DNA of 41,731 nucleotides from Candidatus Moraniibacteriota bacterium (lineage in GTDB: Bacteria > Patescibacteriota > Minisyncoccia > Moranbacterales > UBA9337): positions 1 to 41,731 of the forward strand of contig JAOUHN010000004.1 in NCBI GenBank assembly GCA_029865125.1, in the 5' to 3' direction. The notes beneath the pieces are model-generated. The model worked only from the letters and a program-made list of their open reading frames with translations, did no database searches and had not been told where the DNA came from. This document shows, in pieces, positions 1-41,731 of the stretch (position 1 is the first letter of the stretch; the number at the start of each line of letters is the position of its first letter). The position numbers and the translations under genes were made by a program.

Positions 1-1
1 A

Positions 2-1501
2 AAACTTTTGGTGAGTGAGCTTGAAGAAAGAGGAAGAGAGGACTTGGTGGAAAGAATCATTTTCGTCGCCACCCCACAAGCAGGAACCCCAAAGGCCTTG
101 GCAGGACTTTTGCATGGAGACAAGCTTAATATAGCTTCAGGAATAATCCTAGACAAAGACACTGCTCGAGGTTTTGCGGAAAACATGAGTGGAGCGTATA
201 ACCTTCTTCCTTCAAAAAAATATTTTGAAAAAGTGGAAACTCCAGTGATTGAGTTTTCTGATGAAGTGGATGACATTTATGATTTTCAAAAACTATATGG
301 CAAAGACATTGATAGTTTTGATGAAATGAAAAGTTTTCTTTTGGGAGATGATGGACAAAGAAGTGACCCAAGCTTTTCTGACACGGATTCGCCCAATGTT
401 CTTTCAAATAGTTTGTTTTCAAAAGCAACAAACTTGCACAGTGAAATTGATGACTGGGAAGCACCAGAAGGAATGAAAATCATTCAAATTGCTGGATGGG
501 GATTGGACACAATTTCCGGAATCAAATATGACAATTGCGACCTATATTTCTGCAATGGACTTAGTAATTTGGATCGAAAATTAGCTATTGTTCAAGACGG
601 GGATGGCACAGTAGTGACTGCCAGTGCTGTTGTAATGAGTGATGTGGACTATTATGTTGATTTGAAAAAGTATAATCGTCTCGGTGGTTTTCAGGTTAAC
701 AGGGAGCATGCAGATATCCTTGAGATTGACTCACTTCAAGATTTTATTTCAAATCTTATTGAGAATAAGGATGAATTGACTAGTTATATTAAGGATGATA
801 AGCCGGAAGTTAAAAATGAGGATAAAAGATTGCGTCTTAGAATGCATTCTCCAGTGGACGTTCATCTTTTTGACGAGGAAGGGAGCCACACAGGAGTCAC
901 TCAAAACCCAAATCCTGATTCTGATTTGAGGATGTTTGAAGAGGAAATTCCAAATTCGTACTATTGGGAATTCGGAGAAACAAAATATTTGGGGTCTGAT
1001 GGTGATGGTGTGACCAATGTTGATTTGATTGGAACGGGAATGGGAACATTCACATTTGAAATTGATGAGGTTCTGGGAGAAGAAACTGAGAACACAACCG
1101 TTTTTTCTGACATTCCCGTGTTTGAAGGGATGGAGGCGGAGCTTGAAATCAATGAAGGGGAAGTGAGCGCAATGGAAATTGATTTGGAAGGAGATGGAAT
1201 CGTTGATTTTTCATTGAGTCCAGGAGATGATACAATGAATGCGCAAGCTTCACTTCTCATTTTGGAAAAGATTTTGAATGATCTCACTTGTCACAAAAGT
1301 GTGAAACAACCACTTGTCCAAAGAATGATTCAGGTGAAAAGGTTGCTTGAAGATGAAAAAACACAACCTGCAAAAAACATCCTGGAAAGCATGGTCAATC
1401 ATTTGGAAGCTGTGAATAAAAGAAATGACATTGAGAAGCTGGGGATTTCTGAAGAAGAGATTGATGTTTTGATTAATATAATTTCAAAAATAAATAATTA
1501 A
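2..1501 (+). CDS. LCAT/PGAP1-like alpha/beta-hydrolase (putative phospholipase/acyltransferase), 5'-truncated by the window; C-terminal beta-rich region and FIMAH-like helical tail
   Basis: Frame is open from base 2. Motifs ATPQAGTPKA (typical after the nucleophile strand in LCAT-like lipases), GDGTV (catalytic Asp) and REHADIL (catalytic His). The GxSxG elbow would lie just upstream of the window. Confidence 0.75.
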   Translation, partial: KLLVSELEERGREDLVERIIFVATPQAGTPKALAGLLHGDKLNIASGIILDKDTARGFAENMSGAYNLLPSKKYFEKVETPVIEFSDEVDDIYDFQKLYGKDIDSFDEMKSFLLGDDGQRSDPSFSDTDSPNVLSNSLFSKATNLHSEIDDWEAPEGMKIIQIAGWGLDTISGIKYDNCDLYFCNGLSNLDRKLAIVQDGDGTVVTASAVVMSDVDYYVDLKKYNRLGGFQVNREHADILEIDSLQDFISNLIENKDELTSYIKDDKPEVKNEDKRLRLRMHSPVDVHLFDEEGSHTGVTQNPNPDSDLRMFEEEIPNSYYWEFGETKYLGSDGDGVTNVDLIGTGMGTFTFEIDEVLGEETENTTVFSDIPVFEGMEAELEINEGEVSAMEIDLEGDGIVDFSLSPGDDTMNAQASLLILEKILNDLTCHKSVKQPLVQRMIQVKRLLEDEKTQPAKNILESMVNHLEAVNKRNDIEKLGISEEEIDVLINIISKINN

Positions 1502-1511
1502 AAATAAAAAT

Positions 1512-1931
1512 ATGAGTTATAAGAAGAAAATAAGAAATGTGGTGGTTGCATGTTTAATTGCGATTGTTGCTAGCTTGATTTTAGCATTGCCAGAAAATTT
1601 TGGATTGTGCTCCAAGAACGATGACGGATGTATTTATTGGTATATCGATACCTTTGATAATTTAGTGCAGTTTATATTTTATTTTGCACTTGCTATTATT
1701 TTTTCTTTGACTGGAGCATACTTTACAGGAGAGAAAGCTTTTAACGCATGGAAGAAATTTGCAATGATATATTTGTCAATTGCGATTATCCTGGTTTTGA
1801 TTTCACCAACAACTAACATGAACTTTGTTGGTTTTGACAAGGAGCTAACCACAATGTGGCTTGCTGGGATATTTTTTGTGGTGAGTTTGGGGATTATTTT
1901 GGGAAAGAGAGAAAAACAAAGTTCGATTTAA
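1512..1931 (+). CDS. Small 4-TM membrane protein, paralog A1 (putative immunity-like protein)
   Basis: Four hydrophobic segments, Cys pair in the first loop (GLCSKNDDGC), shared C-terminal ELTTMWLAGIFFVVSLGIILGKR; starts 10 bp after the lipase stop. Confidence 0.8.
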   Translation: MSYKKKIRNVVVACLIAIVASLILALPENFGLCSKNDDGCIYWYIDTFDNLVQFIFYFALAIIFSLTGAYFTGEKAFNAWKKFAMIYLSIAIILVLISPTTNMNFVGFDKELTTMWLAGIFFVVSLGIILGKREKQSSI

Positions 1932-1949
1932 AAGGATAAATAAAAAAGT

Positions 1950-2378
1950 ATGAAATCTAAAAAGAAAGAAAGTATTATATTGATGACATCTATTATTCTG
2001 TTCCTTATTGGATATGCGATAGTCTATCCTGAAAACATGGGTATATGTGATAGAAATAATGATGCATGTATTTATAGTATGCCAACTTTTACTATTGGTG
2101 AGCCACTTTTATTTGGGTCAATTTCTTTAGTGGTCGTTTCAATATTTTTATTTTTTACAAATAAAAAATCTTTTGACATTTGGAAGAAATTTTCAATAAT
2201 TTATCTTCCAATTGCAATCATATTGATTTTGATTACCCCAGTTACATCCGGAGGTCTTATAAATATAAACAAAGAACTAACCACAATGTGGCTTGCTGGG
2301 ATATTTTTTGTGGTGAGTTTGGGGATTATTTTCGGAAAAAGAGATCATCACAGCCCGCTTGATTTGGATGAATGCTAG
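1950..2378 (+). CDS. Small 4-TM membrane protein, paralog B
   Basis: Same topology, PENxGxC...C loop, WKKF motif and shared C-terminal block; tail DHHSPLDLDEC. Confidence 0.8.
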   Translation: MKSKKKESIILMTSIILFLIGYAIVYPENMGICDRNNDACIYSMPTFTIGEPLLFGSISLVVVSIFLFFTNKKSFDIWKKFSIIYLPIAIILILITPVTSGGLININKELTTMWLAGIFFVVSLGIIFGKRDHHSPLDLDEC

Positions 2379-2511
2379 AACGAGATTTGAGTCCGTCAGT
2401 TGACGGAGAGATTTGAGATAGAGAAACCAGATTGAGATCATGAAACAGCAATTTAAAAAAAAGAAAAAACATGACACCAGATGACGGCCGTCGGCTCGCG
2501 TCCTGTTTGAA
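2289..2511 (+). repeat. ~220-bp direct repeat, copy 1 (copy 2 at 2911-3133; partial copy at 4523-4612)
   Basis: Near-identical at offset 622. Covers the gene 3' end, the palindrome TCCGTCAGTTGACGGA, GAGATTT-like heptads and the 36-bp palindromic site. Confidence 0.95.
2473..2508. repeat. 36-bp imperfect palindrome, copy 1
   Basis: GACACCAGATGACGGCCGTCGGCTCGCGTCCTGTTT with a central perfect palindrome GACGGCCGTC. Confidence 0.95.
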
Positions 2512-2526
2512 GAAATAATTATTTAA

Positions 2527-2622
2527 GTGAAAAAAAGAAAAGACATTGAGAAACTGGGGATTTCTGAAGAAGAAATTGAGAATCTAATGAAAATTATTAA
2601 CAAAATTAATTTAAATATTTAA
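2527..2622 (+). pseudogene. Orphan fragment homologous to the last ~30 codons of the lipase gene
   Basis: Translates VKKRKDIEKLGISEEEIENLMKIINKINLNI* versus the lipase end VNKRNDIEKLGISEEEIDVLINIISKINN*; directly precedes paralog C. Confidence 0.85.
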
Positions 2623-2628
2623 AAATAT

Positions 2629-3000
2629 ATGAAAAATAAAAAGATTTTATTAAGTGCAGCAATAATTTTGAGTATTATTGCTGGAACGATTTATAAAAAT
2701 AGGTATTTTAATGATCTAGGGACATTTTTATTTTTGTTTTCCTTGGCGTTAATTATAATTTTTATTGTATTATATTTTGTGAAAAATGAAGGGGTATTTA
2801 AGATTTGGAGGAATTTTGCAGGGGTGTATTTATCGATTGCTATTATCTTGGCAGTGATTACTCCTGACACGCCTGGGTTTCTTCGTCCGGATAGTGAAAT
2901 TATATCACTTTGGCTTGCTGGAATATTTTTTGTGGTGAGTTTGGGGATTATTCTTGGAAAGAGAGATCATCACAGCCCGCTTGATTTGGATGAATGCTAG
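2629..3000 (+). CDS. Small 4-TM membrane protein, paralog C
   Basis: Hydrophobic segments, FKIWRNF motif, shared WLAGIFFVVSLGIILGKR block and DHHSPLDLDEC tail. Confidence 0.8.
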   Translation: MKNKKILLSAAIILSIIAGTIYKNRYFNDLGTFLFLFSLALIIIFIVLYFVKNEGVFKIWRNFAGVYLSIAIILAVITPDTPGFLRPDSEIISLWLAGIFFVVSLGIILGKRDHHSPLDLDEC

Positions 3001-3133
3001 AACGAGAATTGAGTCCGTCAGTTGACGGAGAGATTTGAGATAGAGAAACCAGATTGAGATCAGAAAATAGTAATTTAAAAAAAAGAAAAAACATGACACC
3101 AGATGACGGCCGTCGGCTCGTGTCCTGTTTGAA
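2911..3133 (+). repeat. ~220-bp direct repeat, copy 2
   Basis: Matches 2289-2511. Confidence 0.95.
3095..3130. repeat. 36-bp imperfect palindrome, copy 2
   Basis: GACACCAGATGACGGCCGTCGGCTCGTGTCCTGTTT, ending 8 bp before the PaaX-like ATG. Confidence 0.95.
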
Positions 3134-3138
3134 AGGAT

Positions 3139-3702
3139 ATGTATAGAATTGGACCAGTTCAAAAAAAGATCATAGTTACTCTTGTGGGAGGTGTGGTGTT
3201 AGGATCGACTTCATCTCCAAGGCAATATTTCAAGGTATTGCGTGAAATAAAAAGAGAGTGGAAAAACATTAATTCTAGAAGTTTTTCTCGTTCTATGCAA
3301 AGGCTTTCTCGTGAAAAACTAATTGAAAAGAAAATGCTTCCAAATGGAAATTTTAAGCTGGAGTTAACTAAAAAAGGAAAAAATGAAGCAAGAAAGCTGA
3401 GTTTATTGGGGAGTAGTGTTGCGTGCAAGAAGCCAAAAAAGTGGGATGGGAAATGGAGAATTGTTATTTTTGATATTCCTGAAAAAGATCGAATATTCAG
3501 AGGTATTTTGAGAGAACATTTGTATGAATTAAAATTTGCTAAATTGCAACAAAGTGTTTTTGTTTCTCCGCACCCCTTTGAGAGAGCTATTCTTGAATTG
3601 ACGAGGCTATATTCTGCTGAGCGCTATGTGCGAGTAATTACAGCTTTGAAAATTGACAACGAACAAGAAATTAAAAAGAAATTTCAAGGAATAATAAAGT
3701 AG
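3139..3702 (+). CDS. PaaX-like protein (winged HTH plus Cas2-like/ferredoxin-fold domain)
   Basis: wHTH-like RLSREKLIEK...LELTKKG followed by WDGKWRIVIFDIPE and LQQSVFVSP, characteristic of the PaaX central/Cas2-like domain common in CPR. Confidence 0.8.
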   Translation: MYRIGPVQKKIIVTLVGGVVLGSTSSPRQYFKVLREIKREWKNINSRSFSRSMQRLSREKLIEKKMLPNGNFKLELTKKGKNEARKLSLLGSSVACKKPKKWDGKWRIVIFDIPEKDRIFRGILREHLYELKFAKLQQSVFVSPHPFERAILELTRLYSAERYVRVITALKIDNEQEIKKKFQGIIK

Positions 3703-3738
3703 GACACCAGATGACGGCCGTCGGCTCATGTCCTGTTT
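3703..3738. repeat. 36-bp imperfect palindrome, copy 3
   Basis: GACACCAGATGACGGCCGTCGGCTCATGTCCTGTTT, starting immediately after the PaaX-like TAG stop. Confidence 0.95.
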
Positions 3739-3773
3739 TGAGAAGTAATAAAATTTATTAAACAATAAGGAAT

Positions 3774-4160
3774 ATGAATTATAAGAAAAAGATATTAATA
3801 ATGTTGCTAATATCTGTAATTACTGGAATTTTTTCTTTTGGTACCTGTTTATCTTTATCGACAAGACATTATTGCAGTCCAGGTGAATTTGAAGCAATAT
3901 TTAATTTTTTGGCCCTTTTCTCGATCGCTTTTGGCACTATTTCCATAGTATTATTATTTACTAAAGGAGCATTTGATAGTTGGAAGTTATTCGCAATTAT
4001 TTATTTGATTGTGTCCATATTTCTTGTATCTGTAACATCAAACATGGGTGGAATGTTGGGAATTGATAAAGAATTTGTTACAATGTGGCTTGCTGGGATA
4101 TTTTTTGTGGTGAGTTTGGGGATTATTCTGGGAAAGAGAGAAAAACAAAGTTCGCTTTAA
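3774..4160 (+). CDS. Small 4-TM membrane protein, paralog D
   Basis: Cys pair in the loop, AFDSWKLF motif, shared C-terminal block with tail EKQSSL. Confidence 0.8.
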   Translation: MNYKKKILIMLLISVITGIFSFGTCLSLSTRHYCSPGEFEAIFNFLALFSIAFGTISIVLLFTKGAFDSWKLFAIIYLIVSIFLVSVTSNMGGMLGIDKEFVTMWLAGIFFVVSLGIILGKREKQSSL

Positions 4161-4177
4161 AAGGATAAATAAAAAAT

Positions 4178-4612
4178 ATGAGTTATAAGAAGAAAATCAG
4201 AAATATAATAATTGCATGTTTAATTGCGATTGTTGCTAGCTTGGTTTTAGCATTGCCAGAAAATTTTGGATTATGTTCAAAGGGCGATACTGCTTGTGTT
4301 AGGAAATTCATTCACCGTTTTGATAATATAATACAGACAACGTTTTATTTTGCACTTGCTATTATTTTTTCTTTGACTGGAGCATACTTTACAGGAGAGA
4401 AAGCTTTTAACGCATGGAAGAAATTTGCAAGGATATATTTGCCAATTGCGATTGTTCTGGTTTTGATTTCACCAACAACTAACATGAACTTTGTTGGTTT
4501 TGACAAAGAACTAACCACAATGTGGCTTGCTGGGATATTTTTTGTGGTGAGTTTGGGGATTATTTTCGGAAAAAAAGATCATCACAGCCCGCTTGATTTG
4601 GATGAATGCTAG
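4178..4612 (+). CDS. Small 4-TM membrane protein, paralog A2 (near-duplicate of 1512-1931 with a divergent loop)
   Basis: Nearly identical to A1 except the loop segment and the C-terminal tail. Confidence 0.85.
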   Translation: MSYKKKIRNIIIACLIAIVASLVLALPENFGLCSKGDTACVRKFIHRFDNIIQTTFYFALAIIFSLTGAYFTGEKAFNAWKKFARIYLPIAIVLVLISPTTNMNFVGFDKELTTMWLAGIFFVVSLGIIFGKKDHHSPLDLDEC

Positions 4613-4619
4613 GGAGGCT

Positions 4620-4715
4620 AATGAATAATTAAGAATGAATAATTAATAATGAATCAGAAACTCATAAATTCCTAAAATCCTAAATTCCTAAATTCCTAAA
4701 ATCCTAAATTCCTAA
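4620..4715. repeat. Short tandem repeats: AATGAATAATTAA(G/T) x2.5, then TAAA(T/A)TCC x6
   Basis: Read directly; the octamer array spans 4665-4712, just before the M23 start. Confidence 0.9.
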
Positions 4716-4722
4716 CAACAAT

Positions 4723-5244
4723 ATGGCATATCCGCACACACATGAACTGGGGCTTCCTTTGAAAGATTATAGAGTGAATGGTTCTCCGTTTGGAAAAGAC
4801 TGCACCTATGAAGGGGTGAATTGGGGGATTCATCTTGGAGAAGATGTCATCTGTGAAGGTGGAACAAAGATTTTTTCAATTGGAAGAGGAAGGGTCGTGC
4901 ATTGTCAGCTTCACGCAGGAACGAAAGAAAAAGGAAATTGGGGATGGGTTGCAATCATTGCGCACAAGAATCCAAAAACAAAAAAAGTTTTCTTCTCGAT
5001 CTGTGGTCACATGGGACGAGTTTTTGTTTCAAAAGGGGACACGGTTGAATTGGGTCAAAAAATTGGAACCATCGGCGCCTCAAACACCCCAGAAAACGGT
5101 TTCTGGGAAACACCCCATCTTCACTTCGCAATTTTCACCGGACCCTGGCAAAGAAAAATCCTCCCCGGATATTTCAAACCAGAACACAAAAGAACCAAGC
5201 TGGAATGGTGGGTGAGTCCGAAGGAGTTTATTGAGAGATATTAA
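4723..5244 (+). CDS. M23 (LytM-like) metallopeptidase, stand-alone catalytic domain
   Basis: HxxxD (HLGED), VSKGDTVELGQKIG and HxH (PHLHF) motifs; no obvious signal peptide. Confidence 0.9.
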   Translation: MAYPHTHELGLPLKDYRVNGSPFGKDCTYEGVNWGIHLGEDVICEGGTKIFSIGRGRVVHCQLHAGTKEKGNWGWVAIIAHKNPKTKKVFFSICGHMGRVFVSKGDTVELGQKIGTIGASNTPENGFWETPHLHFAIFTGPWQRKILPGYFKPEHKRTKLEWWVSPKEFIERY

Positions 5245-5256
5245 TTTTCAAACTGA

Positions 5257-6618
5257 ATGGAGAATCAGGTATATAAAAAATTAAAAGAGAGCATTTCTGA
5301 TATAAGAAGAGATGAGCTTCCGAAAATGGTAGATCAGCTAATTCGCTTAGGCGCTTTTGAGGTGACTTTTCCAGTTTTTAAAAAAGGCTTGATTTTAAAA
5401 AATCCTGGTTTTAATACTAAAAAAGGTTGCTCTATAAAGTCGGGTTGTCATGGTGATTCTGAAACAAAAGATGGGAAGATAAGAATTGAGTATAGCGTTC
5501 AAGAAGACTGGAGAGGAAAAGTTAAAGCAGAGATAAAAAGATTTAATGAATCAAATGAAAAGGATAAGGTTGAAACTTTTGTATTTGCCACAAATCAATA
5601 CTTGGACAATAAGGAGATTGAGTATCAAGAGAATGGAAAAAAAATAAAAAAAAGTATTGAAGAATATATTAAAGATAAAACAGGGGTTGGTAATGTTATT
5701 GTTTTAGGATTGGATGATTTACTTTCACCGCTAAGTGATCCAGAATTCTCTGGTGTGAGAAGGGATTTTTTAAAAATCGAAAATGAATTTTTTATAAATA
5801 GTCAACAATATTTAGATGGACTTGAAAAGTATAGGCGATATAGAATAAGTGATGGTGAAAAAAAGTCTGTCAGCGGTGCAAGTAAATTATTGCAGCAAGT
5901 AAGTAGTTTATCATGGAAAATTAAAAATGCAGAATGTAAGATAATTTTTATTAATGGTACAAGCGAGAATTTTAAAGAATTGTTGCGCTTAGTGGGCAAT
6001 GCTGCCAATGTCATTAAGTGTGAAGATGATCAAGAGATGGTTTTTATAAGATATCCTAGAAAAGATTTCACTATAAGGCAAGAGCACATTGATGAGATTA
6101 CGGGGAATGGTATTAAATATATTACAATATGGGATCCTGAGAAAATTAATAATCTAAATGATTATTCTCAGTTTGAGCAAGGGCAAAATAAAATGGTTTT
6201 TGTTTGTGCAAACAATAAGGAGTCTAGCAAAATTATTAATGAAATGAATTTAGAAGAGGGTGAATATGAAATTATAGAAGCTTTTATGGGTGATACCGAA
6301 AGCACCTTTGATATTGATAATTATGAAAAGGGATTAGATATAAAAAAGGATTATTCAGGAAATGCTGTAAAATATCAAGCGATGACTTATTTGTATGGGC
6401 CAATCAATATTAATGATAGTGAGATAAGAGTTAAAATTCGTAAATTAGTGGGGATAAATAAAAAAGAGGAGGAATTTATATTAAAAAACCTAATACAAAA
6501 AGATGCTTTGAATAGAGTTGGAAACTTGGTTAGTGTTAGCGATTTTAAACTGGGTAAGAATATTCTAGAAAAATTAGTGAGTAGTGGTGAAATAGATATA
6601 AATAATTTAATGGTTTAA
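5257..6618 (+). CDS. Putative restriction-endonuclease-like N-terminal domain plus degenerate P-loop NTPase-like region and C-terminal wHTH-like region
   Basis: GDSETKDGKIRIEYSVQEDWRGKV...FVFATNQ resembles Mrr-like REase domains fused to STAND NTPases. IIFINGTSENFKELL and YITIWD sit where Walker A and B would be, but there is no GKT. Confidence 0.5.
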   Translation: MENQVYKKLKESISDIRRDELPKMVDQLIRLGAFEVTFPVFKKGLILKNPGFNTKKGCSIKSGCHGDSETKDGKIRIEYSVQEDWRGKVKAEIKRFNESNEKDKVETFVFATNQYLDNKEIEYQENGKKIKKSIEEYIKDKTGVGNVIVLGLDDLLSPLSDPEFSGVRRDFLKIENEFFINSQQYLDGLEKYRRYRISDGEKKSVSGASKLLQQVSSLSWKIKNAECKIIFINGTSENFKELLRLVGNAANVIKCEDDQEMVFIRYPRKDFTIRQEHIDEITGNGIKYITIWDPEKINNLNDYSQFEQGQNKMVFVCANNKESSKIINEMNLEEGEYEIIEAFMGDTESTFDIDNYEKGLDIKKDYSGNAVKYQAMTYLYGPININDSEIRVKIRKLVGINKKEEEFILKNLIQKDALNRVGNLVSVSDFKLGKNILEKLVSSGEIDINNLMV

Positions 6619-6622
6619 CCAT

Positions 6623-9025
6623 ATGAGAGATAATTACAATAAAAAGTTTTTGAGTAAATTGGCTGCACTAAATAATGAAGTTGCAAATAAGCAATTAGTC
6701 GTTGTTGCGGTTGAATTTAGGAAAATTGTTTCGAAGCTTAGAGATAATGATAAAATTTATGACACCCTGGATTTATTAGAGGAATTTGTACATAGGGCAA
6801 CGAAGCAAGCTTTTGAAATAATTGATTTGGTTATGGAAAATAAATATCCTACTAAGAAATATAAGTCTAAATTTGGGGAATATTCAGGGAAGAGTTATGA
6901 GGATTTAGTCTTGAAATGTGTGGGAATATTGGAAATAATTCGATATTATGATAAGGATATTTTTATGAAGCTGATTGATATTCAAGAAAGAGTTAAAAAA
7001 TATGAATCTGTTCAGAAGAAAATCAAGGAAGTTTTGGAGAAGTATTCTAAATATAACTACCATGCGATTAGCAATCCAAAAATAGGATATGGAGTGCAAA
7101 GGAAAATTCTTGATGAAATTTTGAAATGGACTCCTCAGCAAAAAAAGAAAATATTTGATTTGATTGAAATTGTAACTCGTGAGTTTTTGAAGAGTTCTTT
7201 TGAGGGAACTTCAATGAAGGATTATAATACCATGGTTTTTCAGAGAGGGTCTCTTGGCGTGAATAAGTTTTTGAAAAATATTCGAAGAGAAACGATTGAT
7301 ATGCTTGTGGAGATGTTTGAAGGTACTAGAAGTGAAAATGTAAAATTGAGAATATTGAATATTTTGAATGAGGCGACAAGAAAGCCTATGGAGGGATATG
7401 ATGACAAAATGGTTGAAATGGTTGAAGGTGATGTTGAATATCTTGTGAAAATTTATGATCAATTTGCGTTTGGAAAAAATGGTAAGATTTCAAGTTTTCC
7501 GATTGTTAAGGAGATAGAAGATAAGCTATATTTTTTGAAAAAGGCTTATGGAGAAAATATTCCCGAGATTGAATTACTGAAAAAAAGAATTAATGAAAGT
7601 GAAGAATATCAATTTTTGAAATTACTTGTTAAGGATCATAATGATTTGGCCATTAGTGAAAAAGACTTAAATGATGAGATAAAAGAGTTGGTTAATTCTA
7701 TTGATGAGGATGATTTGGGTAGATATTGTGATGCACTGGAGAAGTTATCCAGTTATGTCAAAAGGAGATTGATTGATGAATGGGAATTAAGTCATGCAAG
7801 GAAATTTTGTTTTGAATTAGCAAAGAATAAACCAGATTTAGCAGGTAAGATTTTGTCTGAAATTATTTTTAATGGAAAGGAATTGAATCATTTTGTGTCA
7901 CAGTTTTTGTGTGGTTTTCGTGCTGAAAATCATACAAGAGAATGGGATAAATTCATTGGGCCAATTGTTGATAAAAAAAACATTGAGATGCTAAAAGTTA
8001 TTCCTTGGTCAGTTTCTTGTATCGTGGAACATGTTGATAGGTATGTAAGAGAGAATGATATAAGGCTGTTGAATGATATCGTGAAGGGGAATAATAAATT
8101 TTCTTTCTTGAGGGATGTTAAGAATGATGTGAGTAAGACAAATTTCCATGTAATCTTAATTGAAGCGTTGGCTGTTATTTGGAAGAAGGATAAGAAGAGA
8201 ATTGAGAAAATAATTATTGAAGAATTGAAGCAGAATAGTGAGGATCAAGGTTGTATTTCTGCATTATTGAATAATTTGGATTTTTCTTCTTATAGGAAAG
8301 TTCTTGATCTTTTAGAATTTAGTGATGGAAATATAAAGTTTATTATTGGTTTATTGGTTGAAATAGATAAGTTGGATCATCGAATGCAGGAGTTGATGGT
8401 TATTCTTAGTGAAAAATATTATGAGAATGTCATGAATGTTTTCATGAAACGGATTAATAATCGACAAAATATGAAAGAAAAGGGCAATTATGAAGCAGTT
8501 CCATATCATTTCAATCAAGAGCTGAAAGAGGCTATTGTGAATGGAGAAGAATATGAAAAGTTTATGTTGGAGTGGATTGAGTTGGCAAAGAAAGGAAGTT
8601 ATATTTTTTGCATGGATACTGGAAGACTTTTGAGAAGAGTTGATGGAGTGAAAAAGGAATATATTTTGAAAGTTTTGGATAAGAATAGCACAGAAAAGGA
8701 AATTGAAAATATTTTGAAAATGTTTACTTTTGATGTTCCTGATTATGAAATTTTGATTGGGATTATAAAGATGACTGACAAGAAGGAGATCTGGGGAAAC
8801 ATTGAAGGTGTGTTGGCTCAAACAGGGGTTGTGTCTGGTGAGCATGGAATTTCAGATAGCTATAAGCGGAAGGTAAAAGATTTTGAGAAATATAAAAAGG
8901 ATAAGGATGAGAATGTCAAAAAGTTTGCTGAAGGATTTGTTGATAATATGAATCAAAGAGCTAAGGAGGAAAGAAAAAGAGAGGATGAAGAAATTGCGCT
9001 TCGAAAAATTGAATTTGAAGGGTGA
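6623..9025 (+). CDS. Large alpha-helical repeat protein, likely partner of the upstream ORF
   Basis: 800 aa, all-helical amphipathic pattern, 4-bp gap to the upstream gene. C-terminal GVVSGEHG...DENVKKFA...RAKEERKRE resembles tails of large REase-NTPase-helical proteins. Confidence 0.55.
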   Translation: MRDNYNKKFLSKLAALNNEVANKQLVVVAVEFRKIVSKLRDNDKIYDTLDLLEEFVHRATKQAFEIIDLVMENKYPTKKYKSKFGEYSGKSYEDLVLKCVGILEIIRYYDKDIFMKLIDIQERVKKYESVQKKIKEVLEKYSKYNYHAISNPKIGYGVQRKILDEILKWTPQQKKKIFDLIEIVTREFLKSSFEGTSMKDYNTMVFQRGSLGVNKFLKNIRRETIDMLVEMFEGTRSENVKLRILNILNEATRKPMEGYDDKMVEMVEGDVEYLVKIYDQFAFGKNGKISSFPIVKEIEDKLYFLKKAYGENIPEIELLKKRINESEEYQFLKLLVKDHNDLAISEKDLNDEIKELVNSIDEDDLGRYCDALEKLSSYVKRRLIDEWELSHARKFCFELAKNKPDLAGKILSEIIFNGKELNHFVSQFLCGFRAENHTREWDKFIGPIVDKKNIEMLKVIPWSVSCIVEHVDRYVRENDIRLLNDIVKGNNKFSFLRDVKNDVSKTNFHVILIEALAVIWKKDKKRIEKIIIEELKQNSEDQGCISALLNNLDFSSYRKVLDLLEFSDGNIKFIIGLLVEIDKLDHRMQELMVILSEKYYENVMNVFMKRINNRQNMKEKGNYEAVPYHFNQELKEAIVNGEEYEKFMLEWIELAKKGSYIFCMDTGRLLRRVDGVKKEYILKVLDKNSTEKEIENILKMFTFDVPDYEILIGIIKMTDKKEIWGNIEGVLAQTGVVSGEHGISDSYKRKVKDFEKYKKDKDENVKKFAEGFVDNMNQRAKEERKREDEEIALRKIEFEG

Positions 9026-9040
9026 TTTCAAGTAGTGCAG

Positions 9041-9108
9041 TGGTGGCAAAATCAAATCAAAAAAGTTCTCATTCCCAGGTTTTGGGTGGGGACTTTTTGT
9101 TTTTTGTG
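9041..9108. repeat. Intergenic repeat Y, copy 1 (hairpin, terminator-like)
   Basis: AAATCAAAAAAGTTCTCATTCCCAGGTTTTGGGTGGGGACTTTTTGTTT; other copies at 10511, 11498 and 12409. Confidence 0.9.
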
Positions 9109-9123
9109 GGGGGGGTGCAGTGC

Positions 9124-9201
9124 AAACCCTTCTTTAATTCCTCCCCTTGACCCGTCTTCATTGAGTGTTTCGCCGAGGCAAGATGGAAAGAGGAGGAGAT
9201 A
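9124..9201. repeat. REP-like repeat Z, copy 1
   Basis: Shares TCCTCCCCTTGACCCGTCT (19 bp identical), CGCCGAGG and a GGAAAG..GAGGAG..ATAC end with 35996-36076. Confidence 0.8.
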
Positions 9202-9252
9202 CACGAGTTTCAACGGCTCATACGAAAGTGGAGCGTTGTTTTGGCTTGAATC

Positions 9253-9281
9253 TTGACTTTTTTGTGGTTTTTAGATACTAT
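9253..9281 (+). promoter_or_regulatory. Sigma70-like promoter
   Basis: TTGACT-17 bp-TACTAT upstream of ORF 9341. Confidence 0.65.
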
Positions 9282-9340
9282 TATGAGTCCTGAAGAAGAG
9301 GTGGAATTTAACAAAAATTTGTTTCCAAGGAGAGATCGAA

Positions 9341-9679
9341 ATGGCTCAAGACAGTGATAACGCAATGTACCGAATGATCATTGACTACATCAATGGAATT
9401 CGCATGGTGCAAGATGAGCAACTCAACTCTTTCATTGAGGTGTTTGACAAGAGTGTTAATTGGTCAACAGAAGATGCTATTGTTGGCTCGGAGGGAGTGA
9501 AAGCAGCTCTTTCGCGTCCCATGACATTGAAAGAAATTGAAGAATTTTTTCGGAAGCAGACTAGTGCCGTGTGTGCCATCGTTGATCCGGAATTTGCCGG
9601 CACCAAAAATCAGTGCCTTGGAATTTTTATCAGGGCTCTAAATAAAGAGGATTTATTTTCTGAGCCAGTGCTGTTCTAG
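9341..9679 (+). CDS. Hypothetical protein
   Basis: Has its own promoter, an AAGGAG SD and a downstream hairpin; no recognisable motif. Confidence 0.7.
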   Translation: MAQDSDNAMYRMIIDYINGIRMVQDEQLNSFIEVFDKSVNWSTEDAIVGSEGVKAALSRPMTLKEIEEFFRKQTSAVCAIVDPEFAGTKNQCLGIFIRALNKEDLFSEPVLF

Positions 9680-9696
9680 GATATTTTCAGGATTAG

Positions 9697-9737
9697 GAGA
9701 CCTTTTGTAGCCCGAGTGTTGCAATGGGTCCCTTTTT
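9697..9737 (+). terminator. Putative intrinsic terminator
   Basis: GGAGACC...GGTCCC stem followed by a T-run. Confidence 0.5.
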
Positions 9738-9764
9738 ATTTCTAGCTTCGAATGGTTTTGAGTG

Positions 9765-9796
9765 AAATAAAAAGGATTAGGTATCTTTTTGATTTT
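9765..9796. repeat. Intergenic motif X, copy 1
   Basis: AAATAAAAAGGATTAGGTATCTTTTTGAT; related copies at 10478, 11411 and 12378. Confidence 0.7.
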
Positions 9797-9943
9797 TGCG
9801 ACATAATCTCTCATACATAGAATTATGATGCAAATCGTTCGTGATTCCTTGACAGTCTATTTGAAAAATGAGAGCATTTAGGAAGAACTTTTTGAATTTA
9901 ATTTTGCAGATTACTGATCATAAAACATAAGGGGAGGTAGTTT

Positions 9944-10396
9944 ATGTCCAATGCGGATTGCTTGGGAGGCATGTGTCGGCATTATGAAGGAATAGGATGT
10001 GCGATAATCAATCCAACTAAGGGCTTTCAGCTCTCCTTGAAAGAAGGAAAGGTTTTCGAGTATTGCTCTGGGAGAGATTCTTGTGGAAGATCTTTGGATT
10101 TCGGGACTGGCCGCACTTATTTGGTAGACAAATATAGTGGGAGATTACACAACTCCAGTGATTGGGATTCTGGTTGGATTGATTTCCTTGAAGAATCAAC
10201 CGGAAAAAATCTTTCGGAAACTGACAGGGGGTTTATTGATGCTCTCAGAAAGGAGTATGCAACGCCCGGAACTGAAATGCCAAGGTTTATGGTGATTGTA
10301 GAGAAATTTTCAAAAGAGCTGAAAGAATCCTCTTTTTCTGGCATTGAAGAAGTGCTCAAATGGGCAGGTCTTCCAGGTGTGTCTGGTGGCGGTTGA
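9944..10396 (+). CDS. Hypothetical protein with a Cys-rich N-terminus
   Basis: Strong SD (GGGGAGGT), TTGACA at 9849 and a downstream terminator. Confidence 0.7.
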   Translation: MSNADCLGGMCRHYEGIGCAIINPTKGFQLSLKEGKVFEYCSGRDSCGRSLDFGTGRTYLVDKYSGRLHNSSDWDSGWIDFLEESTGKNLSETDRGFIDALRKEYATPGTEMPRFMVIVEKFSKELKESSFSGIEEVLKWAGLPGVSGGG

Positions 10397-10435
10397 AGAG
10401 GTGTGTCTATAGTTCGCGAGGTTAGTGAATAGGAG

Positions 10436-10470
10436 CTGCCGGAGGAGAATACTTCTTCGGCAGTTTTTTT
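10436..10470 (+). terminator. Intrinsic terminator
   Basis: CTGCCGGAGGAG-aata-CTTCTTCGGCAG followed by T7. Confidence 0.75.
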
Positions 10471-10477
10471 ATTTCCT

Positions 10478-10630
10478 AAATAAAAAGTGTTCAGGTACCT
10501 TTTTGATCCACAGTGAAAAAATCAAAATCAAAAAAGTTCTCATTCAGGTTTTGGGTGGGGACTTTTTGTTTTTTGTGAAAGCTTAACTTTTGTTTCTTGG
10601 GGTGGTATGATTTAATTAGTTTGAGGTTTA
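10478..10630 (+). repeat. X + Y + promoter module upstream of the SDR gene
   Basis: X (10478-10507), Y (10511-10577), then TTAACTTTT...TGGTATGATTTAATTAGTTT; homologous to 12378-12524. Confidence 0.85.
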
Positions 10631-10655
10631 TTAAATTGTTAAATGAAAATGAATT

Positions 10656-11393
10656 ATGAAATTTGAAGATAAGATAGTTTTGGTTACTGGGGGTGGCAGA
10701 GGAATTGGAGCAGAGACAGCAAAGAACTTTGCGCGAGAAGGTGCTACTGTGATTATTAATTACGTTTCCGATGAAGATTCAGCAAAGAAAGTGCTTGATG
10801 ATATTGACGGGAAGGGTGAGATTGTGAAAGCTGATGTTAGTGATGAAGCGCAAGTGGATGAAATGTTTGAAAAAATTGAAAAGTCTTATAGTAAGATTGA
10901 CATTCTAGTGAATAGCGCAGGAATTGTTTCTCCTAAATCATTTGCAGAGCTTTCAGTGGGTGACTGGCGAAAAACTCATGCCGTTAATTTGGATTCTGTG
11001 TTTTTATGTTGCAAAAAAGCTGTACCTTTGATGAATAGTGGAGGATCTATAGTGAATGTCGCGTCAATAAGAGGGTTGTTTGATCAAGGGAGACCAGGAG
11101 TGATTGATTATTCAAGTTCAAAGGCAGCAGTGATCAGCTTCACAAAGACACTAGCAAAAGAAGTGGCTCCTGATATTAGGGTGAACTCAGTTTCTCCAGG
11201 GGTGACAAATACGGATATTGCTAAGGGATTTTCAAAGGAATTACTTGAAAAGTTTGTTGATGACATTTATTTGAGAAGGATCATTGAGCCTCAAGAAGTT
11301 GCAGATGCAATATTGTTTTTATCTTCCAAGGAAGCCAGTGCTATAACAGGTGTCAATTTAATGGTGGATGGTGGGCAAAGTCTGGGTAAGTAG
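10656..11393 (+). CDS. Short-chain dehydrogenase/reductase (FabG-like)
   Basis: TGGGRGIG, NSAG, YSSSK (YxxxK), RVNSVSPG and VDGG motifs. Confidence 0.95.
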   Translation: MKFEDKIVLVTGGGRGIGAETAKNFAREGATVIINYVSDEDSAKKVLDDIDGKGEIVKADVSDEAQVDEMFEKIEKSYSKIDILVNSAGIVSPKSFAELSVGDWRKTHAVNLDSVFLCCKKAVPLMNSGGSIVNVASIRGLFDQGRPGVIDYSSSKAAVISFTKTLAKEVAPDIRVNSVSPGVTNTDIAKGFSKELLEKFVDDIYLRRIIEPQEVADAILFLSSKEASAITGVNLMVDGGQSLGK

Positions 11394-11410
11394 TATGTTG
11401 CTAGTAATAG

Positions 11411-11438
11411 ATAAAAAAAGTCAGGCATCTTTTTGATT
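11411..11438. repeat. Intergenic motif X, copy 3
   Basis: ATAAAAAAAGTCAGGCATCTTTTTGATT. Confidence 0.7.
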
Positions 11439-11457
11439 AACTTGTGGTTATAGACAG

Positions 11458-11484
11458 GGATCCTGAATCAAGTTCAGGATGACA
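11458..11484. repeat. REP/MITE half element of the GTCAT-terminated family
   Basis: GGATCCTGAATCAAGTTCAGGATGACA hairpin; same GATGACA terminus as the element at 39459-39680. Confidence 0.7.
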
Positions 11485-11497
11485 AGGTAGTGGCGGA

Positions 11498-11560
11498 TGG
11501 TGGCAAAACCAAAATCAAAAAAGTTCTCATTCCCATGTTTGGGGTGGGGACTTTTGTTTG
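11498..11560. repeat. Intergenic repeat Y, copy 3
   Basis: TGGTGGCAAAACCAAAATCAAAAAAGTTCTCATTCCCATGTTTGGGGTGGGGACTTTTGTTT, followed by TATAAT at 11582. Confidence 0.9.
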
Positions 11561-11616
11561 CAACATTTCTTTTGAAAGGGGTATAATGAAGGAAAGGTAA
11601 ATTAAATTCAAGGAAT

Positions 11617-12378
11617 ATGAAAGCAGAAGAATTGGTTTTGATTGAAAAAGGAAATTTGGAGGTGGTGTTGGATGACAATAAAATTGTTTTGCCTGATTCA
11701 ATTCAAAAGGATATCGATGAGCATTGGGAGGGGTTGTTGAGAGATGGCAACAATTTCAAAAGAGGAGAGGTTTTCACAATCAAAAGTGTTGAAAAGAAAG
11801 ACAGAGGTACAGTTGTTGAATTGAGTGTTTCGGATTATGCTCACTATTTGTACACTCAAAGAGTTGGATTGGAAAACAAATATGCTTGCAAAAATTTGCA
11901 CACTTCATGCTTGATCGAAACATGCGATGAAAAACTTGTTTTTGGGAGAATGGGAAGACACACTGCCATGTCTGGAGTCATTCAATGTGCTGGAGGAGGT
12001 TTGGACAATGATGACATCAAGGGGAAGAATGTTGATTTGGAGAACAACATCAAAAGAGAATTGATGGAGGAGGTTGGAATTGAAGCAAAAAACAAAGAAA
12101 TCGTTGATGAGCTCAGAATCAAATATTTGAAATATAGTCTGGACACCAATAAGGTGGCAGCTATTTTTGTTTTGAAGTTGAAAATTGATTCGCAAGAATT
12201 TATGCGCTTGTACGACAGTTTTGAAAGTGATTGCAAAAAGAAAGGTGAGTTGCCTGAATTTGAAGAAATTGTGTGTTTGCCAAAAAACAGATCAGAAGTT
12301 GAGGAATTTGTTCAAAAAGAAAGGGATCATCTGAATCATTACATGGAAGTTTTGCTGAAAAGCGAGGCTTCAGAATGA
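11617..12378 (+). CDS. NUDIX-family hydrolase
   Basis: GGGLD...IKRELMEEVGI Nudix box with an insertion. Confidence 0.8.
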   Translation: MKAEELVLIEKGNLEVVLDDNKIVLPDSIQKDIDEHWEGLLRDGNNFKRGEVFTIKSVEKKDRGTVVELSVSDYAHYLYTQRVGLENKYACKNLHTSCLIETCDEKLVFGRMGRHTAMSGVIQCAGGGLDNDDIKGKNVDLENNIKRELMEEVGIEAKNKEIVDELRIKYLKYSLDTNKVAAIFVLKLKIDSQEFMRLYDSFESDCKKKGELPEFEEIVCLPKNRSEVEEFVQKERDHLNHYMEVLLKSEASE

Positions 12379-12524
12379 AACCAATGGGTTAGTTATCTTT
12401 TTGTTTAGCAGTGAAAAAATCAAACCAAAAAAGTCCTCATTTCAGTTTTTGGATGGGGCTTTTTGTTTTCTAGTCTTTAACTTTTATCCCTAAGGATGGT
12501 ATAATTGAATTAGTTTAGGGTAAT
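12378..12524 (+). repeat. X + Y + promoter module upstream of ORF 12542
   Basis: Degenerate X, then CAGTGAAAAAATCAAACCAAAAAAGTCCTCATT...GGATGGGGCTTTTTGTTT, then TTAACTTTT...TGGTATAATTGAATTAGTTT. Confidence 0.85.
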
Positions 12525-12541
12525 TATTGATTAGGGGGAAC

Positions 12542-13780
12542 ATGAAGATGATTAATGAAATCACAAGAAAAAACGTGGCAATCTGGGTGATTTTTGTTTT
12601 GATTTCTTTTGCTGTGAGCGGGGGAGTGTATTTTTTGGTTCAGAAAAACTCAAAAAACATTATTGAAGAATATGAACTTCGGATTAGTGAAGAAAAAGAA
12701 AGAGCGGAAAAGCTTGAGTTTGAGTTGGCTGTGAAAAAAGAGCAGGAGAGGGTGGCGGCACTGGAGAAGCAAAAACCGAAACTTGATCTTTTGCCACCTG
12801 ACATTGAAAGAATGAAAAGACAAGGGTGCATCACAGACGGACTCTTGAATGGATATAGTAAAGGAACGGAAGATGCAACTGAGTTGGTGAACAGATCTAG
12901 TTGCTATTATCTTCATCGAGCTGTTGAAACATGGTTAAAACCGCCTGATTTTAAGGATATTGAAGAGACAATGGGAAAGATAAAGAAGGATAGGAAAAAT
13001 TTGGTGTATGGAATGTTTATTGCAGAGGCAATTGACACAAAGGCAGATTATTTCTATGAAGCTGAGAACAGAGAGTTGGATTTTGGTGATATGTGCAGAC
13101 CGGGAAGCAAAAATGTTTGGGGGGAACACACTTGTAAGCCATCATTCAAAGAGAAGGAATATCGTTTGTATGTTTTGGACATCACAAAAAAAGCAATAGA
13201 CTTGGGAGTTCAAAGTTTCATGTTTGGTCAGGTTTTCTATCAAGACTATATCAATGATTCGCATATTGGAGAGGTGCTCAAAGAAATGCGGGCATATGCA
13301 AAGGCTAGAGAAGTTGAGATTGTGATCGGCGCTCAAACAAATGACATTGAAAATGAGGAATATTTGCGACAATTTGATTTCATTGAGGGGGGAGTGGGAA
13401 TAGACGCTGGAGGAAAAATTGAGAAGGGTCCATGTTTTTCTCGTTGGTGGAAAAAAGAAGGGGATTGGTGTTGGGCACTTCTTTGGAATGAAAAGTTTTC
13501 CAAAAAGGCGAACAATGTTTTGGTTCATTTGGACTGGAGTGGAGTGAAGGGTGACGACATGGGAATTTTTGCTGAAATGAGCCGAGAAAAAAGAGCTGAG
13601 ACTTTGAGGTATCTGGATGAATATTTCACAAAAAGAGACGTGGGATTTCTTTTTCCAATGGTCACCCCGCTATACAAGGAAAACGGAGGGTGTCACGGAA
13701 AATCAAGGAAATATTATTCAGCAAGCAACGAACATTCTTGCAAAGACGAGGACGTGATTAATGAATTGTTGGTGAAATAG
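12542..13780 (+). CDS. Membrane-anchored extracellular protein (TM, coiled coil, Cys/Trp-rich possibly glycoside-hydrolase-like domain)
   Basis: N-terminal TM, E/K-rich stalk, paired Cys and aromatic-rich domain. ATG at 12542 preferred over the TTG at 12527. Confidence 0.65.
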   Translation: MKMINEITRKNVAIWVIFVLISFAVSGGVYFLVQKNSKNIIEEYELRISEEKERAEKLEFELAVKKEQERVAALEKQKPKLDLLPPDIERMKRQGCITDGLLNGYSKGTEDATELVNRSSCYYLHRAVETWLKPPDFKDIEETMGKIKKDRKNLVYGMFIAEAIDTKADYFYEAENRELDFGDMCRPGSKNVWGEHTCKPSFKEKEYRLYVLDITKKAIDLGVQSFMFGQVFYQDYINDSHIGEVLKEMRAYAKAREVEIVIGAQTNDIENEEYLRQFDFIEGGVGIDAGGKIEKGPCFSRWWKKEGDWCWALLWNEKFSKKANNVLVHLDWSGVKGDDMGIFAEMSREKRAETLRYLDEYFTKRDVGFLFPMVTPLYKENGGCHGKSRKYYSASNEHSCKDEDVINELLVK

Positions 13781-13792
13781 TATTTTGAGAAC

Positions 13793-13821
13793 AAAAAAAG
13801 CACCTGTAAAAGGTGCTTTTT
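13793..13821. terminator. Bidirectional terminator-like hairpin
   Basis: AAAAAAGCACC-tgtaaa-AGGTGCTTTTT. Confidence 0.7.
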
Positions 13822-13862
13822 GTTACATGTTCTATATTCCATGCTTCATGCTTTATGTACAA

Positions 13863-14010
13863 TGTTGGGTCGGAGGGATTCCTTTTCACCCATTACTCCT
13901 CGCTCTCCTGTCACTTGAGAGTGACAGGATCGCAGACTTGTAATTCCTTCAAAGCCGGGGTTTTCAAAAAAGCAAAATCGTTTGCTTTTTTGAAATACCC
14001 TTCGAATCCC
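13863..14010 (-). mobile_element. tRNA-linked structured element ending in a 19-bp duplicate of the tRNA-Gln 3' end
   Basis: TGTTGGGTCGGAGGGATTC at 13863-13881 equals 14067-14085. Internal hairpins TCCTGTCAC/GTGACAGGA and TTTCAAAAAAGCAAA/TTTGCTTTTTTGAAA are closed by GGGATTC/GAATCCC. Confidence 0.7.
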
Positions 14011-14027
14011 AGATCTCTAAAAAATAA

Positions 14028-14061
14028 AATCAAAAAACACCCCAAAGGGCGTTTCTTGATT
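14028..14061 (-). terminator. Terminator-like hairpin downstream of tRNA-Gln
   Basis: AATCAAAAAACACCC-caaa-GGGCGTTTCTTGATT. Confidence 0.65.
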
Positions 14062-14068
14062 TCACTTG

Positions 14069-14140
14069 TTGGGTCGGAGGGATTCGAACCCCCGGATGCT
14101 AGGACCAAAACCTAGTGCCTTACCGCTTGGCGACGACCCA
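14069..14140 (-). tRNA. tRNA-Gln (anticodon UUG), CCA not encoded
   Basis: Minus strand TGGGTCGTCGCCAAGCGGTAAGGCACTAGGTTTTGGTCCTAGCATCCGGGGGTTCGAATCCCTCCGACCCAA: 7-bp acceptor stem, CTAGG/CCTAG anticodon stem with TTG, TTCGAAT T-loop. Confidence 0.97.
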
Positions 14141-14190
14141 ATGTTATAAATTTTCAAATATTTTTTAGCTTCTTCTTTTTTGTTATTAAT

Positions 14191-14248
14191 GTGCCTTATC
14201 CGCCTCGGTGAGCCTCGGGCGAGACGGGCCGCTTGGCGACGACCCAAT
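14191..14248 (-). pseudogene. Duplicated 5' part of tRNA-Gln interrupted by a 30-bp insertion
   Basis: 14229-14248 equals 14123-14142 and 14191-14198 equals 14115-14122; the insert spans 14199-14228. Confidence 0.85.
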
Positions 14249-14272
14249 ATTAAAACAAGCTCGTAACTTGTT

Positions 14273-15934
14273 TTATTGCTCAACCACTTTTCCTCCAAAG
14301 ATGTTTAGAGCGCTACTCATGATGTCTCCTGAGGTATCCTCTTTATCCTTGTCTAATGAGGCATAATAATCCTCAATATTTGTGTTAGCTGTTTTTTCAA
14401 CAATCACATTGATTCGTGTGGTTGACTTTAGAATTCTATCTAAATTTTCTTCAATTGTCAATCGATTGTTTCTTTCTTGTAATTTTTCTTTGTGAAAGTC
14501 ATATTTGGCGCAAATAACGACAATGTTTCCATCAGATACGCTACTTGGCCTGCAGGTGGAAAGAAAAGATGACAAAGACATGTTTTTTTTGCCTATTTCT
14601 GAGCGTAATTTTTCCCAATTTCCAATAACATCATCAATATTAATTGGTGTCGCATTAGTAATCTTTTCTGGTTTTTCTTCTTGAATTTTGTCTTGTTCAT
14701 TCTCAATTGGCTCAATAACTTCATGTTTCATTGGAACCTCTTTTTTTTCGGGTGAATTTTGAGTGATATTTTTTTGAGATTTTTTAGTTGCTTGTGTGAT
14801 AGTATCGTTTTTTGGAAATGAAGAAGCTGGAGTGATAACATTGTTTTGAGTGGTTAATTCGATTGATTTTGCAAAAGCAATTTCAAGAGGAAGTTGTGGA
14901 ATGAAAGAAGAACGAATTTTTTGCTGTGCTTCCAAAAGATTGTCTATTGTTTTGATGAGAGCAACAGAGGATATTTGTTCGCTAAGGGATTTTACTTTTT
15001 CAAATTGTTCTTTTGTCATTTCCAAAGTTTTGCAGTCGCTGTCACTGAGCTTTGCAATGAGTAATTTTCTCAAATAATTCAAAAAAGATTTGGAAAAAAC
15101 TTCCAAGTCATAACCTTCTTTAGAAAGAGAGTTGATGGAACTGAATATGGCGGAGATATTTTTTTCACAGAGGCTTTGCGTGATTTCTTCTATTTGAGAT
15201 TGCTTGGAAACACCCAATAATTCTTCCACTTCTTTTTTGGTGATGTCTTTGTCCTCAAGTGACATGATTTGAGCAAGGATAGACTCAGCATCTCTCATTC
15301 CTCCTTCAGCTGTAATTGCGATTAATTCTAGAGATTCTCTGGATATCTTTACTTTTTCATTATGAGCGATTGCTGAGAGTTTTTCAATGATGTTTTCGAT
15401 AGACATTTTTGAGAAATCAAATCTTTGGCAACGAGATAAAATCGTTTCTGGTATTTTGTGCACTTCAGTAGTAGCAAGTATGAAAATAGCGTGAGCTGGT
15501 GGCTCCTCAAGAGTTTTTAAAAGTGCATTGAATGCTCCTTGTGAAAGCATATGAACTTCATCAATGATATACACCTTATATTTTCCATGAGTAGGGGGGA
15601 TGTTGATGGTTTCTTTCAATTCTCGAATATTATCAACTCCAGTGTGTGATGCCGCGTCAATTTCAAAAATATCAAGAGAAGTTGAGTGAGAAATCTCTTC
15701 GCAGTTGTTACATTTGAGACATGGCTCACCTTTCTTGTTTTTTTTGCAGTTCACTGCACTCGCCAAAATTCTTGCAATGGTTGTCTTTCCTGTTCCTCGA
15801 GGACCAGTGAAAAGATATGCATGTGCAACATGATCGTTTTTAATGGCGTTTAGAAGGGTTTTGGTGATGTGTTTCTGGCCAATGATGTCAGAGAATTTCT
15901 GAGGTCTGTATTTTCTATATAAGGTCTGAGACAT
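14273..15934 (-). CDS. dnaX: DNA polymerase III subunit gamma/tau
   Basis: LYRKYRPQ, GPRGTGKTT, Zn-binding Cys, IIDEVHML, LLKTLEEPP and SRCQ motifs. Confidence 0.98.
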   Translation of the reverse strand: MSQTLYRKYRPQKFSDIIGQKHITKTLLNAIKNDHVAHAYLFTGPRGTGKTTIARILASAVNCKKNKKGEPCLKCNNCEEISHSTSLDIFEIDAASHTGVDNIRELKETINIPPTHGKYKVYIIDEVHMLSQGAFNALLKTLEEPPAHAIFILATTEVHKIPETILSRCQRFDFSKMSIENIIEKLSAIAHNEKVKISRESLELIAITAEGGMRDAESILAQIMSLEDKDITKKEVEELLGVSKQSQIEEITQSLCEKNISAIFSSINSLSKEGYDLEVFSKSFLNYLRKLLIAKLSDSDCKTLEMTKEQFEKVKSLSEQISSVALIKTIDNLLEAQQKIRSSFIPQLPLEIAFAKSIELTTQNNVITPASSFPKNDTITQATKKSQKNITQNSPEKKEVPMKHEVIEPIENEQDKIQEEKPEKITNATPINIDDVIGNWEKLRSEIGKKNMSLSSFLSTCRPSSVSDGNIVVICAKYDFHKEKLQERNNRLTIEENLDRILKSTTRINVIVEKTANTNIEDYYASLDKDKEDTSGDIMSSALNIFGGKVVEQ

Positions 15935-16052
15935 AGTTATTATGATTTTACTGCTTTTACTGATTGCTTAGCTATTTTAGCACACTTTTGAAAAAAATAA
16001 TAAAACAGACCATGCATAATTAGCGGGTCTGCTTTATTATTCAAAAAGAAGA

Positions 16053-16697
16053 TTATTTTTTGAAAACCCAAAGCTTATATCCAACGAAATTCCAAAGCAG
16101 AGAAATGATTGTTGCAGTGGCTGCAGCAATGTTGGCAAGTCTTTTTTGAGCCAAAAGATCATCTGATGCGAATATTGTGACAATCAAAGAGGCTAGTCCT
16201 ACATTGATGACAACTCCAATAGTACTGATTACAATAAATTGAGTAACTTCTTTTGCGCTAGTTTCTTTTTTTGACTCAAAAGTCCAATATTTGTTCCAGA
16301 AATAGCTACTAACAGTGGCAAATGAGAATGAAATCGCTTTGAAAATTGCAAACCCTATTCCTCCTGCAACTCCTGTTGCAGCAATTAAGAGATTAAGAAT
16401 TCCCCAATCAAAAAAAGTGTTAAAAGCTCCTGATGCACCGAATTTAGCAAATTGAAACACTACAGGCACTTTTCTTCCAATAATGGAAGCTATCCATAAT
16501 GCAAAATTAGCAAAGAATGCAAAAAACACAACAAGAGTTATTGCAAATCCCACACTCAGTTTCACAAATGAAAGTTCAAGATTTTTTAATATTGGTATTG
16601 AAAACAGAGCAAAAGAGACACCTATTAGTGTTACTAGGAGATAATCTTTTTGGGTTAATTTTAATGTTGACTCAGTATCGTTTTGTACTTGTTCCAT
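16053..16697 (-). CDS. GtrA-family membrane protein with extra N-terminal TM segments
   Basis: QFAKFG..GAFNT..DW, SYFWNKYWTF and WNFVGYKLWVF motifs. Confidence 0.88.
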   Translation of the reverse strand: MEQVQNDTESTLKLTQKDYLLVTLIGVSFALFSIPILKNLELSFVKLSVGFAITLVVFFAFFANFALWIASIIGRKVPVVFQFAKFGASGAFNTFFDWGILNLLIAATGVAGGIGFAIFKAISFSFATVSSYFWNKYWTFESKKETSAKEVTQFIVISTIGVVINVGLASLIVTIFASDDLLAQKRLANIAAATATIISLLWNFVGYKLWVFKK

Positions 16698-16723
16698 GGA
16701 AGTTTTTTTAAGTATTATTTGTG

Positions 16724-17395
16724 TTATTCGTTATTTAATTTTTCTTCTCTCATTTCTTTTTTGATATCCTCAATATCAGAAACCCATGTATCCATAATCG
16801 ATTCGGATTCTCCTTTCTCAGTAAATGTTTTTTCAGATGTTATGACAGGCAAAGAGCTGCTTTGTGGGGCCAATTGAGAAGTGGCCGGAGACCCTCCCTT
16901 TCTCAGAACATTTTCAATGGCTGCCCAAGAAGAATCTTTATTTTTAGAAGTAATAATCACAACTTCATCGCCTGGCTCAACCTTGAAATAGGTTATGGAT
17001 GCAAGAAGAACTTTATACGGCTTTCCTTCTGAAATTACATAGAAGTTGCCGCTTTCATCTTGATTTACTGATCCAATAATAGTCTTTCTTTCAGCTGGTC
17101 CGATTTGCTTATATATAAAGGATCCATCGGGAGTGATAGTTAATTTCAATTGATCACCCTCAATTAGTTTTGATTTGGATGCATAATTTGCAGGGATGGG
17201 ATATTGTTTTCCATCTTCTCCAATCATAATTTGTCCATCAAATTCTCCGTGTATGATGTTGCCACTTTCTTTGGAGGAATGATCTTCTCCTAATTTAAGA
17301 AGTGCTGATTTTGCGTCTCTGATTGTTTTTTCAGCAGCAGCTATTTGTTCCCTTAATGAATTAATATCATTTGGATTTTTATTTTCGTCTGTCAT
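16724..17395 (-). CDS. Conserved hypothetical protein (CPR-type)
   Basis: N-terminal coiled coil and two beta-rich repeats (GKQYPIPANYASKSKLIEGD / GKPYKVLLASITYFKVEPGD). Confidence 0.75.
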   Translation of the reverse strand: MTDENKNPNDINSLREQIAAAEKTIRDAKSALLKLGEDHSSKESGNIIHGEFDGQIMIGEDGKQYPIPANYASKSKLIEGDQLKLTITPDGSFIYKQIGPAERKTIIGSVNQDESGNFYVISEGKPYKVLLASITYFKVEPGDEVVIITSKNKDSSWAAIENVLRKGGSPATSQLAPQSSSLPVITSEKTFTEKGESESIMDTWVSDIEDIKKEMREEKLNNE

Positions 17396-17640
17396 TTTTG
17401 TTTTTGAGTCAAGTAAGTTTCAATGTTATTGAAAAATACTCGTTTTTTATTTTTGTTTTTTCATAATTATTCTACAATATTTTTGCTATTCGGGCAAATT
17501 TTTTGTTACAATTATGATTTTGTTGTATAATTCACGCTACCAGTTGATTTTTTATAATAAATATTTGCAATCTATCCAGAACTTAAATTGTTAATTGTGA
17601 AAGATAAATTGCAAACAAACTCCTAATAGAAAAACAGATT

Positions 17641-18831
17641 ATGATGAAAATTAAGGAAAAATATTTTGATGGAAATGTTTCTCATGGGTTCATCTCATTA
17701 TATAGTAGCAAATCTATCATGAGAATTGCAGGTGGTTTTTTTGGATTATTTCTGCCAATCTTTATATATGAGATTCTTGAAAAGGATTTTAGAAATGTAG
17801 TAATTTATTTTTTATCTATAAATGTCCTATATGCCATTTTTCTTGGATTGGCAGCAGGATTCATTAGTAGGTTTGGATTTCGAAAATCTCTCAAAGCTAG
17901 TGTTTTTTTTGGAGCACTGTTTTATTTCATTTTATTTTTTGCCAATCAAGAGAATTGGATTGTGGTGTTGCCGTTGTCAGTTGTGGCGATGGTTTTATTT
18001 CGTCTTTCTCATTGGATTCCATATCATGTTGATTTTGCTAAATTTACGGATATTAAAAATAGGGGAAGAGAAGTGGGGCTTTTGGATGCTACTACGAACG
18101 TGATTGGAGTGGTTGCTCCTCTTGCTGCAGGTGTTATTTTGAGCGTTTTTAATTTCAAGGTTTTATTTGTGATTGCTGTTGTAGTGTACCTCATGTCATT
18201 TATTCCGTTGGTAACAATACCAAAAACACATGAAAAATTCAGTTGGACTTATGCGCAAACATGGAAAGAGTTTTTTTCCAAAGAGAGAAGAGAAACAATT
18301 TTGGCATATGTGGCAGATGGAGTAGAATGTTCAATTGGAGCAGTGGTGTGGCCAATTTTTATTTTTGAATTATTGAAAGGAAATTATGCTGAAATCGGTG
18401 GAGTGGCAGCGATTATTACAGGATCAATCATTGTATTGCAATTGTTTGTAGGAAAATATGCAGACAAGAATTTTTCCAAAAAAAGTTTCATCAAATGGGG
18501 AAGTTTACTGTATTCTTTGGGATGGATTCTTAAGGTTTTTATTGCAACAGCTTTTCAAATTTTTGTCATAGACGCATATCACAAGCTCATGAAAATATTT
18601 CTTCGTATTCCTTTTGATGCGCTCACATATGAAATTGCAGCAGATCAAGGTCATTATGTTGATGAATTCACAGTTCTTCATGAAATGGCAGTAGGCGTTG
18701 GAAGAGCTATTTCTTATGCGATAATAATTATTTTAACAGCATTTGTTGATCTGCACTGGATGTTTATTTTAGCAGCTGTTGCTGCAATTTTATTCAATAT
18801 GATTCGTGCAAAGAGAGTTGCGAGAATTTAG
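17641..18831 (+). CDS. MFS transporter
   Basis: About 12 TM segments; motif-A-like GFISRFGFRKS and GKYADK. Confidence 0.85.
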   Translation: MMKIKEKYFDGNVSHGFISLYSSKSIMRIAGGFFGLFLPIFIYEILEKDFRNVVIYFLSINVLYAIFLGLAAGFISRFGFRKSLKASVFFGALFYFILFFANQENWIVVLPLSVVAMVLFRLSHWIPYHVDFAKFTDIKNRGREVGLLDATTNVIGVVAPLAAGVILSVFNFKVLFVIAVVVYLMSFIPLVTIPKTHEKFSWTYAQTWKEFFSKERRETILAYVADGVECSIGAVVWPIFIFELLKGNYAEIGGVAAIITGSIIVLQLFVGKYADKNFSKKSFIKWGSLLYSLGWILKVFIATAFQIFVIDAYHKLMKIFLRIPFDALTYEIAADQGHYVDEFTVLHEMAVGVGRAISYAIIIILTAFVDLHWMFILAAVAAILFNMIRAKRVARI

Positions 18832-18999
18832 ATTTGTGTGCAATTAAATATTTTGAAATGCTATCAAAATATGGTATAGTGAATGTGAAATCTTCGAGTG
18901 AAATTAGTTGTTTGAAACCGGTACTTTTTGTTGCTTGGCAAGTTGATTGCGATTTATAATGAGAATGTAAAATTTTCTAATTAAATTAATCATAAAATA

Positions 19000-20502
19000 A
19001 TGTCTAAAACTTTAGTCTTTTTTATTGCATTTGCACTGGTTTCATTTGTTGTGATGATCTCGTTATCTTTTTTCTATGTGAGCTCTACGGAAGAGAGCGT
19101 TTTGAAGGAGAATCAATTTAAATATTTAAAAGGCGTCGTGGATTCAAAATCAAATCGAATAGACGCCTTTTTGAATACTCAAATTGCAGATGCTCTTTTC
19201 TTAGCTGACTCTTACGAGATACAGGATTCTTTTGATTCCGAGTTGATTTCTGACACAGCTCAGGTTACTGAAATGGTAAAAAAAGTTGCCAAAGAAACTT
19301 CTAAAGAGGTCGAAAAGTATATGAAAGAAAATCCATCTGCAACAGTTCAAGATATGGTAAATAATCCAGAGTTTCGAAAAATTGCCACTAGAAGAGTTGG
19401 AGAAACAGGGTATACCGTTTTTCATGGACCTGATACCATCATAAACTATCTTCACTGGGATCCAGAAGAGCAAGGAGATGATCATAGTGATGTTTTTGAA
19501 AGAGATCCAAAAGGACAACAAGCGCAACTTCTTTTAGCTGCTAAGAATAACACGGAAGATGTGTCCGGATTCTATACAAAAAAGCAATCTGACGGGACGC
19601 TGAAAGAGAAGTTTATGTATATGTCAATGTTGCCGCAAAGATCAGCAGATGGAATAAGATTGGCTGTGCAAGCCACTGTATATCTAGATGATTTTGGAAA
19701 AACATTGAAAATTGCGAAGGATCTAGATGAAGAGTTTCGTAATTTCAAAAATTCAAAAGAATATAGTGATATGTTCTTGATTAATGCAGACGGAGATATT
19801 GTGTGGACAGCTGAAAAAAGAAATGACCTTGGAAGTAATTTGAATAGAGGAGTATATAAAAATACGCAACTCGCAAAAGCCTATCTTGAAGTGAAAGATA
19901 ATCTAGTTACAACAATATCTGATCCGGGATATTATGAAGCATCCAATGAAATATCCATTTTTGTGGCCACTCCTGTTTTTGAAAATAAAGATTCTCAAAA
20001 TCCAGAATTCAAAGGAGTTGTTGCTCTTCAAATTAGTAATGAAAAAATGAATAATATTGTAACAGATGTTATTGGAAGTAATGGAACAGGAGAGGTGTAT
20101 GCGGTTAACAAAGGAGGAATTCATATAACCTCAGTAAAGAGTGATATAGCAAAACATTCTGCAGATGAATTGGGTCATGTTGTTAAATCTAGTCAAATTG
20201 ACAAATGTTTTGAAGGCTTGAGATATGGTGAGAAAAACGCGGTTTTGAGCTTGAGTGACTTTAAAAAATATGATAACTATGCGGGAAATCCGGTTTATGG
20301 AGTATATCAATATGTTGTTAATCCAGGATGGTGTGTGCTTGCAGAAGTGAATGCTGCTGATGTGGAAAATGGAGACTTGTTTGCTTTGAGTAAAAAAATG
20401 ATAATAAATATTTTTCTGACAGTTTTAGTTATTAGTATTTCTTTAGGTTTAATTATTGACAAATTTTTCTTAAAGAAAAAGATTGAGGAGAAAACAATAT
20501 GA
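19000..20502 (+). CDS. Two-TM protein with a large extracytoplasmic Cache-type sensor region and no cytoplasmic output domain
   Basis: TM, then YSDMFLINADGDIVWT..NDLGSNL, IFVATPV, TGEVYAVN and WCVLAEV (dCache-like), then a TM and a short basic tail. Confidence 0.75.
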   Translation: MSKTLVFFIAFALVSFVVMISLSFFYVSSTEESVLKENQFKYLKGVVDSKSNRIDAFLNTQIADALFLADSYEIQDSFDSELISDTAQVTEMVKKVAKETSKEVEKYMKENPSATVQDMVNNPEFRKIATRRVGETGYTVFHGPDTIINYLHWDPEEQGDDHSDVFERDPKGQQAQLLLAAKNNTEDVSGFYTKKQSDGTLKEKFMYMSMLPQRSADGIRLAVQATVYLDDFGKTLKIAKDLDEEFRNFKNSKEYSDMFLINADGDIVWTAEKRNDLGSNLNRGVYKNTQLAKAYLEVKDNLVTTISDPGYYEASNEISIFVATPVFENKDSQNPEFKGVVALQISNEKMNNIVTDVIGSNGTGEVYAVNKGGIHITSVKSDIAKHSADELGHVVKSSQIDKCFEGLRYGEKNAVLSLSDFKKYDNYAGNPVYGVYQYVVNPGWCVLAEVNAADVENGDLFALSKKMIINIFLTVLVISISLGLIIDKFFLKKKIEEKTI

Positions 20503-21977
20503 AAAAAAATACAGCCTTTCTTATAGCTTATGTTACCCCAATTATTGTAATCGGAGCTTTGTTGACATTTGGCAATTTGTTTTTGACAGAAAAAACGTTT
20601 GAAAATCAAATCAAAGATCAACTACGCAATGCTTCCAAATCAAGAGCGGCAAGTGTGACGGATTTTTTAGATGAAAAAGAACGAAGCATTGAATCTTTGT
20701 TGAATTTTGATGAGATAAAAGAATTATCCAGTAGCAATATTAGCTGGAATCAAGAAATAGCGAAGAACGACATTAAAAATAACGTTAACATTGCCATTAA
20801 AGAGGTTGAAAAATATGCACTTTTAAAGGGCGAGTTAACATTCAGAGATTTTCTTGATTCAGATGCATTCAAAGAAATTGCCATGAGAAGATTTTCAAAT
20901 AATGGTGGTATGTTTGTTTTCAGAGCCAATGATTTTGATGGAGAGTTGCATGAAGATAAACATAGAATACGCATCAGTGAAGAGGATCGGTTACTTGTCA
21001 ATAATGTGATTACTGAGATTAATTCGGAATATCAGGATGGTGAAATTAATTTTGGTGAATTTATAGATGAAAAAAAAGAAATCAATAGAAATTATGGTTA
21101 TTTCAAGGCAACTTCAGTGAAAACTTCTGATGGCGTGGTTTTGGGTATTGGAGCGATTGGGGACATCAGTGACTACGGTGTTTTAGGCGAAATCCCTGAA
21201 GATTTGATGCGTAAAATAGATGATTTTTCAGACGGTTTTGATTATGAGAATGTTCTTATAATTTCTTCTGATAGGAAGATTGTTTTTGCAAAAAATAAGA
21301 TAGACGATTTGGGAAAAGGCATTGATTGGGTCGAAAGAGTAGACATAAAAAATGCGTATATAAGAGCCATTCAGAATAATAAATTTGCAATTGGAGACCC
21401 ATATTTTGGAAGAACAAAAGAATCATTTGAAATTTCCATGGCTGCGCCGATTATTGATGAAGGTGAGATTAAGGGTGCCATTGTTTTGATTGATGATTTT
21501 GACAAGTTGTCTAGCGTTGTTTCAGATATAGTGGGATTGGGAATTAAAGGTGAAAATTACTTGGTCAATTCAGAGGGGCTTCTCATGACTCCATTGAGAT
21601 TTAGACATGTGAATTTATTGATTCAGAAGATGGAGAATGAAGTTACTAGAGAATGTATTAGAAGATTGGATTTAAATGCGCAAGCAGGTATTTCAAACGG
21701 ATCAGTGAGTCAAACCGATGTATATGATATTAAAAATTATCTCGGAACAGGATCACTAACAATAGGTGTTCCAATAAATAGAACCGGATGGTGTCAAATA
21801 ACAGAATTCGACAAGCAAGAATATTTTGACGCATTAAGAAAAGAACGAATAGTGAATCAGATTTCAATTCTCATATTTTCAGTCACAAGTATTTTGATAT
21901 ATTTTTTAATAAGAAGAATATTGTTAAAAAAAGAAAAAGCAGAATCAGTGACAGCGATTAGAGAGGATAAAAAATAA
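20499..21977 (+). CDS. Second two-TM Cache-type sensor protein, paralog of the upstream gene
   Basis: ATGA overlap; DDLGKG, ISMAAPI, GENYLVN and GWCQITE; short C-terminal tail. Confidence 0.75.
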   Translation: MKKNTAFLIAYVTPIIVIGALLTFGNLFLTEKTFENQIKDQLRNASKSRAASVTDFLDEKERSIESLLNFDEIKELSSSNISWNQEIAKNDIKNNVNIAIKEVEKYALLKGELTFRDFLDSDAFKEIAMRRFSNNGGMFVFRANDFDGELHEDKHRIRISEEDRLLVNNVITEINSEYQDGEINFGEFIDEKKEINRNYGYFKATSVKTSDGVVLGIGAIGDISDYGVLGEIPEDLMRKIDDFSDGFDYENVLIISSDRKIVFAKNKIDDLGKGIDWVERVDIKNAYIRAIQNNKFAIGDPYFGRTKESFEISMAAPIIDEGEIKGAIVLIDDFDKLSSVVSDIVGLGIKGENYLVNSEGLLMTPLRFRHVNLLIQKMENEVTRECIRRLDLNAQAGISNGSVSQTDVYDIKNYLGTGSLTIGVPINRTGWCQITEFDKQEYFDALRKERIVNQISILIFSVTSILIYFLIRRILLKKEKAESVTAIREDKK

Positions 21978-21995
21978 ATTTAGCACAACAATTCT

Positions 21996-22517
21996 ATGCA
22001 ATTTTTAAGTAAGCAAAAAAGTATAATCAGTTTCTTGGCATTCTTTCTGTTTTGTGGAGGAGTTAGTTTTGCAGAGGCATTAGAGTTTAATGTGCGCATA
22101 CCAGAAAATTATACGGATATTAGAGCGGGTGAGGAGGTTGGATTTGATGTGGATATTAAATATCCCGAAAACACAATCAGAAAAGCAATCGATTTTGAAT
22201 ATAAAATAAGAAAAGGAGATCAAGTTATTGTTAATGTGAGTGATTCTAAGTTGATTGAAAACAGTGCGCTGTTTGTGAAATTCATAACGATTCCTGCGAG
22301 TGCTGATACAGGAATGTATGTCTTAGATGTGAGCATCAAGGATTTTGATACAGTACTGAAAACGGATTTAGATAATTTTCATATTACTGGCAACAAAGAG
22401 GATAAAATCAAGGTTTATTTTTTGATTACTTTTGGGATAATAGTTTCATTGATTTTTATCCTTATTGTAGTTAGGGATTTTTTGAAGAAGGATGATAAGA
22501 AAAAAGAGGAGAAATAA
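21996..22517 (+). CDS. Signal peptide, Ig-like beta domain and C-terminal TM anchor
   Basis: VSFA cleavage-like site, TGMYVLDVSI beta pattern, C-terminal TM and charged tail. Confidence 0.6.
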   Translation: MQFLSKQKSIISFLAFFLFCGGVSFAEALEFNVRIPENYTDIRAGEEVGFDVDIKYPENTIRKAIDFEYKIRKGDQVIVNVSDSKLIENSALFVKFITIPASADTGMYVLDVSIKDFDTVLKTDLDNFHITGNKEDKIKVYFLITFGIIVSLIFILIVVRDFLKKDDKKKEEK

Positions 22518-22536
22518 GAGAGATTGATTTTTGATT

Positions 22537-22565
22537 AAAAACAGCCTCGTTTGGGCTGTTTTTTT
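22537..22565. terminator. Intrinsic terminator
   Basis: AAAACAGCC-tcgtttg-GGCTGTTTTTTT. Confidence 0.7.
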
Positions 22566-22581
22566 ATTTTTTTTAAAAGTG

Positions 22582-22646
22582 TTGACGAGTTGATGGTAGT
22601 GGGGTAAAATAATAGTGAAGTGTTTCGAAGTGGGGGAAAGTGGTGA
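22582..22646 (+). promoter_or_regulatory. dcw promoter with MraZ-binding direct repeats
   Basis: TTGACG-17 bp-TAAAAT, then AAGTG(T/G) three times at a 10-bp period (22618, 22628, 22638), as in known MraZ operators. Confidence 0.75.
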
Positions 22647-22667
22647 ATTTGAAAAATTGAAAAAGAT

Positions 22668-23102
22668 ATGTTTATCGGAGAATACCAACATTCAATAGAT
22701 CCCAAAAAAAGGATGGCAATCCCATCTCGATTTCGTGGTGAACTCGGAGGAACAGTTGTGATTACTCGCGGTTTGGATAAATGTCTTTTCGTATATCCCT
22801 TAAAAGTGTGGGAAGAGTTAGCTGAAAAACTAGGAAATCTTCCAATGGGAGAAGCGAACACAAGAAGTTTTGTGCGATTGATGTTGGCAGGTGCAACTGA
22901 TGTGGAGATTGACAAACAAGGAAGAATATTAATCCCGGATTATTTGAAAGAATATGCTGGATTTGATAAGAATATTATTGTTGTCGGATTGTTCAATCGA
23001 ATTGAAGTGTGGAGTGAAGATAAATGGAGCAAATATAAGAATGAAGCAGAAGAAAATAATGATGAGATAGCAGAGCAATTAGGAAAGTTGGGAATTTACT
23101 AG
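22668..23102 (+). CDS. mraZ: Division/cell wall cluster regulator MraZ
   Basis: MFIGEYQHSIDPKKR, DKQGRILIP. Confidence 0.98.
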   Translation: MFIGEYQHSIDPKKRMAIPSRFRGELGGTVVITRGLDKCLFVYPLKVWEELAEKLGNLPMGEANTRSFVRLMLAGATDVEIDKQGRILIPDYLKEYAGFDKNIIVVGLFNRIEVWSEDKWSKYKNEAEENNDEIAEQLGKLGIY

Positions 23103-23127
23103 TAAGAATTAGAATCGATTTATCTAG

Positions 23128-24075
23128 ATGAGTATTCATAAAACAGTTTTATTAGAAGAGGCGGTTAAAGGCTTGAATCTCAAAAAAGGTTTGGTGGTCG
23201 TAGACGCTACTTTGGGTGGCGGCGGACATAGCTTAAGAATTTTAGAAAAGATATTACCCGGAGGAAAATTAATTTCAATTGATAGGGATGAAAATGCCAT
23301 AAAAGGATTCAGAAATAAGATTGATGAATTGAATTTGAAAATAGAGCCGCAAGAATTAATTTTGATAAATGATAATTTTTCAAATATTGGAGAAGCGTTG
23401 GATGAATTGGGAATTGAAAAAGTGGATGCTATTTTAGCGGATTTTGGCCTGTCATCAGATCAATTGGATAGCAATGAAAGAGGCTTCAGCTTTCAGAGTG
23501 ACAGCAAATTGGACATGAGAATGGATCAAAAACAAGCTCTAGATGCGTATCAGGTTATTAATGAATATTCATTTGAAGAATTGGAAAGAATCATTAGAAT
23601 TTTCGGTGATGAGAAATTTTCAAAAAAGATTGCAAGAGAAATAGAGAGTCGAAGAGAAAAGGCGCCTATTGAAACAACGAAAGAATTGGTTGAAATAGTT
23701 GAAAAAGCCATTCCAAATAGTCAAAAGAAAAGAGGAATAAATCCAGCTACTAAAACATTTCAGGCAATCCGAATGGAAGTGAATCAGGAAATTGAAAGTA
23801 TTGAGAAGTTTTTGCAAGAATCTATTAATAGATTGAATTCAGAAGGACGATTATCAGTAATTTCATTTCATTCTGGTGAAGACAGAGTGGTAAAAAATAT
23901 TTTCAAGGAAAGTGCAAATGATTGTATATGCCCAAAAGAATTTCCTGTATGTGTTTGTGACAAAAAAGCAGAGATAGAAATCATTACCAAAAAACCGATT
24001 GTGCCTAGTGATGTTGAAATAGAAGAAAATCCTAGATCAAGAAGTGCAAAATTAAGAATAGTGCAAAAAAAATAA
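23128..24075 (+). CDS. rsmH: 16S rRNA m4C1402 methyltransferase
   Basis: DATLGGGGH, LDMRMD, FQAIRMEVN, SFHSGED and NPRSRSAKLR motifs. Confidence 0.98.
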   Translation: MSIHKTVLLEEAVKGLNLKKGLVVVDATLGGGGHSLRILEKILPGGKLISIDRDENAIKGFRNKIDELNLKIEPQELILINDNFSNIGEALDELGIEKVDAILADFGLSSDQLDSNERGFSFQSDSKLDMRMDQKQALDAYQVINEYSFEELERIIRIFGDEKFSKKIAREIESRREKAPIETTKELVEIVEKAIPNSQKKRGINPATKTFQAIRMEVNQEIESIEKFLQESINRLNSEGRLSVISFHSGEDRVVKNIFKESANDCICPKEFPVCVCDKKAEIEIITKKPIVPSDVEIEENPRSRSAKLRIVQKK

Positions 24076-24091
24076 AAATAAAAATAAAAAA

Positions 24092-24505
24092 GTGAAATCA
24101 AAGGGGGCTAAAGTTTCGATGAATGTAATATCAAACAGTAGCTATCATCGCTGGAAGACAAAAAAATCTAGCGTTTATAAAAAAGAAAAGATAAGTAGCG
24201 AGACCAATATCGGCACAATCCATTTGGATGGATTTGTTAACCTGAATGGAGTGTTATTGGTTTTTGTTTTTGCTGTTGGTTTTCTATATCTGTATTCAAT
24301 GAATGGAAGTGCCGTTCAAGGATATGAGATAAAGAAGATAGAAAATGAAATAAATGAATTGCGCGAGGAATCAGATAATCTCAAAATACGTGAGGCTGAA
24401 TTAAATTCTTTGTATAGGCTTGAGGAGGAAAAGGGAAATTCAGACATGGAAGAGGTTGATGATATTGTGTATGTCCATGATTCAAACTCAATGGCTTTAA
24501 AATAA
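24092..24505 (+). CDS. ftsL: FtsL-like cell division protein
   Basis: Single TM plus coiled coil (GYEIKKIE...), located between rsmH and ftsI; start uncertain (alternative ATG at 24119). Confidence 0.65.
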   Translation: MKSKGAKVSMNVISNSSYHRWKTKKSSVYKKEKISSETNIGTIHLDGFVNLNGVLLVFVFAVGFLYLYSMNGSAVQGYEIKKIENEINELREESDNLKIREAELNSLYRLEEEKGNSDMEEVDDIVYVHDSNSMALK

Positions 24506-24564
24506 GATTTTGAAGTGATATACTCTATACGACTTTTAAGGATGATATTGAACAGGAAAAATTT

Positions 24565-26304
24565 ATGAAGAAAGGTGTTAAATATATTCAAGATTTGAGA
24601 GTATATCTTTTATTCTTTTTTGTTTTGGCGGTTTCTTTTTTTGTTTTGGCTCGTTTATATTTTCTGCAGATTGCGGCTCATGAAAAATATAAGATGATTG
24701 CTGATGGACAATATAAAGTTTTCAAAGAATTGGAATCAGAAAGAGGTAGTGTTTTCATGAATGACAAAAAAAAGAGCTATCCATTGGCGATTAATCGTGA
24801 TTTGCAAATGGCATATGCGGTTCCAAGAGAAATTGATGATGTAAATGTTTTTGCAAATGAGATCGGATCTATATTGGGAATGGAGAAGAATGTGATTTTG
24901 GATAAAATTGCTGATAAGGATGATGTTTTTGAAGTTTTGAAGCGAAAACTTACTGATGAAGAAGTTGATAAAATAAATGAATTGAAATTTACTGGAATAC
25001 ATTTAGCTCCAGAAAGTTATCGCTATTATCCAGCGGGACGCTTAGCTTCTCAGATAGTTGGTTTTGTTGGTTGGGATAATAATTCTTTTTCTGGAAGATA
25101 TGGGGTGGAGTCTTTTTGGGATAGTGAACTCAAAGGAAAATCAGGTATGATTAGTCAAGAAAAAGATGCGGGAGGAAGGTGGATTTCGCTTGTAGAGAGA
25201 GATTTTCAACCTGCTGTTGATGGAGTGGATTTGTTCCTTACAATAGATTATGCAGTGCAATATGAAACAGAAAAAATATTAGAGAGTGCAATTAAAAGAC
25301 ACCAGGCCGATAACGGATCTATTCTTGTTATGGAGCCAAAAACCGGTAGAATATTATCTATGGCGAGTTATCCTAATTTTGATCCGAATGAGTATTGGAA
25401 TGTGGAGGATATGAAGCATTATATCAACCCTGTTGTTAGTGGGACATATGAATCCGGATCGGTTTTGAAGCCTATTACGATGGCGATTGGAATTGATGAG
25501 GGAAAAGTGGAGCCAGATTCAACATATGTGGATACTGGAGTTGTTTATGAGGCTGGATATGAAATCAAGAATTCAGACGAAAAGGCATATGGACTTCAAA
25601 CAATGACTCAAGTTTTGGAAGAGTCATTAAATACCGGAGTAATTCATGTTGAGAAATTAGTGGGAAACAAAAAATTTGCTAATTACATCAAAAGGTTTGG
25701 ATTTGGAGAAGAAAGTGGCATTGAACTCCCGGGTGAATCAGCTGGAAACATCAGCAATTTAGAGCATCTAAATAGAAATATTGAGTTTTTCACTGCTTCT
25801 TATGGTCAAGGACTTACAATGACACCACTTCAATTAACTAACGCATATGCTACTATTGCTAATGGAGGGAAGTTTATGAAGCCTCAGATTATTGATAAAA
25901 TAGTGTATTCCAATGGTGAGACAAAAGAGATTCGACCTCAGGAGATTCGAAGAGTTATTCGTGAAGATACAGCTAAGAAGGTTTCCAAAATGCTTCGGTC
26001 AGTGGTTGTCAATGGACATGGAAAAAAGGCGGATGTGCCTGGATATTTGGTTGGAGGAAAGACCGGAACTGCTCAGGTTGCCAAGAAAAATGAGAAGGGA
26101 TATGAGGAGGGAGTGGCAATCGGTTCTTTCGTGGGTTTTGCGCCTATCAATGACCCGCAATTTGTTGTGTGTGTTAAGATTTCAAATCCAAAAGATGTTT
26201 TGTGGGCTGAGTCTAGTGCAGCACCTACTTTTGGAGAGGTGATGGAATTTCTTCTTGAATATTATGGCATTGAGCCGACCGAGCCAATTAATGCGAGTGA
26301 ATAA
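24565..26304 (+). CDS. ftsI: Class B penicillin-binding protein (FtsI/PBP2 family)
   Basis: N-terminal TM, R.YP and GVE motifs, SVLK (SxxK), SLN (SxN) and KTG. Confidence 0.93.
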   Translation: MKKGVKYIQDLRVYLLFFFVLAVSFFVLARLYFLQIAAHEKYKMIADGQYKVFKELESERGSVFMNDKKKSYPLAINRDLQMAYAVPREIDDVNVFANEIGSILGMEKNVILDKIADKDDVFEVLKRKLTDEEVDKINELKFTGIHLAPESYRYYPAGRLASQIVGFVGWDNNSFSGRYGVESFWDSELKGKSGMISQEKDAGGRWISLVERDFQPAVDGVDLFLTIDYAVQYETEKILESAIKRHQADNGSILVMEPKTGRILSMASYPNFDPNEYWNVEDMKHYINPVVSGTYESGSVLKPITMAIGIDEGKVEPDSTYVDTGVVYEAGYEIKNSDEKAYGLQTMTQVLEESLNTGVIHVEKLVGNKKFANYIKRFGFGEESGIELPGESAGNISNLEHLNRNIEFFTASYGQGLTMTPLQLTNAYATIANGGKFMKPQIIDKIVYSNGETKEIRPQEIRRVIREDTAKKVSKMLRSVVVNGHGKKADVPGYLVGGKTGTAQVAKKNEKGYEEGVAIGSFVGFAPINDPQFVVCVKISNPKDVLWAESSAAPTFGEVMEFLLEYYGIEPTEPINASE

Positions 26305-26316
26305 GTGCATAAAAAT

Positions 26317-27636
26317 ATGAAATCAAAAAAAATAATTTATCTTGAGAAAATTTTGCGTTTTATGGCGCAAGTGGTGATCAAGAAATACAAGCCAAAGATA
26401 ATCGGGATTACCGGATCCGTTGGAAAAACTTCTGCCAAGGAAGCTGTTTCTTTGGTGCTTTCTGATAAATTTAACATCAGAAGTGGACAAAAAAATTATA
26501 ATAATGAAATTGGGATACCTTTGACAATTATTGGCGCCAAAAGTGGAGAGGGTTCAATATTGGGATGGATCAGAGTGTTTTTCAAATGGATGCTCGTGGT
26601 TATTTTTCCAGTGAGATATCCTGAAATTGTTGTTTTGGAATTAGGAATTGATAGACCAGGAGATATGGATTATTTGCTTGGATTTATTCCTGTGAATGTA
26701 GCAATTTTGACAGATATTTCAGGGAGTCACTTGGAATATTTTGGAAATATCAACAGAATTGCGAAGGAAAAATATAAGATTGTTGAGGCTGTTGCAAAAG
26801 AAGGGGTTGCAATTATTAATATTGATAATGAAAAAATAAAAGAACAGCTAGAAAAACACAAAAAGGATAATGAGATAAATGGAATGACGTTTGGATTCGA
26901 TGAAGACGCGATGGTGAGGGCGACGGATACTCATTTTAATTATCGTAATAACGAGGTTTCAGGAATTAGCTTTAAATTGAATTATGAAGGAAAGATTATC
27001 CCAATCAGACTTGATAATGTTATTGCAAAACATCATTTATATGCTGTTTTGGCAGGAATTTCTTCCGGAATATATTTCAAAGTGAATCCTATTGAGATTG
27101 CCAATTCTTTGAAAGATTATTTTCCTCCTCAAGGAAGAATGACGCTTATTGAAGGCGTTAACGGGAGCATGGTAATTGACGACACCTATAATGCATCAAA
27201 AGTTTCAACTCTTGCAGCACTTAATATTTTGAGTGAAATAGAGGCGCGAAGAAAGCTGATTGCATTGGGAGACATGTTGGAATTGGGACCAACTTCACAT
27301 TCTGATCACATTGAAGTTGCAAGGAGAGCGTTGGAAGTGGGGGACAAGATTTTTGTAGCTGGAAAAAGGATGGAAGAGGCTATCTCGGAGATGATAAAAA
27401 CGGATAATATTTCAAAAGATGATCAGAAAAAAATGCAAATACTTTCCAATCCGGTAGCAGTGGCACAAAGTGTGAAAAATGTGATAGAGCCGGGTGACAT
27501 CATTTTAGTCAAAGGTTCGCAATCCATGAGAATGGAGAAAGTTGTTGAAGAAGTAATTGCAAGGACAGTTGATGTGGAGAAAAAACTGTGCAGACAATCA
27601 AGAGAATGGAAGAATAAACCATTTATCCAACCATAA
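26317..27636 (+). CDS. murF: UDP-MurNAc-tripeptide--D-Ala-D-Ala ligase
   Basis: ITGSVGKTS, NNEIGIPLT, DDTYNA, GDMLELG and LVKGSQ motifs. Confidence 0.95.
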   Translation: MKSKKIIYLEKILRFMAQVVIKKYKPKIIGITGSVGKTSAKEAVSLVLSDKFNIRSGQKNYNNEIGIPLTIIGAKSGEGSILGWIRVFFKWMLVVIFPVRYPEIVVLELGIDRPGDMDYLLGFIPVNVAILTDISGSHLEYFGNINRIAKEKYKIVEAVAKEGVAIINIDNEKIKEQLEKHKKDNEINGMTFGFDEDAMVRATDTHFNYRNNEVSGISFKLNYEGKIIPIRLDNVIAKHHLYAVLAGISSGIYFKVNPIEIANSLKDYFPPQGRMTLIEGVNGSMVIDDTYNASKVSTLAALNILSEIEARRKLIALGDMLELGPTSHSDHIEVARRALEVGDKIFVAGKRMEEAISEMIKTDNISKDDQKKMQILSNPVAVAQSVKNVIEPGDIILVKGSQSMRMEKVVEEVIARTVDVEKKLCRQSREWKNKPFIQP

Positions 27637-27639
27637 CTT

Positions 27640-28512
27640 ATGTGTTTCACCCCTCTAGTTTCAATTGGAACTGCTACTGCTGAGTTTTTAATCGCCGCTC
27701 ATTTGAAAAGAAAGATCAAGGATCCAAAATTAAAATTGGCTCCCGTTTTTATTTTTCTTTTGGGATTATATCAATTCACGGAGTTCATGCTGTGCAAAAC
27801 AAATAATCCCGAGATTTGGTCTAGGATTGGATTTGTTTCATATACTTTTTTGCCAATAGTTTTCATGCATTTTACTTTGAACATATCTCAAAAGAGAATG
27901 GAAAAAGCACTATATATTCTCCCAGTGGGTATTTCACTCCTGGCATTGCTGCATCCAAATTTTTTGATTTACAGTAGCTGCAATCTTTTGCATGTTAGTG
28001 TCATGAATGTAATTTTTGATCAGTATTATTCTTTGACAGTCATTTACTCTGTTTTATATTTTGTTTTCCCGGCATATGGACTTTTTTGTTTTGTGAAAAC
28101 ATTTAAAAATAAATTTATGGATAAAACCAGCAGTAAAATGGTTGCAGTGTTGATTCCTTTGACAGTTATTGTTTCTCAGGCGACGATTATCCTTCTTGCA
28201 ATAAAAAATATAAATCCTACATTACTATGGATTGTTATAAGTATTTTTTTATTCATATTATCACTCGCGTTAATACTCCTCGGAATAATTCCATTTTGGA
28301 AAAAAAGTTACTATTTTAGATTTGTAGCGTTATTTGCTTTTGCTAGCTCGGGGTTGACGGTGCCTATTTTGTATGTGATTTTGCCGTTGATGAGCTATGA
28401 TTTTCCATCAATTTTTTGTCAGTTTGCGTTCTTTTATAGCATCGCAATTCTGGTTTTTGTGAATGCTTTTGAACGTCAAAAAGGAGAAGGCAGAGAGGTT
28501 GCAAAAAATTGA
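27640..28512 (+). CDS. Polytopic membrane protein of unknown function
   Basis: About 8-9 hydrophobic segments; MCFT N-terminus, YQFTEF and SIFCQF motifs. Confidence 0.7.
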   Translation: MCFTPLVSIGTATAEFLIAAHLKRKIKDPKLKLAPVFIFLLGLYQFTEFMLCKTNNPEIWSRIGFVSYTFLPIVFMHFTLNISQKRMEKALYILPVGISLLALLHPNFLIYSSCNLLHVSVMNVIFDQYYSLTVIYSVLYFVFPAYGLFCFVKTFKNKFMDKTSSKMVAVLIPLTVIVSQATIILLAIKNINPTLLWIVISIFLFILSLALILLGIIPFWKKSYYFRFVALFAFASSGLTVPILYVILPLMSYDFPSIFCQFAFFYSIAILVFVNAFERQKGEGREVAKN

Positions 28513-28730
28513 AAATACAACGTTGTGTATGACAACCCAAGTTGTTATAATTGGCTTAAAAAAGGCATTTTTTGAAATTAAATTTGCTTAAAGTGCTGTG
28601 TTATCCGGCTCATATCCAAGCCCTTGATTTTTGTGTCATTATATGATAATATGAGCTTGCACTGTACTTCGCATGTGTTTTTTGTGGTTAGCCTAATCAG
28701 GCTACTGCTATTTGAATAAGAAAATGATAA

Positions 28731-29354
28731 ATGGATGACAAGAAGGTTTTGCTAAATGAAAAAGAATATCAAGGTGTTGGTGGTTTCTTGGTGGAGATCA
28801 TCAAGGTTTTTGCATTGGCTTTGATTATCATTATTCCTATTAGAGTATTTCTATTCCAACCTTTTTTTGTTCAAGGTGCCAGTATGGAGCCAAATTTCAA
28901 TGATGGAGAATATCTAATTGTGAATGAATTGGGATATAAGAAAACCAAAATTTCTTTTGGAAATCTAAATATTTTCACAATGAAAAATTTTCGTGATTTG
29001 AAAAGAGGTGATGTGATTGTTTTTCGTTATCCAAAAAGTCCGAGTCATTTTTTCATCAAAAGAGTGATTGCCGTTGCTGGAGAGAGAGTAGAGATTATGG
29101 ATGGAGAAGTAATTGTGTATAACGAAGAAAATCCGAAAGGAATTATTTTGGATGAAGAAAAATATTTGCCAAAAAAAATCAAAACGGAAGGAAACACCAG
29201 TTTTAATGTTGAAGAAGGTGAAATATTTGTTCTGGGAGACAACAGAGGTGCCAGCTCTGATTCAAGAGTGTGGGGCCTTGTCGGAGAAGATGATGTCATT
29301 GGAAAAGTGGCGTTGAGAGCATGGCCGATTAATAAGTTTAGTTTGTCATTTTAG
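28731..29354 (+). CDS. lepB: Signal peptidase I
   Basis: GASMEP (Ser), FIKRVI (Lys) and GDNR..SSDSR motifs. Confidence 0.97.
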   Translation: MDDKKVLLNEKEYQGVGGFLVEIIKVFALALIIIIPIRVFLFQPFFVQGASMEPNFNDGEYLIVNELGYKKTKISFGNLNIFTMKNFRDLKRGDVIVFRYPKSPSHFFIKRVIAVAGERVEIMDGEVIVYNEENPKGIILDEEKYLPKKIKTEGNTSFNVEEGEIFVLGDNRGASSDSRVWGLVGEDDVIGKVALRAWPINKFSLSF

Positions 29355-29387
29355 TGATTTTGATTATAAATTTAAAGAATAATACAT

Positions 29388-30767
29388 ATGCCTAGAAAAA
29401 ATGTGAAGGTTGAGGCAAGTCAAAAATCAGCTTCAAAAGAGGCTTTACCAAAAAAGAAGTTAAAAAATCCTATTGTACTTCAAAATCCAAGAGGAATGAA
29501 GGATATTCTTCCTGGTGACCAAGGATATTGGACTCAAGTTAGAAGAGTTTTGGAAAGTTCTTATCAAAAATATGGATTTCAAAGGATTGATATCCCAGTT
29601 TTGGAGTACGCAAACCTATTTTCCAGATCTATTGGTGAGGATACTGATATTATGGATAAAGAAGTGTATTCTTTCAAAACTAAGGGTGGTGACGAAGTGG
29701 CTCTTAGGCCGGAATTTACTGCAGGAATTGCAAGATCATACATTCAACATGGAATGAATGTTCTTCCAAAGCCAGTAAAGCTTTTTTCAATAGGGCAAGC
29801 ATATCGATATGATCGTCCTCAAGAAGGGCGTTATAGAGAGTTTTGGCAAGCAAATTTTGATATCTTTGGAGAAGAGGATTCAATTCTTGATGCAGAAGTA
29901 ATGCAGTTGGCGTATCGTGTTTTGGGAAATTTGAAGTTGAAGGACATTCAATTTCAAGTGAATAGTATTGGATGTACGGATTGTCGAAAATCATATTTGA
30001 GTTTATTGGTAAGCTATTTTAAATCAAAAAACAAAAAACTTTGTAAGGATTGCAAAAGAAGACTCGGAACAAATCCATTGAGAATCTTAGACTGCAAGGA
30101 GGATAAATGCATCCAGGTTTCTTCAGGAGCACCTCAAACAGTGGATCACTTGTGCGAAGATTGTCATGAACACTTTAAGAGCTTGTTGGAATATTTGGAT
30201 GAATTGGAAATTCCATATTCAATCAATCCTAGCTTAGTTAGAGGTTTGGATTATTATTCTAGAACTGTTTTTGAAATCTGGTCTCTTGCAGAAGGAAAGA
30301 GATTGTCTTTGGGAGGAGGAGGAAGATATGATAAACTCATTGAAAATCTTGGAGGAGAACCAACTCCGTCAATTGGATTCGGGTTGGGATTGGATAGGAT
30401 TGTGATGGAAATGAAAAGAACAAATGCAAAACAGTATGAAGCTCCGAAACCTAGAATATTTTTGGCACAATTGGGAAAACTAGCCAAGAGAAAAAGTTTG
30501 AAGCTGTTTGCTGATTTAGAAAAAAATGGAATTCTGGTGGCTGAAAGTTTTGGAAGAGGAGGATTGAAATCACAGCTAAGAACAGCAAACAAGTTGGGAG
30601 TGGACATCACTCTTATTGTTGGACAAAAAGAGGCTCTAGATGAAACTGTTATTGTCAAGAACATGGTGAGTGGAACACAGGAAACAGTTGCGAAAGAAAA
30701 ACTCTTGCCTTTGATAAAAAAGATTATGAAAAGTAAATTAGTAGTTTTGAAGTATAATAATAAATAA
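29388..30767 (+). CDS. hisS: Histidyl-tRNA synthetase
   Basis: LRPEFTA, YRYDRPQEGRYREF, LVRGLDYY and GGGRYD motifs. Confidence 0.98.
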   Translation: MPRKNVKVEASQKSASKEALPKKKLKNPIVLQNPRGMKDILPGDQGYWTQVRRVLESSYQKYGFQRIDIPVLEYANLFSRSIGEDTDIMDKEVYSFKTKGGDEVALRPEFTAGIARSYIQHGMNVLPKPVKLFSIGQAYRYDRPQEGRYREFWQANFDIFGEEDSILDAEVMQLAYRVLGNLKLKDIQFQVNSIGCTDCRKSYLSLLVSYFKSKNKKLCKDCKRRLGTNPLRILDCKEDKCIQVSSGAPQTVDHLCEDCHEHFKSLLEYLDELEIPYSINPSLVRGLDYYSRTVFEIWSLAEGKRLSLGGGGRYDKLIENLGGEPTPSIGFGLGLDRIVMEMKRTNAKQYEAPKPRIFLAQLGKLAKRKSLKLFADLEKNGILVAESFGRGGLKSQLRTANKLGVDITLIVGQKEALDETVIVKNMVSGTQETVAKEKLLPLIKKIMKSKLVVLKYNNK

Positions 30768-30786
30768 AGGATATAAAGTATCAATT

Positions 30787-30845
30787 CAAACACGCATTTG
30801 TGTGTGTTGCAATATGTGTATTGTTAGTACATAAATGCGTGTTTG
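30787..30845. other. Long intergenic inverted repeat upstream of rpsU
   Basis: CAAACACGCATTT ... AAATGCGTGTTTG (13-bp perfect stem) plus an inner GCAATA/TATTGT pairing. Confidence 0.8.
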
Positions 30846-30888
30846 TTAATAGGTATTAAAAATACTCTTAAGAAAGGAGGTCGTAAAA

Positions 30889-31146
30889 ATGATACAAGTA
30901 AAAAAGAAGGATAAAGAAACAACTGACAGTTTGATTAGAAGATTTTCACGTCGAGTACAACAAAGCGGCGTTTTAATGCGTGCTCGAAAATCAAGATTTA
31001 ACTTTGAAGAAAAGAATAAGGCCAAAAAAAGAAAAGAAGCCCTATATAAGGTTAAAATAAGAAAAGAAATTGAGCTATTGAAGAAAATGGACAAATTTGA
31101 TGATGAAGCTTTGAAAAACATCAAAAAGAAAATGGGGAATAAATAA
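30889..31146 (+). CDS. rpsU: 30S ribosomal protein bS21
   Basis: E..DSLIRRFSRRVQQSGVL pattern, basic, AAGGAGG SD, upstream of YqeY. Confidence 0.8.
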   Translation: MIQVKKKDKETTDSLIRRFSRRVQQSGVLMRARKSRFNFEEKNKAKKRKEALYKVKIRKEIELLKKMDKFDDEALKNIKKKMGNK

Positions 31147-31221
31147 ATCTAAATATTTTTTAGTGAGTTTTCTTTTTGTGTGATCACAGTGATTGCCTGA
31201 AAGTTAACGAAACCCAAAAAA

Positions 31222-31671
31222 ATGTCAATTAAAGAAAAAATACGATCAGACTTGAAAGATGCCATGAAGGCAAGAGAGACAGAAAAAAGAGATGTTCTCC
31301 GAATGCTCGATAGTAGCATTAAAAATGCAGAGATTGAAAAAGGAAAAAGAGAAGAAGGACTAAATGACGAAGAAGTTATTGAGTTGGTTTCTCGTGCAAT
31401 CAAGCAAAGAAAAGAAAGCTCTGAGCAATACAAGAAAGGTGGAAGAGAAGATTTGGCTGAAAAAGAAGGATCTGAGATTGAATTTCTTTCTGAATATCTT
31501 CCTGAACAGTTGAGCGAGGATGAACTGAGAAAAATTATTTCTGATGTTATTAGTGAAGTTGGAGCAACTTCAAAGGCTGACATGGGAAAGGTTATGGGAG
31601 CAACAATGGGAAGAGTGAAAGGACAGGCTGATGGTAATTTAGTCAAAAAGTTATTAGAAGAAATATTATAA
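31222..31671 (+). CDS. GatB/YqeY domain protein
   Basis: DLKDAMKA, KQRKES..Y..GGREDLA, YLPEQL and DMGKVMG motifs. Confidence 0.95.
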   Translation: MSIKEKIRSDLKDAMKARETEKRDVLRMLDSSIKNAEIEKGKREEGLNDEEVIELVSRAIKQRKESSEQYKKGGREDLAEKEGSEIEFLSEYLPEQLSEDELRKIISDVISEVGATSKADMGKVMGATMGRVKGQADGNLVKKLLEEIL

Positions 31672-31695
31672 TTTTTTTGACTTTTTAATTCATTC

Positions 31696-32154
31696 ATGAA
31701 CATTATTTTAGAGATAAATAATAAATCCGATTGCTTTTTTGAAAGCATTGATCTGGATAGAGTTATCAAAAGCACTATTAAAGAAGGTGAGTTTGATTTT
31801 CTAGACGAAAGAGATGTTGAAATTAGCATCGGATTTATCTCTGAAGTTGAGATTGAAAAAATTAATGAAGAATACAGAAAAGTCAAAAAACCCACAGATG
31901 TTTTGTCGTTTCCAAATTATGATAGTTTGAGTGAACTCAAAAAAAGCAAAGAACAGAGCGTTTTTTTGGGAGAAATTCTGATCTGCTGTGAAGATATCAA
32001 GAAGTATGCTAAAATTAAAGGCAGTTTTTTTGAAGAAGAGTTGATTTATGTTATTTCTCACGGAACACTTCATTTACTTGGAATGGAACACGGAAAAAAG
32101 ATGTTTTCTATTCAAGACAAGGTGGTGAACATGTGTAGTCTCAATAAAAAATAA
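31696..32154 (+). CDS. ybeY: rRNA maturation RNase YbeY
   Basis: N..YR...PTDVLSF, LGEI and HGTLHLLGMEH motifs. Confidence 0.93.
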   Translation: MNIILEINNKSDCFFESIDLDRVIKSTIKEGEFDFLDERDVEISIGFISEVEIEKINEEYRKVKKPTDVLSFPNYDSLSELKKSKEQSVFLGEILICCEDIKKYAKIKGSFFEEELIYVISHGTLHLLGMEHGKKMFSIQDKVVNMCSLNKK

Positions 32155-32167
32155 AAAACAATTTAAT

Positions 32168-32548
32168 ATGAACGATAATAACAATGAAAGAATGGGATCA
32201 TTCCAAAAAAGTGTGAGAAATGCTTTTCGTGGATTGATATATGTCACAAAGACCGAAAAGAATTTTCAAATGGAATTGTTAGCTGCGTTGGTTGTTGTTG
32301 TGCTCACTATTTTTTTGAATGTTGAAAGTTGGGAGGCTGTAATTCTTATTTTTTTGGTGATGTGGATTTTAGTTGCGGAATTGATTAATACTGTTTTGGA
32401 AAAAGTTGTTGATATAATGAAACCAAGAATTCATCCATATGCTAGAATTATCAAAGATATTATGGCAGCTACAGTGTTAATTTCTTCAATTTTTTCTTTG
32501 GCAGTCGGGGTCATTATCTTTTGGCCGTATATTGAAAAATTATTGTAA
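32168..32548 (+). CDS. dgkA: Diacylglycerol/undecaprenol kinase (DgkA family)
   Basis: AFRGL..EKNF, AELINTVLEKVVD and IKDIMAA motifs. Confidence 0.92.
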   Translation: MNDNNNERMGSFQKSVRNAFRGLIYVTKTEKNFQMELLAALVVVVLTIFLNVESWEAVILIFLVMWILVAELINTVLEKVVDIMKPRIHPYARIIKDIMAATVLISSIFSLAVGVIIFWPYIEKLL

Positions 32549-32596
32549 GGTAGTTATAGTGTGTTGTTCAAAAAATCAAAAACAAAATTTTATTTT

Positions 32597-33853
32597 ATGT
32601 CTAAAAAAAGTAACATTATTGCCGTAGACCTCGGGTCTTCTAATATAAGAATTGCTGTTTCTCAGTATTTTCCAGAGGAAGATGATTTGAGAATTATTGG
32701 TATTGAAACTGTTCCTGCTGATGGAATGAGAAGGGGTGCTGTAATTGATTTAGAAGAGGCTTCAAAATCAATAGCATCAGCCATTAATTTTGCAGAGAAA
32801 AAGACGGGGGCTAATTTTGAAAGTGTCACAGCTAGCATTAGCGGAAGTGACATTGTTTTGCAAAATTCAAAAGGCGTTGTCGCAGTAGGAAGAGCAGATG
32901 GTGAAGTTGCAGAAGATGACATTAAAAGAGTTCTTGAGGCAGCGCAAACAATTTCTATGCCACTTAACAGAGAGATAGTTCACATTTCCCCAAGAAGTTA
33001 TAGGTTGGATGATCAAGATAGCATTAGAGACCCATTGGGAATGAATGGAGTGAGACTTGAGGCAGATGTCATGATTATTGAAGACTCTGTGAACCACATA
33101 AAAAATATTAGCAAAAGTATTTATAATGCTGGAGTTGAGATTGATAATCTTGTTTTCTCGCCACTAGCAGCTGCAGAAAGTGTTCTTACGAGAAAGCAAA
33201 AGGAATTGGGAGTTGCTGTTGTGGATATTGGTGCTGGAGTGACATCGATAGCTGTTTTTGAGGAGGGCGATCTTATTCATGCCGCAGTGTTACCTGTGGG
33301 CGCAGGACATATTACAAATGATATCGCAATTGGACTCAGAACATCCATTGATGTGGCTGAAAAGATAAAGCTTGAATTTGGAACCGCTAGCATGGAAGGT
33401 GTGGATTATGATGAAGAAATTGATTTGTCTCTTATTGATTCTAATGAAACTGAAAGTGTTTCACGCTATCATGTCATGGAAATTATTGATGCTAGAATGG
33501 AAGAAATATTCAATATGGTTAATGATGAATTGAGAGCAATTAGAAAAGATGGTCTTTTGCCTGCAGGAGTTGTGTTGGTTGGAGGAGGATCTGAATTGCC
33601 TGGAGTGGTAGAATTTTCAAAAAAATCATTAGGCCTTCCTGCTCAAATAGGAATTCCAAGAGGTGTTGGTGGGTTGATAGATAAGATTGATTCTCCTTCA
33701 TTTGCTACGGTGACAGGATTATTGTTATGGGAAAAAAATCATGGTTCATTCAAAAAGTCAGGAAGATTTATGAAAGATTTCGGTGGCGTCAAGGGGAATG
33801 TTTCAGATGCTACTGAAAAGGCAAAGAAGTGGATTGGAAAATTTCTCCCATAG
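32597..33853 (+). CDS. ftsA: Cell division protein FtsA
   Basis: VDLGSS, PLGMNGVRLE, VDIGAGVT and AEKIKLEFG motifs; ATG at 32597 preferred. Confidence 0.97.
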   Translation: MSKKSNIIAVDLGSSNIRIAVSQYFPEEDDLRIIGIETVPADGMRRGAVIDLEEASKSIASAINFAEKKTGANFESVTASISGSDIVLQNSKGVVAVGRADGEVAEDDIKRVLEAAQTISMPLNREIVHISPRSYRLDDQDSIRDPLGMNGVRLEADVMIIEDSVNHIKNISKSIYNAGVEIDNLVFSPLAAAESVLTRKQKELGVAVVDIGAGVTSIAVFEEGDLIHAAVLPVGAGHITNDIAIGLRTSIDVAEKIKLEFGTASMEGVDYDEEIDLSLIDSNETESVSRYHVMEIIDARMEEIFNMVNDELRAIRKDGLLPAGVVLVGGGSELPGVVEFSKKSLGLPAQIGIPRGVGGLIDKIDSPSFATVTGLLLWEKNHGSFKKSGRFMKDFGGVKGNVSDATEKAKKWIGKFLP

Positions 33854-34082
33854 GGTCTATTTAAAATCTTTATAATCCCTAAAAAAAGACGAATAGATTC
33901 TTGAAAGGTATTATGTAAAAAATATCAAATAGGGGTTTTTGAGGCCAAATCTTTGGTTTTTTTGCCTTAAAAATAGCATTTCTTGACAAGAAAGAATGAA
34001 ACATGTTAATTTTATAAACCAAGGGGGAATATCAAAAAAATAAACCAAAATTTTTAAATAAATAATTACTTAAAGAAATATT

Positions 34083-35324
34083 ATGGCTGAAATTAAACCT
34101 GATGTTGAGACTTTTGCTAGAATAAAGGTTGTTGGAGTTGGAGGATCTGGAAGCAATGCAGTGACTAGAATGATTGAATCTAAGATTCAGGGCGTTGAAT
34201 TTGTGACGATAAATACTGATTCACAAGCTCTGCATCATTCAAAAGCCAGTGAAAAAGTACATATTGGAAAAAATCTTACCAAAGGTCTTGGTGCTGGAAT
34301 GAATCCAGAAGTAGGTCGTCAAGCAGCAGAAGAAAATAGAGATGAAATTCAAGAAGTTTTGAAAGGAGCGGATATGGTTTTTGTTACTTGTGGACTTGGT
34401 GGTGGAACCGGATCAGGAGCTGCTCCAATTGTTGCTGAAACTGCAAAGGAATTAGGTGCGTTGACTGTTTCTGTTGTGACAAAACCATTTACTTTTGAAG
34501 GAGCTCAAAGAAGAGCAATCGCTGAAGAAGCTCTGGCTAATTTGAAAGAAAGAGTGGATACATTCATTACAATTCCAAATGACAGACTTCTTTCTATTAT
34601 TGATAAGAAAACAACTTTGATAAATTCATTCAAGATTGTGGATGATGTTTTAAGACAAGGAGTTCAAGGTATTTCAGATTTGATCACAAAGCCAGGAATT
34701 GTTAATGTCGACTTTGCAGACGTCAAGGCAATTATGTCAGACAGTGGAAGTGCACTTATGGGAATTGGAATTGCTAGTGGAGAAAGTAGAGCGCTAGAAG
34801 CTGCTCAAGCTGCGATTAATAGTCCATTGCTGGAACTTTCAATTGACGGAGCTCGAGGAGTACTTTTTAATGTTTCAGGTTCATCTGATTTAACTATGCT
34901 TGAAATCAATGAAGCTGCAAATATAATCACTGAAAATGTTGATCCTAATGCCAAGGTGATTTTTGGTGCTGTTTGTGATGATCAAATTAGAAAAGGAGAT
35001 ATTCACATTACCGTTGTCGCAACAGGATTTAATGGGGAAGGAGAATCACTTATTACGCCTGGCTTCATTTCTAGAGTTGTTCACAGAGGAAATAATGAAA
35101 GCATTATTAAAGTTAGAGATGAAAGATCAATGCCAGTTCAAAAAGAAGAAGTGATTGAGCCTGAAATTGAAGAAGATAAGATGGTTTTCCCATCAAGAAA
35201 GGTTGAAACAGAAATGATTCTTGATGAAAAAATTCAACCTCGAACTCCAGCTTCAAAAGAAGAATTGGAGGATGATGATGAGCTTGAAATCCCAGCTTTC
35301 ATCAGAAAAAAAATGAATAAATAG
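34083..35324 (+). CDS. ftsZ: Cell division protein FtsZ
   Basis: GGGTGSG tubulin signature, NVDFADV and C-terminal LEIPAFIRK. Confidence 0.99.
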
Positions 35325-35348
35325 GAATATTGATACTTTTGAAAATAT

Positions 35349-35386
35349 AAAATCCGCCGAAGACCGTTAGGTCCGGCGGATTTTTT
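35349..35386. terminator. Bidirectional terminator between ftsZ and the NYN gene
   Basis: AAAATCCGCCG...CGGCGGATTTTTT. Confidence 0.8.
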
Positions 35387-35401
35387 GATATGAGAATAGA
35401 C

Positions 35402-35914
35402 TTAAAGCATTATTTCGTTTGCAATTTCTCTGAGATCAATGTATTCGTCACAAGTCTGAATAAGTGATTCAGATGCATCTTCGCTAATAGAGACTGCTAC
35501 AACATGTTTACCTTTATTTTGCAATAATTGTATTGCATATACATAATCCTTGTCTCCACTAAATATGATTAATATGTCGTAATCATCCATTCTATCAAAC
35601 ATATCAGCTACTATTACAGCGTCTACATCACAACGCATAATGGTAATACCACCAATAGTCACATGTTTTGGTTGTTTTTTGTATATCGTAACACCTAGTC
35701 TTTTTAGTAGAGATATGAGTGATTTTTTGCCTGGACTTTCAAATTCGTCCTTGTCCATATAACACTTCGCAAAAACTACTTTACCAAATCTTTTTTTGAT
35801 ATAGCGAAGTGTTTTCGAGAAATTTAGCTGTATTCTAAGATTTTGCAGAGAACTCAAGAGATTGGCATTATCAAAGAGAATTAAAACTCTTGCAGATGAA
35901 GTGTTTATTGTCAC
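35402..35914 (-). CDS. NYN/LabA-DUF88 (PIN-like) domain protein
   Basis: LFDNANL, CDVD, FSGDKDY and GKHV...CDEYIDL motifs; GTG at 35914 follows a GGAGG SD. Confidence 0.88.
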   Translation of the reverse strand: MTINTSSARVLILFDNANLLSSLQNLRIQLNFSKTLRYIKKRFGKVVFAKCYMDKDEFESPGKKSLISLLKRLGVTIYKKQPKHVTIGGITIMRCDVDAVIVADMFDRMDDYDILIIFSGDKDYVYAIQLLQNKGKHVVAVSISEDASESLIQTCDEYIDLREIANEIML

Positions 35915-35995
35915 AATAGGGCCTCCTGTATTTTTCAAAGATCAGTCTTTTTGTTTTCACATTAGATTAACATGCTTAGTGACTTTGGGTCAAGA

Positions 35996-36076
35996 AAAAC
36001 CCCTCCTCAGTCCTCCCCTTGACCCGTCTGCATCAATATTACGCCGAGGTGAAAGGGAAAGGGGAGGAGGAAATAC
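35996..36076. repeat. REP-like repeat Z, copy 2
   Basis: Homologous to 9124-9201. Confidence 0.8.
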
Positions 36077-36183
36077 GGGATGCGTAGCCCATCTCTTGAT
36101 GGAAAGGGGAAGAGATTTGCGTTATTGAGCGCATGTTTTTTTGATTTTCTTTCGACTTTATAGACTTTTAACTTTTATCTCTC

Positions 36184-36192
36184 TGTGGATAA
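36184..36192. promoter_or_regulatory. Consensus DnaA box
   Basis: TGTGGATAA (reverse complement TTATCCACA) upstream of the nrdR promoter. Confidence 0.6.
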
Positions 36193-36221
36193 CTTCAATT
36201 TTTGGCTTGAAATCAAATGGT

Positions 36222-36276
36222 TTGCATGAGATGTAACTTGTGGTATAATTATCGCGTAACACACTACATGTAGTGT
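36222..36276 (+). promoter_or_regulatory. nrd promoter and NrdR box
   Basis: TTGCAT-16 bp-TATAAT with an extended TG; the perfect 16-bp palindrome ACACTACATGTAGTGT (36261-36276) matches the NrdR-box consensus. Confidence 0.85.
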
Positions 36277-36367
36277 AAAAAAGTAATTTATAGCTAATAA
36301 GCAGAAATTCTTCACTGAATTTTTTTGTTTCTGTCAAGGGTTTTTGTTCATTAGTTTTCAAATATAT

Positions 36368-36820
36368 ATGATTTGTCCATTTTGCAGCCATAGTGAAACA
36401 AAAGTTGTTGATTCAAGAGATACTAATGATGGGAAAGCCATTAGGAGAAGACGAGAATGTGAGAAATGCAATGCGCGTTTCAGCACATATGAGGAGATGG
36501 AAATAATGCGTTTGTCAGTCATCAAAAGAAACGGAGAAAAAGTTGAATATAATCAAGAAAAGGTTGTTTCAGGTCTTAGAAAGGCCCTGGAAAAAAGACC
36601 CATTACGGAAGAGAAGTTTGAAAAAATAGTGAGTGATATTGAGCATAAGATTTATTCCAAGGGGAAAAATGAGATAAAAAGTAAGGAAATTGGAAGAATA
36701 ATTCTGGAAAAACTGAAGGAAGTTGACGATGTTGCCTATTTGAGGTTTGCGAGTGTATACAAGTCATTTGGCAGTGCAACAAGCTTTCGAAAAGAATTGA
36801 GTAAACTGGAGGAAAAATAA
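36368..36820 (+). CDS. nrdR: Transcriptional repressor NrdR
   Basis: MICPFC..ETKVVDSR, RRRRECEKC, ATP cone and VAYLRFASVY; ATG at 36368. Confidence 0.98.
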   Translation: MICPFCSHSETKVVDSRDTNDGKAIRRRRECEKCNARFSTYEEMEIMRLSVIKRNGEKVEYNQEKVVSGLRKALEKRPITEEKFEKIVSDIEHKIYSKGKNEIKSKEIGRIILEKLKEVDDVAYLRFASVYKSFGSATSFRKELSKLEEK

Positions 36821-36891
36821 ATTTTTTTAAATATAATAAATAAAAAACACAAATTTACCAGAAGGTAAAGTAATTCTAGAAAAATATAAAA

Positions 36892-38997
36892 ATGAAAGAG
36901 GGCAAAAAAACTAAAAAGAAAGAAGTGAAAAAAAACACAAAAAGCAACAAAACTGTAAGTAAAGTCAAAAAGATTATCAAAAGAAGCGGAAGAGTTGTTC
37001 CATTCAAGCAAGAAAAAGTTGTGGCAGCTGTTTTGAAAGCTTTCAAGGAAACCGGAGAGGGTGCTGAAAAGGAAGCAGAAAAAGTGGGAGCAAAGGTTGT
37101 TCAAATGCTTAATAAACAATATAGAGATGGTTCTGTTCCTGAAATTGAGGAGGTGCAGGATGTTGTTGAAAAGGTTTTGATGGTTCTTGATTTCGATGAG
37201 ACTGCAAAGGCGTACATTTTGTATCGTGATCAGCACAGAAAGGTGAGAGAGACAAAAGACGCTTTGAAGGATGCTATTGATTTGGTGGAAGGGTATATCA
37301 GTGAATCTGATTGGAGAGTGAAAGAAAATTCAAACATGGGATTTTCTCTTCAAGGTCTCAATAATCACATTTCTTCTGCAGTGAGTTCAAAATATTGGAT
37401 GAACAGGGTGTATACCAAAAACATTCGTGATGCTCATGAAAATGGTGATTTGCACGTTCATGATCTTCAAATGGTGGCAGCATATTGTTGTGGTTGGGAT
37501 TTGCGCGAACTTTTGGTGCAAGGATTTGGTGGAGTGATGGGAAAGGTTGTGAGTGCCCCTCCAAAGCATTTTAGAAGTGCTTTGGGTCAAGTGGTGAACT
37601 TCATCTATACTCTTCAGGGAGAGGCAAATGGTGCGCAAGCTTTTGCAAATTTCGACACACTACTTGCTCCATTCGTGCACTATGACAAGTTGAGTCAAAA
37701 GGAAGTGAAGCAGGCCATTCAGGAATTTGTTTTCAACATGAATGTTCCAACCAGAGTTGGATTTCAGACACCTTTTTCAAACATCACAATGGATCTTCAA
37801 GTTCCATCAAATTTCAAAGATGAACCGGTGGTTATTGGAGGAAAGCTTCAGAAGAAGAAATACGGAGCTTTTCAGAAGGAAATGAACATGATCAACAAGG
37901 CTTTTGCAGAAGTGATGACTGAGGGAGATGCACAAAACAGAGTTTTCACTTTTCCGATTCCGACATATAACATCTCAAAGGAATTTGATTGGGAGGATCC
38001 AGCATTGAAACCGATTTGGGAAATGACAGCAAAATATGGAATGCCATATTTCGCAAATTTCGTGAATTCTGACATGAGTCCTGATGACGCAAGAAGCATG
38101 TGTTGCAGACTTCGACTGGATAACAGAGAGCTTAGAAAAAGAGGAGGAGGACTTTTTGGAGCAAATCCAATGACTGGATCAATCGGAGTGGTCACAATCA
38201 ACATGCCAAGAATTGGATATCTTGCAAAAGACAAAAAAGAATTCTTCCAAAAACTTGATGAATTGATGGATATTGCCAAGGAGAGCCTAGAAGCAAAAAG
38301 AATTTTCATTGAAAGATTGACTGAAATTGGACTATATCCATATTCAAGACACTACTTAAAGTCAATCAAGATGAGAAGAGGAAAATATTGGTCAAATCAC
38401 TTTTCAACAATTGGGCTTGTGGGGATGAATGAAGCACTTTTGAACCTCATTGGAAAAGACATCACGACGTACCAAGGAAACAGACTTGCTCAAAAGATTT
38501 TGAATCACATGAGAGACAAGATGGTGAAATATCAGAAAGAAACTGATAGTATGTATAACCTGGAAGCAACTCCAGCGGAAGGAACAACATATCGTTTGGC
38601 AAAGGCAGACCAAAAGAGATTCCCAGACATGATTTTTGCCAATGACAATGCTGTGAAAAATGAAGGAGCGGAGCCATATTACACAAACTCATCTCAACTT
38701 CCAGTAGGACACACCAGTGATATTTTCGAGGCTCTCGATCTTCAAGATGGTCTTCAAACGAAATACACCGGAGGAACAGTGCTTCATGGATTCTTGGGAG
38801 AAAAAATCAATGATCTTGAAACCGTGAAGAATTTGGTGCGAACAATTGCAAGCAAATATTCACTGCCATATTTCACATTCACTCCAACATTCAGCATTTG
38901 CCCTGTGCATGGATACATCGCGGGAGAGCATCAAACATGTCCGAAGTGTGCAATTGAAATCAAGAAAAAGGATGTGAAATTTGAGAAGGTGAAATAG
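36892..38997 (+). CDS. nrdD: Class III (anaerobic) ribonucleoside-triphosphate reductase, catalytic part lacking the glycyl-radical loop
   Basis: ATP cone, SMCCRL finger loop, EATPAEG, YTGGTV and ICPVHG...CPKC, then a stop. Confidence 0.95.
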   Translation: MKEGKKTKKKEVKKNTKSNKTVSKVKKIIKRSGRVVPFKQEKVVAAVLKAFKETGEGAEKEAEKVGAKVVQMLNKQYRDGSVPEIEEVQDVVEKVLMVLDFDETAKAYILYRDQHRKVRETKDALKDAIDLVEGYISESDWRVKENSNMGFSLQGLNNHISSAVSSKYWMNRVYTKNIRDAHENGDLHVHDLQMVAAYCCGWDLRELLVQGFGGVMGKVVSAPPKHFRSALGQVVNFIYTLQGEANGAQAFANFDTLLAPFVHYDKLSQKEVKQAIQEFVFNMNVPTRVGFQTPFSNITMDLQVPSNFKDEPVVIGGKLQKKKYGAFQKEMNMINKAFAEVMTEGDAQNRVFTFPIPTYNISKEFDWEDPALKPIWEMTAKYGMPYFANFVNSDMSPDDARSMCCRLRLDNRELRKRGGGLFGANPMTGSIGVVTINMPRIGYLAKDKKEFFQKLDELMDIAKESLEAKRIFIERLTEIGLYPYSRHYLKSIKMRRGKYWSNHFSTIGLVGMNEALLNLIGKDITTYQGNRLAQKILNHMRDKMVKYQKETDSMYNLEATPAEGTTYRLAKADQKRFPDMIFANDNAVKNEGAEPYYTNSSQLPVGHTSDIFEALDLQDGLQTKYTGGTVLHGFLGEKINDLETVKNLVRTIASKYSLPYFTFTPTFSICPVHGYIAGEHQTCPKCAIEIKKKDVKFEKVK

Positions 38998-39051
38998 CAA
39001 ACAATTGCTCGAATGAGCGTTGAATATATAAAAAATAAAATAACAAAAAAT

Positions 39052-39354
39052 ATGGAAAAACAAAAATTGATTTGCCATGATTGCAAAAAAGAGTTGAAGA
39101 AGGGGGATGAGTATGTGAATTATACTCAAGATGGAGAAGCATATTTAATAAAATGTCGAGAATGCTATGAAAAAGATCCTGTAATAAAGAACTTTAAAGA
39201 ATGTGATGTATATTCAAGAGTGGTCGGATTTCACACTCCGATTGGAAGATGGAACAAAGGAAAAAGTGCTGAATGGAAAGACCGAAAGACATTTGAAATA
39301 GGGGAAATGAAAGATGATGAAAAAGATTCTGATGATAAGGATAGCTGCAAATAA
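39052..39354 (+). CDS. nrdD: Separate NrdD C-terminal glycyl-radical domain with a Zn ribbon
   Basis: CHDC...CREC plus VYSRVVGFHTP..WNKGK..EW.DR; start may be 39013 or 39052. Confidence 0.9.
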   Translation: MEKQKLICHDCKKELKKGDEYVNYTQDGEAYLIKCRECYEKDPVIKNFKECDVYSRVVGFHTPIGRWNKGKSAEWKDRKTFEIGEMKDDEKDSDDKDSCK

Positions 39355-39380
39355 TTAGGGCGCAGAATTGAAAAAGATAG

Positions 39381-39412
39381 TCAGGGCGATTTCACTCACG
39401 AGATCGCCCTGA
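39381..39412. terminator. Hairpin after the small nrdD gene
   Basis: TCAGGGCGAT...ATCGCCCTGA perfect 10-bp stem. Confidence 0.6.
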
Positions 39413-39458
39413 AAAATGATTAAGATTTGAGATGGGAGAGTTTAGAATAAGGTGTTTC

Positions 39459-39680
39459 TTGTCATTCCGGAAAACATATTTTTCCAGGTGAGGAACGAAC
39501 CTGTGAAAAATAGTTTATCCGGTCTGTCTCGTAGCCAAGGCGGAAATCCATTCTTAATATAATCTCAAGTGTTATTAAGTCATCGCAATCAATGAAGTGT
39601 GGATCCCGGATAAGTTAATTTCTAAGGGCTTTCCCGACTCGTCGGGATCGCCCAAGAAATTATACTTTCCGGGATGACAA
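39459..39680. mobile_element. Non-autonomous MITE/REP-like element with nested hairpins
   Basis: Terminal inverted repeats TTGTCATTCCGGAAA / TTTCCGGGATGACAA (one mismatch); internal AATCCA/TGGATC arms and sub-hairpins. Confidence 0.75.
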
Positions 39681-39772
39681 AAGTATGATCGTGTGAAAAA
39701 CTTTTAGTTTTGAATTATAATTTCATATTCCTAAATTCCTAAATTCGTATAATCACATATTCCTAAACAATA

Positions 39773-40468
39773 ATGAATTTAGTTAGCTTTCAAAAATTTA
39801 CATTGGTGGATTATCCAGGGAAAATTGCAACTACCGTTTTCACGGCTGGGTGCAACTTTCGCTGTCCTTTTTGCTATAATCCAGAATTGGTTTTTTCTGC
39901 ACAACCCGTGACAAACGGAAACAAGATTGAAAAAGATTTTTTCAAATTTCTTGAGAGCAGAAAGGGAAAGCTTGATGGAGTGTGCATCACCGGAGGAGAA
40001 CCAACTCTTCAAAGTGATCTCATTGAATTTATGGGTAAGGTGAAAGACATGGGATATTTCGTGAAGCTGGACACCAACGGAATGAGGCCAGACGCAGTGA
40101 GACGTGCAATTGAAGCAGGTGTGGTGGACTATTTCGCAATGGACATCAAAAACAGTCTGGAAAGATATTCCGAAACCGTGGGAATCAACGTGGACACAGA
40201 AAGAATCAAGCTCTCTGTGGAACTCATCAAAAACAGTGGAGTGGATTATGACTTTCGAACCACAGTGGTCCCCGGAATTCACACCTATGATGATTTCAAA
40301 AGCATTGCCACCTGGATCGGAGGCGCCAAAAAATATGCCCTCCAAGGTTACCGCGACCAAAATATCCTCGACCCAAAACTCCGAGACAAAAAAGGAGAAG
40401 TTTTAGATTTGGAGAAAATTAAGGAGATGATCGAAGGAGAGTTTGGGGAAGTTGTCATTAGAGATTAG
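39773..40468 (+). CDS. nrdG: Anaerobic RNR activating enzyme (radical SAM)
   Basis: DYPG, GCNFRCPFCYN (CxxxCxxC), ITGGEPT, KLDTNG and FRTT motifs. Confidence 0.96.
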   Translation: MNLVSFQKFTLVDYPGKIATTVFTAGCNFRCPFCYNPELVFSAQPVTNGNKIEKDFFKFLESRKGKLDGVCITGGEPTLQSDLIEFMGKVKDMGYFVKLDTNGMRPDAVRRAIEAGVVDYFAMDIKNSLERYSETVGINVDTERIKLSVELIKNSGVDYDFRTTVVPGIHTYDDFKSIATWIGGAKKYALQGYRDQNILDPKLRDKKGEVLDLEKIKEMIEGEFGEVVIRD

Positions 40469-40506
40469 CTTAAGTATTTTTGCTGTTTTGTATTAAAGAT
40501 GTTTTT

Positions 40507-41731
40507 ATGAAAGTTATAGATAAAATTCAGATTAGATATTTTAGATCAATAAAAGATGAGAAAGTTCATAATATAAATGAAGTAAATGTTTTTTCTGGGT
40601 CTAATGATTCTGGAAAATCAAATATATTACGAGCACTAAATTTATTTTTTAACGGTGAAACAAGTTTTCAAAATAGATTGTATTTTGAAAATGATTTTTC
40701 TAAAGAAAGACTAGAAGAGGTAAGAAAGGAGTCCATAAAGGGAAGACAGTTTATCGCTGTTAAAATTTTCTTTATTGCTCCATCTGGACATAAAAATTTA
40801 CCAAATAAATTTTATGTTGAAAAAATGTGGGATAGAAAAGGCAATTTACTAAATACTGCAGACAATGTGATTTATCAGTTTAAGAAAGGTAAAACAAAAG
40901 CTAAAACTGAAGTAACAGCGAAGACTGCATTGTCAAGGTTCATCAATAGTATTTATTATCAATATATACCAGCAGTAAGATCTCCAGTTATATTTGATAA
41001 TCTTTTGGGTATTTTGCAGGAATTAATAGTTAAAAAAAATAAAAATAATACAAAGGTTGCTGGGTTGCTAAGTGATATTGAGAAAGAATTTAATAGTTTT
41101 ACAGGCAAGATTGGTAGTGAATTTCAAAAAGTTTCTGGGGTTCAATCTAGTGTAAGGATTCCTTCCGAGTTTCAGGATATATTCAAGGCTTTTTTTATTG
41201 ATACAAATACAGGTAATTTTAGCATCCCTCTAAATTTTCGTGGTGATGGTATTCAGATGCGTTATATTCCCGTTATTATGGATTACATAGCTAGAAATTC
41301 AAGAGGTATTCATATTTGGGGATTTGATGAACCTGAAAATTCAACCGAGTATAAGCTTTGTTCACAGATGGCAGAGGATTTTAAGAACAGATTTTCAAAA
41401 AATGCGCAAATATTTATTGCAACGCATTCTTTTCATTTTACAACGCTGAAAGGTGAGAATGTCTCAAGATATAGAGTCTTTAAGGATGCACAAGGTATAA
41501 ATTCATCAGTGTTGTTTGTTAATAAGGATGATCAAGTTGATATATTTAATCAAGGTATATCAGAAAAAATAAATGAGGAATTGGGAATATTAGATTTACA
41601 TAAGGATATTGCTAATGAATACAAAGAATGGCAAGAAAATAAGAATGTTTGGTTGAATGAGTTTAAGAGAATAGAAAAGCAATTGTGTGACGATGATAAA
41701 TTACCAATCATATTTGTTGAAGGTAAGACAG
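40507..41731 (+). CDS. OLD-family ABC-type ATPase plus TOPRIM nuclease, 3'-truncated (absent from the ORF track)
   Basis: My translation gives MKVIDKIQIRYFRSI, Walker A GSNDSGKSN, RGDG signature, Walker B WGFDEPENS, ATHS switch, and ends in PIIFVEGKT (start of TOPRIM). Confidence 0.88.
   Translation, partial: MKVIDKIQIRYFRSIKDEKVHNINEVNVFSGSNDSGKSNILRALNLFFNGETSFQNRLYFENDFSKERLEEVRKESIKGRQFIAVKIFFIAPSGHKNLPNKFYVEKMWDRKGNLLNTADNVIYQFKKGKTKAKTEVTAKTALSRFINSIYYQYIPAVRSPVIFDNLLGILQELIVKKNKNNTKVAGLLSDIEKEFNSFTGKIGSEFQKVSGVQSSVRIPSEFQDIFKAFFIDTNTGNFSIPLNFRGDGIQMRYIPVIMDYIARNSRGIHIWGFDEPENSTEYKLCSQMAEDFKNRFSKNAQIFIATHSFHFTTLKGENVSRYRVFKDAQGINSSVLFVNKDDQVDIFNQGISEKINEELGILDLHKDIANEYKEWQENKNVWLNEFKRIEKQLCDDDKLPIIFVEGKT

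Follow-up and report, generated by a model that had tools for sequence, protein, structure and literature searches.

A Predicted Exported LCAT-Type Lipase and an Adjoining Array of Four-Helix Membrane Proteins, Possibly Serving Self-Protection, in Candidate-Phylum Bacteria

Closest Described Systems

In Staphylococcus aureus, the phospholipase A TslA is secreted by the type VII secretion system (T7SS) and is encoded together with tandem DUF576 lipoprotein immunity genes (TilA), according to the available text of the TslA–TilA study (PMC10730906). As far as that text goes, the locus described here resembles this pair in having a lipase that acts on the outer face in a bacterium with one membrane, several lipase loci per genome, and an adjoining gene family of variable copy number and sequence. 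However, TilA is a soluble lipoprotein whereas the adjoining genes here encode polytopic four-helix proteins of no shared sequence family, TslA uses the T7SS with helical partner proteins whereas a plain signal peptide is present here, and TilA immunity has been demonstrated whereas an immunity role is only proposed here (PMC10730906).

[quoted passage not shown] The resemblance extends to a weak fold match between the modeled lipase homolog P0195 (see below) and Tle4 (4r1d; E 2.7e-6) and to sub-threshold PGAP1-like Pfam matches, but the TM-score to the target is 0.36, the protein shows no T6SS context, and the partner is another kind of protein. Polymorphic toxin loci (CDI, Rhs) were reportedly described by Zhang et al. 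in 2012 as carrying orphan cassettes. They share with this locus old variable cassettes between conserved recombining sequence, and remnants of the 3′ end of the upstream gene ahead of extra downstream genes. In contrast to those loci, the remnant here is a conserved helical tail rather than a toxin tip, and the enzyme varies at an internal site, the cap, with about 600 nt of conserved sequence between it and the partner gene. The enzyme itself belongs with the LCAT/LPLA2 family (PF02450; 4x92, 6mvd), being an α/β hydrolase with a cap and a Ser-Asp-His triad, both halves of which score above the Pfam cut-off; it differs in being a bacterial protein of about 970 aa in which the hydrolase is combined with a signal peptide, a NosD-type β-helix, a β-sandwich, and a helical tail. 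No description of a module combining such a lipase with such membrane genes was found in the literature searched.

The Lipase Gene

The window, i.e., the whole stretch of DNA analyzed (41,731 nt), is an entire contig of core chromosome that begins inside the lipase gene, and no phage genes lie nearby. The genome is 92% complete; the sequencing runs listed for it are three of sediment DNA and none of RNA.

2..1501, + strand: lipase 3′ part (exported LCAT/LPLA2-type hydrolase), 499 codons; ORF call and Pfam LCAT

This part covers the remaining hydrolase core with the cap, the β-sandwich, and the C-terminal helical bundle, and matches Pfam LCAT (PF02450) at 32.5 bits (cut-off 21; E 7e-8), with the catalytic Asp in QDGDGTVV and the catalytic His in REHADILE. 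The preliminary description had proposed recovering the upstream contig in search of a signal peptide and a nucleophile motif, and both were located on contig C45 (29200–30732), the end of which overlaps the start of the window by 127 nt. The C45 part encodes a Sec-type signal peptide, a β-helix (NosD/Beta_helix, E 2.4e-25 and 1.4e-20), and the first half of the hydrolase (LCAT, 34.7 bits, cut-off 21) with the nucleophile motif ISHSNGG (the serine of H-S-N-G-G). The joined protein therefore consists of a signal peptide, a β-helix of polysaccharide-binding type, an α/β hydrolase of LCAT/LPLA2 fold, a β-sandwich, and a helical tail. Its triad is complete over C45 and the window, and H-S-x-G-G, Asp, and His are unchanged across 78 aligned homologs. 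The genome carries a second lipase locus of this kind, and the two share 1.63 kb of 5′ sequence without a difference.

Because the gene is split over two contigs, fold matching was run on the full-length homolog P0195 (67% identical; model pLDDT 91.5). The P0195 model matches LPLA2 4x92 with the cap included (E 6e-11, TM 0.69) and LCAT 6mvd (E 4e-8), whereas the match to Tle4 noted above is weaker; a sequence search of a full-length lipase ortholog against solved structures gave no match. LCAT-family enzymes act as acyltransferases as well as phospholipases, and the protein is inferred to be an exported phospholipase A or acyltransferase. The protein yielded nothing beyond the signal peptide, NosD/Beta_helix, and LCAT; it carries no T6SS or T7SS trafficking domain, and export is therefore probably by the plain signal peptide. 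After signal-peptide cleavage, the enzyme has no membrane anchor of its own. Its N- and C-terminal domains differ from genus to genus, and therefore only the catalytic core and the β-sandwich are constant partners of the membrane protein family described next.

The Membrane Protein Array

Downstream of the lipase, ORF calls and hydrophobic segments bear out the five four-TM paralogs of 123–144 aa that had been noted beside an LCAT-like hydrolase:

1512..1931, + strand: membrane paralog A1, 139 aa, 4 TM, tail KREKQSSI; begins 10 nt past the lipase stop
1950..2378, + strand: membrane paralog A2, 142 aa, 4 TM, tail DHHSPLDLDEC
2440..2519, + strand: hairpin repeat copy 1, 80-nt locus-specific repeat
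about 2458..2628, + strand: degenerate lipase 3′-end remnant before A3, with in-frame stops
2629..3000, + strand: membrane paralog A3, 123 aa, 4 TM, tail DHHSPLDLDEC; short loop 1 without the Cys pair
3062..3141, + strand: hairpin repeat copy 2, 80-nt locus-specific repeat
3139..3702, + strand: PaaX_M/Cas2-like protein, 187 aa; winged helix and PaaX middle domain
3670..3749, + strand: hairpin repeat copy 3, 80-nt locus-specific repeat
3774..4160, + strand: membrane paralog A4, 128 aa, 4 TM, tail KREKQSSL
4178..4612, + strand: membrane paralog A5, 144 aa, 4 TM, tail DHHSPLDLDEC

A2–A5 are 45–81% identical to A1, and the run WLAGIFFVVSLGII is invariant in the paralogs. The near-identical 3′ ends reported earlier correspond to a 42-nt stretch that occurs five times in the window (four exact copies and one with a single mismatch) and in none of 100 shuffles. 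In the AlphaFold model of A5 (4178–4609; pLDDT 90.9), the hydrophobic segments form four helices. Hallmarks of the family are two outer loops, one with Cys-Cys and the other with D-x-E, together with a W-x-K-F turn and, in helix 4, a conserved Ser; among 144 representatives, the W (99%), F (97%), and Ser (97%) are near-invariant, and D-x-E is present in about 80%. It comprises at least 773 representative clusters of four-helix proteins of about 130 aa and has no name in use. Pfam and NCBIfam scans of the paralogs gave sub-threshold matches only, the family having no Pfam model. Structure searches with the membrane model were similarly unproductive: Foldseek against the PDB gave nothing at E ≤ 0.001, a wide VIA-align search gave at best a designed nanocage (Z 9.1, generic for helical bundles), and in the ESM Atlas all scores stayed below 0.9. 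The available text on the Lipocone superfamily (PMC12419801) likewise contains no connection to the family.

The five genes are not an uninterrupted series: a lipase remnant and the PaaX_M/Cas2-like gene lie among them. The remnant (2458–2610, E 5e-6) contains one TGA and one TAA, and a nucleotide comparison with the lipase tail (1412–1513 vs. 2527–2628) gives 77% identity; the remnant marks a duplicated cassette of lipase tail plus membrane gene. The protein encoded at 3139–3702 matches PaaX_M (PF20803) at 78 bits (cut-off 24), whereas the test for a full-length PaaX equivalog gave 34 bits (TIGR02277, cut-off 264.55; 187 aa vs. a 279-position model). A PaaX-like gene also adjoins the module at loci L042, L046, L050, and L053, and it is likely a regulator of the module. 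The 80-nt repeat consists of a G+C-rich hairpin followed by a T-run and is thus terminator-like; the genome holds four copies, all within the two lipase loci, and they fold no better than shuffles (z 0 to −1.5). An Rfam search over positions 1–9500 gave no match, a promoter and terminator scan remained at chance level, and PADLOC gave nothing for the genes directly downstream. An M23 peptidase gene follows the array.

Linkage of the Two Genes across Genomes

Conservation of the pair was assessed in an order sample of 60–61 related genomes and in a phylum sample of 400 genomes. In the order sample, the lipase occurs in 21/61 genomes and the membrane family in 18/61, all 18 of which carry the lipase; conversely, the family was found in none of the 40 lipase-less genomes. 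The preliminary description had made its reading depend on linkage of the membrane family to LCAT-like genes, and this linkage was found: of 24 membrane-gene clusters, 22 directly follow an LCAT-type lipase gene on the same strand, and the other two are cut by contig ends. Wherever it could be assessed, the two genes occur together and side by side. The intervening gap is −20 to 99 nt (median 10, n = 16). In the phylum sample, the five genomes with strong membrane matches are the same five that have lipase matches at E < 1e-50, and the linkage is maintained from genus to genus and recurs in two further families of the class. Five weak partial membrane matches in that sample (E 4e-5 to 8e-4), four within ORFs of 371–389 aa and one in a 166-aa ORF, were not taken as family members. 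A pattern search of the genome contigs for related loci gave nothing with the first pattern set, and a broader alignment offered no segment of sufficient conservation for such a search.

Each locus holds one to five membrane genes, some of them broken: G057:C6:115180 and G001:C25:5502 contain internal stops. Within the order, the module has a patchy distribution, about two thirds of the relatives being without it. Distant LCAT homologs are instead accompanied by non-homologous small three-TM genes (hhalign probability 10.6%), five of which stand in tandem in one genome.

Recombination and Variability

The paralogs had been thought to differ in their extracytoplasmic loops; loop 1 does vary, but variability extends over the entire 5′ half (TM1, loop 1, TM2). 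Each copy ends in one of two alternative C-terminal tails, which have been shuffled within the array. The body of A5 is 81% identical to that of A1, yet A5 carries the tail DHHSPLDLDEC and is therefore a recombinant. Outside the closely related copies A1, A5, and B1, identical residues are encoded by the same codon in 82–100% of cases in TM4 vs. 31–62% elsewhere, and TM4 identity has a median of 78% within genomes (n = 40 pairs) vs. 26% between genomes (n = 285). Between A1 and A5, dS is 1.57 in the loop-1 segment vs. 0.08–0.13 in the flanks; in the lipase, it is 1.09 in the cap vs. 0.19 in the 3′ part. The mosaic dS and the homogenized synonymous sites at the 3′ end thus support the earlier proposal that the array recombines. 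The variable segments gave no signal of positive selection, dN/dS being below 1 (0.22 and 0.26).

The array grows and diversifies by recombination: within a genome, the 3′ end of the membrane genes (TM4 and tail) and the 3′ end of the lipase gene are homogenized, and old allelic cassettes (the lipase cap; TM1–loop 1–TM2 of the membrane genes) are shuffled between the homogenized stretches. Homogenized flanks around old cassettes in both genes are a signature of a recognition or conflict interface. The two variable regions are separated by the roughly 600 nt of conserved lipase 3′ sequence, and recombination in this stretch would tend to uncouple cognate lipase and membrane protein pairs.

Role of the Membrane Proteins

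Together, the two genes make up an operon-like module that is conserved in candidate-phylum bacteria of the Parcubacteria type. In it, the membrane proteins may protect the producer against its own lipase; this interpretation is tentative, its chances being a little short of even. The β-helix would aim the exported lipase at the envelope of another cell, which the enzyme would breach and/or harvest for lipids. The membrane proteins would reside in the producer's own membrane, where their outer loops may block or hold lipase molecules that dock there, and extra copies may cover the second lipase allele of the genome and those of kin. The variation in copy number, the broken copies, the patchy distribution of the module, the unrelated three-TM genes beside distant lipases, and the changing terminal domains of the lipase are typical of immunity arrays. 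The preliminary comparison with secreted lipase-effector/immunity arrays is supported in part, by the export signal and the linkage; a T6SS or T7SS trafficking domain is lacking.

Several observations count against immunity. Orphan immunity genes are common in true toxin–immunity systems, whereas the family is absent from all 40 lipase-less genomes of the order sample. Part of the near-invariant motif set is on the cytoplasmic side, beyond the needs of a pure binder. The dN/dS values below 1, the spacer of about 600 nt, the absence of a trafficking domain, and the chance-level promoter and terminator scans also point away from it. Co-folding of the lipase core (residues 560–1213, G057 ortholog) with its own membrane partner gave a score of 0.00 (mark 0.32) in a run without controls and speaks neither for nor against binding. 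Of the roles proposed for the membrane proteins, immunity is the best supported, with a docking or lipid-uptake partner as a serious rival; the lack of any lipase-less family member and the strongly conserved motifs fit an obligatory working partner equally well.

As such a partner, the four-helix protein would anchor, orient, or activate the exported lipase on the producer's own surface, and the lipase would act on the host membrane at the contact site, making the pair a lipid-acquisition device rather than a toxin and its antidote. Strict two-way co-occurrence, tight gene spacing, and the conserved motifs argue for this role, as does the lack of a membrane anchor on the processed lipase. Neither a FabF-type synthase nor DegV was found in the 92%-complete genome, which has no detectable fatty-acid synthase, and this favors docking as well as a lipid-harvesting lipase under self-protection. 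Candidate-phylum bacteria have in addition been suggested to obtain lipids through secreted phospholipases, as stated in the available part of one source (PMC8080830). However, a single copy would suffice for an anchor, in contrast to the arrays of two to five diverged and partly broken ones; about two thirds of the related genomes, with similar lipid needs, manage without the module; the C-terminal domains of the lipase vary by genus while the membrane family stays the same; and distant lipases have unrelated small membrane genes beside them. A docking role is rather unlikely, although it comes next after self-protection.

A fuller version, improbable when taken as a whole, makes the pair a lipid-capture machine rather than a weapon with its antidote. 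The exported LCAT-type transacylase would strip acyl chains from host phospholipids; the four-helix protein, bearing the interfacial D-x-E and the membrane Ser, would lie in the membrane of the producer itself as a subunit for docking and acceptor presentation; the PaaX-like neighbor would sense acyl-CoA and tune expression; and the shuffled cap and loop cassettes would match different host envelopes.

Still less probable is a role confined to handling the products, in which the membrane proteins would import or flip the released fatty acids or lysolipids, or present the acceptor lipid for transacylation. The acyltransferase activity known in the LCAT family, to which the fold match assigns the enzyme, is in keeping with this, as are the conserved membrane-embedded Ser and interfacial D-x-E and the failure to detect fatty-acid synthesis; however, fold searches show the 130-aa four-helix bundle to be unlike any known transporter or flippase, and neither a variable 5′ half nor copy-number variation is expected of a transporter.

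It is very unlikely that the membrane genes are holin-like or phage- or pilin-derived neighbors that merely duplicate beside the lipase gene: the matches that suggest this (Phage_holin_Dp1, PF16938, 18.8 bits against a cut-off of 25 and in one of the five paralogs only; TrbC, 13.5) are all under the curated cut-offs, and, despite the M23 peptidase gene after the array, the lipase linkage extends across genera and two further families, and no phage genes lie near the array. Least credible of all is that the array and the forked lipase gene are strain variants collapsed in a metagenome bin, since, although the contig begins mid-gene, C45 forks to C47 and C23 via 127-nt overlaps, and the distal half of C23 has a raised G+C (42–45%), two separate upstream contigs (C45, C17) and two separate downstream contigs are present, as expected for a two-copy repeat, all five paralogs are in a single contiguous contig, and other genomes, some of them assembled in few contigs, also contain arrays and paired lipase loci.

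Implications

Candidate-phylum bacteria mostly lack the ability to synthesize fatty acids themselves. For the question of how they attack or tap other cells, the module provides a concrete gene pair: an exported phospholipase/acyltransferase of human type with a cell-surface-binding domain, and an unnamed family of membrane partners. As an immunity protein, the partner would represent a new, membrane-embedded way to neutralize an interfacial lipase. Were it instead a docking or acceptor subunit, the pair would bear directly on lipid scavenging, and lipid capture as outlined above, if true, would be the first defined route by which candidate-phylum bacteria without a fatty-acid synthase build membranes from host lipids.

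The lipase gene and the array of membrane genes

The left end of the window carries the 3' part of an LCAT-type lipase gene followed by ORFs for five paralogous membrane proteins (A1–A5). The preliminary description presented the locus as a lipase with an array of five genes; the five paralogs stand, but the array is not pure, as a PaaX_M/Cas2-like gene and a remnant of the lipase gene intervene.

Features of the lipase locus in the window
2–1501, +, lipase 3' part: open frame with no start; Pfam LCAT 32.5 bits (cut-off 21)
1512–1931, +, ORF, membrane paralog A1 (same strand as the lipase)
1950–2378, +, ORF, membrane paralog A2
~2458–2628, +, decayed copy of the final 50–60 codons of the lipase, preceding A3
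2629–3000, +, ORF, membrane paralog A3
3139–3702, +, PaaX_M/Cas2-like gene, 187 aa; 78 bits (cut-off 24)
3774–4160, +, ORF, membrane paralog A4
4178–4612, +, ORF, membrane paralog A5

The paralogs are 123–144 aa long, are 45–81% identical to A1 and have four hydrophobic segments each; the AlphaFold model of A5, with an 82-sequence alignment as input, consists of four helices (mean pLDDT 90.9). The run WLAGIFFVVSLGII is invariant in all five. The near-identical 3' string of 42 nt, remarked on earlier, has four exact copies in the window and a fifth with one mismatch; no copy turned up in 100 shuffles. A repeat of 80 nt, which contains a G+C-rich hairpin, is present in three copies in the window and one on C23, the contig with a second lipase locus, and nowhere else in the genome.

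Immediately 3' of the array is an M23 peptidase gene (4723–5244, +; Pfam 54.2 bits) with no obvious N-terminal signal peptide. Two ORFs (5257–6618, 453 aa, and 6623–9025, 800 aa; both +) have the lowest G+C in the window (29–32%) and gave no trusted match: NCBIfam and PADLOC returned none, and Pfam a single sub-threshold one to the first ORF (17.3 bits; cut-off 23.5). These ORFs may form an island adjoining the lipase locus, without assigned function.

Beyond the lipase locus, the window is ordinary core chromosome (dcw genes, ftsA/ftsZ, nrdD, hisS). The anaerobic ribonucleotide reductase is encoded by two ORFs (36892–38997 and 39013–39354, +), the separate 113-aa ORF (39013–39354) holding the final ~50 positions of the NRDD model. 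A pair of neighbouring paralogs, ~500 aa each (19000–20502 and 20499–21977, +), gave sub-threshold dCache_1 matches (42.7 and 39.1 bits; cut-off 45). An OLD/AriA/GajA-like AAA ATPase gene of defence type (40480–41730, +; PADLOC AriA, E 7.4e-24; Pfam AAA_15) runs past the contig end. Elsewhere in the genome, a period-7 tandem repeat is common to the starts of contigs C1 and C21 and an internal site of C3 (~48645–48710).

Two lipase loci in one genome

The source genome (1.03 Mb) is assembled in 72 contigs, of which the window is one whole contig, C47. The upstream part of the lipase gene, expected to hold the nucleophile motif and possibly a signal peptide, was found at the end of contig C45 and encodes both (motif ISHSNGG), together with NosD/Beta_helix repeats (E 2.4e-25 and 1.4e-20) and the first half of the hydrolase (LCAT 34.7 bits). 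C47 and C23 both begin with the 127 nt that end C45. C23 carries a second lipase 3' half, 77% identical in protein to the window copy, then two further membrane paralogs and another lipase-tail remnant. The final 125 nt of contig C17 match C45:29100–29224 exactly, with no similarity further upstream. The upstream (C45/C17) and downstream (C47/C23) junctions thus give two ways into and two ways out of an exact repeat of 1.63 kb, which comprises a leader of ~100 nt and the first ~511 lipase codons. Judged from sequence, this pattern is as expected for two full-length lipase genes in one genome; a strain mixture is an unlikely source of the same forked contigs. In two other genomes (G016:C5/C7 and G018:C29/C81), contig ends cut both members of a pair of lipase loci at one and the same codon, which suggests that identical 5' lipase halves are frequent in paired loci.

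Positions 6000–10000 of C23 (locus L002) have a G+C content of 42–45% vs ~35% elsewhere, and their ORFs have weak sub-threshold Pfam matches (MMPL and LolA-like). The distal half of C23 may be of foreign origin or may have been binned wrongly.

The enzyme

The H-S-x-G-G elbow, the Asp (QDGDGTVV in the window) and the His (REHADILE in the window) are invariant across 78 aligned homologs, in which two Cys residues of the cap are nearly invariant. P0195, a natural full-length homolog of 968 aa, is 67% identical to the window lipase part, and its predicted fold (pLDDT 91.5) comprises a signal peptide, a beta-helix (30–310), the hydrolase with its cap (325–720), a beta-sandwich (740–872) and a four-helix tail (877–967). 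By Foldseek, the hydrolase resembles lysosomal phospholipase A2 (4x92; E 6e-11, TM 0.69) and LCAT (6mvd; E 4e-8), and more weakly the T6SS lipase effector Tle4 (4r1d; E 2.7e-6, TM 0.36); for the beta-helix, the matches are phage tailspikes and alginate epimerases. The lipase family comprises 630 proteins at E<=1e-20 (7,995 candidates scored) from Parcubacteria-type bacteria, named 'cell surface protein', 'alpha/beta hydrolase' or 'beta-helix repeat protein' at source; their N-terminal domains differ between members.

The membrane family and its linkage to the lipase

A profile of the five paralogs retrieved 773 representative clusters at E<=0.001 (197 at E<=1e-10); among the best 150 of the 773, nearly all are 85–166 aa long and one is 209 aa. 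None of 28 proteins matched in a word-indexed search has a Pfam domain, and the source names on three of these are 'hypothetical protein', from Patescibacteria or Parcubacteria. Fold, feature and family searches yielded no informative relative. Over 144 representatives, the consensus has paired Cys residues in outer loop 1 (87% and 85%). Helix 3 contains a Pro and, at its inner end, W-x-K-F (W 99%, F 97%); D-x-E is found in outer loop 2 (~80%) and F...S...I in helix 4 (Ser 97%).

Among the source genome and 60 relatives of its order (61 in total), the lipase is present in 21 and the membrane family in 18, all 18 of which have the lipase; the family was found in none of the 40 lipase-less genomes. 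Outside the source genome, 34 family matches form 24 contig-level clusters. A lipase match precedes 21 of these on their own contig, in the same orientation, and a seemingly isolated one (G057:C7) is preceded by a 988-aa protein with an LCAT match (E 5.6e-16). The enrichment beside lipases anticipated in the preliminary description is therefore evident: 22 of the 24 clusters directly follow an LCAT-type lipase, and the other two are cut by contig ends. Three genomes initially had a lipase and no family match: the lipase of G027 is truncated by a contig end, a wider profile recovered three family genes at the start of another contig in G022, and in G048 a candidate member, a 130-aa membrane ORF with a Cys pair, lies 4 nt downstream of the lipase. 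In 16 loci, the first membrane gene begins -20 to 99 nt after the lipase stop (median 10), and a PaaX_M gene adjoins the module in four other loci too.

In an even sample of 400 genomes from the phylum, strong family matches occur in five genomes, exactly those five that have a lipase match below E 1e-50, and both newly found genomes with the two genes have them as adjacent pairs. Five more matches (E 4e-5 to 8e-4), all in lipase-less genomes, were rejected as family members; they are partial, and the ORFs that contain them have 371–389 aa in four cases and 166 aa in one. It is close to certain that the lipase and the membrane gene function together.

Distant LCAT-type homologs occur in 15 genomes of the phylum sample, and seven of their loci were inspected; Pfam confirmed LCAT in all three lipases scanned. 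Small three-helix membrane ORFs directly precede the lipase in five loci (L033, L036, L037, L038, L039), three small membrane ORFs follow it in one, and none adjoins it in L034. The hhalign probability of 10.6% gives no detectable relationship between these small proteins and the four-helix family. L039 (G416:C1) has five three-helix genes in tandem (214–1765) and a lipase divided into ORFs of 290 and 607 aa.

Recombination within the array

The two lipase copies of the source genome are identical in the first 127 nt (dS 0), 60–85% identical in nucleotides at ~127–900 (dS 1.09) and 91–98% identical at 900–1500 (dS 0.19). Among the genome's seven membrane paralogs, codons agree at identical residues in 82–100% of cases in TM4 vs 31–62% in the rest, the latter a range that sets aside the closely related A1, A5 and B1 (a further paralog of this genome). 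Which of two tail types a copy has is independent of its body: A1 and A5 have a common body (81% protein identity) and different tails, and the tails of A2, A3 and A5 are identical at every nucleotide. Between A1 and A5, dS is 1.57 in the loop-1 segment vs 0.08–0.13 in its flanks. For 26 family members from 11 genomes, median TM4 identity is 78% for the 40 within-genome pairs and 26% for the 285 between-genome pairs; the corresponding values for the 5' part are 29% and 22%. N-terminal types such as 'M-x-Y-K-K-K-I-Y-W ... P-E-I-F-G-L-C' and 'K-K-T-Y-W-W' recur across genera, and lipase-tail remnants also precede extra membrane genes in G016 and G018.

The patterns of codon use, dS, tails and identity indicate that the 3' ends are homogenised by gene conversion, with old 5' cassettes shuffled among them, and the array deserves the term 'recombining' that it had been given. 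Positive selection was not seen in the variable segments (dN/dS 0.22 and 0.26, a crude measure).

Possible roles of the membrane partner

Searches of the main texts in one collection of papers (Parcubacteria with LCAT; Patescibacteria with 'cholesterol acyltransferase' or with lipase plus immunity) gave no description of this module among the papers listed. We tentatively favour a role of the membrane partner in self-protection of the producer, because the copy number of the membrane genes varies, with some copies decaying, because the module is part of the accessory gene content of the order, because unrelated small membrane genes occupy the same place beside distant lipases, and because only the catalytic core and the beta-sandwich of the lipase are constant across the range of the membrane family. 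The nearest analogue with demonstrated immunity is TslA–TilA of Staphylococcus (PMC10730906).

The partner might instead dock the lipase, which is possible although less probable, or handle lipids, which is unlikely. Certain observations count against self-protection and fit either of these roles as well, or better: the membrane genes are never found alone, their motifs are strongly conserved, on the cytoplasmic side included, the two variable regions have a conserved spacer between them, and an interbacterial secretion signal is absent from the lipase. Lipid scavenging is a real need, since in the source genome (92% complete) neither a FabF-type synthase nor DegV was found and a single PlsC-type acyltransferase is present; such scavenging has been proposed for other candidate-phylum bacteria (PMC8080830).

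Self-protection is favoured also because a blocker embedded in the membrane, at the interface, is a sensible stop for an interfacial enzyme. Such a partner would halt the lipase on the single membrane of the producer and leave the enzyme free to act elsewhere.

Follow-up and report, generated by a model that had tools for sequence, protein, structure and literature searches.

The window, the whole stretch of 41,731 nucleotides that was analysed (Candidatus Moraniibacteriota bacterium, contig JAOUHN010000004.1), carries a small gene for a PaaX-like protein, here termed mini-PaaX, which is flanked on both sides by members of a palindromic repeat family and is neighboured by membrane-protein paralogs. 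The features of the locus are the following.

2284..2529, plus strand: first copy of a duplicated module (family D3), 92% identical to 2906-3151
2473..2508, plus strand: palindrome copy 1, 1 mismatch, fold -11.8 kcal/mol, repeat families D3 and D5
2527..2628, plus strand: orphan 3' tail of an LCAT-like gene (family D9), 77% identical to 1412-1513
2629..3000, plus strand: membrane-protein paralog between copies 1 and 2, an ORF with the shared C-terminal ...LAGIFFVVSLGIILGKRDHHSPLDLDEC
2906..3151, plus strand: second copy of the duplicated module (family D3), ending 13 nt inside the PaaX-like ORF
3095..3130, plus strand: palindrome copy 2, 0 mismatches, 42 bp when taken as 3089-3130, fold -15.7 kcal/mol
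3139..3702, plus strand: mini-PaaX gene, 187 aa, PF20803 PaaX_M, TAG at 3700-3702
3703..3738, plus strand: palindrome copy 3, 1 mismatch, fold -15.0 kcal/mol
3774..4160, plus strand: membrane-protein paralog 3' of copy 3, an ORF and a candidate co-regulated neighbour

A search with the 36-mer allowing up to 3 mismatches returned exactly three matches in the window, all on the plus strand, while none of 100 dinucleotide-preserving shuffles of the window contained any match. The three imperfect palindromes at 2473, 3095 and 3703, with periods of 622 and 608 bp, are thereby confirmed as a preliminary description of this DNA had given them; a fourth copy of the 36-mer lies on contig C23 of the same genome. 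The outer AAACA stem of that description is present at copies 1 and 2, the former spanning approximately 2467-2510 with its A/T arms, but not at copy 3, where the common part is just 36-38 nt. The ORF coordinates bear out the tight fit of the PaaX-like gene, which starts 8 nt after copy 2 and is followed, directly after its TAG, by the first base of copy 3. The dyad of copy 2 is located 29 nt upstream of the ATG and has 11 of 15 arm pairs, and copy 3 (the downstream site at +15 of the same locus, L005) has 10 of 15. Copy 3 ends at the -35-like hexamer of a promoter-like match at 3738-3766 (TTGAGA-17-AACAAT, a consensus match only), which ends 7 nt upstream of the ATG of the membrane-protein gene at 3774.

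Copies 1 and 2 are carried by a duplicated segment of 246 nt, the first copy of which consists of the 3' end of a membrane-protein gene (1950-2378) and an intergenic region with a small palindrome, TCCGTCAGTTGACGGA, and with palindrome copy 1; positions 2379-2528 and 3001-3133 are 95.5% identical over 133 nt. A riboswitch or small RNA in this 130-nt intergenic module was considered and rejected, there being no match to any covariance model of Rfam 15 (positions 1-12000, E up to 1) and fold z-scores of -0.65 and -1.89. The membrane-protein paralog at 2629-3000 matches no Pfam family. The orphan LCAT tail shows the 622-bp unit to be a recombination mosaic, and its period results from a tandem duplication of the membrane-protein gene and the intergenic module, so that it is no cassette; copy 1 thus exists because a 622-bp segment of LCAT tail, membrane-protein gene and intergenic module was duplicated in tandem. 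This corrects the earlier proposal of gene-sized units as far as the first unit is concerned.

The mini-PaaX protein belongs to the PaaX family in the broad sense, both by its match to PaaX_M (residues 100-174; E 6e-22 and 78 bits, the cut-off being 24) and by a winged helix followed by a middle domain in a PaaX-like fold. The predicted structure, which is of moderate confidence with a mean pLDDT of 72, has a winged helix (helices 6-21, 27-40 and 46-58 and a beta wing) and then a Cas2-like ferredoxin-fold domain at 106-169 of beta-alpha-beta-beta-alpha-beta topology. The best fold match of the model is PaaX 8a39 from E. coli (E 2e-4), and the further matches are 3kfw (2.4e-3), 3l09 (3.7e-2) and Cas2 chains (E 0.04-0.3), with TM-scores that are low (0.28-0.40). 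Searched against the sequences of solved structures, the family profile gave only weak matches, to HxlR/MarR-type winged helices and Cas2. The protein stays below threshold for the PaaX equivalog TIGR02277 (34 bits against 264.55) and for the cas2 family TIGR01573 (20.3 bits against 24.5), and a profile search gave no PaaX_C match, so that no effector-binding domain could be named. No paa enzyme families and no Cas families were present among the window ORFs scanned. Asp112 and Glu115 of a Cas2-like motif, FDIPE, are invariant across homologues, and the aspartate may correspond to the catalytic Asp of Cas2. From these sequence features we read the 187-residue protein as a truncated PaaX-type regulator that appears to lack the effector-binding C-terminal domain.

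The layout of a gene between palindromes was compared at 90 complete homologous loci of the same order and many genera, a site being defined as a CGRYCG-centred palindrome that has 10 or more of its 15 arm positions paired and lies no farther than 170 bp from the ends of the gene. At least one such palindrome occurs at 78 of the 90 loci (upstream at 59, downstream at 62, on both sides at 43), and thus the flanking palindromes for which the preliminary description had asked among relatives are indeed present, with protein residues that covary with palindrome positions. Palindromes of any kind are also concentrated near the gene ends, at 2.77 per kb against 0.27 per kb at a greater distance within these loci. 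Across the loci, the palindromes are flanked by A-rich sequence on their 5' side and by T-rich sequence on their 3' side (positions 19-21). On the sense strand the centre reads GGTC in 36 cases and GACC in 13, an asymmetry that operators do not explain and that counts against such a reading of the repeats. In 24 of 89 loci the ATG is preceded, at a distance of exactly 6 nt, by the end of a -10-like hexamer, which often falls within the upstream palindrome's 3' arm; this spacing suggests leaderless transcription in relatives. The earlier remark that the arrangement leaves no room for a promoter is thereby answered for relatives; in the window, no -10-like element was seen in or after copy 2. 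The lack of that element and the degeneracy of the window's own sites, which with 10-11 of 15 arm positions paired rank with the most degenerate ones compared, likewise count against operators. With 3466 clusters at 50% identity (E up to 1e-10), the protein family is large, and its members are mostly 180-200 aa long. A literature search, with subscription journals and supplementary files outside its coverage, found no description of a PaaX/Cas2-like family or of PaaX in Patescibacteria, and the gene-between-own-palindromes layout is common to a large protein family of ultra-small bacteria that itself is apparently undescribed.

Approximately 20 palindromes centred on ACGGCCGT are found genome-wide, and the window repeats belong to this set. 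The genome has two PaaX-like genes, 62% identical, and both are bracketed by palindromes which share a GACGGCCGTC centre and have different arms. Several of the dispersed palindromes have no PaaX-like gene adjacent. In about 8 of the 20 the arms are unlike those at either paralog (three of a short type on C50, a type shared by C54, C63 and C69, one on C1 and one at C50:24937), and a third PaaX-like gene was not found in this 92% complete genome, an observation that counts against the operator reading. The 36-mer of the window had no match in 60 relatives, as expected if the arms are lineage-specific. The ACGGCCGT word was counted in 301 genomes, and only the contrast within the window's own family was used because its shortness and its dependence on base composition make the word unfit for a general test; there, the 4 genomes in which no homolog was found have 0, 0, 1 and 3 words and the 17 with a homolog a median of 9, a contrast between few genomes that are all kin.

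Protein and site also vary together in detail. Residue 118 lies in the first helix of the Cas2-like domain. Of the 66 loci with Arg118, 59 have A at DNA position 4, 1 has G and 6 are undecided, while all 9 loci with Lys118 have G there; all 5 independent pairs, on a tree built without that column, change in the same direction, five pairs being so few that the sign test cannot fall below p 0.0625. Arg47, at the start of the winged-helix recognition helix, is accompanied by GT at outer positions 17-16 in 27 of 34 loci, with 3 of 3 pairs on supported branches in the same direction; for both residues, the columns were chosen after a scan of all columns and the loci are kin. Pairing is frequent at position 4 (92%) and at positions 8-17 (80-93%) but reaches only 57-74% at positions 5-7, and the mismatches at positions 4-17, when summed, comprise 69 G-T, 55 A-C and 173 others, so that no RNA wobble signature is apparent. 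This profile fits a duplex site that would be read in two blocks. The arms change between genomes yet stay palindromic, a behaviour that a hairpin would explain equally well and that in this respect counts against operators.

Taken together, the three 36-bp repeats are probably cognate duplex binding sites, that is, operators, of the 187-residue protein encoded at 3139-3702. The preliminary description had offered operators or substrates of the winged-helix Cas2-like protein as one of its readings, and the comparative evidence, namely the layout at 78 of 90 loci and the covariation between residues and palindromes, lends support to such a role. In the model that we infer, a two-fold symmetric dimer of mini-PaaX would sit on duplex DNA, with the winged helices reading the outer arms some 12-17 bp from the dyad and the first helix of the Cas2-like domain reading the conserved ACGGCCGT centre. 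The upstream site would lie at or just 3' of the transcription start of the gene, a position from which the protein may be expected to repress its own gene. As the downstream site and copy 1 precede accessory membrane-protein paralogs, these neighbours are probably co-regulated.

Alternatively, the palindromes could act as hairpins or cruciforms, in ssDNA or RNA, which the Cas2-like domain recognises and perhaps cuts and which serve as break or crossover points for block exchange, in the manner of REP/RAYT or Ssn/NTS elements, selfish or domesticated, without a classical recombinase. Consistent with this are arms that differ between genomes and stay complementary, the dispersed palindromes without an adjacent PaaX-like gene, the invariant acidic residues of FDIPE and the precedent of NTS-ssnA-NTS, a small nuclease gene between its own hairpins (PMC11893778). 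The homology between close relatives points the same way, since it often ends at or inside palindromes, which makes a role in recombination or segment exchange conceivable. Of 18 locus pairs whose proteins are 80% or more identical, only 2 keep their homology for 500 nt or more downstream, and it often ends within approximately 120 nt of the stop; L006 and L038, 98% identical, diverge 8 nt past the palindrome, and L007 and L008 just after the palindrome centre, so that their arms are left unlike. Such breaks hint at a role in recombination and count against operators. For proteins that are 80-90% identical, however, the usual divergence of non-coding DNA would also leave little homology in the flanks, and in the deletion variant on C23, the only local rearrangement open to reconstruction, the junction is a microhomology within the PaaX-like ORF and not the palindrome. 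The poor pairing beside the apex would moreover place the conserved centre in a large loop in many copies, with no reason for it to be self-complementary; the mismatches lack a wobble bias, the RNA folds of the window copies do not stand out from those of shuffled sequences (z -0.9 to -1.8), and we know of no nuclease activity in the middle domains of PaaX-family proteins. On this evidence the hairpin explanation appears rather unlikely. A bolder form, in which ACGGCCGT palindromes are crossover points that swap accessory genes, with the Cas2-like domain at the dyad as an architectural or cutting factor, would amount to an integrase-free cassette exchange in ultra-small bacteria and a possible relative of an ancestral partnership between Cas2 and palindromic repeats; we regard it as speculative and doubtful.

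It is quite improbable that the repeats are intrinsic, possibly bidirectional, terminators or insulators copied along with neighbouring DNA and devoid of a specific link to the PaaX-like genes. Every copy follows a gene end, an A-run precedes copies 1 and 2 and a short T-run follows all three, in keeping with the A-rich and T-rich flanks across the loci, and 24% of the downstream copies are followed by a T-rich tail, with 6 or more T among the 10 nt after the copy. That share is nonetheless low, and only 7% of the upstream copies have a T-rich tail; a terminator scan of positions 1-12000 included none of the three copies, the base of the stem is AT-rich with GC at the apex, and in 22 of 89 loci the distance from the upstream copy to the ATG is 24-36 nt. 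Nor do terminators require a centre whose sequence is kept from genus to genus and changes together with a residue of the protein. Still further from the evidence is an integron-type array with attC-like sites, whose units would be promoterless cassettes inserted by a site-specific recombinase. Imperfect palindromes in the same orientation at gene boundaries, an ORF filling the space between two of them and mismatches kept in all four copies do recall such arrays, but the sites, at 36-42 bp, are shorter than attC, outer RYYYAAC/GTTRRRY boxes were not seen by eye, and a single gene family stands between palindromes in 43 of 90 loci from many genera. No tyrosine recombinase (PF00589) is present in the window, the single match in the genome being on contig C59, and no Y1/HUH transposase (Y1_Tnp, PF01797) was matched in the 92% complete genome; together with the tandem-duplication mosaic of the first unit and the C23 junction lying off the palindrome, these results do not sustain the earlier suggestion of integron-like cassette recombination sites, which we consider highly improbable.

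If the repeats are indeed operators of mini-PaaX, the family would provide naturally paired small DNA-binding proteins and 40-bp sites whose specificity is readable from sequence, an instance of a Cas2-fold domain that reads DNA bases, and a common regulator at the edges of variable gene islands in candidate-phyla-radiation bacteria. Gene regulation in these bacteria is, to our knowledge, almost unknown. The case also serves as a warning that such genes, when labelled 'Cas2' or 'PaaX', are neither.

The arrangement recalls several known systems. With REP/BIME elements and their RAYT (TnpA-REP) proteins it shares dispersed intergenic palindromes, some of which lie on either side of a gene; in contrast, Y1_Tnp is missing here, the copies number about 20 rather than hundreds, and there is no terminal tag of GTAG or CGTC, as REP sequences reportedly have. 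Integron attC sites have R''-L''/L'-R' boxes, with RYYYAAC/GTTRRRY as the outer ones, and are at least about 57 bp long, and integron cassettes carry diverse cargo. Like them, the repeats are imperfect palindromes at gene boundaries, in one orientation and with a tightly fitting ORF between, but here one conserved gene family lies between the sites, no integron integrase is found and the first of the two units arose by tandem duplication. The ferredoxin-like fold, a beta1 motif ending in Asp and Cas2 chains among the fold matches relate the middle domain to Cas2, from which it differs in being fused to a winged helix, in scoring below the cas2 cut-off and in that no Cas family was matched among the window ORFs scanned. 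CRISPR repeats are spaced about 30-40 bp apart, unlike the window repeats at 608-622 bp, and a CRISPR-like array was rejected as a candidate on this spacing of roughly 600 bp and the lack of cas genes.

The Ssn GIY-YIG single-strand nucleases are encoded by a small gene between two hairpin repeats of its own (NTS/SRM); further repeats are dispersed near other genes, and from genome to genome the repeat varies along with the protein (Chenal et al. 2025, PMC11893778). The small gene between its own repeats, the dispersed extra copies and the covariation are thus features in common. However, mini-PaaX has no GIY-YIG domain, the published SRM pattern matches nowhere in the window or in the genome, and what is conserved here is the centre and not a 5' CGTC tag, with a pairing profile that favours a duplex reading.

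The closest likeness in fold is to PaaX, the phenylacetyl-CoA-responsive repressor of the paa catabolon in E. coli and Pseudomonas (8a39, 3l09), which has the same order of an N-terminal winged helix and a Cas2-like middle domain and of which 8a39 is the best fold match. According to a review, PaaX binds TGATTC-N27-GAATCA, approximately 39 bp, and represses its own promoter (PMC9493321), so that the length of the site, about 36-42 bp, and the inversion of its outer half-sites are further shared traits. Mini-PaaX differs in its length of 187 aa against about 305, in lacking a PaaX_C match and in having no paa genes nearby. Unlike that of PaaX, its candidate site has a conserved ACGGCCGT centre that covaries with a residue of the Cas2-like domain, and its gene has candidate sites of its own on either side.

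A search of the window for the 36-bp palindrome, tolerating up to three mismatches, returned exactly three matches, all on the + strand and spaced by 622 and 608 bp, and none in 100 dinucleotide-preserving shuffles. The palindrome is imperfect. The 187-aa ORF of the PaaX-like protein (mini-PaaX) starts 8 nt past copy 2, its stop codon abuts copy 3, and its product matches Pfam PaaX_M ("PaaX protein central Cas2-like domain") with an E-value of 6e-22; together these results bear out the preliminary description of repeats at gene boundaries with a PaaX-like ORF fitted between the second and third copies.

Features of the repeat region and the second mini-PaaX locus
2473-2508, + strand: palindrome copy 1, from the 36-mer search
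2527-2628: orphan 3′ tail of an LCAT-like gene between copies 1 and 2, resembling 1412-1513
2629-3000: membrane-protein paralog between copies 1 and 2
3095-3130, + strand: palindrome copy 2, from the 36-mer search
3139-3702, + strand: mini-PaaX ORF
3703-3738, + strand: palindrome copy 3, from the 36-mer search
Contig C13 of the same genome, 233-817: second mini-PaaX paralog, bracketed by same-centre palindromes

Of the two gene-sized units initially proposed, only the 608-bp one has the "palindrome, gene, palindrome" structure. Judged by its composition, the 622-bp unit is a tandem duplication mosaic and not an inserted cassette, since it involves a 246-nt duplicated segment (2284-2529 versus 2906-3151, 92% identical) and encloses the orphan LCAT tail and the membrane-protein paralog. 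Each half of this duplication, one with copy 1 and the other with copy 2, contains the 3′ end of a gene for a small membrane protein, a 95-nt spacer that holds another small palindrome, and the 36-mer. A paralogous locus on contig C23 carries a fourth 36-mer, with the opening ~32 nt of the PaaX-like ORF after it; this fragment is joined to an LCAT tail, with ~18 nt of imperfect microhomology between the two, which places the rearrangement endpoint inside the ORF and not in the palindrome. The C23 locus has the same make-up as window positions 1-4612, namely an LCAT-like (PF02450) gene followed by five paralogous membrane-protein genes of 123-144 aa that all have a common C-terminal segment, along with orphan LCAT 3′ tails, and this has the appearance of a displacement array, an effector accompanied by immunity-like genes. 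The 10-mer GAGATTTGAG, found 59 times in the 1.03-Mb genome, stands on both sides of the 16-bp palindrome TCCGTCAGTTGACGGA at 2385-2420 and 3007-3042. A tandem 8-bp TTCCTAAA-type repeat occupies 4636-4716, upstream of an M23 peptidase gene, and a related stretch is found 35 kb away at 39711-39767.

The integron-like cassette system that had been suggested is not supported, as the 622-bp unit is a duplication, no recombinase is adjacent, and the only tyrosine recombinase in the genome is located on another contig. No Y1 transposase was found in the genome, and an Ssn/SRM system was rejected as the published SRM pattern (PMC11893778) has no matches in the window or the genome. With its mraZ-mraW-ftsI-murE cell-wall cluster, ftsA, ftsZ, hisS and nrdD, the window is ordinary chromosomal sequence. 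Matches to the anaerobic ribonucleotide reductase NrdD fall on two consecutive ORFs (36892-38994 and 39013-39351), of which the second accounts for the final ~50 positions of the profile; the gene may be split or frameshifted, or the second ORF may be a glycyl-radical piece of its own.

A role of the palindromes in recombination may nevertheless be considered, as suggested by comparison of homologous loci. Among 18 locus pairs with protein identity of at least 80%, downstream homology extends for at least 500 nt in just two, and in most it stops within ~120 nt of the stop codon; ordinary non-coding divergence explains part of this loss, though not the case of L006 and L038, whose proteins are 98% identical and which diverge 8 nt beyond the downstream palindrome. 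In the L007/L008 pair (92%), divergence just past the centre results in palindromes with unlike arms. Several palindromes with unlike left and right arms are present at these two loci and conserved between their genomes, G124 and G172, the homology of the units ending just past the centre of the downstream palindrome.

The protein itself is neither PaaX proper nor Cas2. The former is ruled out by a TIGR02277 score of 34 bits (cut-off 264.55), the lack of a PaaX_C domain in the domain scan and of paa genes among the window ORFs scanned, and the latter by a TIGR01573 score of 20.3 bits (cut-off 24.5) and the absence of CRISPR context around the gene. In fold, the predicted structure (mean pLDDT 72) comes closest to E. 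coli PaaX (8a39, E 2e-4), Rv0674 (3kfw) and 3l09, with Cas2 proteins next. A search of 1.84 billion proteins with the family profile retrieves 3466 cluster representatives (E ≤ 1e-10), the best 150 of which are mostly 180-200 aa long, and the literature searched, of limited coverage, yielded no published description of the family.

Just two PaaX-like genes, sharing 62% identity, are present in the source genome. The palindromes around the C13 gene have the same centre as those of the window and other arms, and overlap its start and stop codons. At this gene the family's usual ATG position reads ATA, and the sole in-frame ATG stands five codons earlier, within the 3′ arm of the palindrome on the upstream side. 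All 12 occurrences of the 10-mer GACGGCCGTC in the genome (36.5% GC) are centres of longer palindromes, and 9 of the 27 even palindromes scoring at least 12 are ACGGCCGT-centred. The census gives ~20 ACGGCCGT-centred sites, with two sites on contig C3 set aside that look like tRNA genes by their T-arm-like sequence.

Arm types of the palindromes, by contig of the source genome
C47 (three), C23 (one): window arm type, with a perfect 42-bp relative on C50 (three)
C13 (three), C17, C56: second arm type
C50 short type (three), C54/C63/C69 type, C1, C50:24937: types without a nearby PaaX-like gene

At C50:24100-25730, three repeated intergenic modules, each with 24-bp and perfect 42-bp ACGGCCGT-centred palindromes, separate small minus-strand ORFs, with no PaaX-like gene nearby.

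The proposed link between flanking palindromes and PaaX-like genes holds for both paralogs of the genome and extends to other genomes. Mini-PaaX homologs occur in 129 of 301 sampled genomes of the same order. The locus set comprised 30 loci from the homolog search, 60 more picked from its match list and the C13 locus, or 90 after one running off its contig was dropped. Of the 90 loci, 78 have one or more palindromes with a CGRYCG centre and 10 or more of the 15 arm positions paired, no further than 170 bp from an end of the gene (upstream in 59, downstream in 62, on both sides in 43). Palindromes of any centre scoring at least 10 are denser close to the gene ends (2.77 per kb) than in the remainder of these loci (0.27 per kb). 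The upstream dyads peak at 26 or 29 nt from the ATG and the downstream ones at 8, 13 or 18 nt past the stop, and the consensus site is GTRWCATAAT-NNN-ACGGCCGT-NNN-ATTATGWYAC. The arms are alike inside one locus and differ from genome to genome; the window's own 36-mer is absent from 60 relatives. In the window's family, ACGGCCGT words number 0, 0, 1 and 3 in four genomes where no homolog was found versus a median of 9 in 17 homolog-bearing ones, a contrast between few genomes, all kin.

The predicted covariation of repeats with the protein was also recovered in an alignment of 86 proteins, from which rows shorter than 175 aa, incomplete or with internal stops and the C13 paralog were excluded, compared with the consensus half-sites of the 75 site-bearing loci. 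With Arg118, DNA position 4, counted from the dyad, is A in 59 of 66 loci (G in one, undecided in six), and with Lys118 it is G in 9/9. Residue 118 differs in five independent pairs on a tree built without that column, and the base shifts in the same direction in all five (sign test p 0.0625, the floor for five pairs). Arg47 goes with GT at positions 17-16 in 27 of 34 loci, and the 3/3 pairs on supported branches agree. In the predicted structure, residue 118 lies within the first helix of the Cas2-like domain and residue 47 at the opening of the third helix of the winged helix, the recognition helix by profile alignment to HxlR-type regulators. As the loci are kin and the columns were chosen post hoc from a scan of the full alignment, the residue-base covariation is suggestive, short of proof.

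Whether such palindromes act as hairpins or as duplex sites can be judged from their pairing. A hairpin would most need the pairs next to its apex, yet positions 5-7 pair worst (57-74%, versus 92% at position 4 and 80-93% at 8-17); a dimer on duplex DNA would read the centre block and two outer blocks, making pairing at 5-7 dispensable. Mismatches at positions 4-17, summed over sites, are G-T in 69, A-C in 55 and other in 173 cases and thus have no wobble bias as expected of RNA. The three window copies fold as RNA at -11.8 to -15.7 kcal/mol, with z of only -0.9 to -1.8 against shuffles, and none is listed by the terminator scan; across loci, T-rich tails are found behind 7% of the upstream copies and 24% of the downstream ones. 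A 56-nt terminator-like hairpin repeat occurs after successive genes at 9048-9103, 10517-10572, 11504-11559 and 12414-12469, two of the four copies overlapping terminator-scan matches. A symmetric dimer would explain the two-fold symmetry of the conserved centre; asymmetric centres on the sense strand favour GGTC over GACC (36 versus 13), a bias left unexplained.

Of 89 loci, 24 have a -10-like hexamer whose 3′ end is exactly 6 nt upstream of the ATG, compared with ~2-9 at most other offsets and 12-16 at offsets 0, 1, 11 and 14, and an AGGA-type ribosome-binding core is present in only 5 of 89. In many of the 24 loci this hexamer, TACAAT after TGN, forms the outer portion of the palindrome 3′ arm, where the protein, when bound, would lie over a leaderless gene's promoter. 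The mini-PaaX gene of the window has no such hexamer. A promoter-like match at 3738-3766, by consensus only, has its -35-like hexamer where copy 3 ends, and stops 7 nt upstream of the next membrane-protein gene.

The repeats are probably cognate duplex binding sites of the mini-PaaX encoded between them, with one extra copy from local duplication, and the protein would act on them as a self-repressor; the site-gene-site layout, the common centre and the link between residue and base favour these predicted sites, which the preliminary description had offered as an operator alternative. A review describes E. coli PaaX as a repressor of its own promoter that binds TGATTC-N27-GAATCA and blocks RNA polymerase (PMC9493321), and the window repeats resemble the site described there in length and in their inverted outer half-sites.

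Follow-up and report, generated by a model that had tools for sequence, protein, structure and literature searches.

The window analyzed here (41,731 nucleotides of a Candidatus Moraniibacteriota genome, contig JAOUHN010000004.1) contains an array of five unrelated genes, all on the + strand (9041..13821), whose spacers carry four copies of a hairpin module, Y, and four copies of a shorter repeat, X. We propose that these spacers hold composite terminator-promoter modules that would have spread locally by homologous recombination, similar to the PeSLs (promoter-early stem-loops) of T4-type phages; their mobility is putative, and we give this reading an even chance of being correct. The original prediction had described five unrelated co-oriented genes with X and Y between them, and the repeats, coordinates, and strands were all as it gave them. 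The order that it proposed along the array was also recovered, i.e., Y-Z-P-orf9341-X-orf9944-term-X-Y-P-SDR-X-REP-Y-P-NUDIX-X-Y-P-orf12542, P being a promoter-like site. The features are the following:

6623..9025, + strand: gene (ORF) of 800 aa, function unassigned; left anchor of the array
9036..9112, + strand: Y1, terminator-type hairpin module, subtype B
9121..9225: Z, dispersed repeat, with copies on contigs C27, C16, C44, and C47 (35997-36070)
9253..9281, + strand: promoter-like site before orf9341, TTGACT-17-TACTAT (consensus match only)
9341..9679, + strand: orf9341, 112 aa, orphan (1/201 genomes of the order, its own)
9765..9794, + strand: X1
9796..9823, + strand: promoter-like site before orf9944, TTGCGA-16-TAGAAT (consensus match only)
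9944..10396, + strand: orf9944, 150 aa, weak DsrC-like match (PF04358, 25.7 bits vs. a 24.9-bit cut-off)
10431..10468, + strand: intrinsic-terminator-like hairpin of orf9944, upstream of X2 and Y2
10478..10507, + strand: X2
10504..10581, + strand: Y2, subtype A
10583..10611, + strand: promoter-like site, subtype A, TTAACT-17-TATGAT with TG, homologous to 12477-12505
10656..11393, + strand: short-chain dehydrogenase/reductase (SDR), FabG-like (PF13561 at 1.4e-69; NCBIfam matches)
11409..11438, + strand: X3
11457..11486: REP, dispersed palindromic repeat between X3 and Y3
11493..11568, + strand: Y3, subtype B
11558..11587, + strand: promoter-like site, TTGCAA-18-TATAAT (10/12 consensus positions)
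11617..12378, + strand: NUDIX-like gene, 253 aa (PF00293 weak, 17.5 bits, below cut-off)
12379..12406, + strand: X4, degenerate
12403..12478, + strand: Y4, subtype A
12477..12505, + strand: promoter-like site, subtype A, TTAACT-17-TATAAT with TG
12542..13780, + strand: orf12542, membrane-anchored TIM-barrel, glycoside-hydrolase-like, conserved in the family
13795..13821: terminator-like hairpin closing the array (placed on the - strand by the terminator scan)
13863..13881, + strand: 19-nt copy of the tRNA-Gln 3' end (= 14067-14085)
14068..14140, - strand: tRNA-Gln (TTG)

Gene Content of the Array and Its Flanks

The five array proteins show no pairwise similarity at E < 0.3, and in the protein collection each of the six proteins stands alone at 90% identity; the data contain no close relative. 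One public sequencing run includes this DNA and may be its source sample. The 800-aa gene on the left gave no match in Pfam, NCBIfam, or PHROG; it has a homologue with 57% amino acid identity in a genome of another genus (G002:C19), where the same M23 peptidase gene adjoins it and other genes then follow. The orf9341 product had no match in the protein family searches, and its GC3 (0.45) is in the top 1.6% of long ORFs. The orf9944 gene is found in 2/201 genomes of the order, the second match being weak (E = 5e-6). The SDR has matches in 49 of these 201 genomes at E <= 1e-30, its best relatives (52-54% identity) belonging to another family of the same order, and the NUDIX-like gene has them in 33, the best ones (51% identity) lying in other families, with a match in 4 of the 21 genomes of its own family. 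All four genes that precede orf12542 are accessory, two of them being private or nearly private to this genome and two patchy in the order.

The orf12542 gene has DNA matches of 67-74% identity in many genomes of the family, with 63-70% amino acid identity in the loci of four relatives. Its neighbours in the Atlas are hypothetical proteins, most often from Candidatus Moraniibacteriota, and its fold candidates, GHL10 and a melibiase-like fold, are leads only. The gene order around the homologue differs in all four relatives' loci examined, and no repeated modules were found around it in three of the genomes (G017, G006, and G001), so that this architecture is not shared by the whole family. The contig of the array also carries dnaX, mraZ/mraW, a PBP, and Mur ligases, and nothing next to the array was identified as a prophage gene. 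In the terminator scan, the hairpin belonging to orf9944 is a 17-pair stem with 7 G-C pairs and a T-run after it; the hairpin that closes the array is palindromic almost throughout and has A- and T-runs at both sides.

The Y Module

The four Y copies, all inside 3.4 kb and in a single orientation, align with 81% mean column identity (71-100% identity over 56 nt). Their core is a long imperfect palindrome of ~66 nt whose A-rich and T-rich ends pair. As RNA, Y folds on the + strand only (-12.8 to -26 kcal/mol vs. -7.5 to -11.8 on the - strand, in 76-78-nt windows), forming a stem of 14-16 pairs, 4-5 of them G-U, followed by a U-run, and 94.6% of the pair cells hold standard pairs. As DNA, the top strand reaches only -5.6 to -8.4 kcal/mol, and the bottom strand only -2.3 to -5.4. 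The terminator scan picked up Y2, Y3, and Y4. No covariation was detected in the stem (0 pairs changed on both sides among the four copies), because the copies are too alike. The shape of Y is that of an intrinsic terminator, and termination by it is predicted from the sequence.

Across all 1,026,567 bases of the genome, a profile search returned the four Y copies at E = 4.8e-20 to 6e-18 and the next match at 0.021. The scan of the genome and its relatives that had been suggested as a check found strong matches only at the four array copies: with a covariance model, 1/22 family genomes, the own one, gave strong matches, and the displayed alignments of the four weaker ones (E >= 5e-4; three in other genomes of the family and one on contig C44 of this genome) are generic A-tract/stem/U-tract hairpins. 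A degenerate Y pattern yielded single matches in 5 genome, 5 metagenome, and 4 viral contigs of three public collections, and the 10 genome and metagenome matches scored at most 32.7 bits vs. 75-95 for the true Y copies. Y is confined to the array, with nothing convincing elsewhere in the genome, in the 21 other genomes of the family, or in the three collections.

Promoter-Like Sites in the Spacers

A promoter-like site lies at most ~30 nt downstream of each Y, and three of the spacer sites begin 0-10 nt past the end of the Y core. The 5.6-kb region holds 13 promoter-like sites, a number not above that of shuffled sequence (11.9 +/- 3.5), and five of them are distributed as one per spacer. The subtype A promoter with its leader occurs at two places only in the genome, the 10583 and 12477 sites. 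The view of the genes as self-contained expression units agrees with this promoter-like site per spacer and with the terminator-like hairpins, as consensus matches only; the terminator and promoter activities of the modules are predicted from consensus scans.

Homology among the Spacers

The spacer before the SDR gene (IG2) aligns at 10484-10653 with 12383-12546 in that before orf12542 (IG4), from X to just short of the start codons, and blastn between spacers gave 74% identity over 176 nt (E = 8e-20). IG0 and IG3 have ~25 nt in common upstream of Y and nothing downstream, the homology beginning at 9019, within the stop-codon region of the 800-aa gene. The end points of the spacer homology are variable, not fixed, and since it reaches different distances in different pairs, the Y copies have no fixed ends. 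Y1 is a mosaic, with a Y3-like left half (3/37 differences vs. Y3, 8/37 vs. Y2) and a right half identical to Y2 (0/33 differences, vs. 11/33 with Y3); the Fisher p values are 0.006 and 0.015, for a split point picked after viewing the alignment.

The X, Z, and REP Repeats

The X copies were retrieved at E = 1.3e-5 to 7.8e-5 in the profile search of the genome. In three spacers, X lies directly 5' of Y; X4 lacks the 5' half, the end of the NUDIX-like gene standing in its place, and is cut exactly at the stop codon. Neither X nor Y recurs elsewhere on the contig at E < 0.01, as had been noticed for the 28 kb that follow the array. The idea that X is restricted to the array had to be corrected: its 18-nt core, allowing up to 2 mismatches, has copies on C2, C50, C1, and C60 and a weaker one on C69, and these five other loci have no Y. 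X is a member of a low-copy dispersed repeat with copies outside the array. Set against a picture of both repeats spread genome-wide within a conserved gene order, Y is confined and the order is not kept, whereas X is indeed dispersed, at low copy. X has no role in the terminator-promoter module reading. Z had no match in Rfam. REP has dozens of matches with 90-100% identity on many contigs and belongs to a repeat family of 199 members on 48 contigs.

A Proposed Model of Local Module Spread

The region may be a plastic part of a small bacterial chromosome, accessory in content, where each of the five unrelated genes would be expressed as a separate unit and the spacers would be copies of one composite regulatory module. 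The RNA hairpin of Y with its U-run would stop transcription arriving from the left, and the sigma-70-type promoter with a short leader, at most ~30 nt past Y, would restart it for the next gene. Local duplication, together with homologous recombination or gene conversion from spacer to spacer, would have produced the copies, rather than a site-specific recombinase. Their shared homology would offer possible cross-over points, at which single-gene units might be inserted, lost, or exchanged, as with PeSL cassettes; we infer this gene shuffling from the comparison.

The same architecture, made of other sequences, is present in two further arrays. On contig C60 of this genome, 6 copies of one terminator hairpin lie within 5.6 kb among co-oriented small genes, with hairpin flanks in 2-4 copies. 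On contig C2 of the genome of another genus (G002), 3 copies of one terminator occur only in 4.7 kb of that genome, together with 4 promoter copies, and two genes framed by both terminator and promoter copies have no detectable similarity to each other.

Alternative Explanations

Y, with or without X, might be a miniature non-autonomous transposable element carrying a terminator and an outward promoter, Correia-like, inserted into existing spacers. The palindromic Y core with its pairing A-rich and T-rich ends would fit such an element, and the genome is full of small mobile-looking repeats (the REP family, Z, and X), REP itself being inserted between X3 and Y3. However, the four copies stay within 3.4 kb in one orientation with none dispersed, no fixed ends are common to them, the homology length varying by pair, and no target-site duplication was seen on reading the flanks at the ends of the four-copy core. 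Nor did a search of this 92%-complete genome for transposases of the Y1 type find one. We consider this explanation unlikely.

The array could also be what is left of a decayed element that had integrated into tRNA-Gln at its 3' end, with the genes as cargo and the repeats as incidental. It abuts tRNA-Gln and the exact 19-nt copy of its 3' end (13863-13881); two tRNA-Gln genes aside, the only other match of at least 16/19 in the genome (9481-9499) is in the array on the same strand; GC3 is raised in four of the five genes; and the second array, on C60, begins beside a tRNA-Gly. Nevertheless, the exact pair (13863-13881 and 14067-14085) flanks an insert of only 185 bp to the right of the array, and at a paralogous locus on C21 the flank lies directly at the tRNA. 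The array, which had been thought to end at the tRNA-Gln 3' duplicate, lies outside this bracket. In addition, the 16/19 match sits within orf9341, an integrase is lacking, orf12542 is found across the family, and the four Y copies and the duplicated promoter-leader are left unexplained. Such a remnant is quite improbable, although it could be compatible with the terminator-promoter modules.

A very improbable option is that the spacers resemble each other through shared regulation, by the operator of one regulator, an attenuator pairing the 3' half of X with the 5' half of Y, or a boxA/boxB-type antitermination leader, and not through descent or shuffling. By sequence reading, CTTTTTGAT in the 3' part of X and the A-rich 5' part of Y are complementary, so that alternative pairings are possible, yet minimum-free-energy folds of X plus Y retain the Y hairpin. 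The stem and loop sequence of a terminator is functionally unconstrained, and the Y copies are nonetheless 71-100% identical over 56 nt. Y itself precedes the predicted promoters and so falls outside the leader of the next gene. The motif TTCTTTGAAAA of the 16S-23S spacer, which we take to be a candidate boxA, has no match with at most 1 mismatch in any array spacer, and its matches within one mismatch in the window number 13 vs. 10.9 expected.

The integron-like, site-specific capture of the original prediction, with X plus Y as the recombination site of circular cassettes and the recombinase encoded elsewhere, is not supported and is left with hardly any probability: recurring imperfect palindromes do part co-oriented unrelated accessory genes, X closes each of the four upstream genes, Y heads four units, and X4 is truncated exactly at a stop codon, but no IntI and no attC pair (core motifs RYYYAAC and GTTRRRY) were found at X or Y, the sole pair in the array being in the IG2 promoter, the hairpin is of a strand-specific RNA type with a poor DNA fold on the bottom strand, every unit has a promoter-like site, unlike typical cassettes, X stands without Y at five further loci, and the homology end points are variable, with IG2 and IG4 homologous across the whole spacer. 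The recombinase had been taken to lie outside the window, and the search for a linked tyrosine recombinase or Y1 gene found none on the contig; the single tyrosine recombinase of the genome, on C59, scores as XerD/XerC and far under the cut-off of the integron-integrase model (124 vs. 265 bits), and the only serine recombinase is on C32.

Comparison with Known Systems

Integron cassette arrays, with their attC sites and IntI, are likewise made of co-oriented unrelated genes with imperfect palindromes between them; the array differs in lacking IntI and the attC core pair and in having a promoter-like site per unit and a strand-specific RNA-type hairpin. Phage morons are independent promoter-gene-terminator units, and the array resembles them in its self-contained units with their own promoter-like and terminator-like signals and in its accessory genes with raised GC3. 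Morons are not known to share homologous promoters or terminators among themselves, whereas the array modules are homologous to each other and no prophage genes were identified beside them. The Correia elements of Neisseria carry a terminator and an outward promoter. As in these elements and in promoter- or terminator-bearing MITEs, Y is a small palindromic intergenic repeat with possible termination and promotion; unlike them, it is not dispersed and has no fixed ends, and no target duplication was seen.

Correia elements are among the systems named by Nijveen et al. (2012; PMC3575422), who also summarize the putative mobile promoters (PMPs) of Matus-Garcia, Nijveen, and van Passel (2012). 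PMPs are recognized there by an identity of 80% or more across 50 nt or more between -150 and -50 of the start codon. The array likewise has highly similar sequences upstream of non-homologous genes of one genome: before the SDR, NUDIX-like, and orf12542 genes, the identity is 90% for Y2/Y3 (51 nt) and 89% for Y2/Y4 (63 nt), and both pairs lie within these limits. PMPs are an operational class without a mechanism, whereas the conserved part of the array is mainly a terminator hairpin, with copies clustered in tandem units and not scattered.

The PeSLs, as described by Arbiol et al. (2010; PMC2839356) and Comeau et al. (2014; PMC4122927), fill the space between the stop codon of one gene and the start codon of the next. 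They are made up of an AT-rich segment, a promoter of sigma-70-like type, a terminating stem-loop that includes G-T pairs, and a Shine-Dalgarno sequence, and they mostly precede orphan genes in plastic regions. The array differs in belonging to a bacterial chromosome, which may behave differently from the phages where PeSLs are known and recombination is very active; in having only four copies, with a specific hairpin sequence common to them; in the extra repeat X before the hairpin; and in its gene exchange being putative, whereas gene swapping and mini-circles have been demonstrated for PeSLs. A hairpin upstream of the -35 box, as in the array, is one of the five PeSL subclasses. In other respects the two agree: each is a short composite intergenic module running from a stop codon to the next start codon; each joins a sigma-70-type promoter to a terminator stem-loop in which G-T/G-U pairs occur (both predicted in the array); each recurs among the small genes, non-essential and often orphan, of a plastic region; and each bears signs of recombination among its copies.

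Organization of the array

The window makes up the entire contig C47 of the genome assembly (1,026,567 bases in 72 contigs, 36.5% G+C, 92% completeness, 2.6% contamination) and carries ordinary chromosomal genes, i.e., dnaX, mraZ, mraW, and the genes for a penicillin-binding protein, Mur ligases, a signal peptidase, and HisRS. The original prediction described at 9041..13821 an array of five unrelated, co-oriented genes separated by recurring repeats, X of about 30 bp and Y, a hairpin of about 60 bp. This order of genes and repeats is correct, all five genes have the same orientation, and no pair among their proteins aligns with an E value below 0.3. The elements are listed below, with IG0 to IG4 designating the spacers that precede the five genes in that order.

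Elements of the array; the promoter-like sites are consensus matches only
9036-9112: Y1, Y copy
9121-9225: Z, dispersed repeat of ~100 nt
9253-9281: promoter-like site, IG0
following IG0 (+): orf9341
about 9765-9794: X1, X copy
9796-9823: promoter-like site, IG1
9944-10396 (+): orf9944
about 10478-10507: X2, X copy
10504-10581: Y2, Y copy
10583-10611: promoter-like site, IG2
10656-11393 (+): SDR gene
about 11409-11438: X3, X copy
11493-11568: Y3, Y copy
11558-11587: promoter-like site, IG3
11617-12378 (+): NUDIX-like gene
about 12379-12406: X4, X copy whose 5' half is replaced by the end of the preceding gene
12403-12478: Y4, Y copy
12477-12505: promoter-like site, IG4
12542-13780 (+): orf12542

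The palindrome REP, located between X3 and Y3, is dispersed: dozens of copies are 90-100% identical to it, and it falls within a 199-member repeat family spread over 48 contigs. The repeat Z has four other copies (contigs C27:1849-1958, C16:1347-1427, and C44:12016-12104, and window 35997-36070). Elsewhere in the window, small membrane proteins of 139, 142, 123, 128, and 144 aa are encoded by five paralogous genes in tandem (1512-4612), and their C-termini are nearly identical. Over 223 nt, 2289-2511 is 95.5% identical to 2911-3133, each segment being a gene end plus spacer, and further copies are found on contig C23.

The hairpin Y

Read as RNA from the forward strand, every Y copy folds into a single long hairpin of 14-16 pairs, 4-5 of them G-U, with an A-run ahead of it and a U-run after it. 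The 76-78-nt Y windows reach -12.8 to -26 kcal/mol on this strand, vs. -7.5 to -11.8 kcal/mol on the complementary strand, whose folds have z-scores of about zero. Standard pairs make up 94.6% of the pair cells, and covariation carries no information, because no pair has changed on both sides among the four near-identical copies. As DNA, Y forms weak hairpins on both strands (-2.3 to -5.4 kcal/mol for the bottom strands). Y is thus built like an intrinsic terminator that acts on one strand, and it does not resemble a single-stranded-DNA recombination site. A terminator scan of the array region returned 8 sites, compared with 3.6 +/- 1.9 in shuffled sequence, and its entries include Y2, Y3, Y4, the terminator of orf9944 itself, and a hairpin that closes the array. 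Y has no match in Rfam.

The original prediction had seen neither repeat in the 28 kb that follow the array. For Y, confinement to the array was borne out by a profile search of the whole genome, which found four copies within 3.4 kb (E = 4.8e-20 to 6e-18) and a next best match at E = 0.021. With the covariance model R1, the four copies score 75-95 bits, and the 21 other genomes of the family give three matches at 35-40 bits, with one more such match in the genome under study; the alignments shown for these weaker matches are generic A-tract/stem/U-tract hairpins. A degenerate pattern fitting all four copies, in scans that report exact pattern matches only and may leave out near-identical records, matched 5 genome contigs, 5 metagenome contigs, and 4 viral contigs, each time as an isolated site. 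The ten genome and metagenome matches score at most 32.7 bits with the Y model and have only the terminator shape in common with Y. In 14 loci from other genomes that contain a homologue of an array gene, no Y copy was found, no match being better than E = 0.012.

Promoter-like sites and homology between spacers

The proposal of self-contained expression units agrees with the finding of a promoter-like site, by consensus match, in all five spacers. The region contains 13 such sites, compared with 11.9 expected by chance, i.e., there is no excess, and therefore the argument rests on their placement and not on their number. The sites of IG2, IG3, and IG4 start 0-10 nt past the Y core; an extended -10 element is present in two of the three.

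IG2 and IG4 can be aligned through X, Y, promoter, and leader, ending just 5' of the start codons (10484-10653/12383-12546; 74% identity over 176 nt by blastn, E = 8e-20), and their promoter-leader sequence has no further copy in the genome. The similarity between IG0 and IG3 covers ~25 nt 5' of Y, up to the right edge of REP, and none is seen downstream. Since the shared segments pair IG2 with IG4 and IG0 with IG3, we distinguish two module subtypes, A (IG2 and IG4) and B (IG0 and IG3). The end points of the shared segments vary from pair to pair. Y1 is a mosaic: over the 37 positions of the left half it has 3 differences from Y3 and 8 from Y2, and over the 33 positions of the right half it has none from Y2 and 11 from Y3 (Fisher p = 0.006 and 0.015, with a split point chosen after inspection). 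Variable end points and a mosaic copy are the expected traces of homologous recombination or gene conversion; the ends left by transposition and site-specific recombination are fixed.

The repeat X

The X copies of the array were recovered with a profile and a repeat search, and X is not specific to the array. Its 18-nt core occurs with at most two mismatches on contigs C2, C50, C1, and C60, and in a weaker form on C69; if four mismatches are allowed, the number of matches does not exceed that of shuffled sequence. At the loci inspected outside the array (C2 and C50), X directly follows the end of a gene, and in 3 of 9 cases REP follows X. X can be described as a small dispersed repeat with a tendency to lie directly behind genes. 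A role of X as terminator was rejected, its RNA hairpins reaching just -2.9 to -7.7 kcal/mol.

Integron and mobile-element readings

The original prediction interpreted the array as an integron-like gene-capture system with non-attC sites, whose recombinase would lie outside the window. No tyrosine recombinase is encoded on the contig, and the sole PF00589 match of the 92%-complete genome is on C59. This protein scores 253 bits with XerD and 247 bits with XerC, compared with 124 bits against the 265-bit cut-off of the integron integrase model TIGR02249, and 76 against a cut-off of 435 for NF011946. The genome also encodes one large serine recombinase, on C32. In integrons, IntI adjoins the array, whereas here the contig carries no integrase. 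The attC sites have paired cores, RYYYAAC ... GTTRRRY, and are folded from the bottom strand. A regular-expression search over the window found no attC-type core pair at X or Y, and the only such pair of the array (10581-10644) falls in the promoter region of IG2. Moreover, integron cassettes are mostly promoterless and share a common promoter, in contrast to the promoter-like site of each of the five spacers. With the integrase, the attC sites, and the promoterless cassettes all failing, membership among the integrons fails on each feature that can be tested in the genome and the array, and an integron-like mechanism is not supported.

An element of the MITE or Correia type would have fixed ends, terminal inverted repeats, and dispersed copies, whereas here the end points of homology differ between pairs and Y is clustered; no target-site duplication was seen by eye at the flanks of the Y core. 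REP/RAYT or IS200/IS605-type elements depend on a Y1 (HUH) transposase. A Y1/RAYT gene linked to the array was looked for, as was a linked tyrosine recombinase, and neither is on the contig; PF01797 (Y1 transposase) has no match in this 92%-complete genome, in a search that was positive for 6 of 14 control genomes. The prediction also ended the array at a duplicate of the tRNA-Gln 3' end. The copy is real, a 19-nt sequence at 13863-13881 equal to the end of the tRNA itself (14067-14085), but the exact pair frames a 185-bp insert alone (13882-14066) and leaves the array outside. A tRNA-integrated island would be bracketed by direct repeats of the tRNA 3' end and would carry an integrase; no integrase is on the contig, and one further, inexact copy of the 19-mer lies within the array (see below). 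Two other readings were rejected: a defence island, as PADLOC matched none of 7 proteins, and a prophage in the left flank, where phage endolysin families are matched by the M23 peptidase alone, a holin-like match is weak and below cut-off, and structural and integrase genes are absent.

In the corresponding flank of the paralogous tRNA-Gln(CTG) on contig C21, the sequence directly abuts the tRNA. The 185-bp insert contains a palindrome with 20-nt arms (13957-14000), has no Rfam match, and includes a multi-copy part (13945-14029) that is found at 84-88% identity in genomes of other genera, above the conservation of protein genes. Besides the tRNA-Gln genes and the 13863 copy, a single place in the genome matches the tRNA-Gln 3'-end 19-mer at 16/19 positions or more; it lies inside orf9341 on the same strand (9481-9499, 16/19) and may be due to chance or be an old attachment-site relic. 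Just upstream of tRNA-Gln, 14183-14248 (-) resembles the 5' part of tRNA-Gln and contains an inserted GC-rich hairpin. The corresponding loci are C21:6779-7174 and positions 1611-2056 of a fetched locus, L031. On C21 and on contig C35 of G002, a family genome of another genus, a small ORF, GIY-YIG-like by eye, lies between the 5' piece and the tRNA; it is absent in the window.

Array genes and their neighbours

Distribution of array genes among 201 genomes sampled from the order
orf9341: 1/201 genomes, its own genome alone
orf9944: 2/201 genomes, the second at E = 5e-6
SDR: 49/201 genomes at E <= 1e-30, best matches (52-54% identity) in another family
NUDIX-like: 33/201 genomes, best matches (51% identity) in other families, 4/21 in its own family

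The product of orf9944 has a weak DsrC-like match, and the NUDIX-like assignment is also weak; a search of viral contigs found no relatives of the NUDIX-like protein. The gene orf12542 encodes a membrane-anchored TIM-barrel protein that is kept across the family, with 63-70% amino acid identity in four fetched loci. Around its homologues in those loci, a search with 23 other proteins of the window found no match, and in genus g7 orf12542 lies 15-23 kb away from tRNA-Gln and dnaX. As a lead, the language-model neighbours of this protein fall in a cluster commonest in Candidatus Moraniibacteriota. The 800-aa gene that forms the left flank of the array (6623..9025, +) retains its M23-peptidase neighbour in G002, where other small genes and nusA come next; the left neighbour of tRNA-Gln in that genome is an unrelated gene of 389 aa. 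The six proteins searched are all singletons at 90% identity in a collection of 15 billion proteins, and the nearest available relative belongs to another genus. Four of the five array genes have a GC3 of 0.39-0.45, vs. a mean of 0.327 +/- 0.056 for 447 long ORFs, and only in orf9341 is GC3 extreme. The alternative to the original prediction, that of repeats dispersed over the genome in a conserved gene order, is borne out neither for Y nor for the order of the genes, and in part for X.

One public run, possibly of the source sample, holds the stretch, as contigs only, and these are interrupted at Y1, Y2, and REP. One joint is listed in that run (11484 -> 13817, with 26 nt on the shorter side); it begins within the dispersed REP and was not counted as a deletion form.

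Similar arrays at other loci

A comparison of the genome with itself revealed many local repeats, including a second array at C60:12320-17945 (L051 and L058 among the fetched loci). It begins after tRNA-Gly(TCC) and contains six copies of one terminator hairpin in 5.6 kb, with co-oriented small genes between the hairpins, mostly without a family match; parts of the flanks and a promoter segment are repeated too. Around the orf12542 homologue of G002, one terminator is present three times, confined to 4.7 kb of the genome, and a TTGACA/TATAAT-type promoter segment four times, and two genes framed by terminator and promoter copies have no detectable similarity to each other. No repeated modules were found around the orf12542 homologue in three other genomes of the family (G017, G006, and G001), and downstream of the G002 homologue of the 800-aa gene the only repeats are coding ones. 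The module architecture thus recurs but is not universal.

Other loci of the genome also deserve mention. After the 16S gene on contig C71, the 16S-23S spacer (positions 3260-3345 of locus L064) has a T-run hairpin, then a TTGACT/TAGTAT promoter-like site, and then TTCTTTGAAAA, which resembles a boxA. This spacer is a further predicted stop-and-restart junction; a boxA-type leader was rejected for the array, whose spacers lack the motif. A ~90-nt element after tRNA-Gly (C60:12222-12314), with a terminator next to it, recurs at two other places of the genome (C3:65860-65948 and C29:9676-9768) and, at 84-91% identity, in several genera; it may be a small RNA gene. At C29:35336-38269 there are ~3 kb of long direct repeats with units of 140-540 nt, in a stretch without any ORF of at least 90 aa between 33836 and 37970.

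Interpretation and comparison with known modules

We consider it probable that, as predicted from consensus, Y would terminate transcription and the promoter behind it would restart it. The broader reading, that the array consists of autonomous single-gene units with a locally propagated terminator-promoter module between them, whose copies recombine with each other and may be cross-over points for gene gain and loss, is the best supported of those considered, and we hold it to be about as likely as not. At present, the array is a further case in which promoters and terminators are used repeatedly, here in a host that is unusual, and for annotation it indicates that arrays of regulatory repeats can pass for integrons.

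According to two papers on T4-type phages (PMC2839356, PMC4122927), PeSLs (promoter-early stem-loops) are composite modules that extend from stop codon to start codon and contain an AT-rich stretch, a promoter resembling that of sigma-70, a terminator stem-loop in which G-T pairs occur, and a ribosome site. The modules are described there as concentrated before orphan genes in hyperplastic regions, and recombination between them as giving rise to insertions, deletions, replacements, and mini-circles. It is conceivable, although we think it rather unlikely, that in ultra-small chromosomes of the Moranbacteria type (candidate phyla radiation) terminator-promoter modules serve as portable homology for the capture, duplication, and exchange of single-gene units. 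Ordinary homologous recombination, perhaps following the uptake of DNA, would then move the units. This process would be the cellular equivalent of PeSL shuffling in phages, would work without a recombinase, and could take the functional place of integrons, and a separate module family would evolve at each plastic locus (those of the Y array, of C60, and of contig C2 of G002). If the modules were cross-over points, genome-reduced uncultured bacteria could acquire, insulate, and express accessory genes at once, a simple route for bacteria with few mobile-element enzymes, and such arrays would flag the positions of strain-specific genes in their genomes.

In a limited search of the literature, PeSL work concerned phages only, and no such arrays were found for genomes of the candidate phyla radiation. 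The host is different, since PeSLs belong to T4-type phage genomes and the array lies on a contig of chromosomal genes; likewise, gene shuffling is known for PeSLs and is putative for the array. Anatomy and setting match: the array module has a stem-loop able to terminate and a sigma-70-like promoter, both predicted, and the Y family has four copies in 3.4 kb that precede the orphan or patchy orf9341, SDR, and NUDIX-like genes. The fourth gene headed by Y, orf12542, is conserved in the family, yet it has other neighbours in the loci of four relatives. Putative mobile promoters (PMPs) are defined operationally by an identity of 80% or more over 50 nt or more, located between -150 and -50 relative to the starts of non-paralogous genes (PMC3575422). 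Y2, Y3, and Y4 lie inside this interval before SDR, NUDIX-like, and orf12542, whose proteins are unrelated, and the identities are 90.2% over 51 nt for Y2/Y3 and 88.9% over 63 nt for Y2/Y4, so that the array also falls under this definition.
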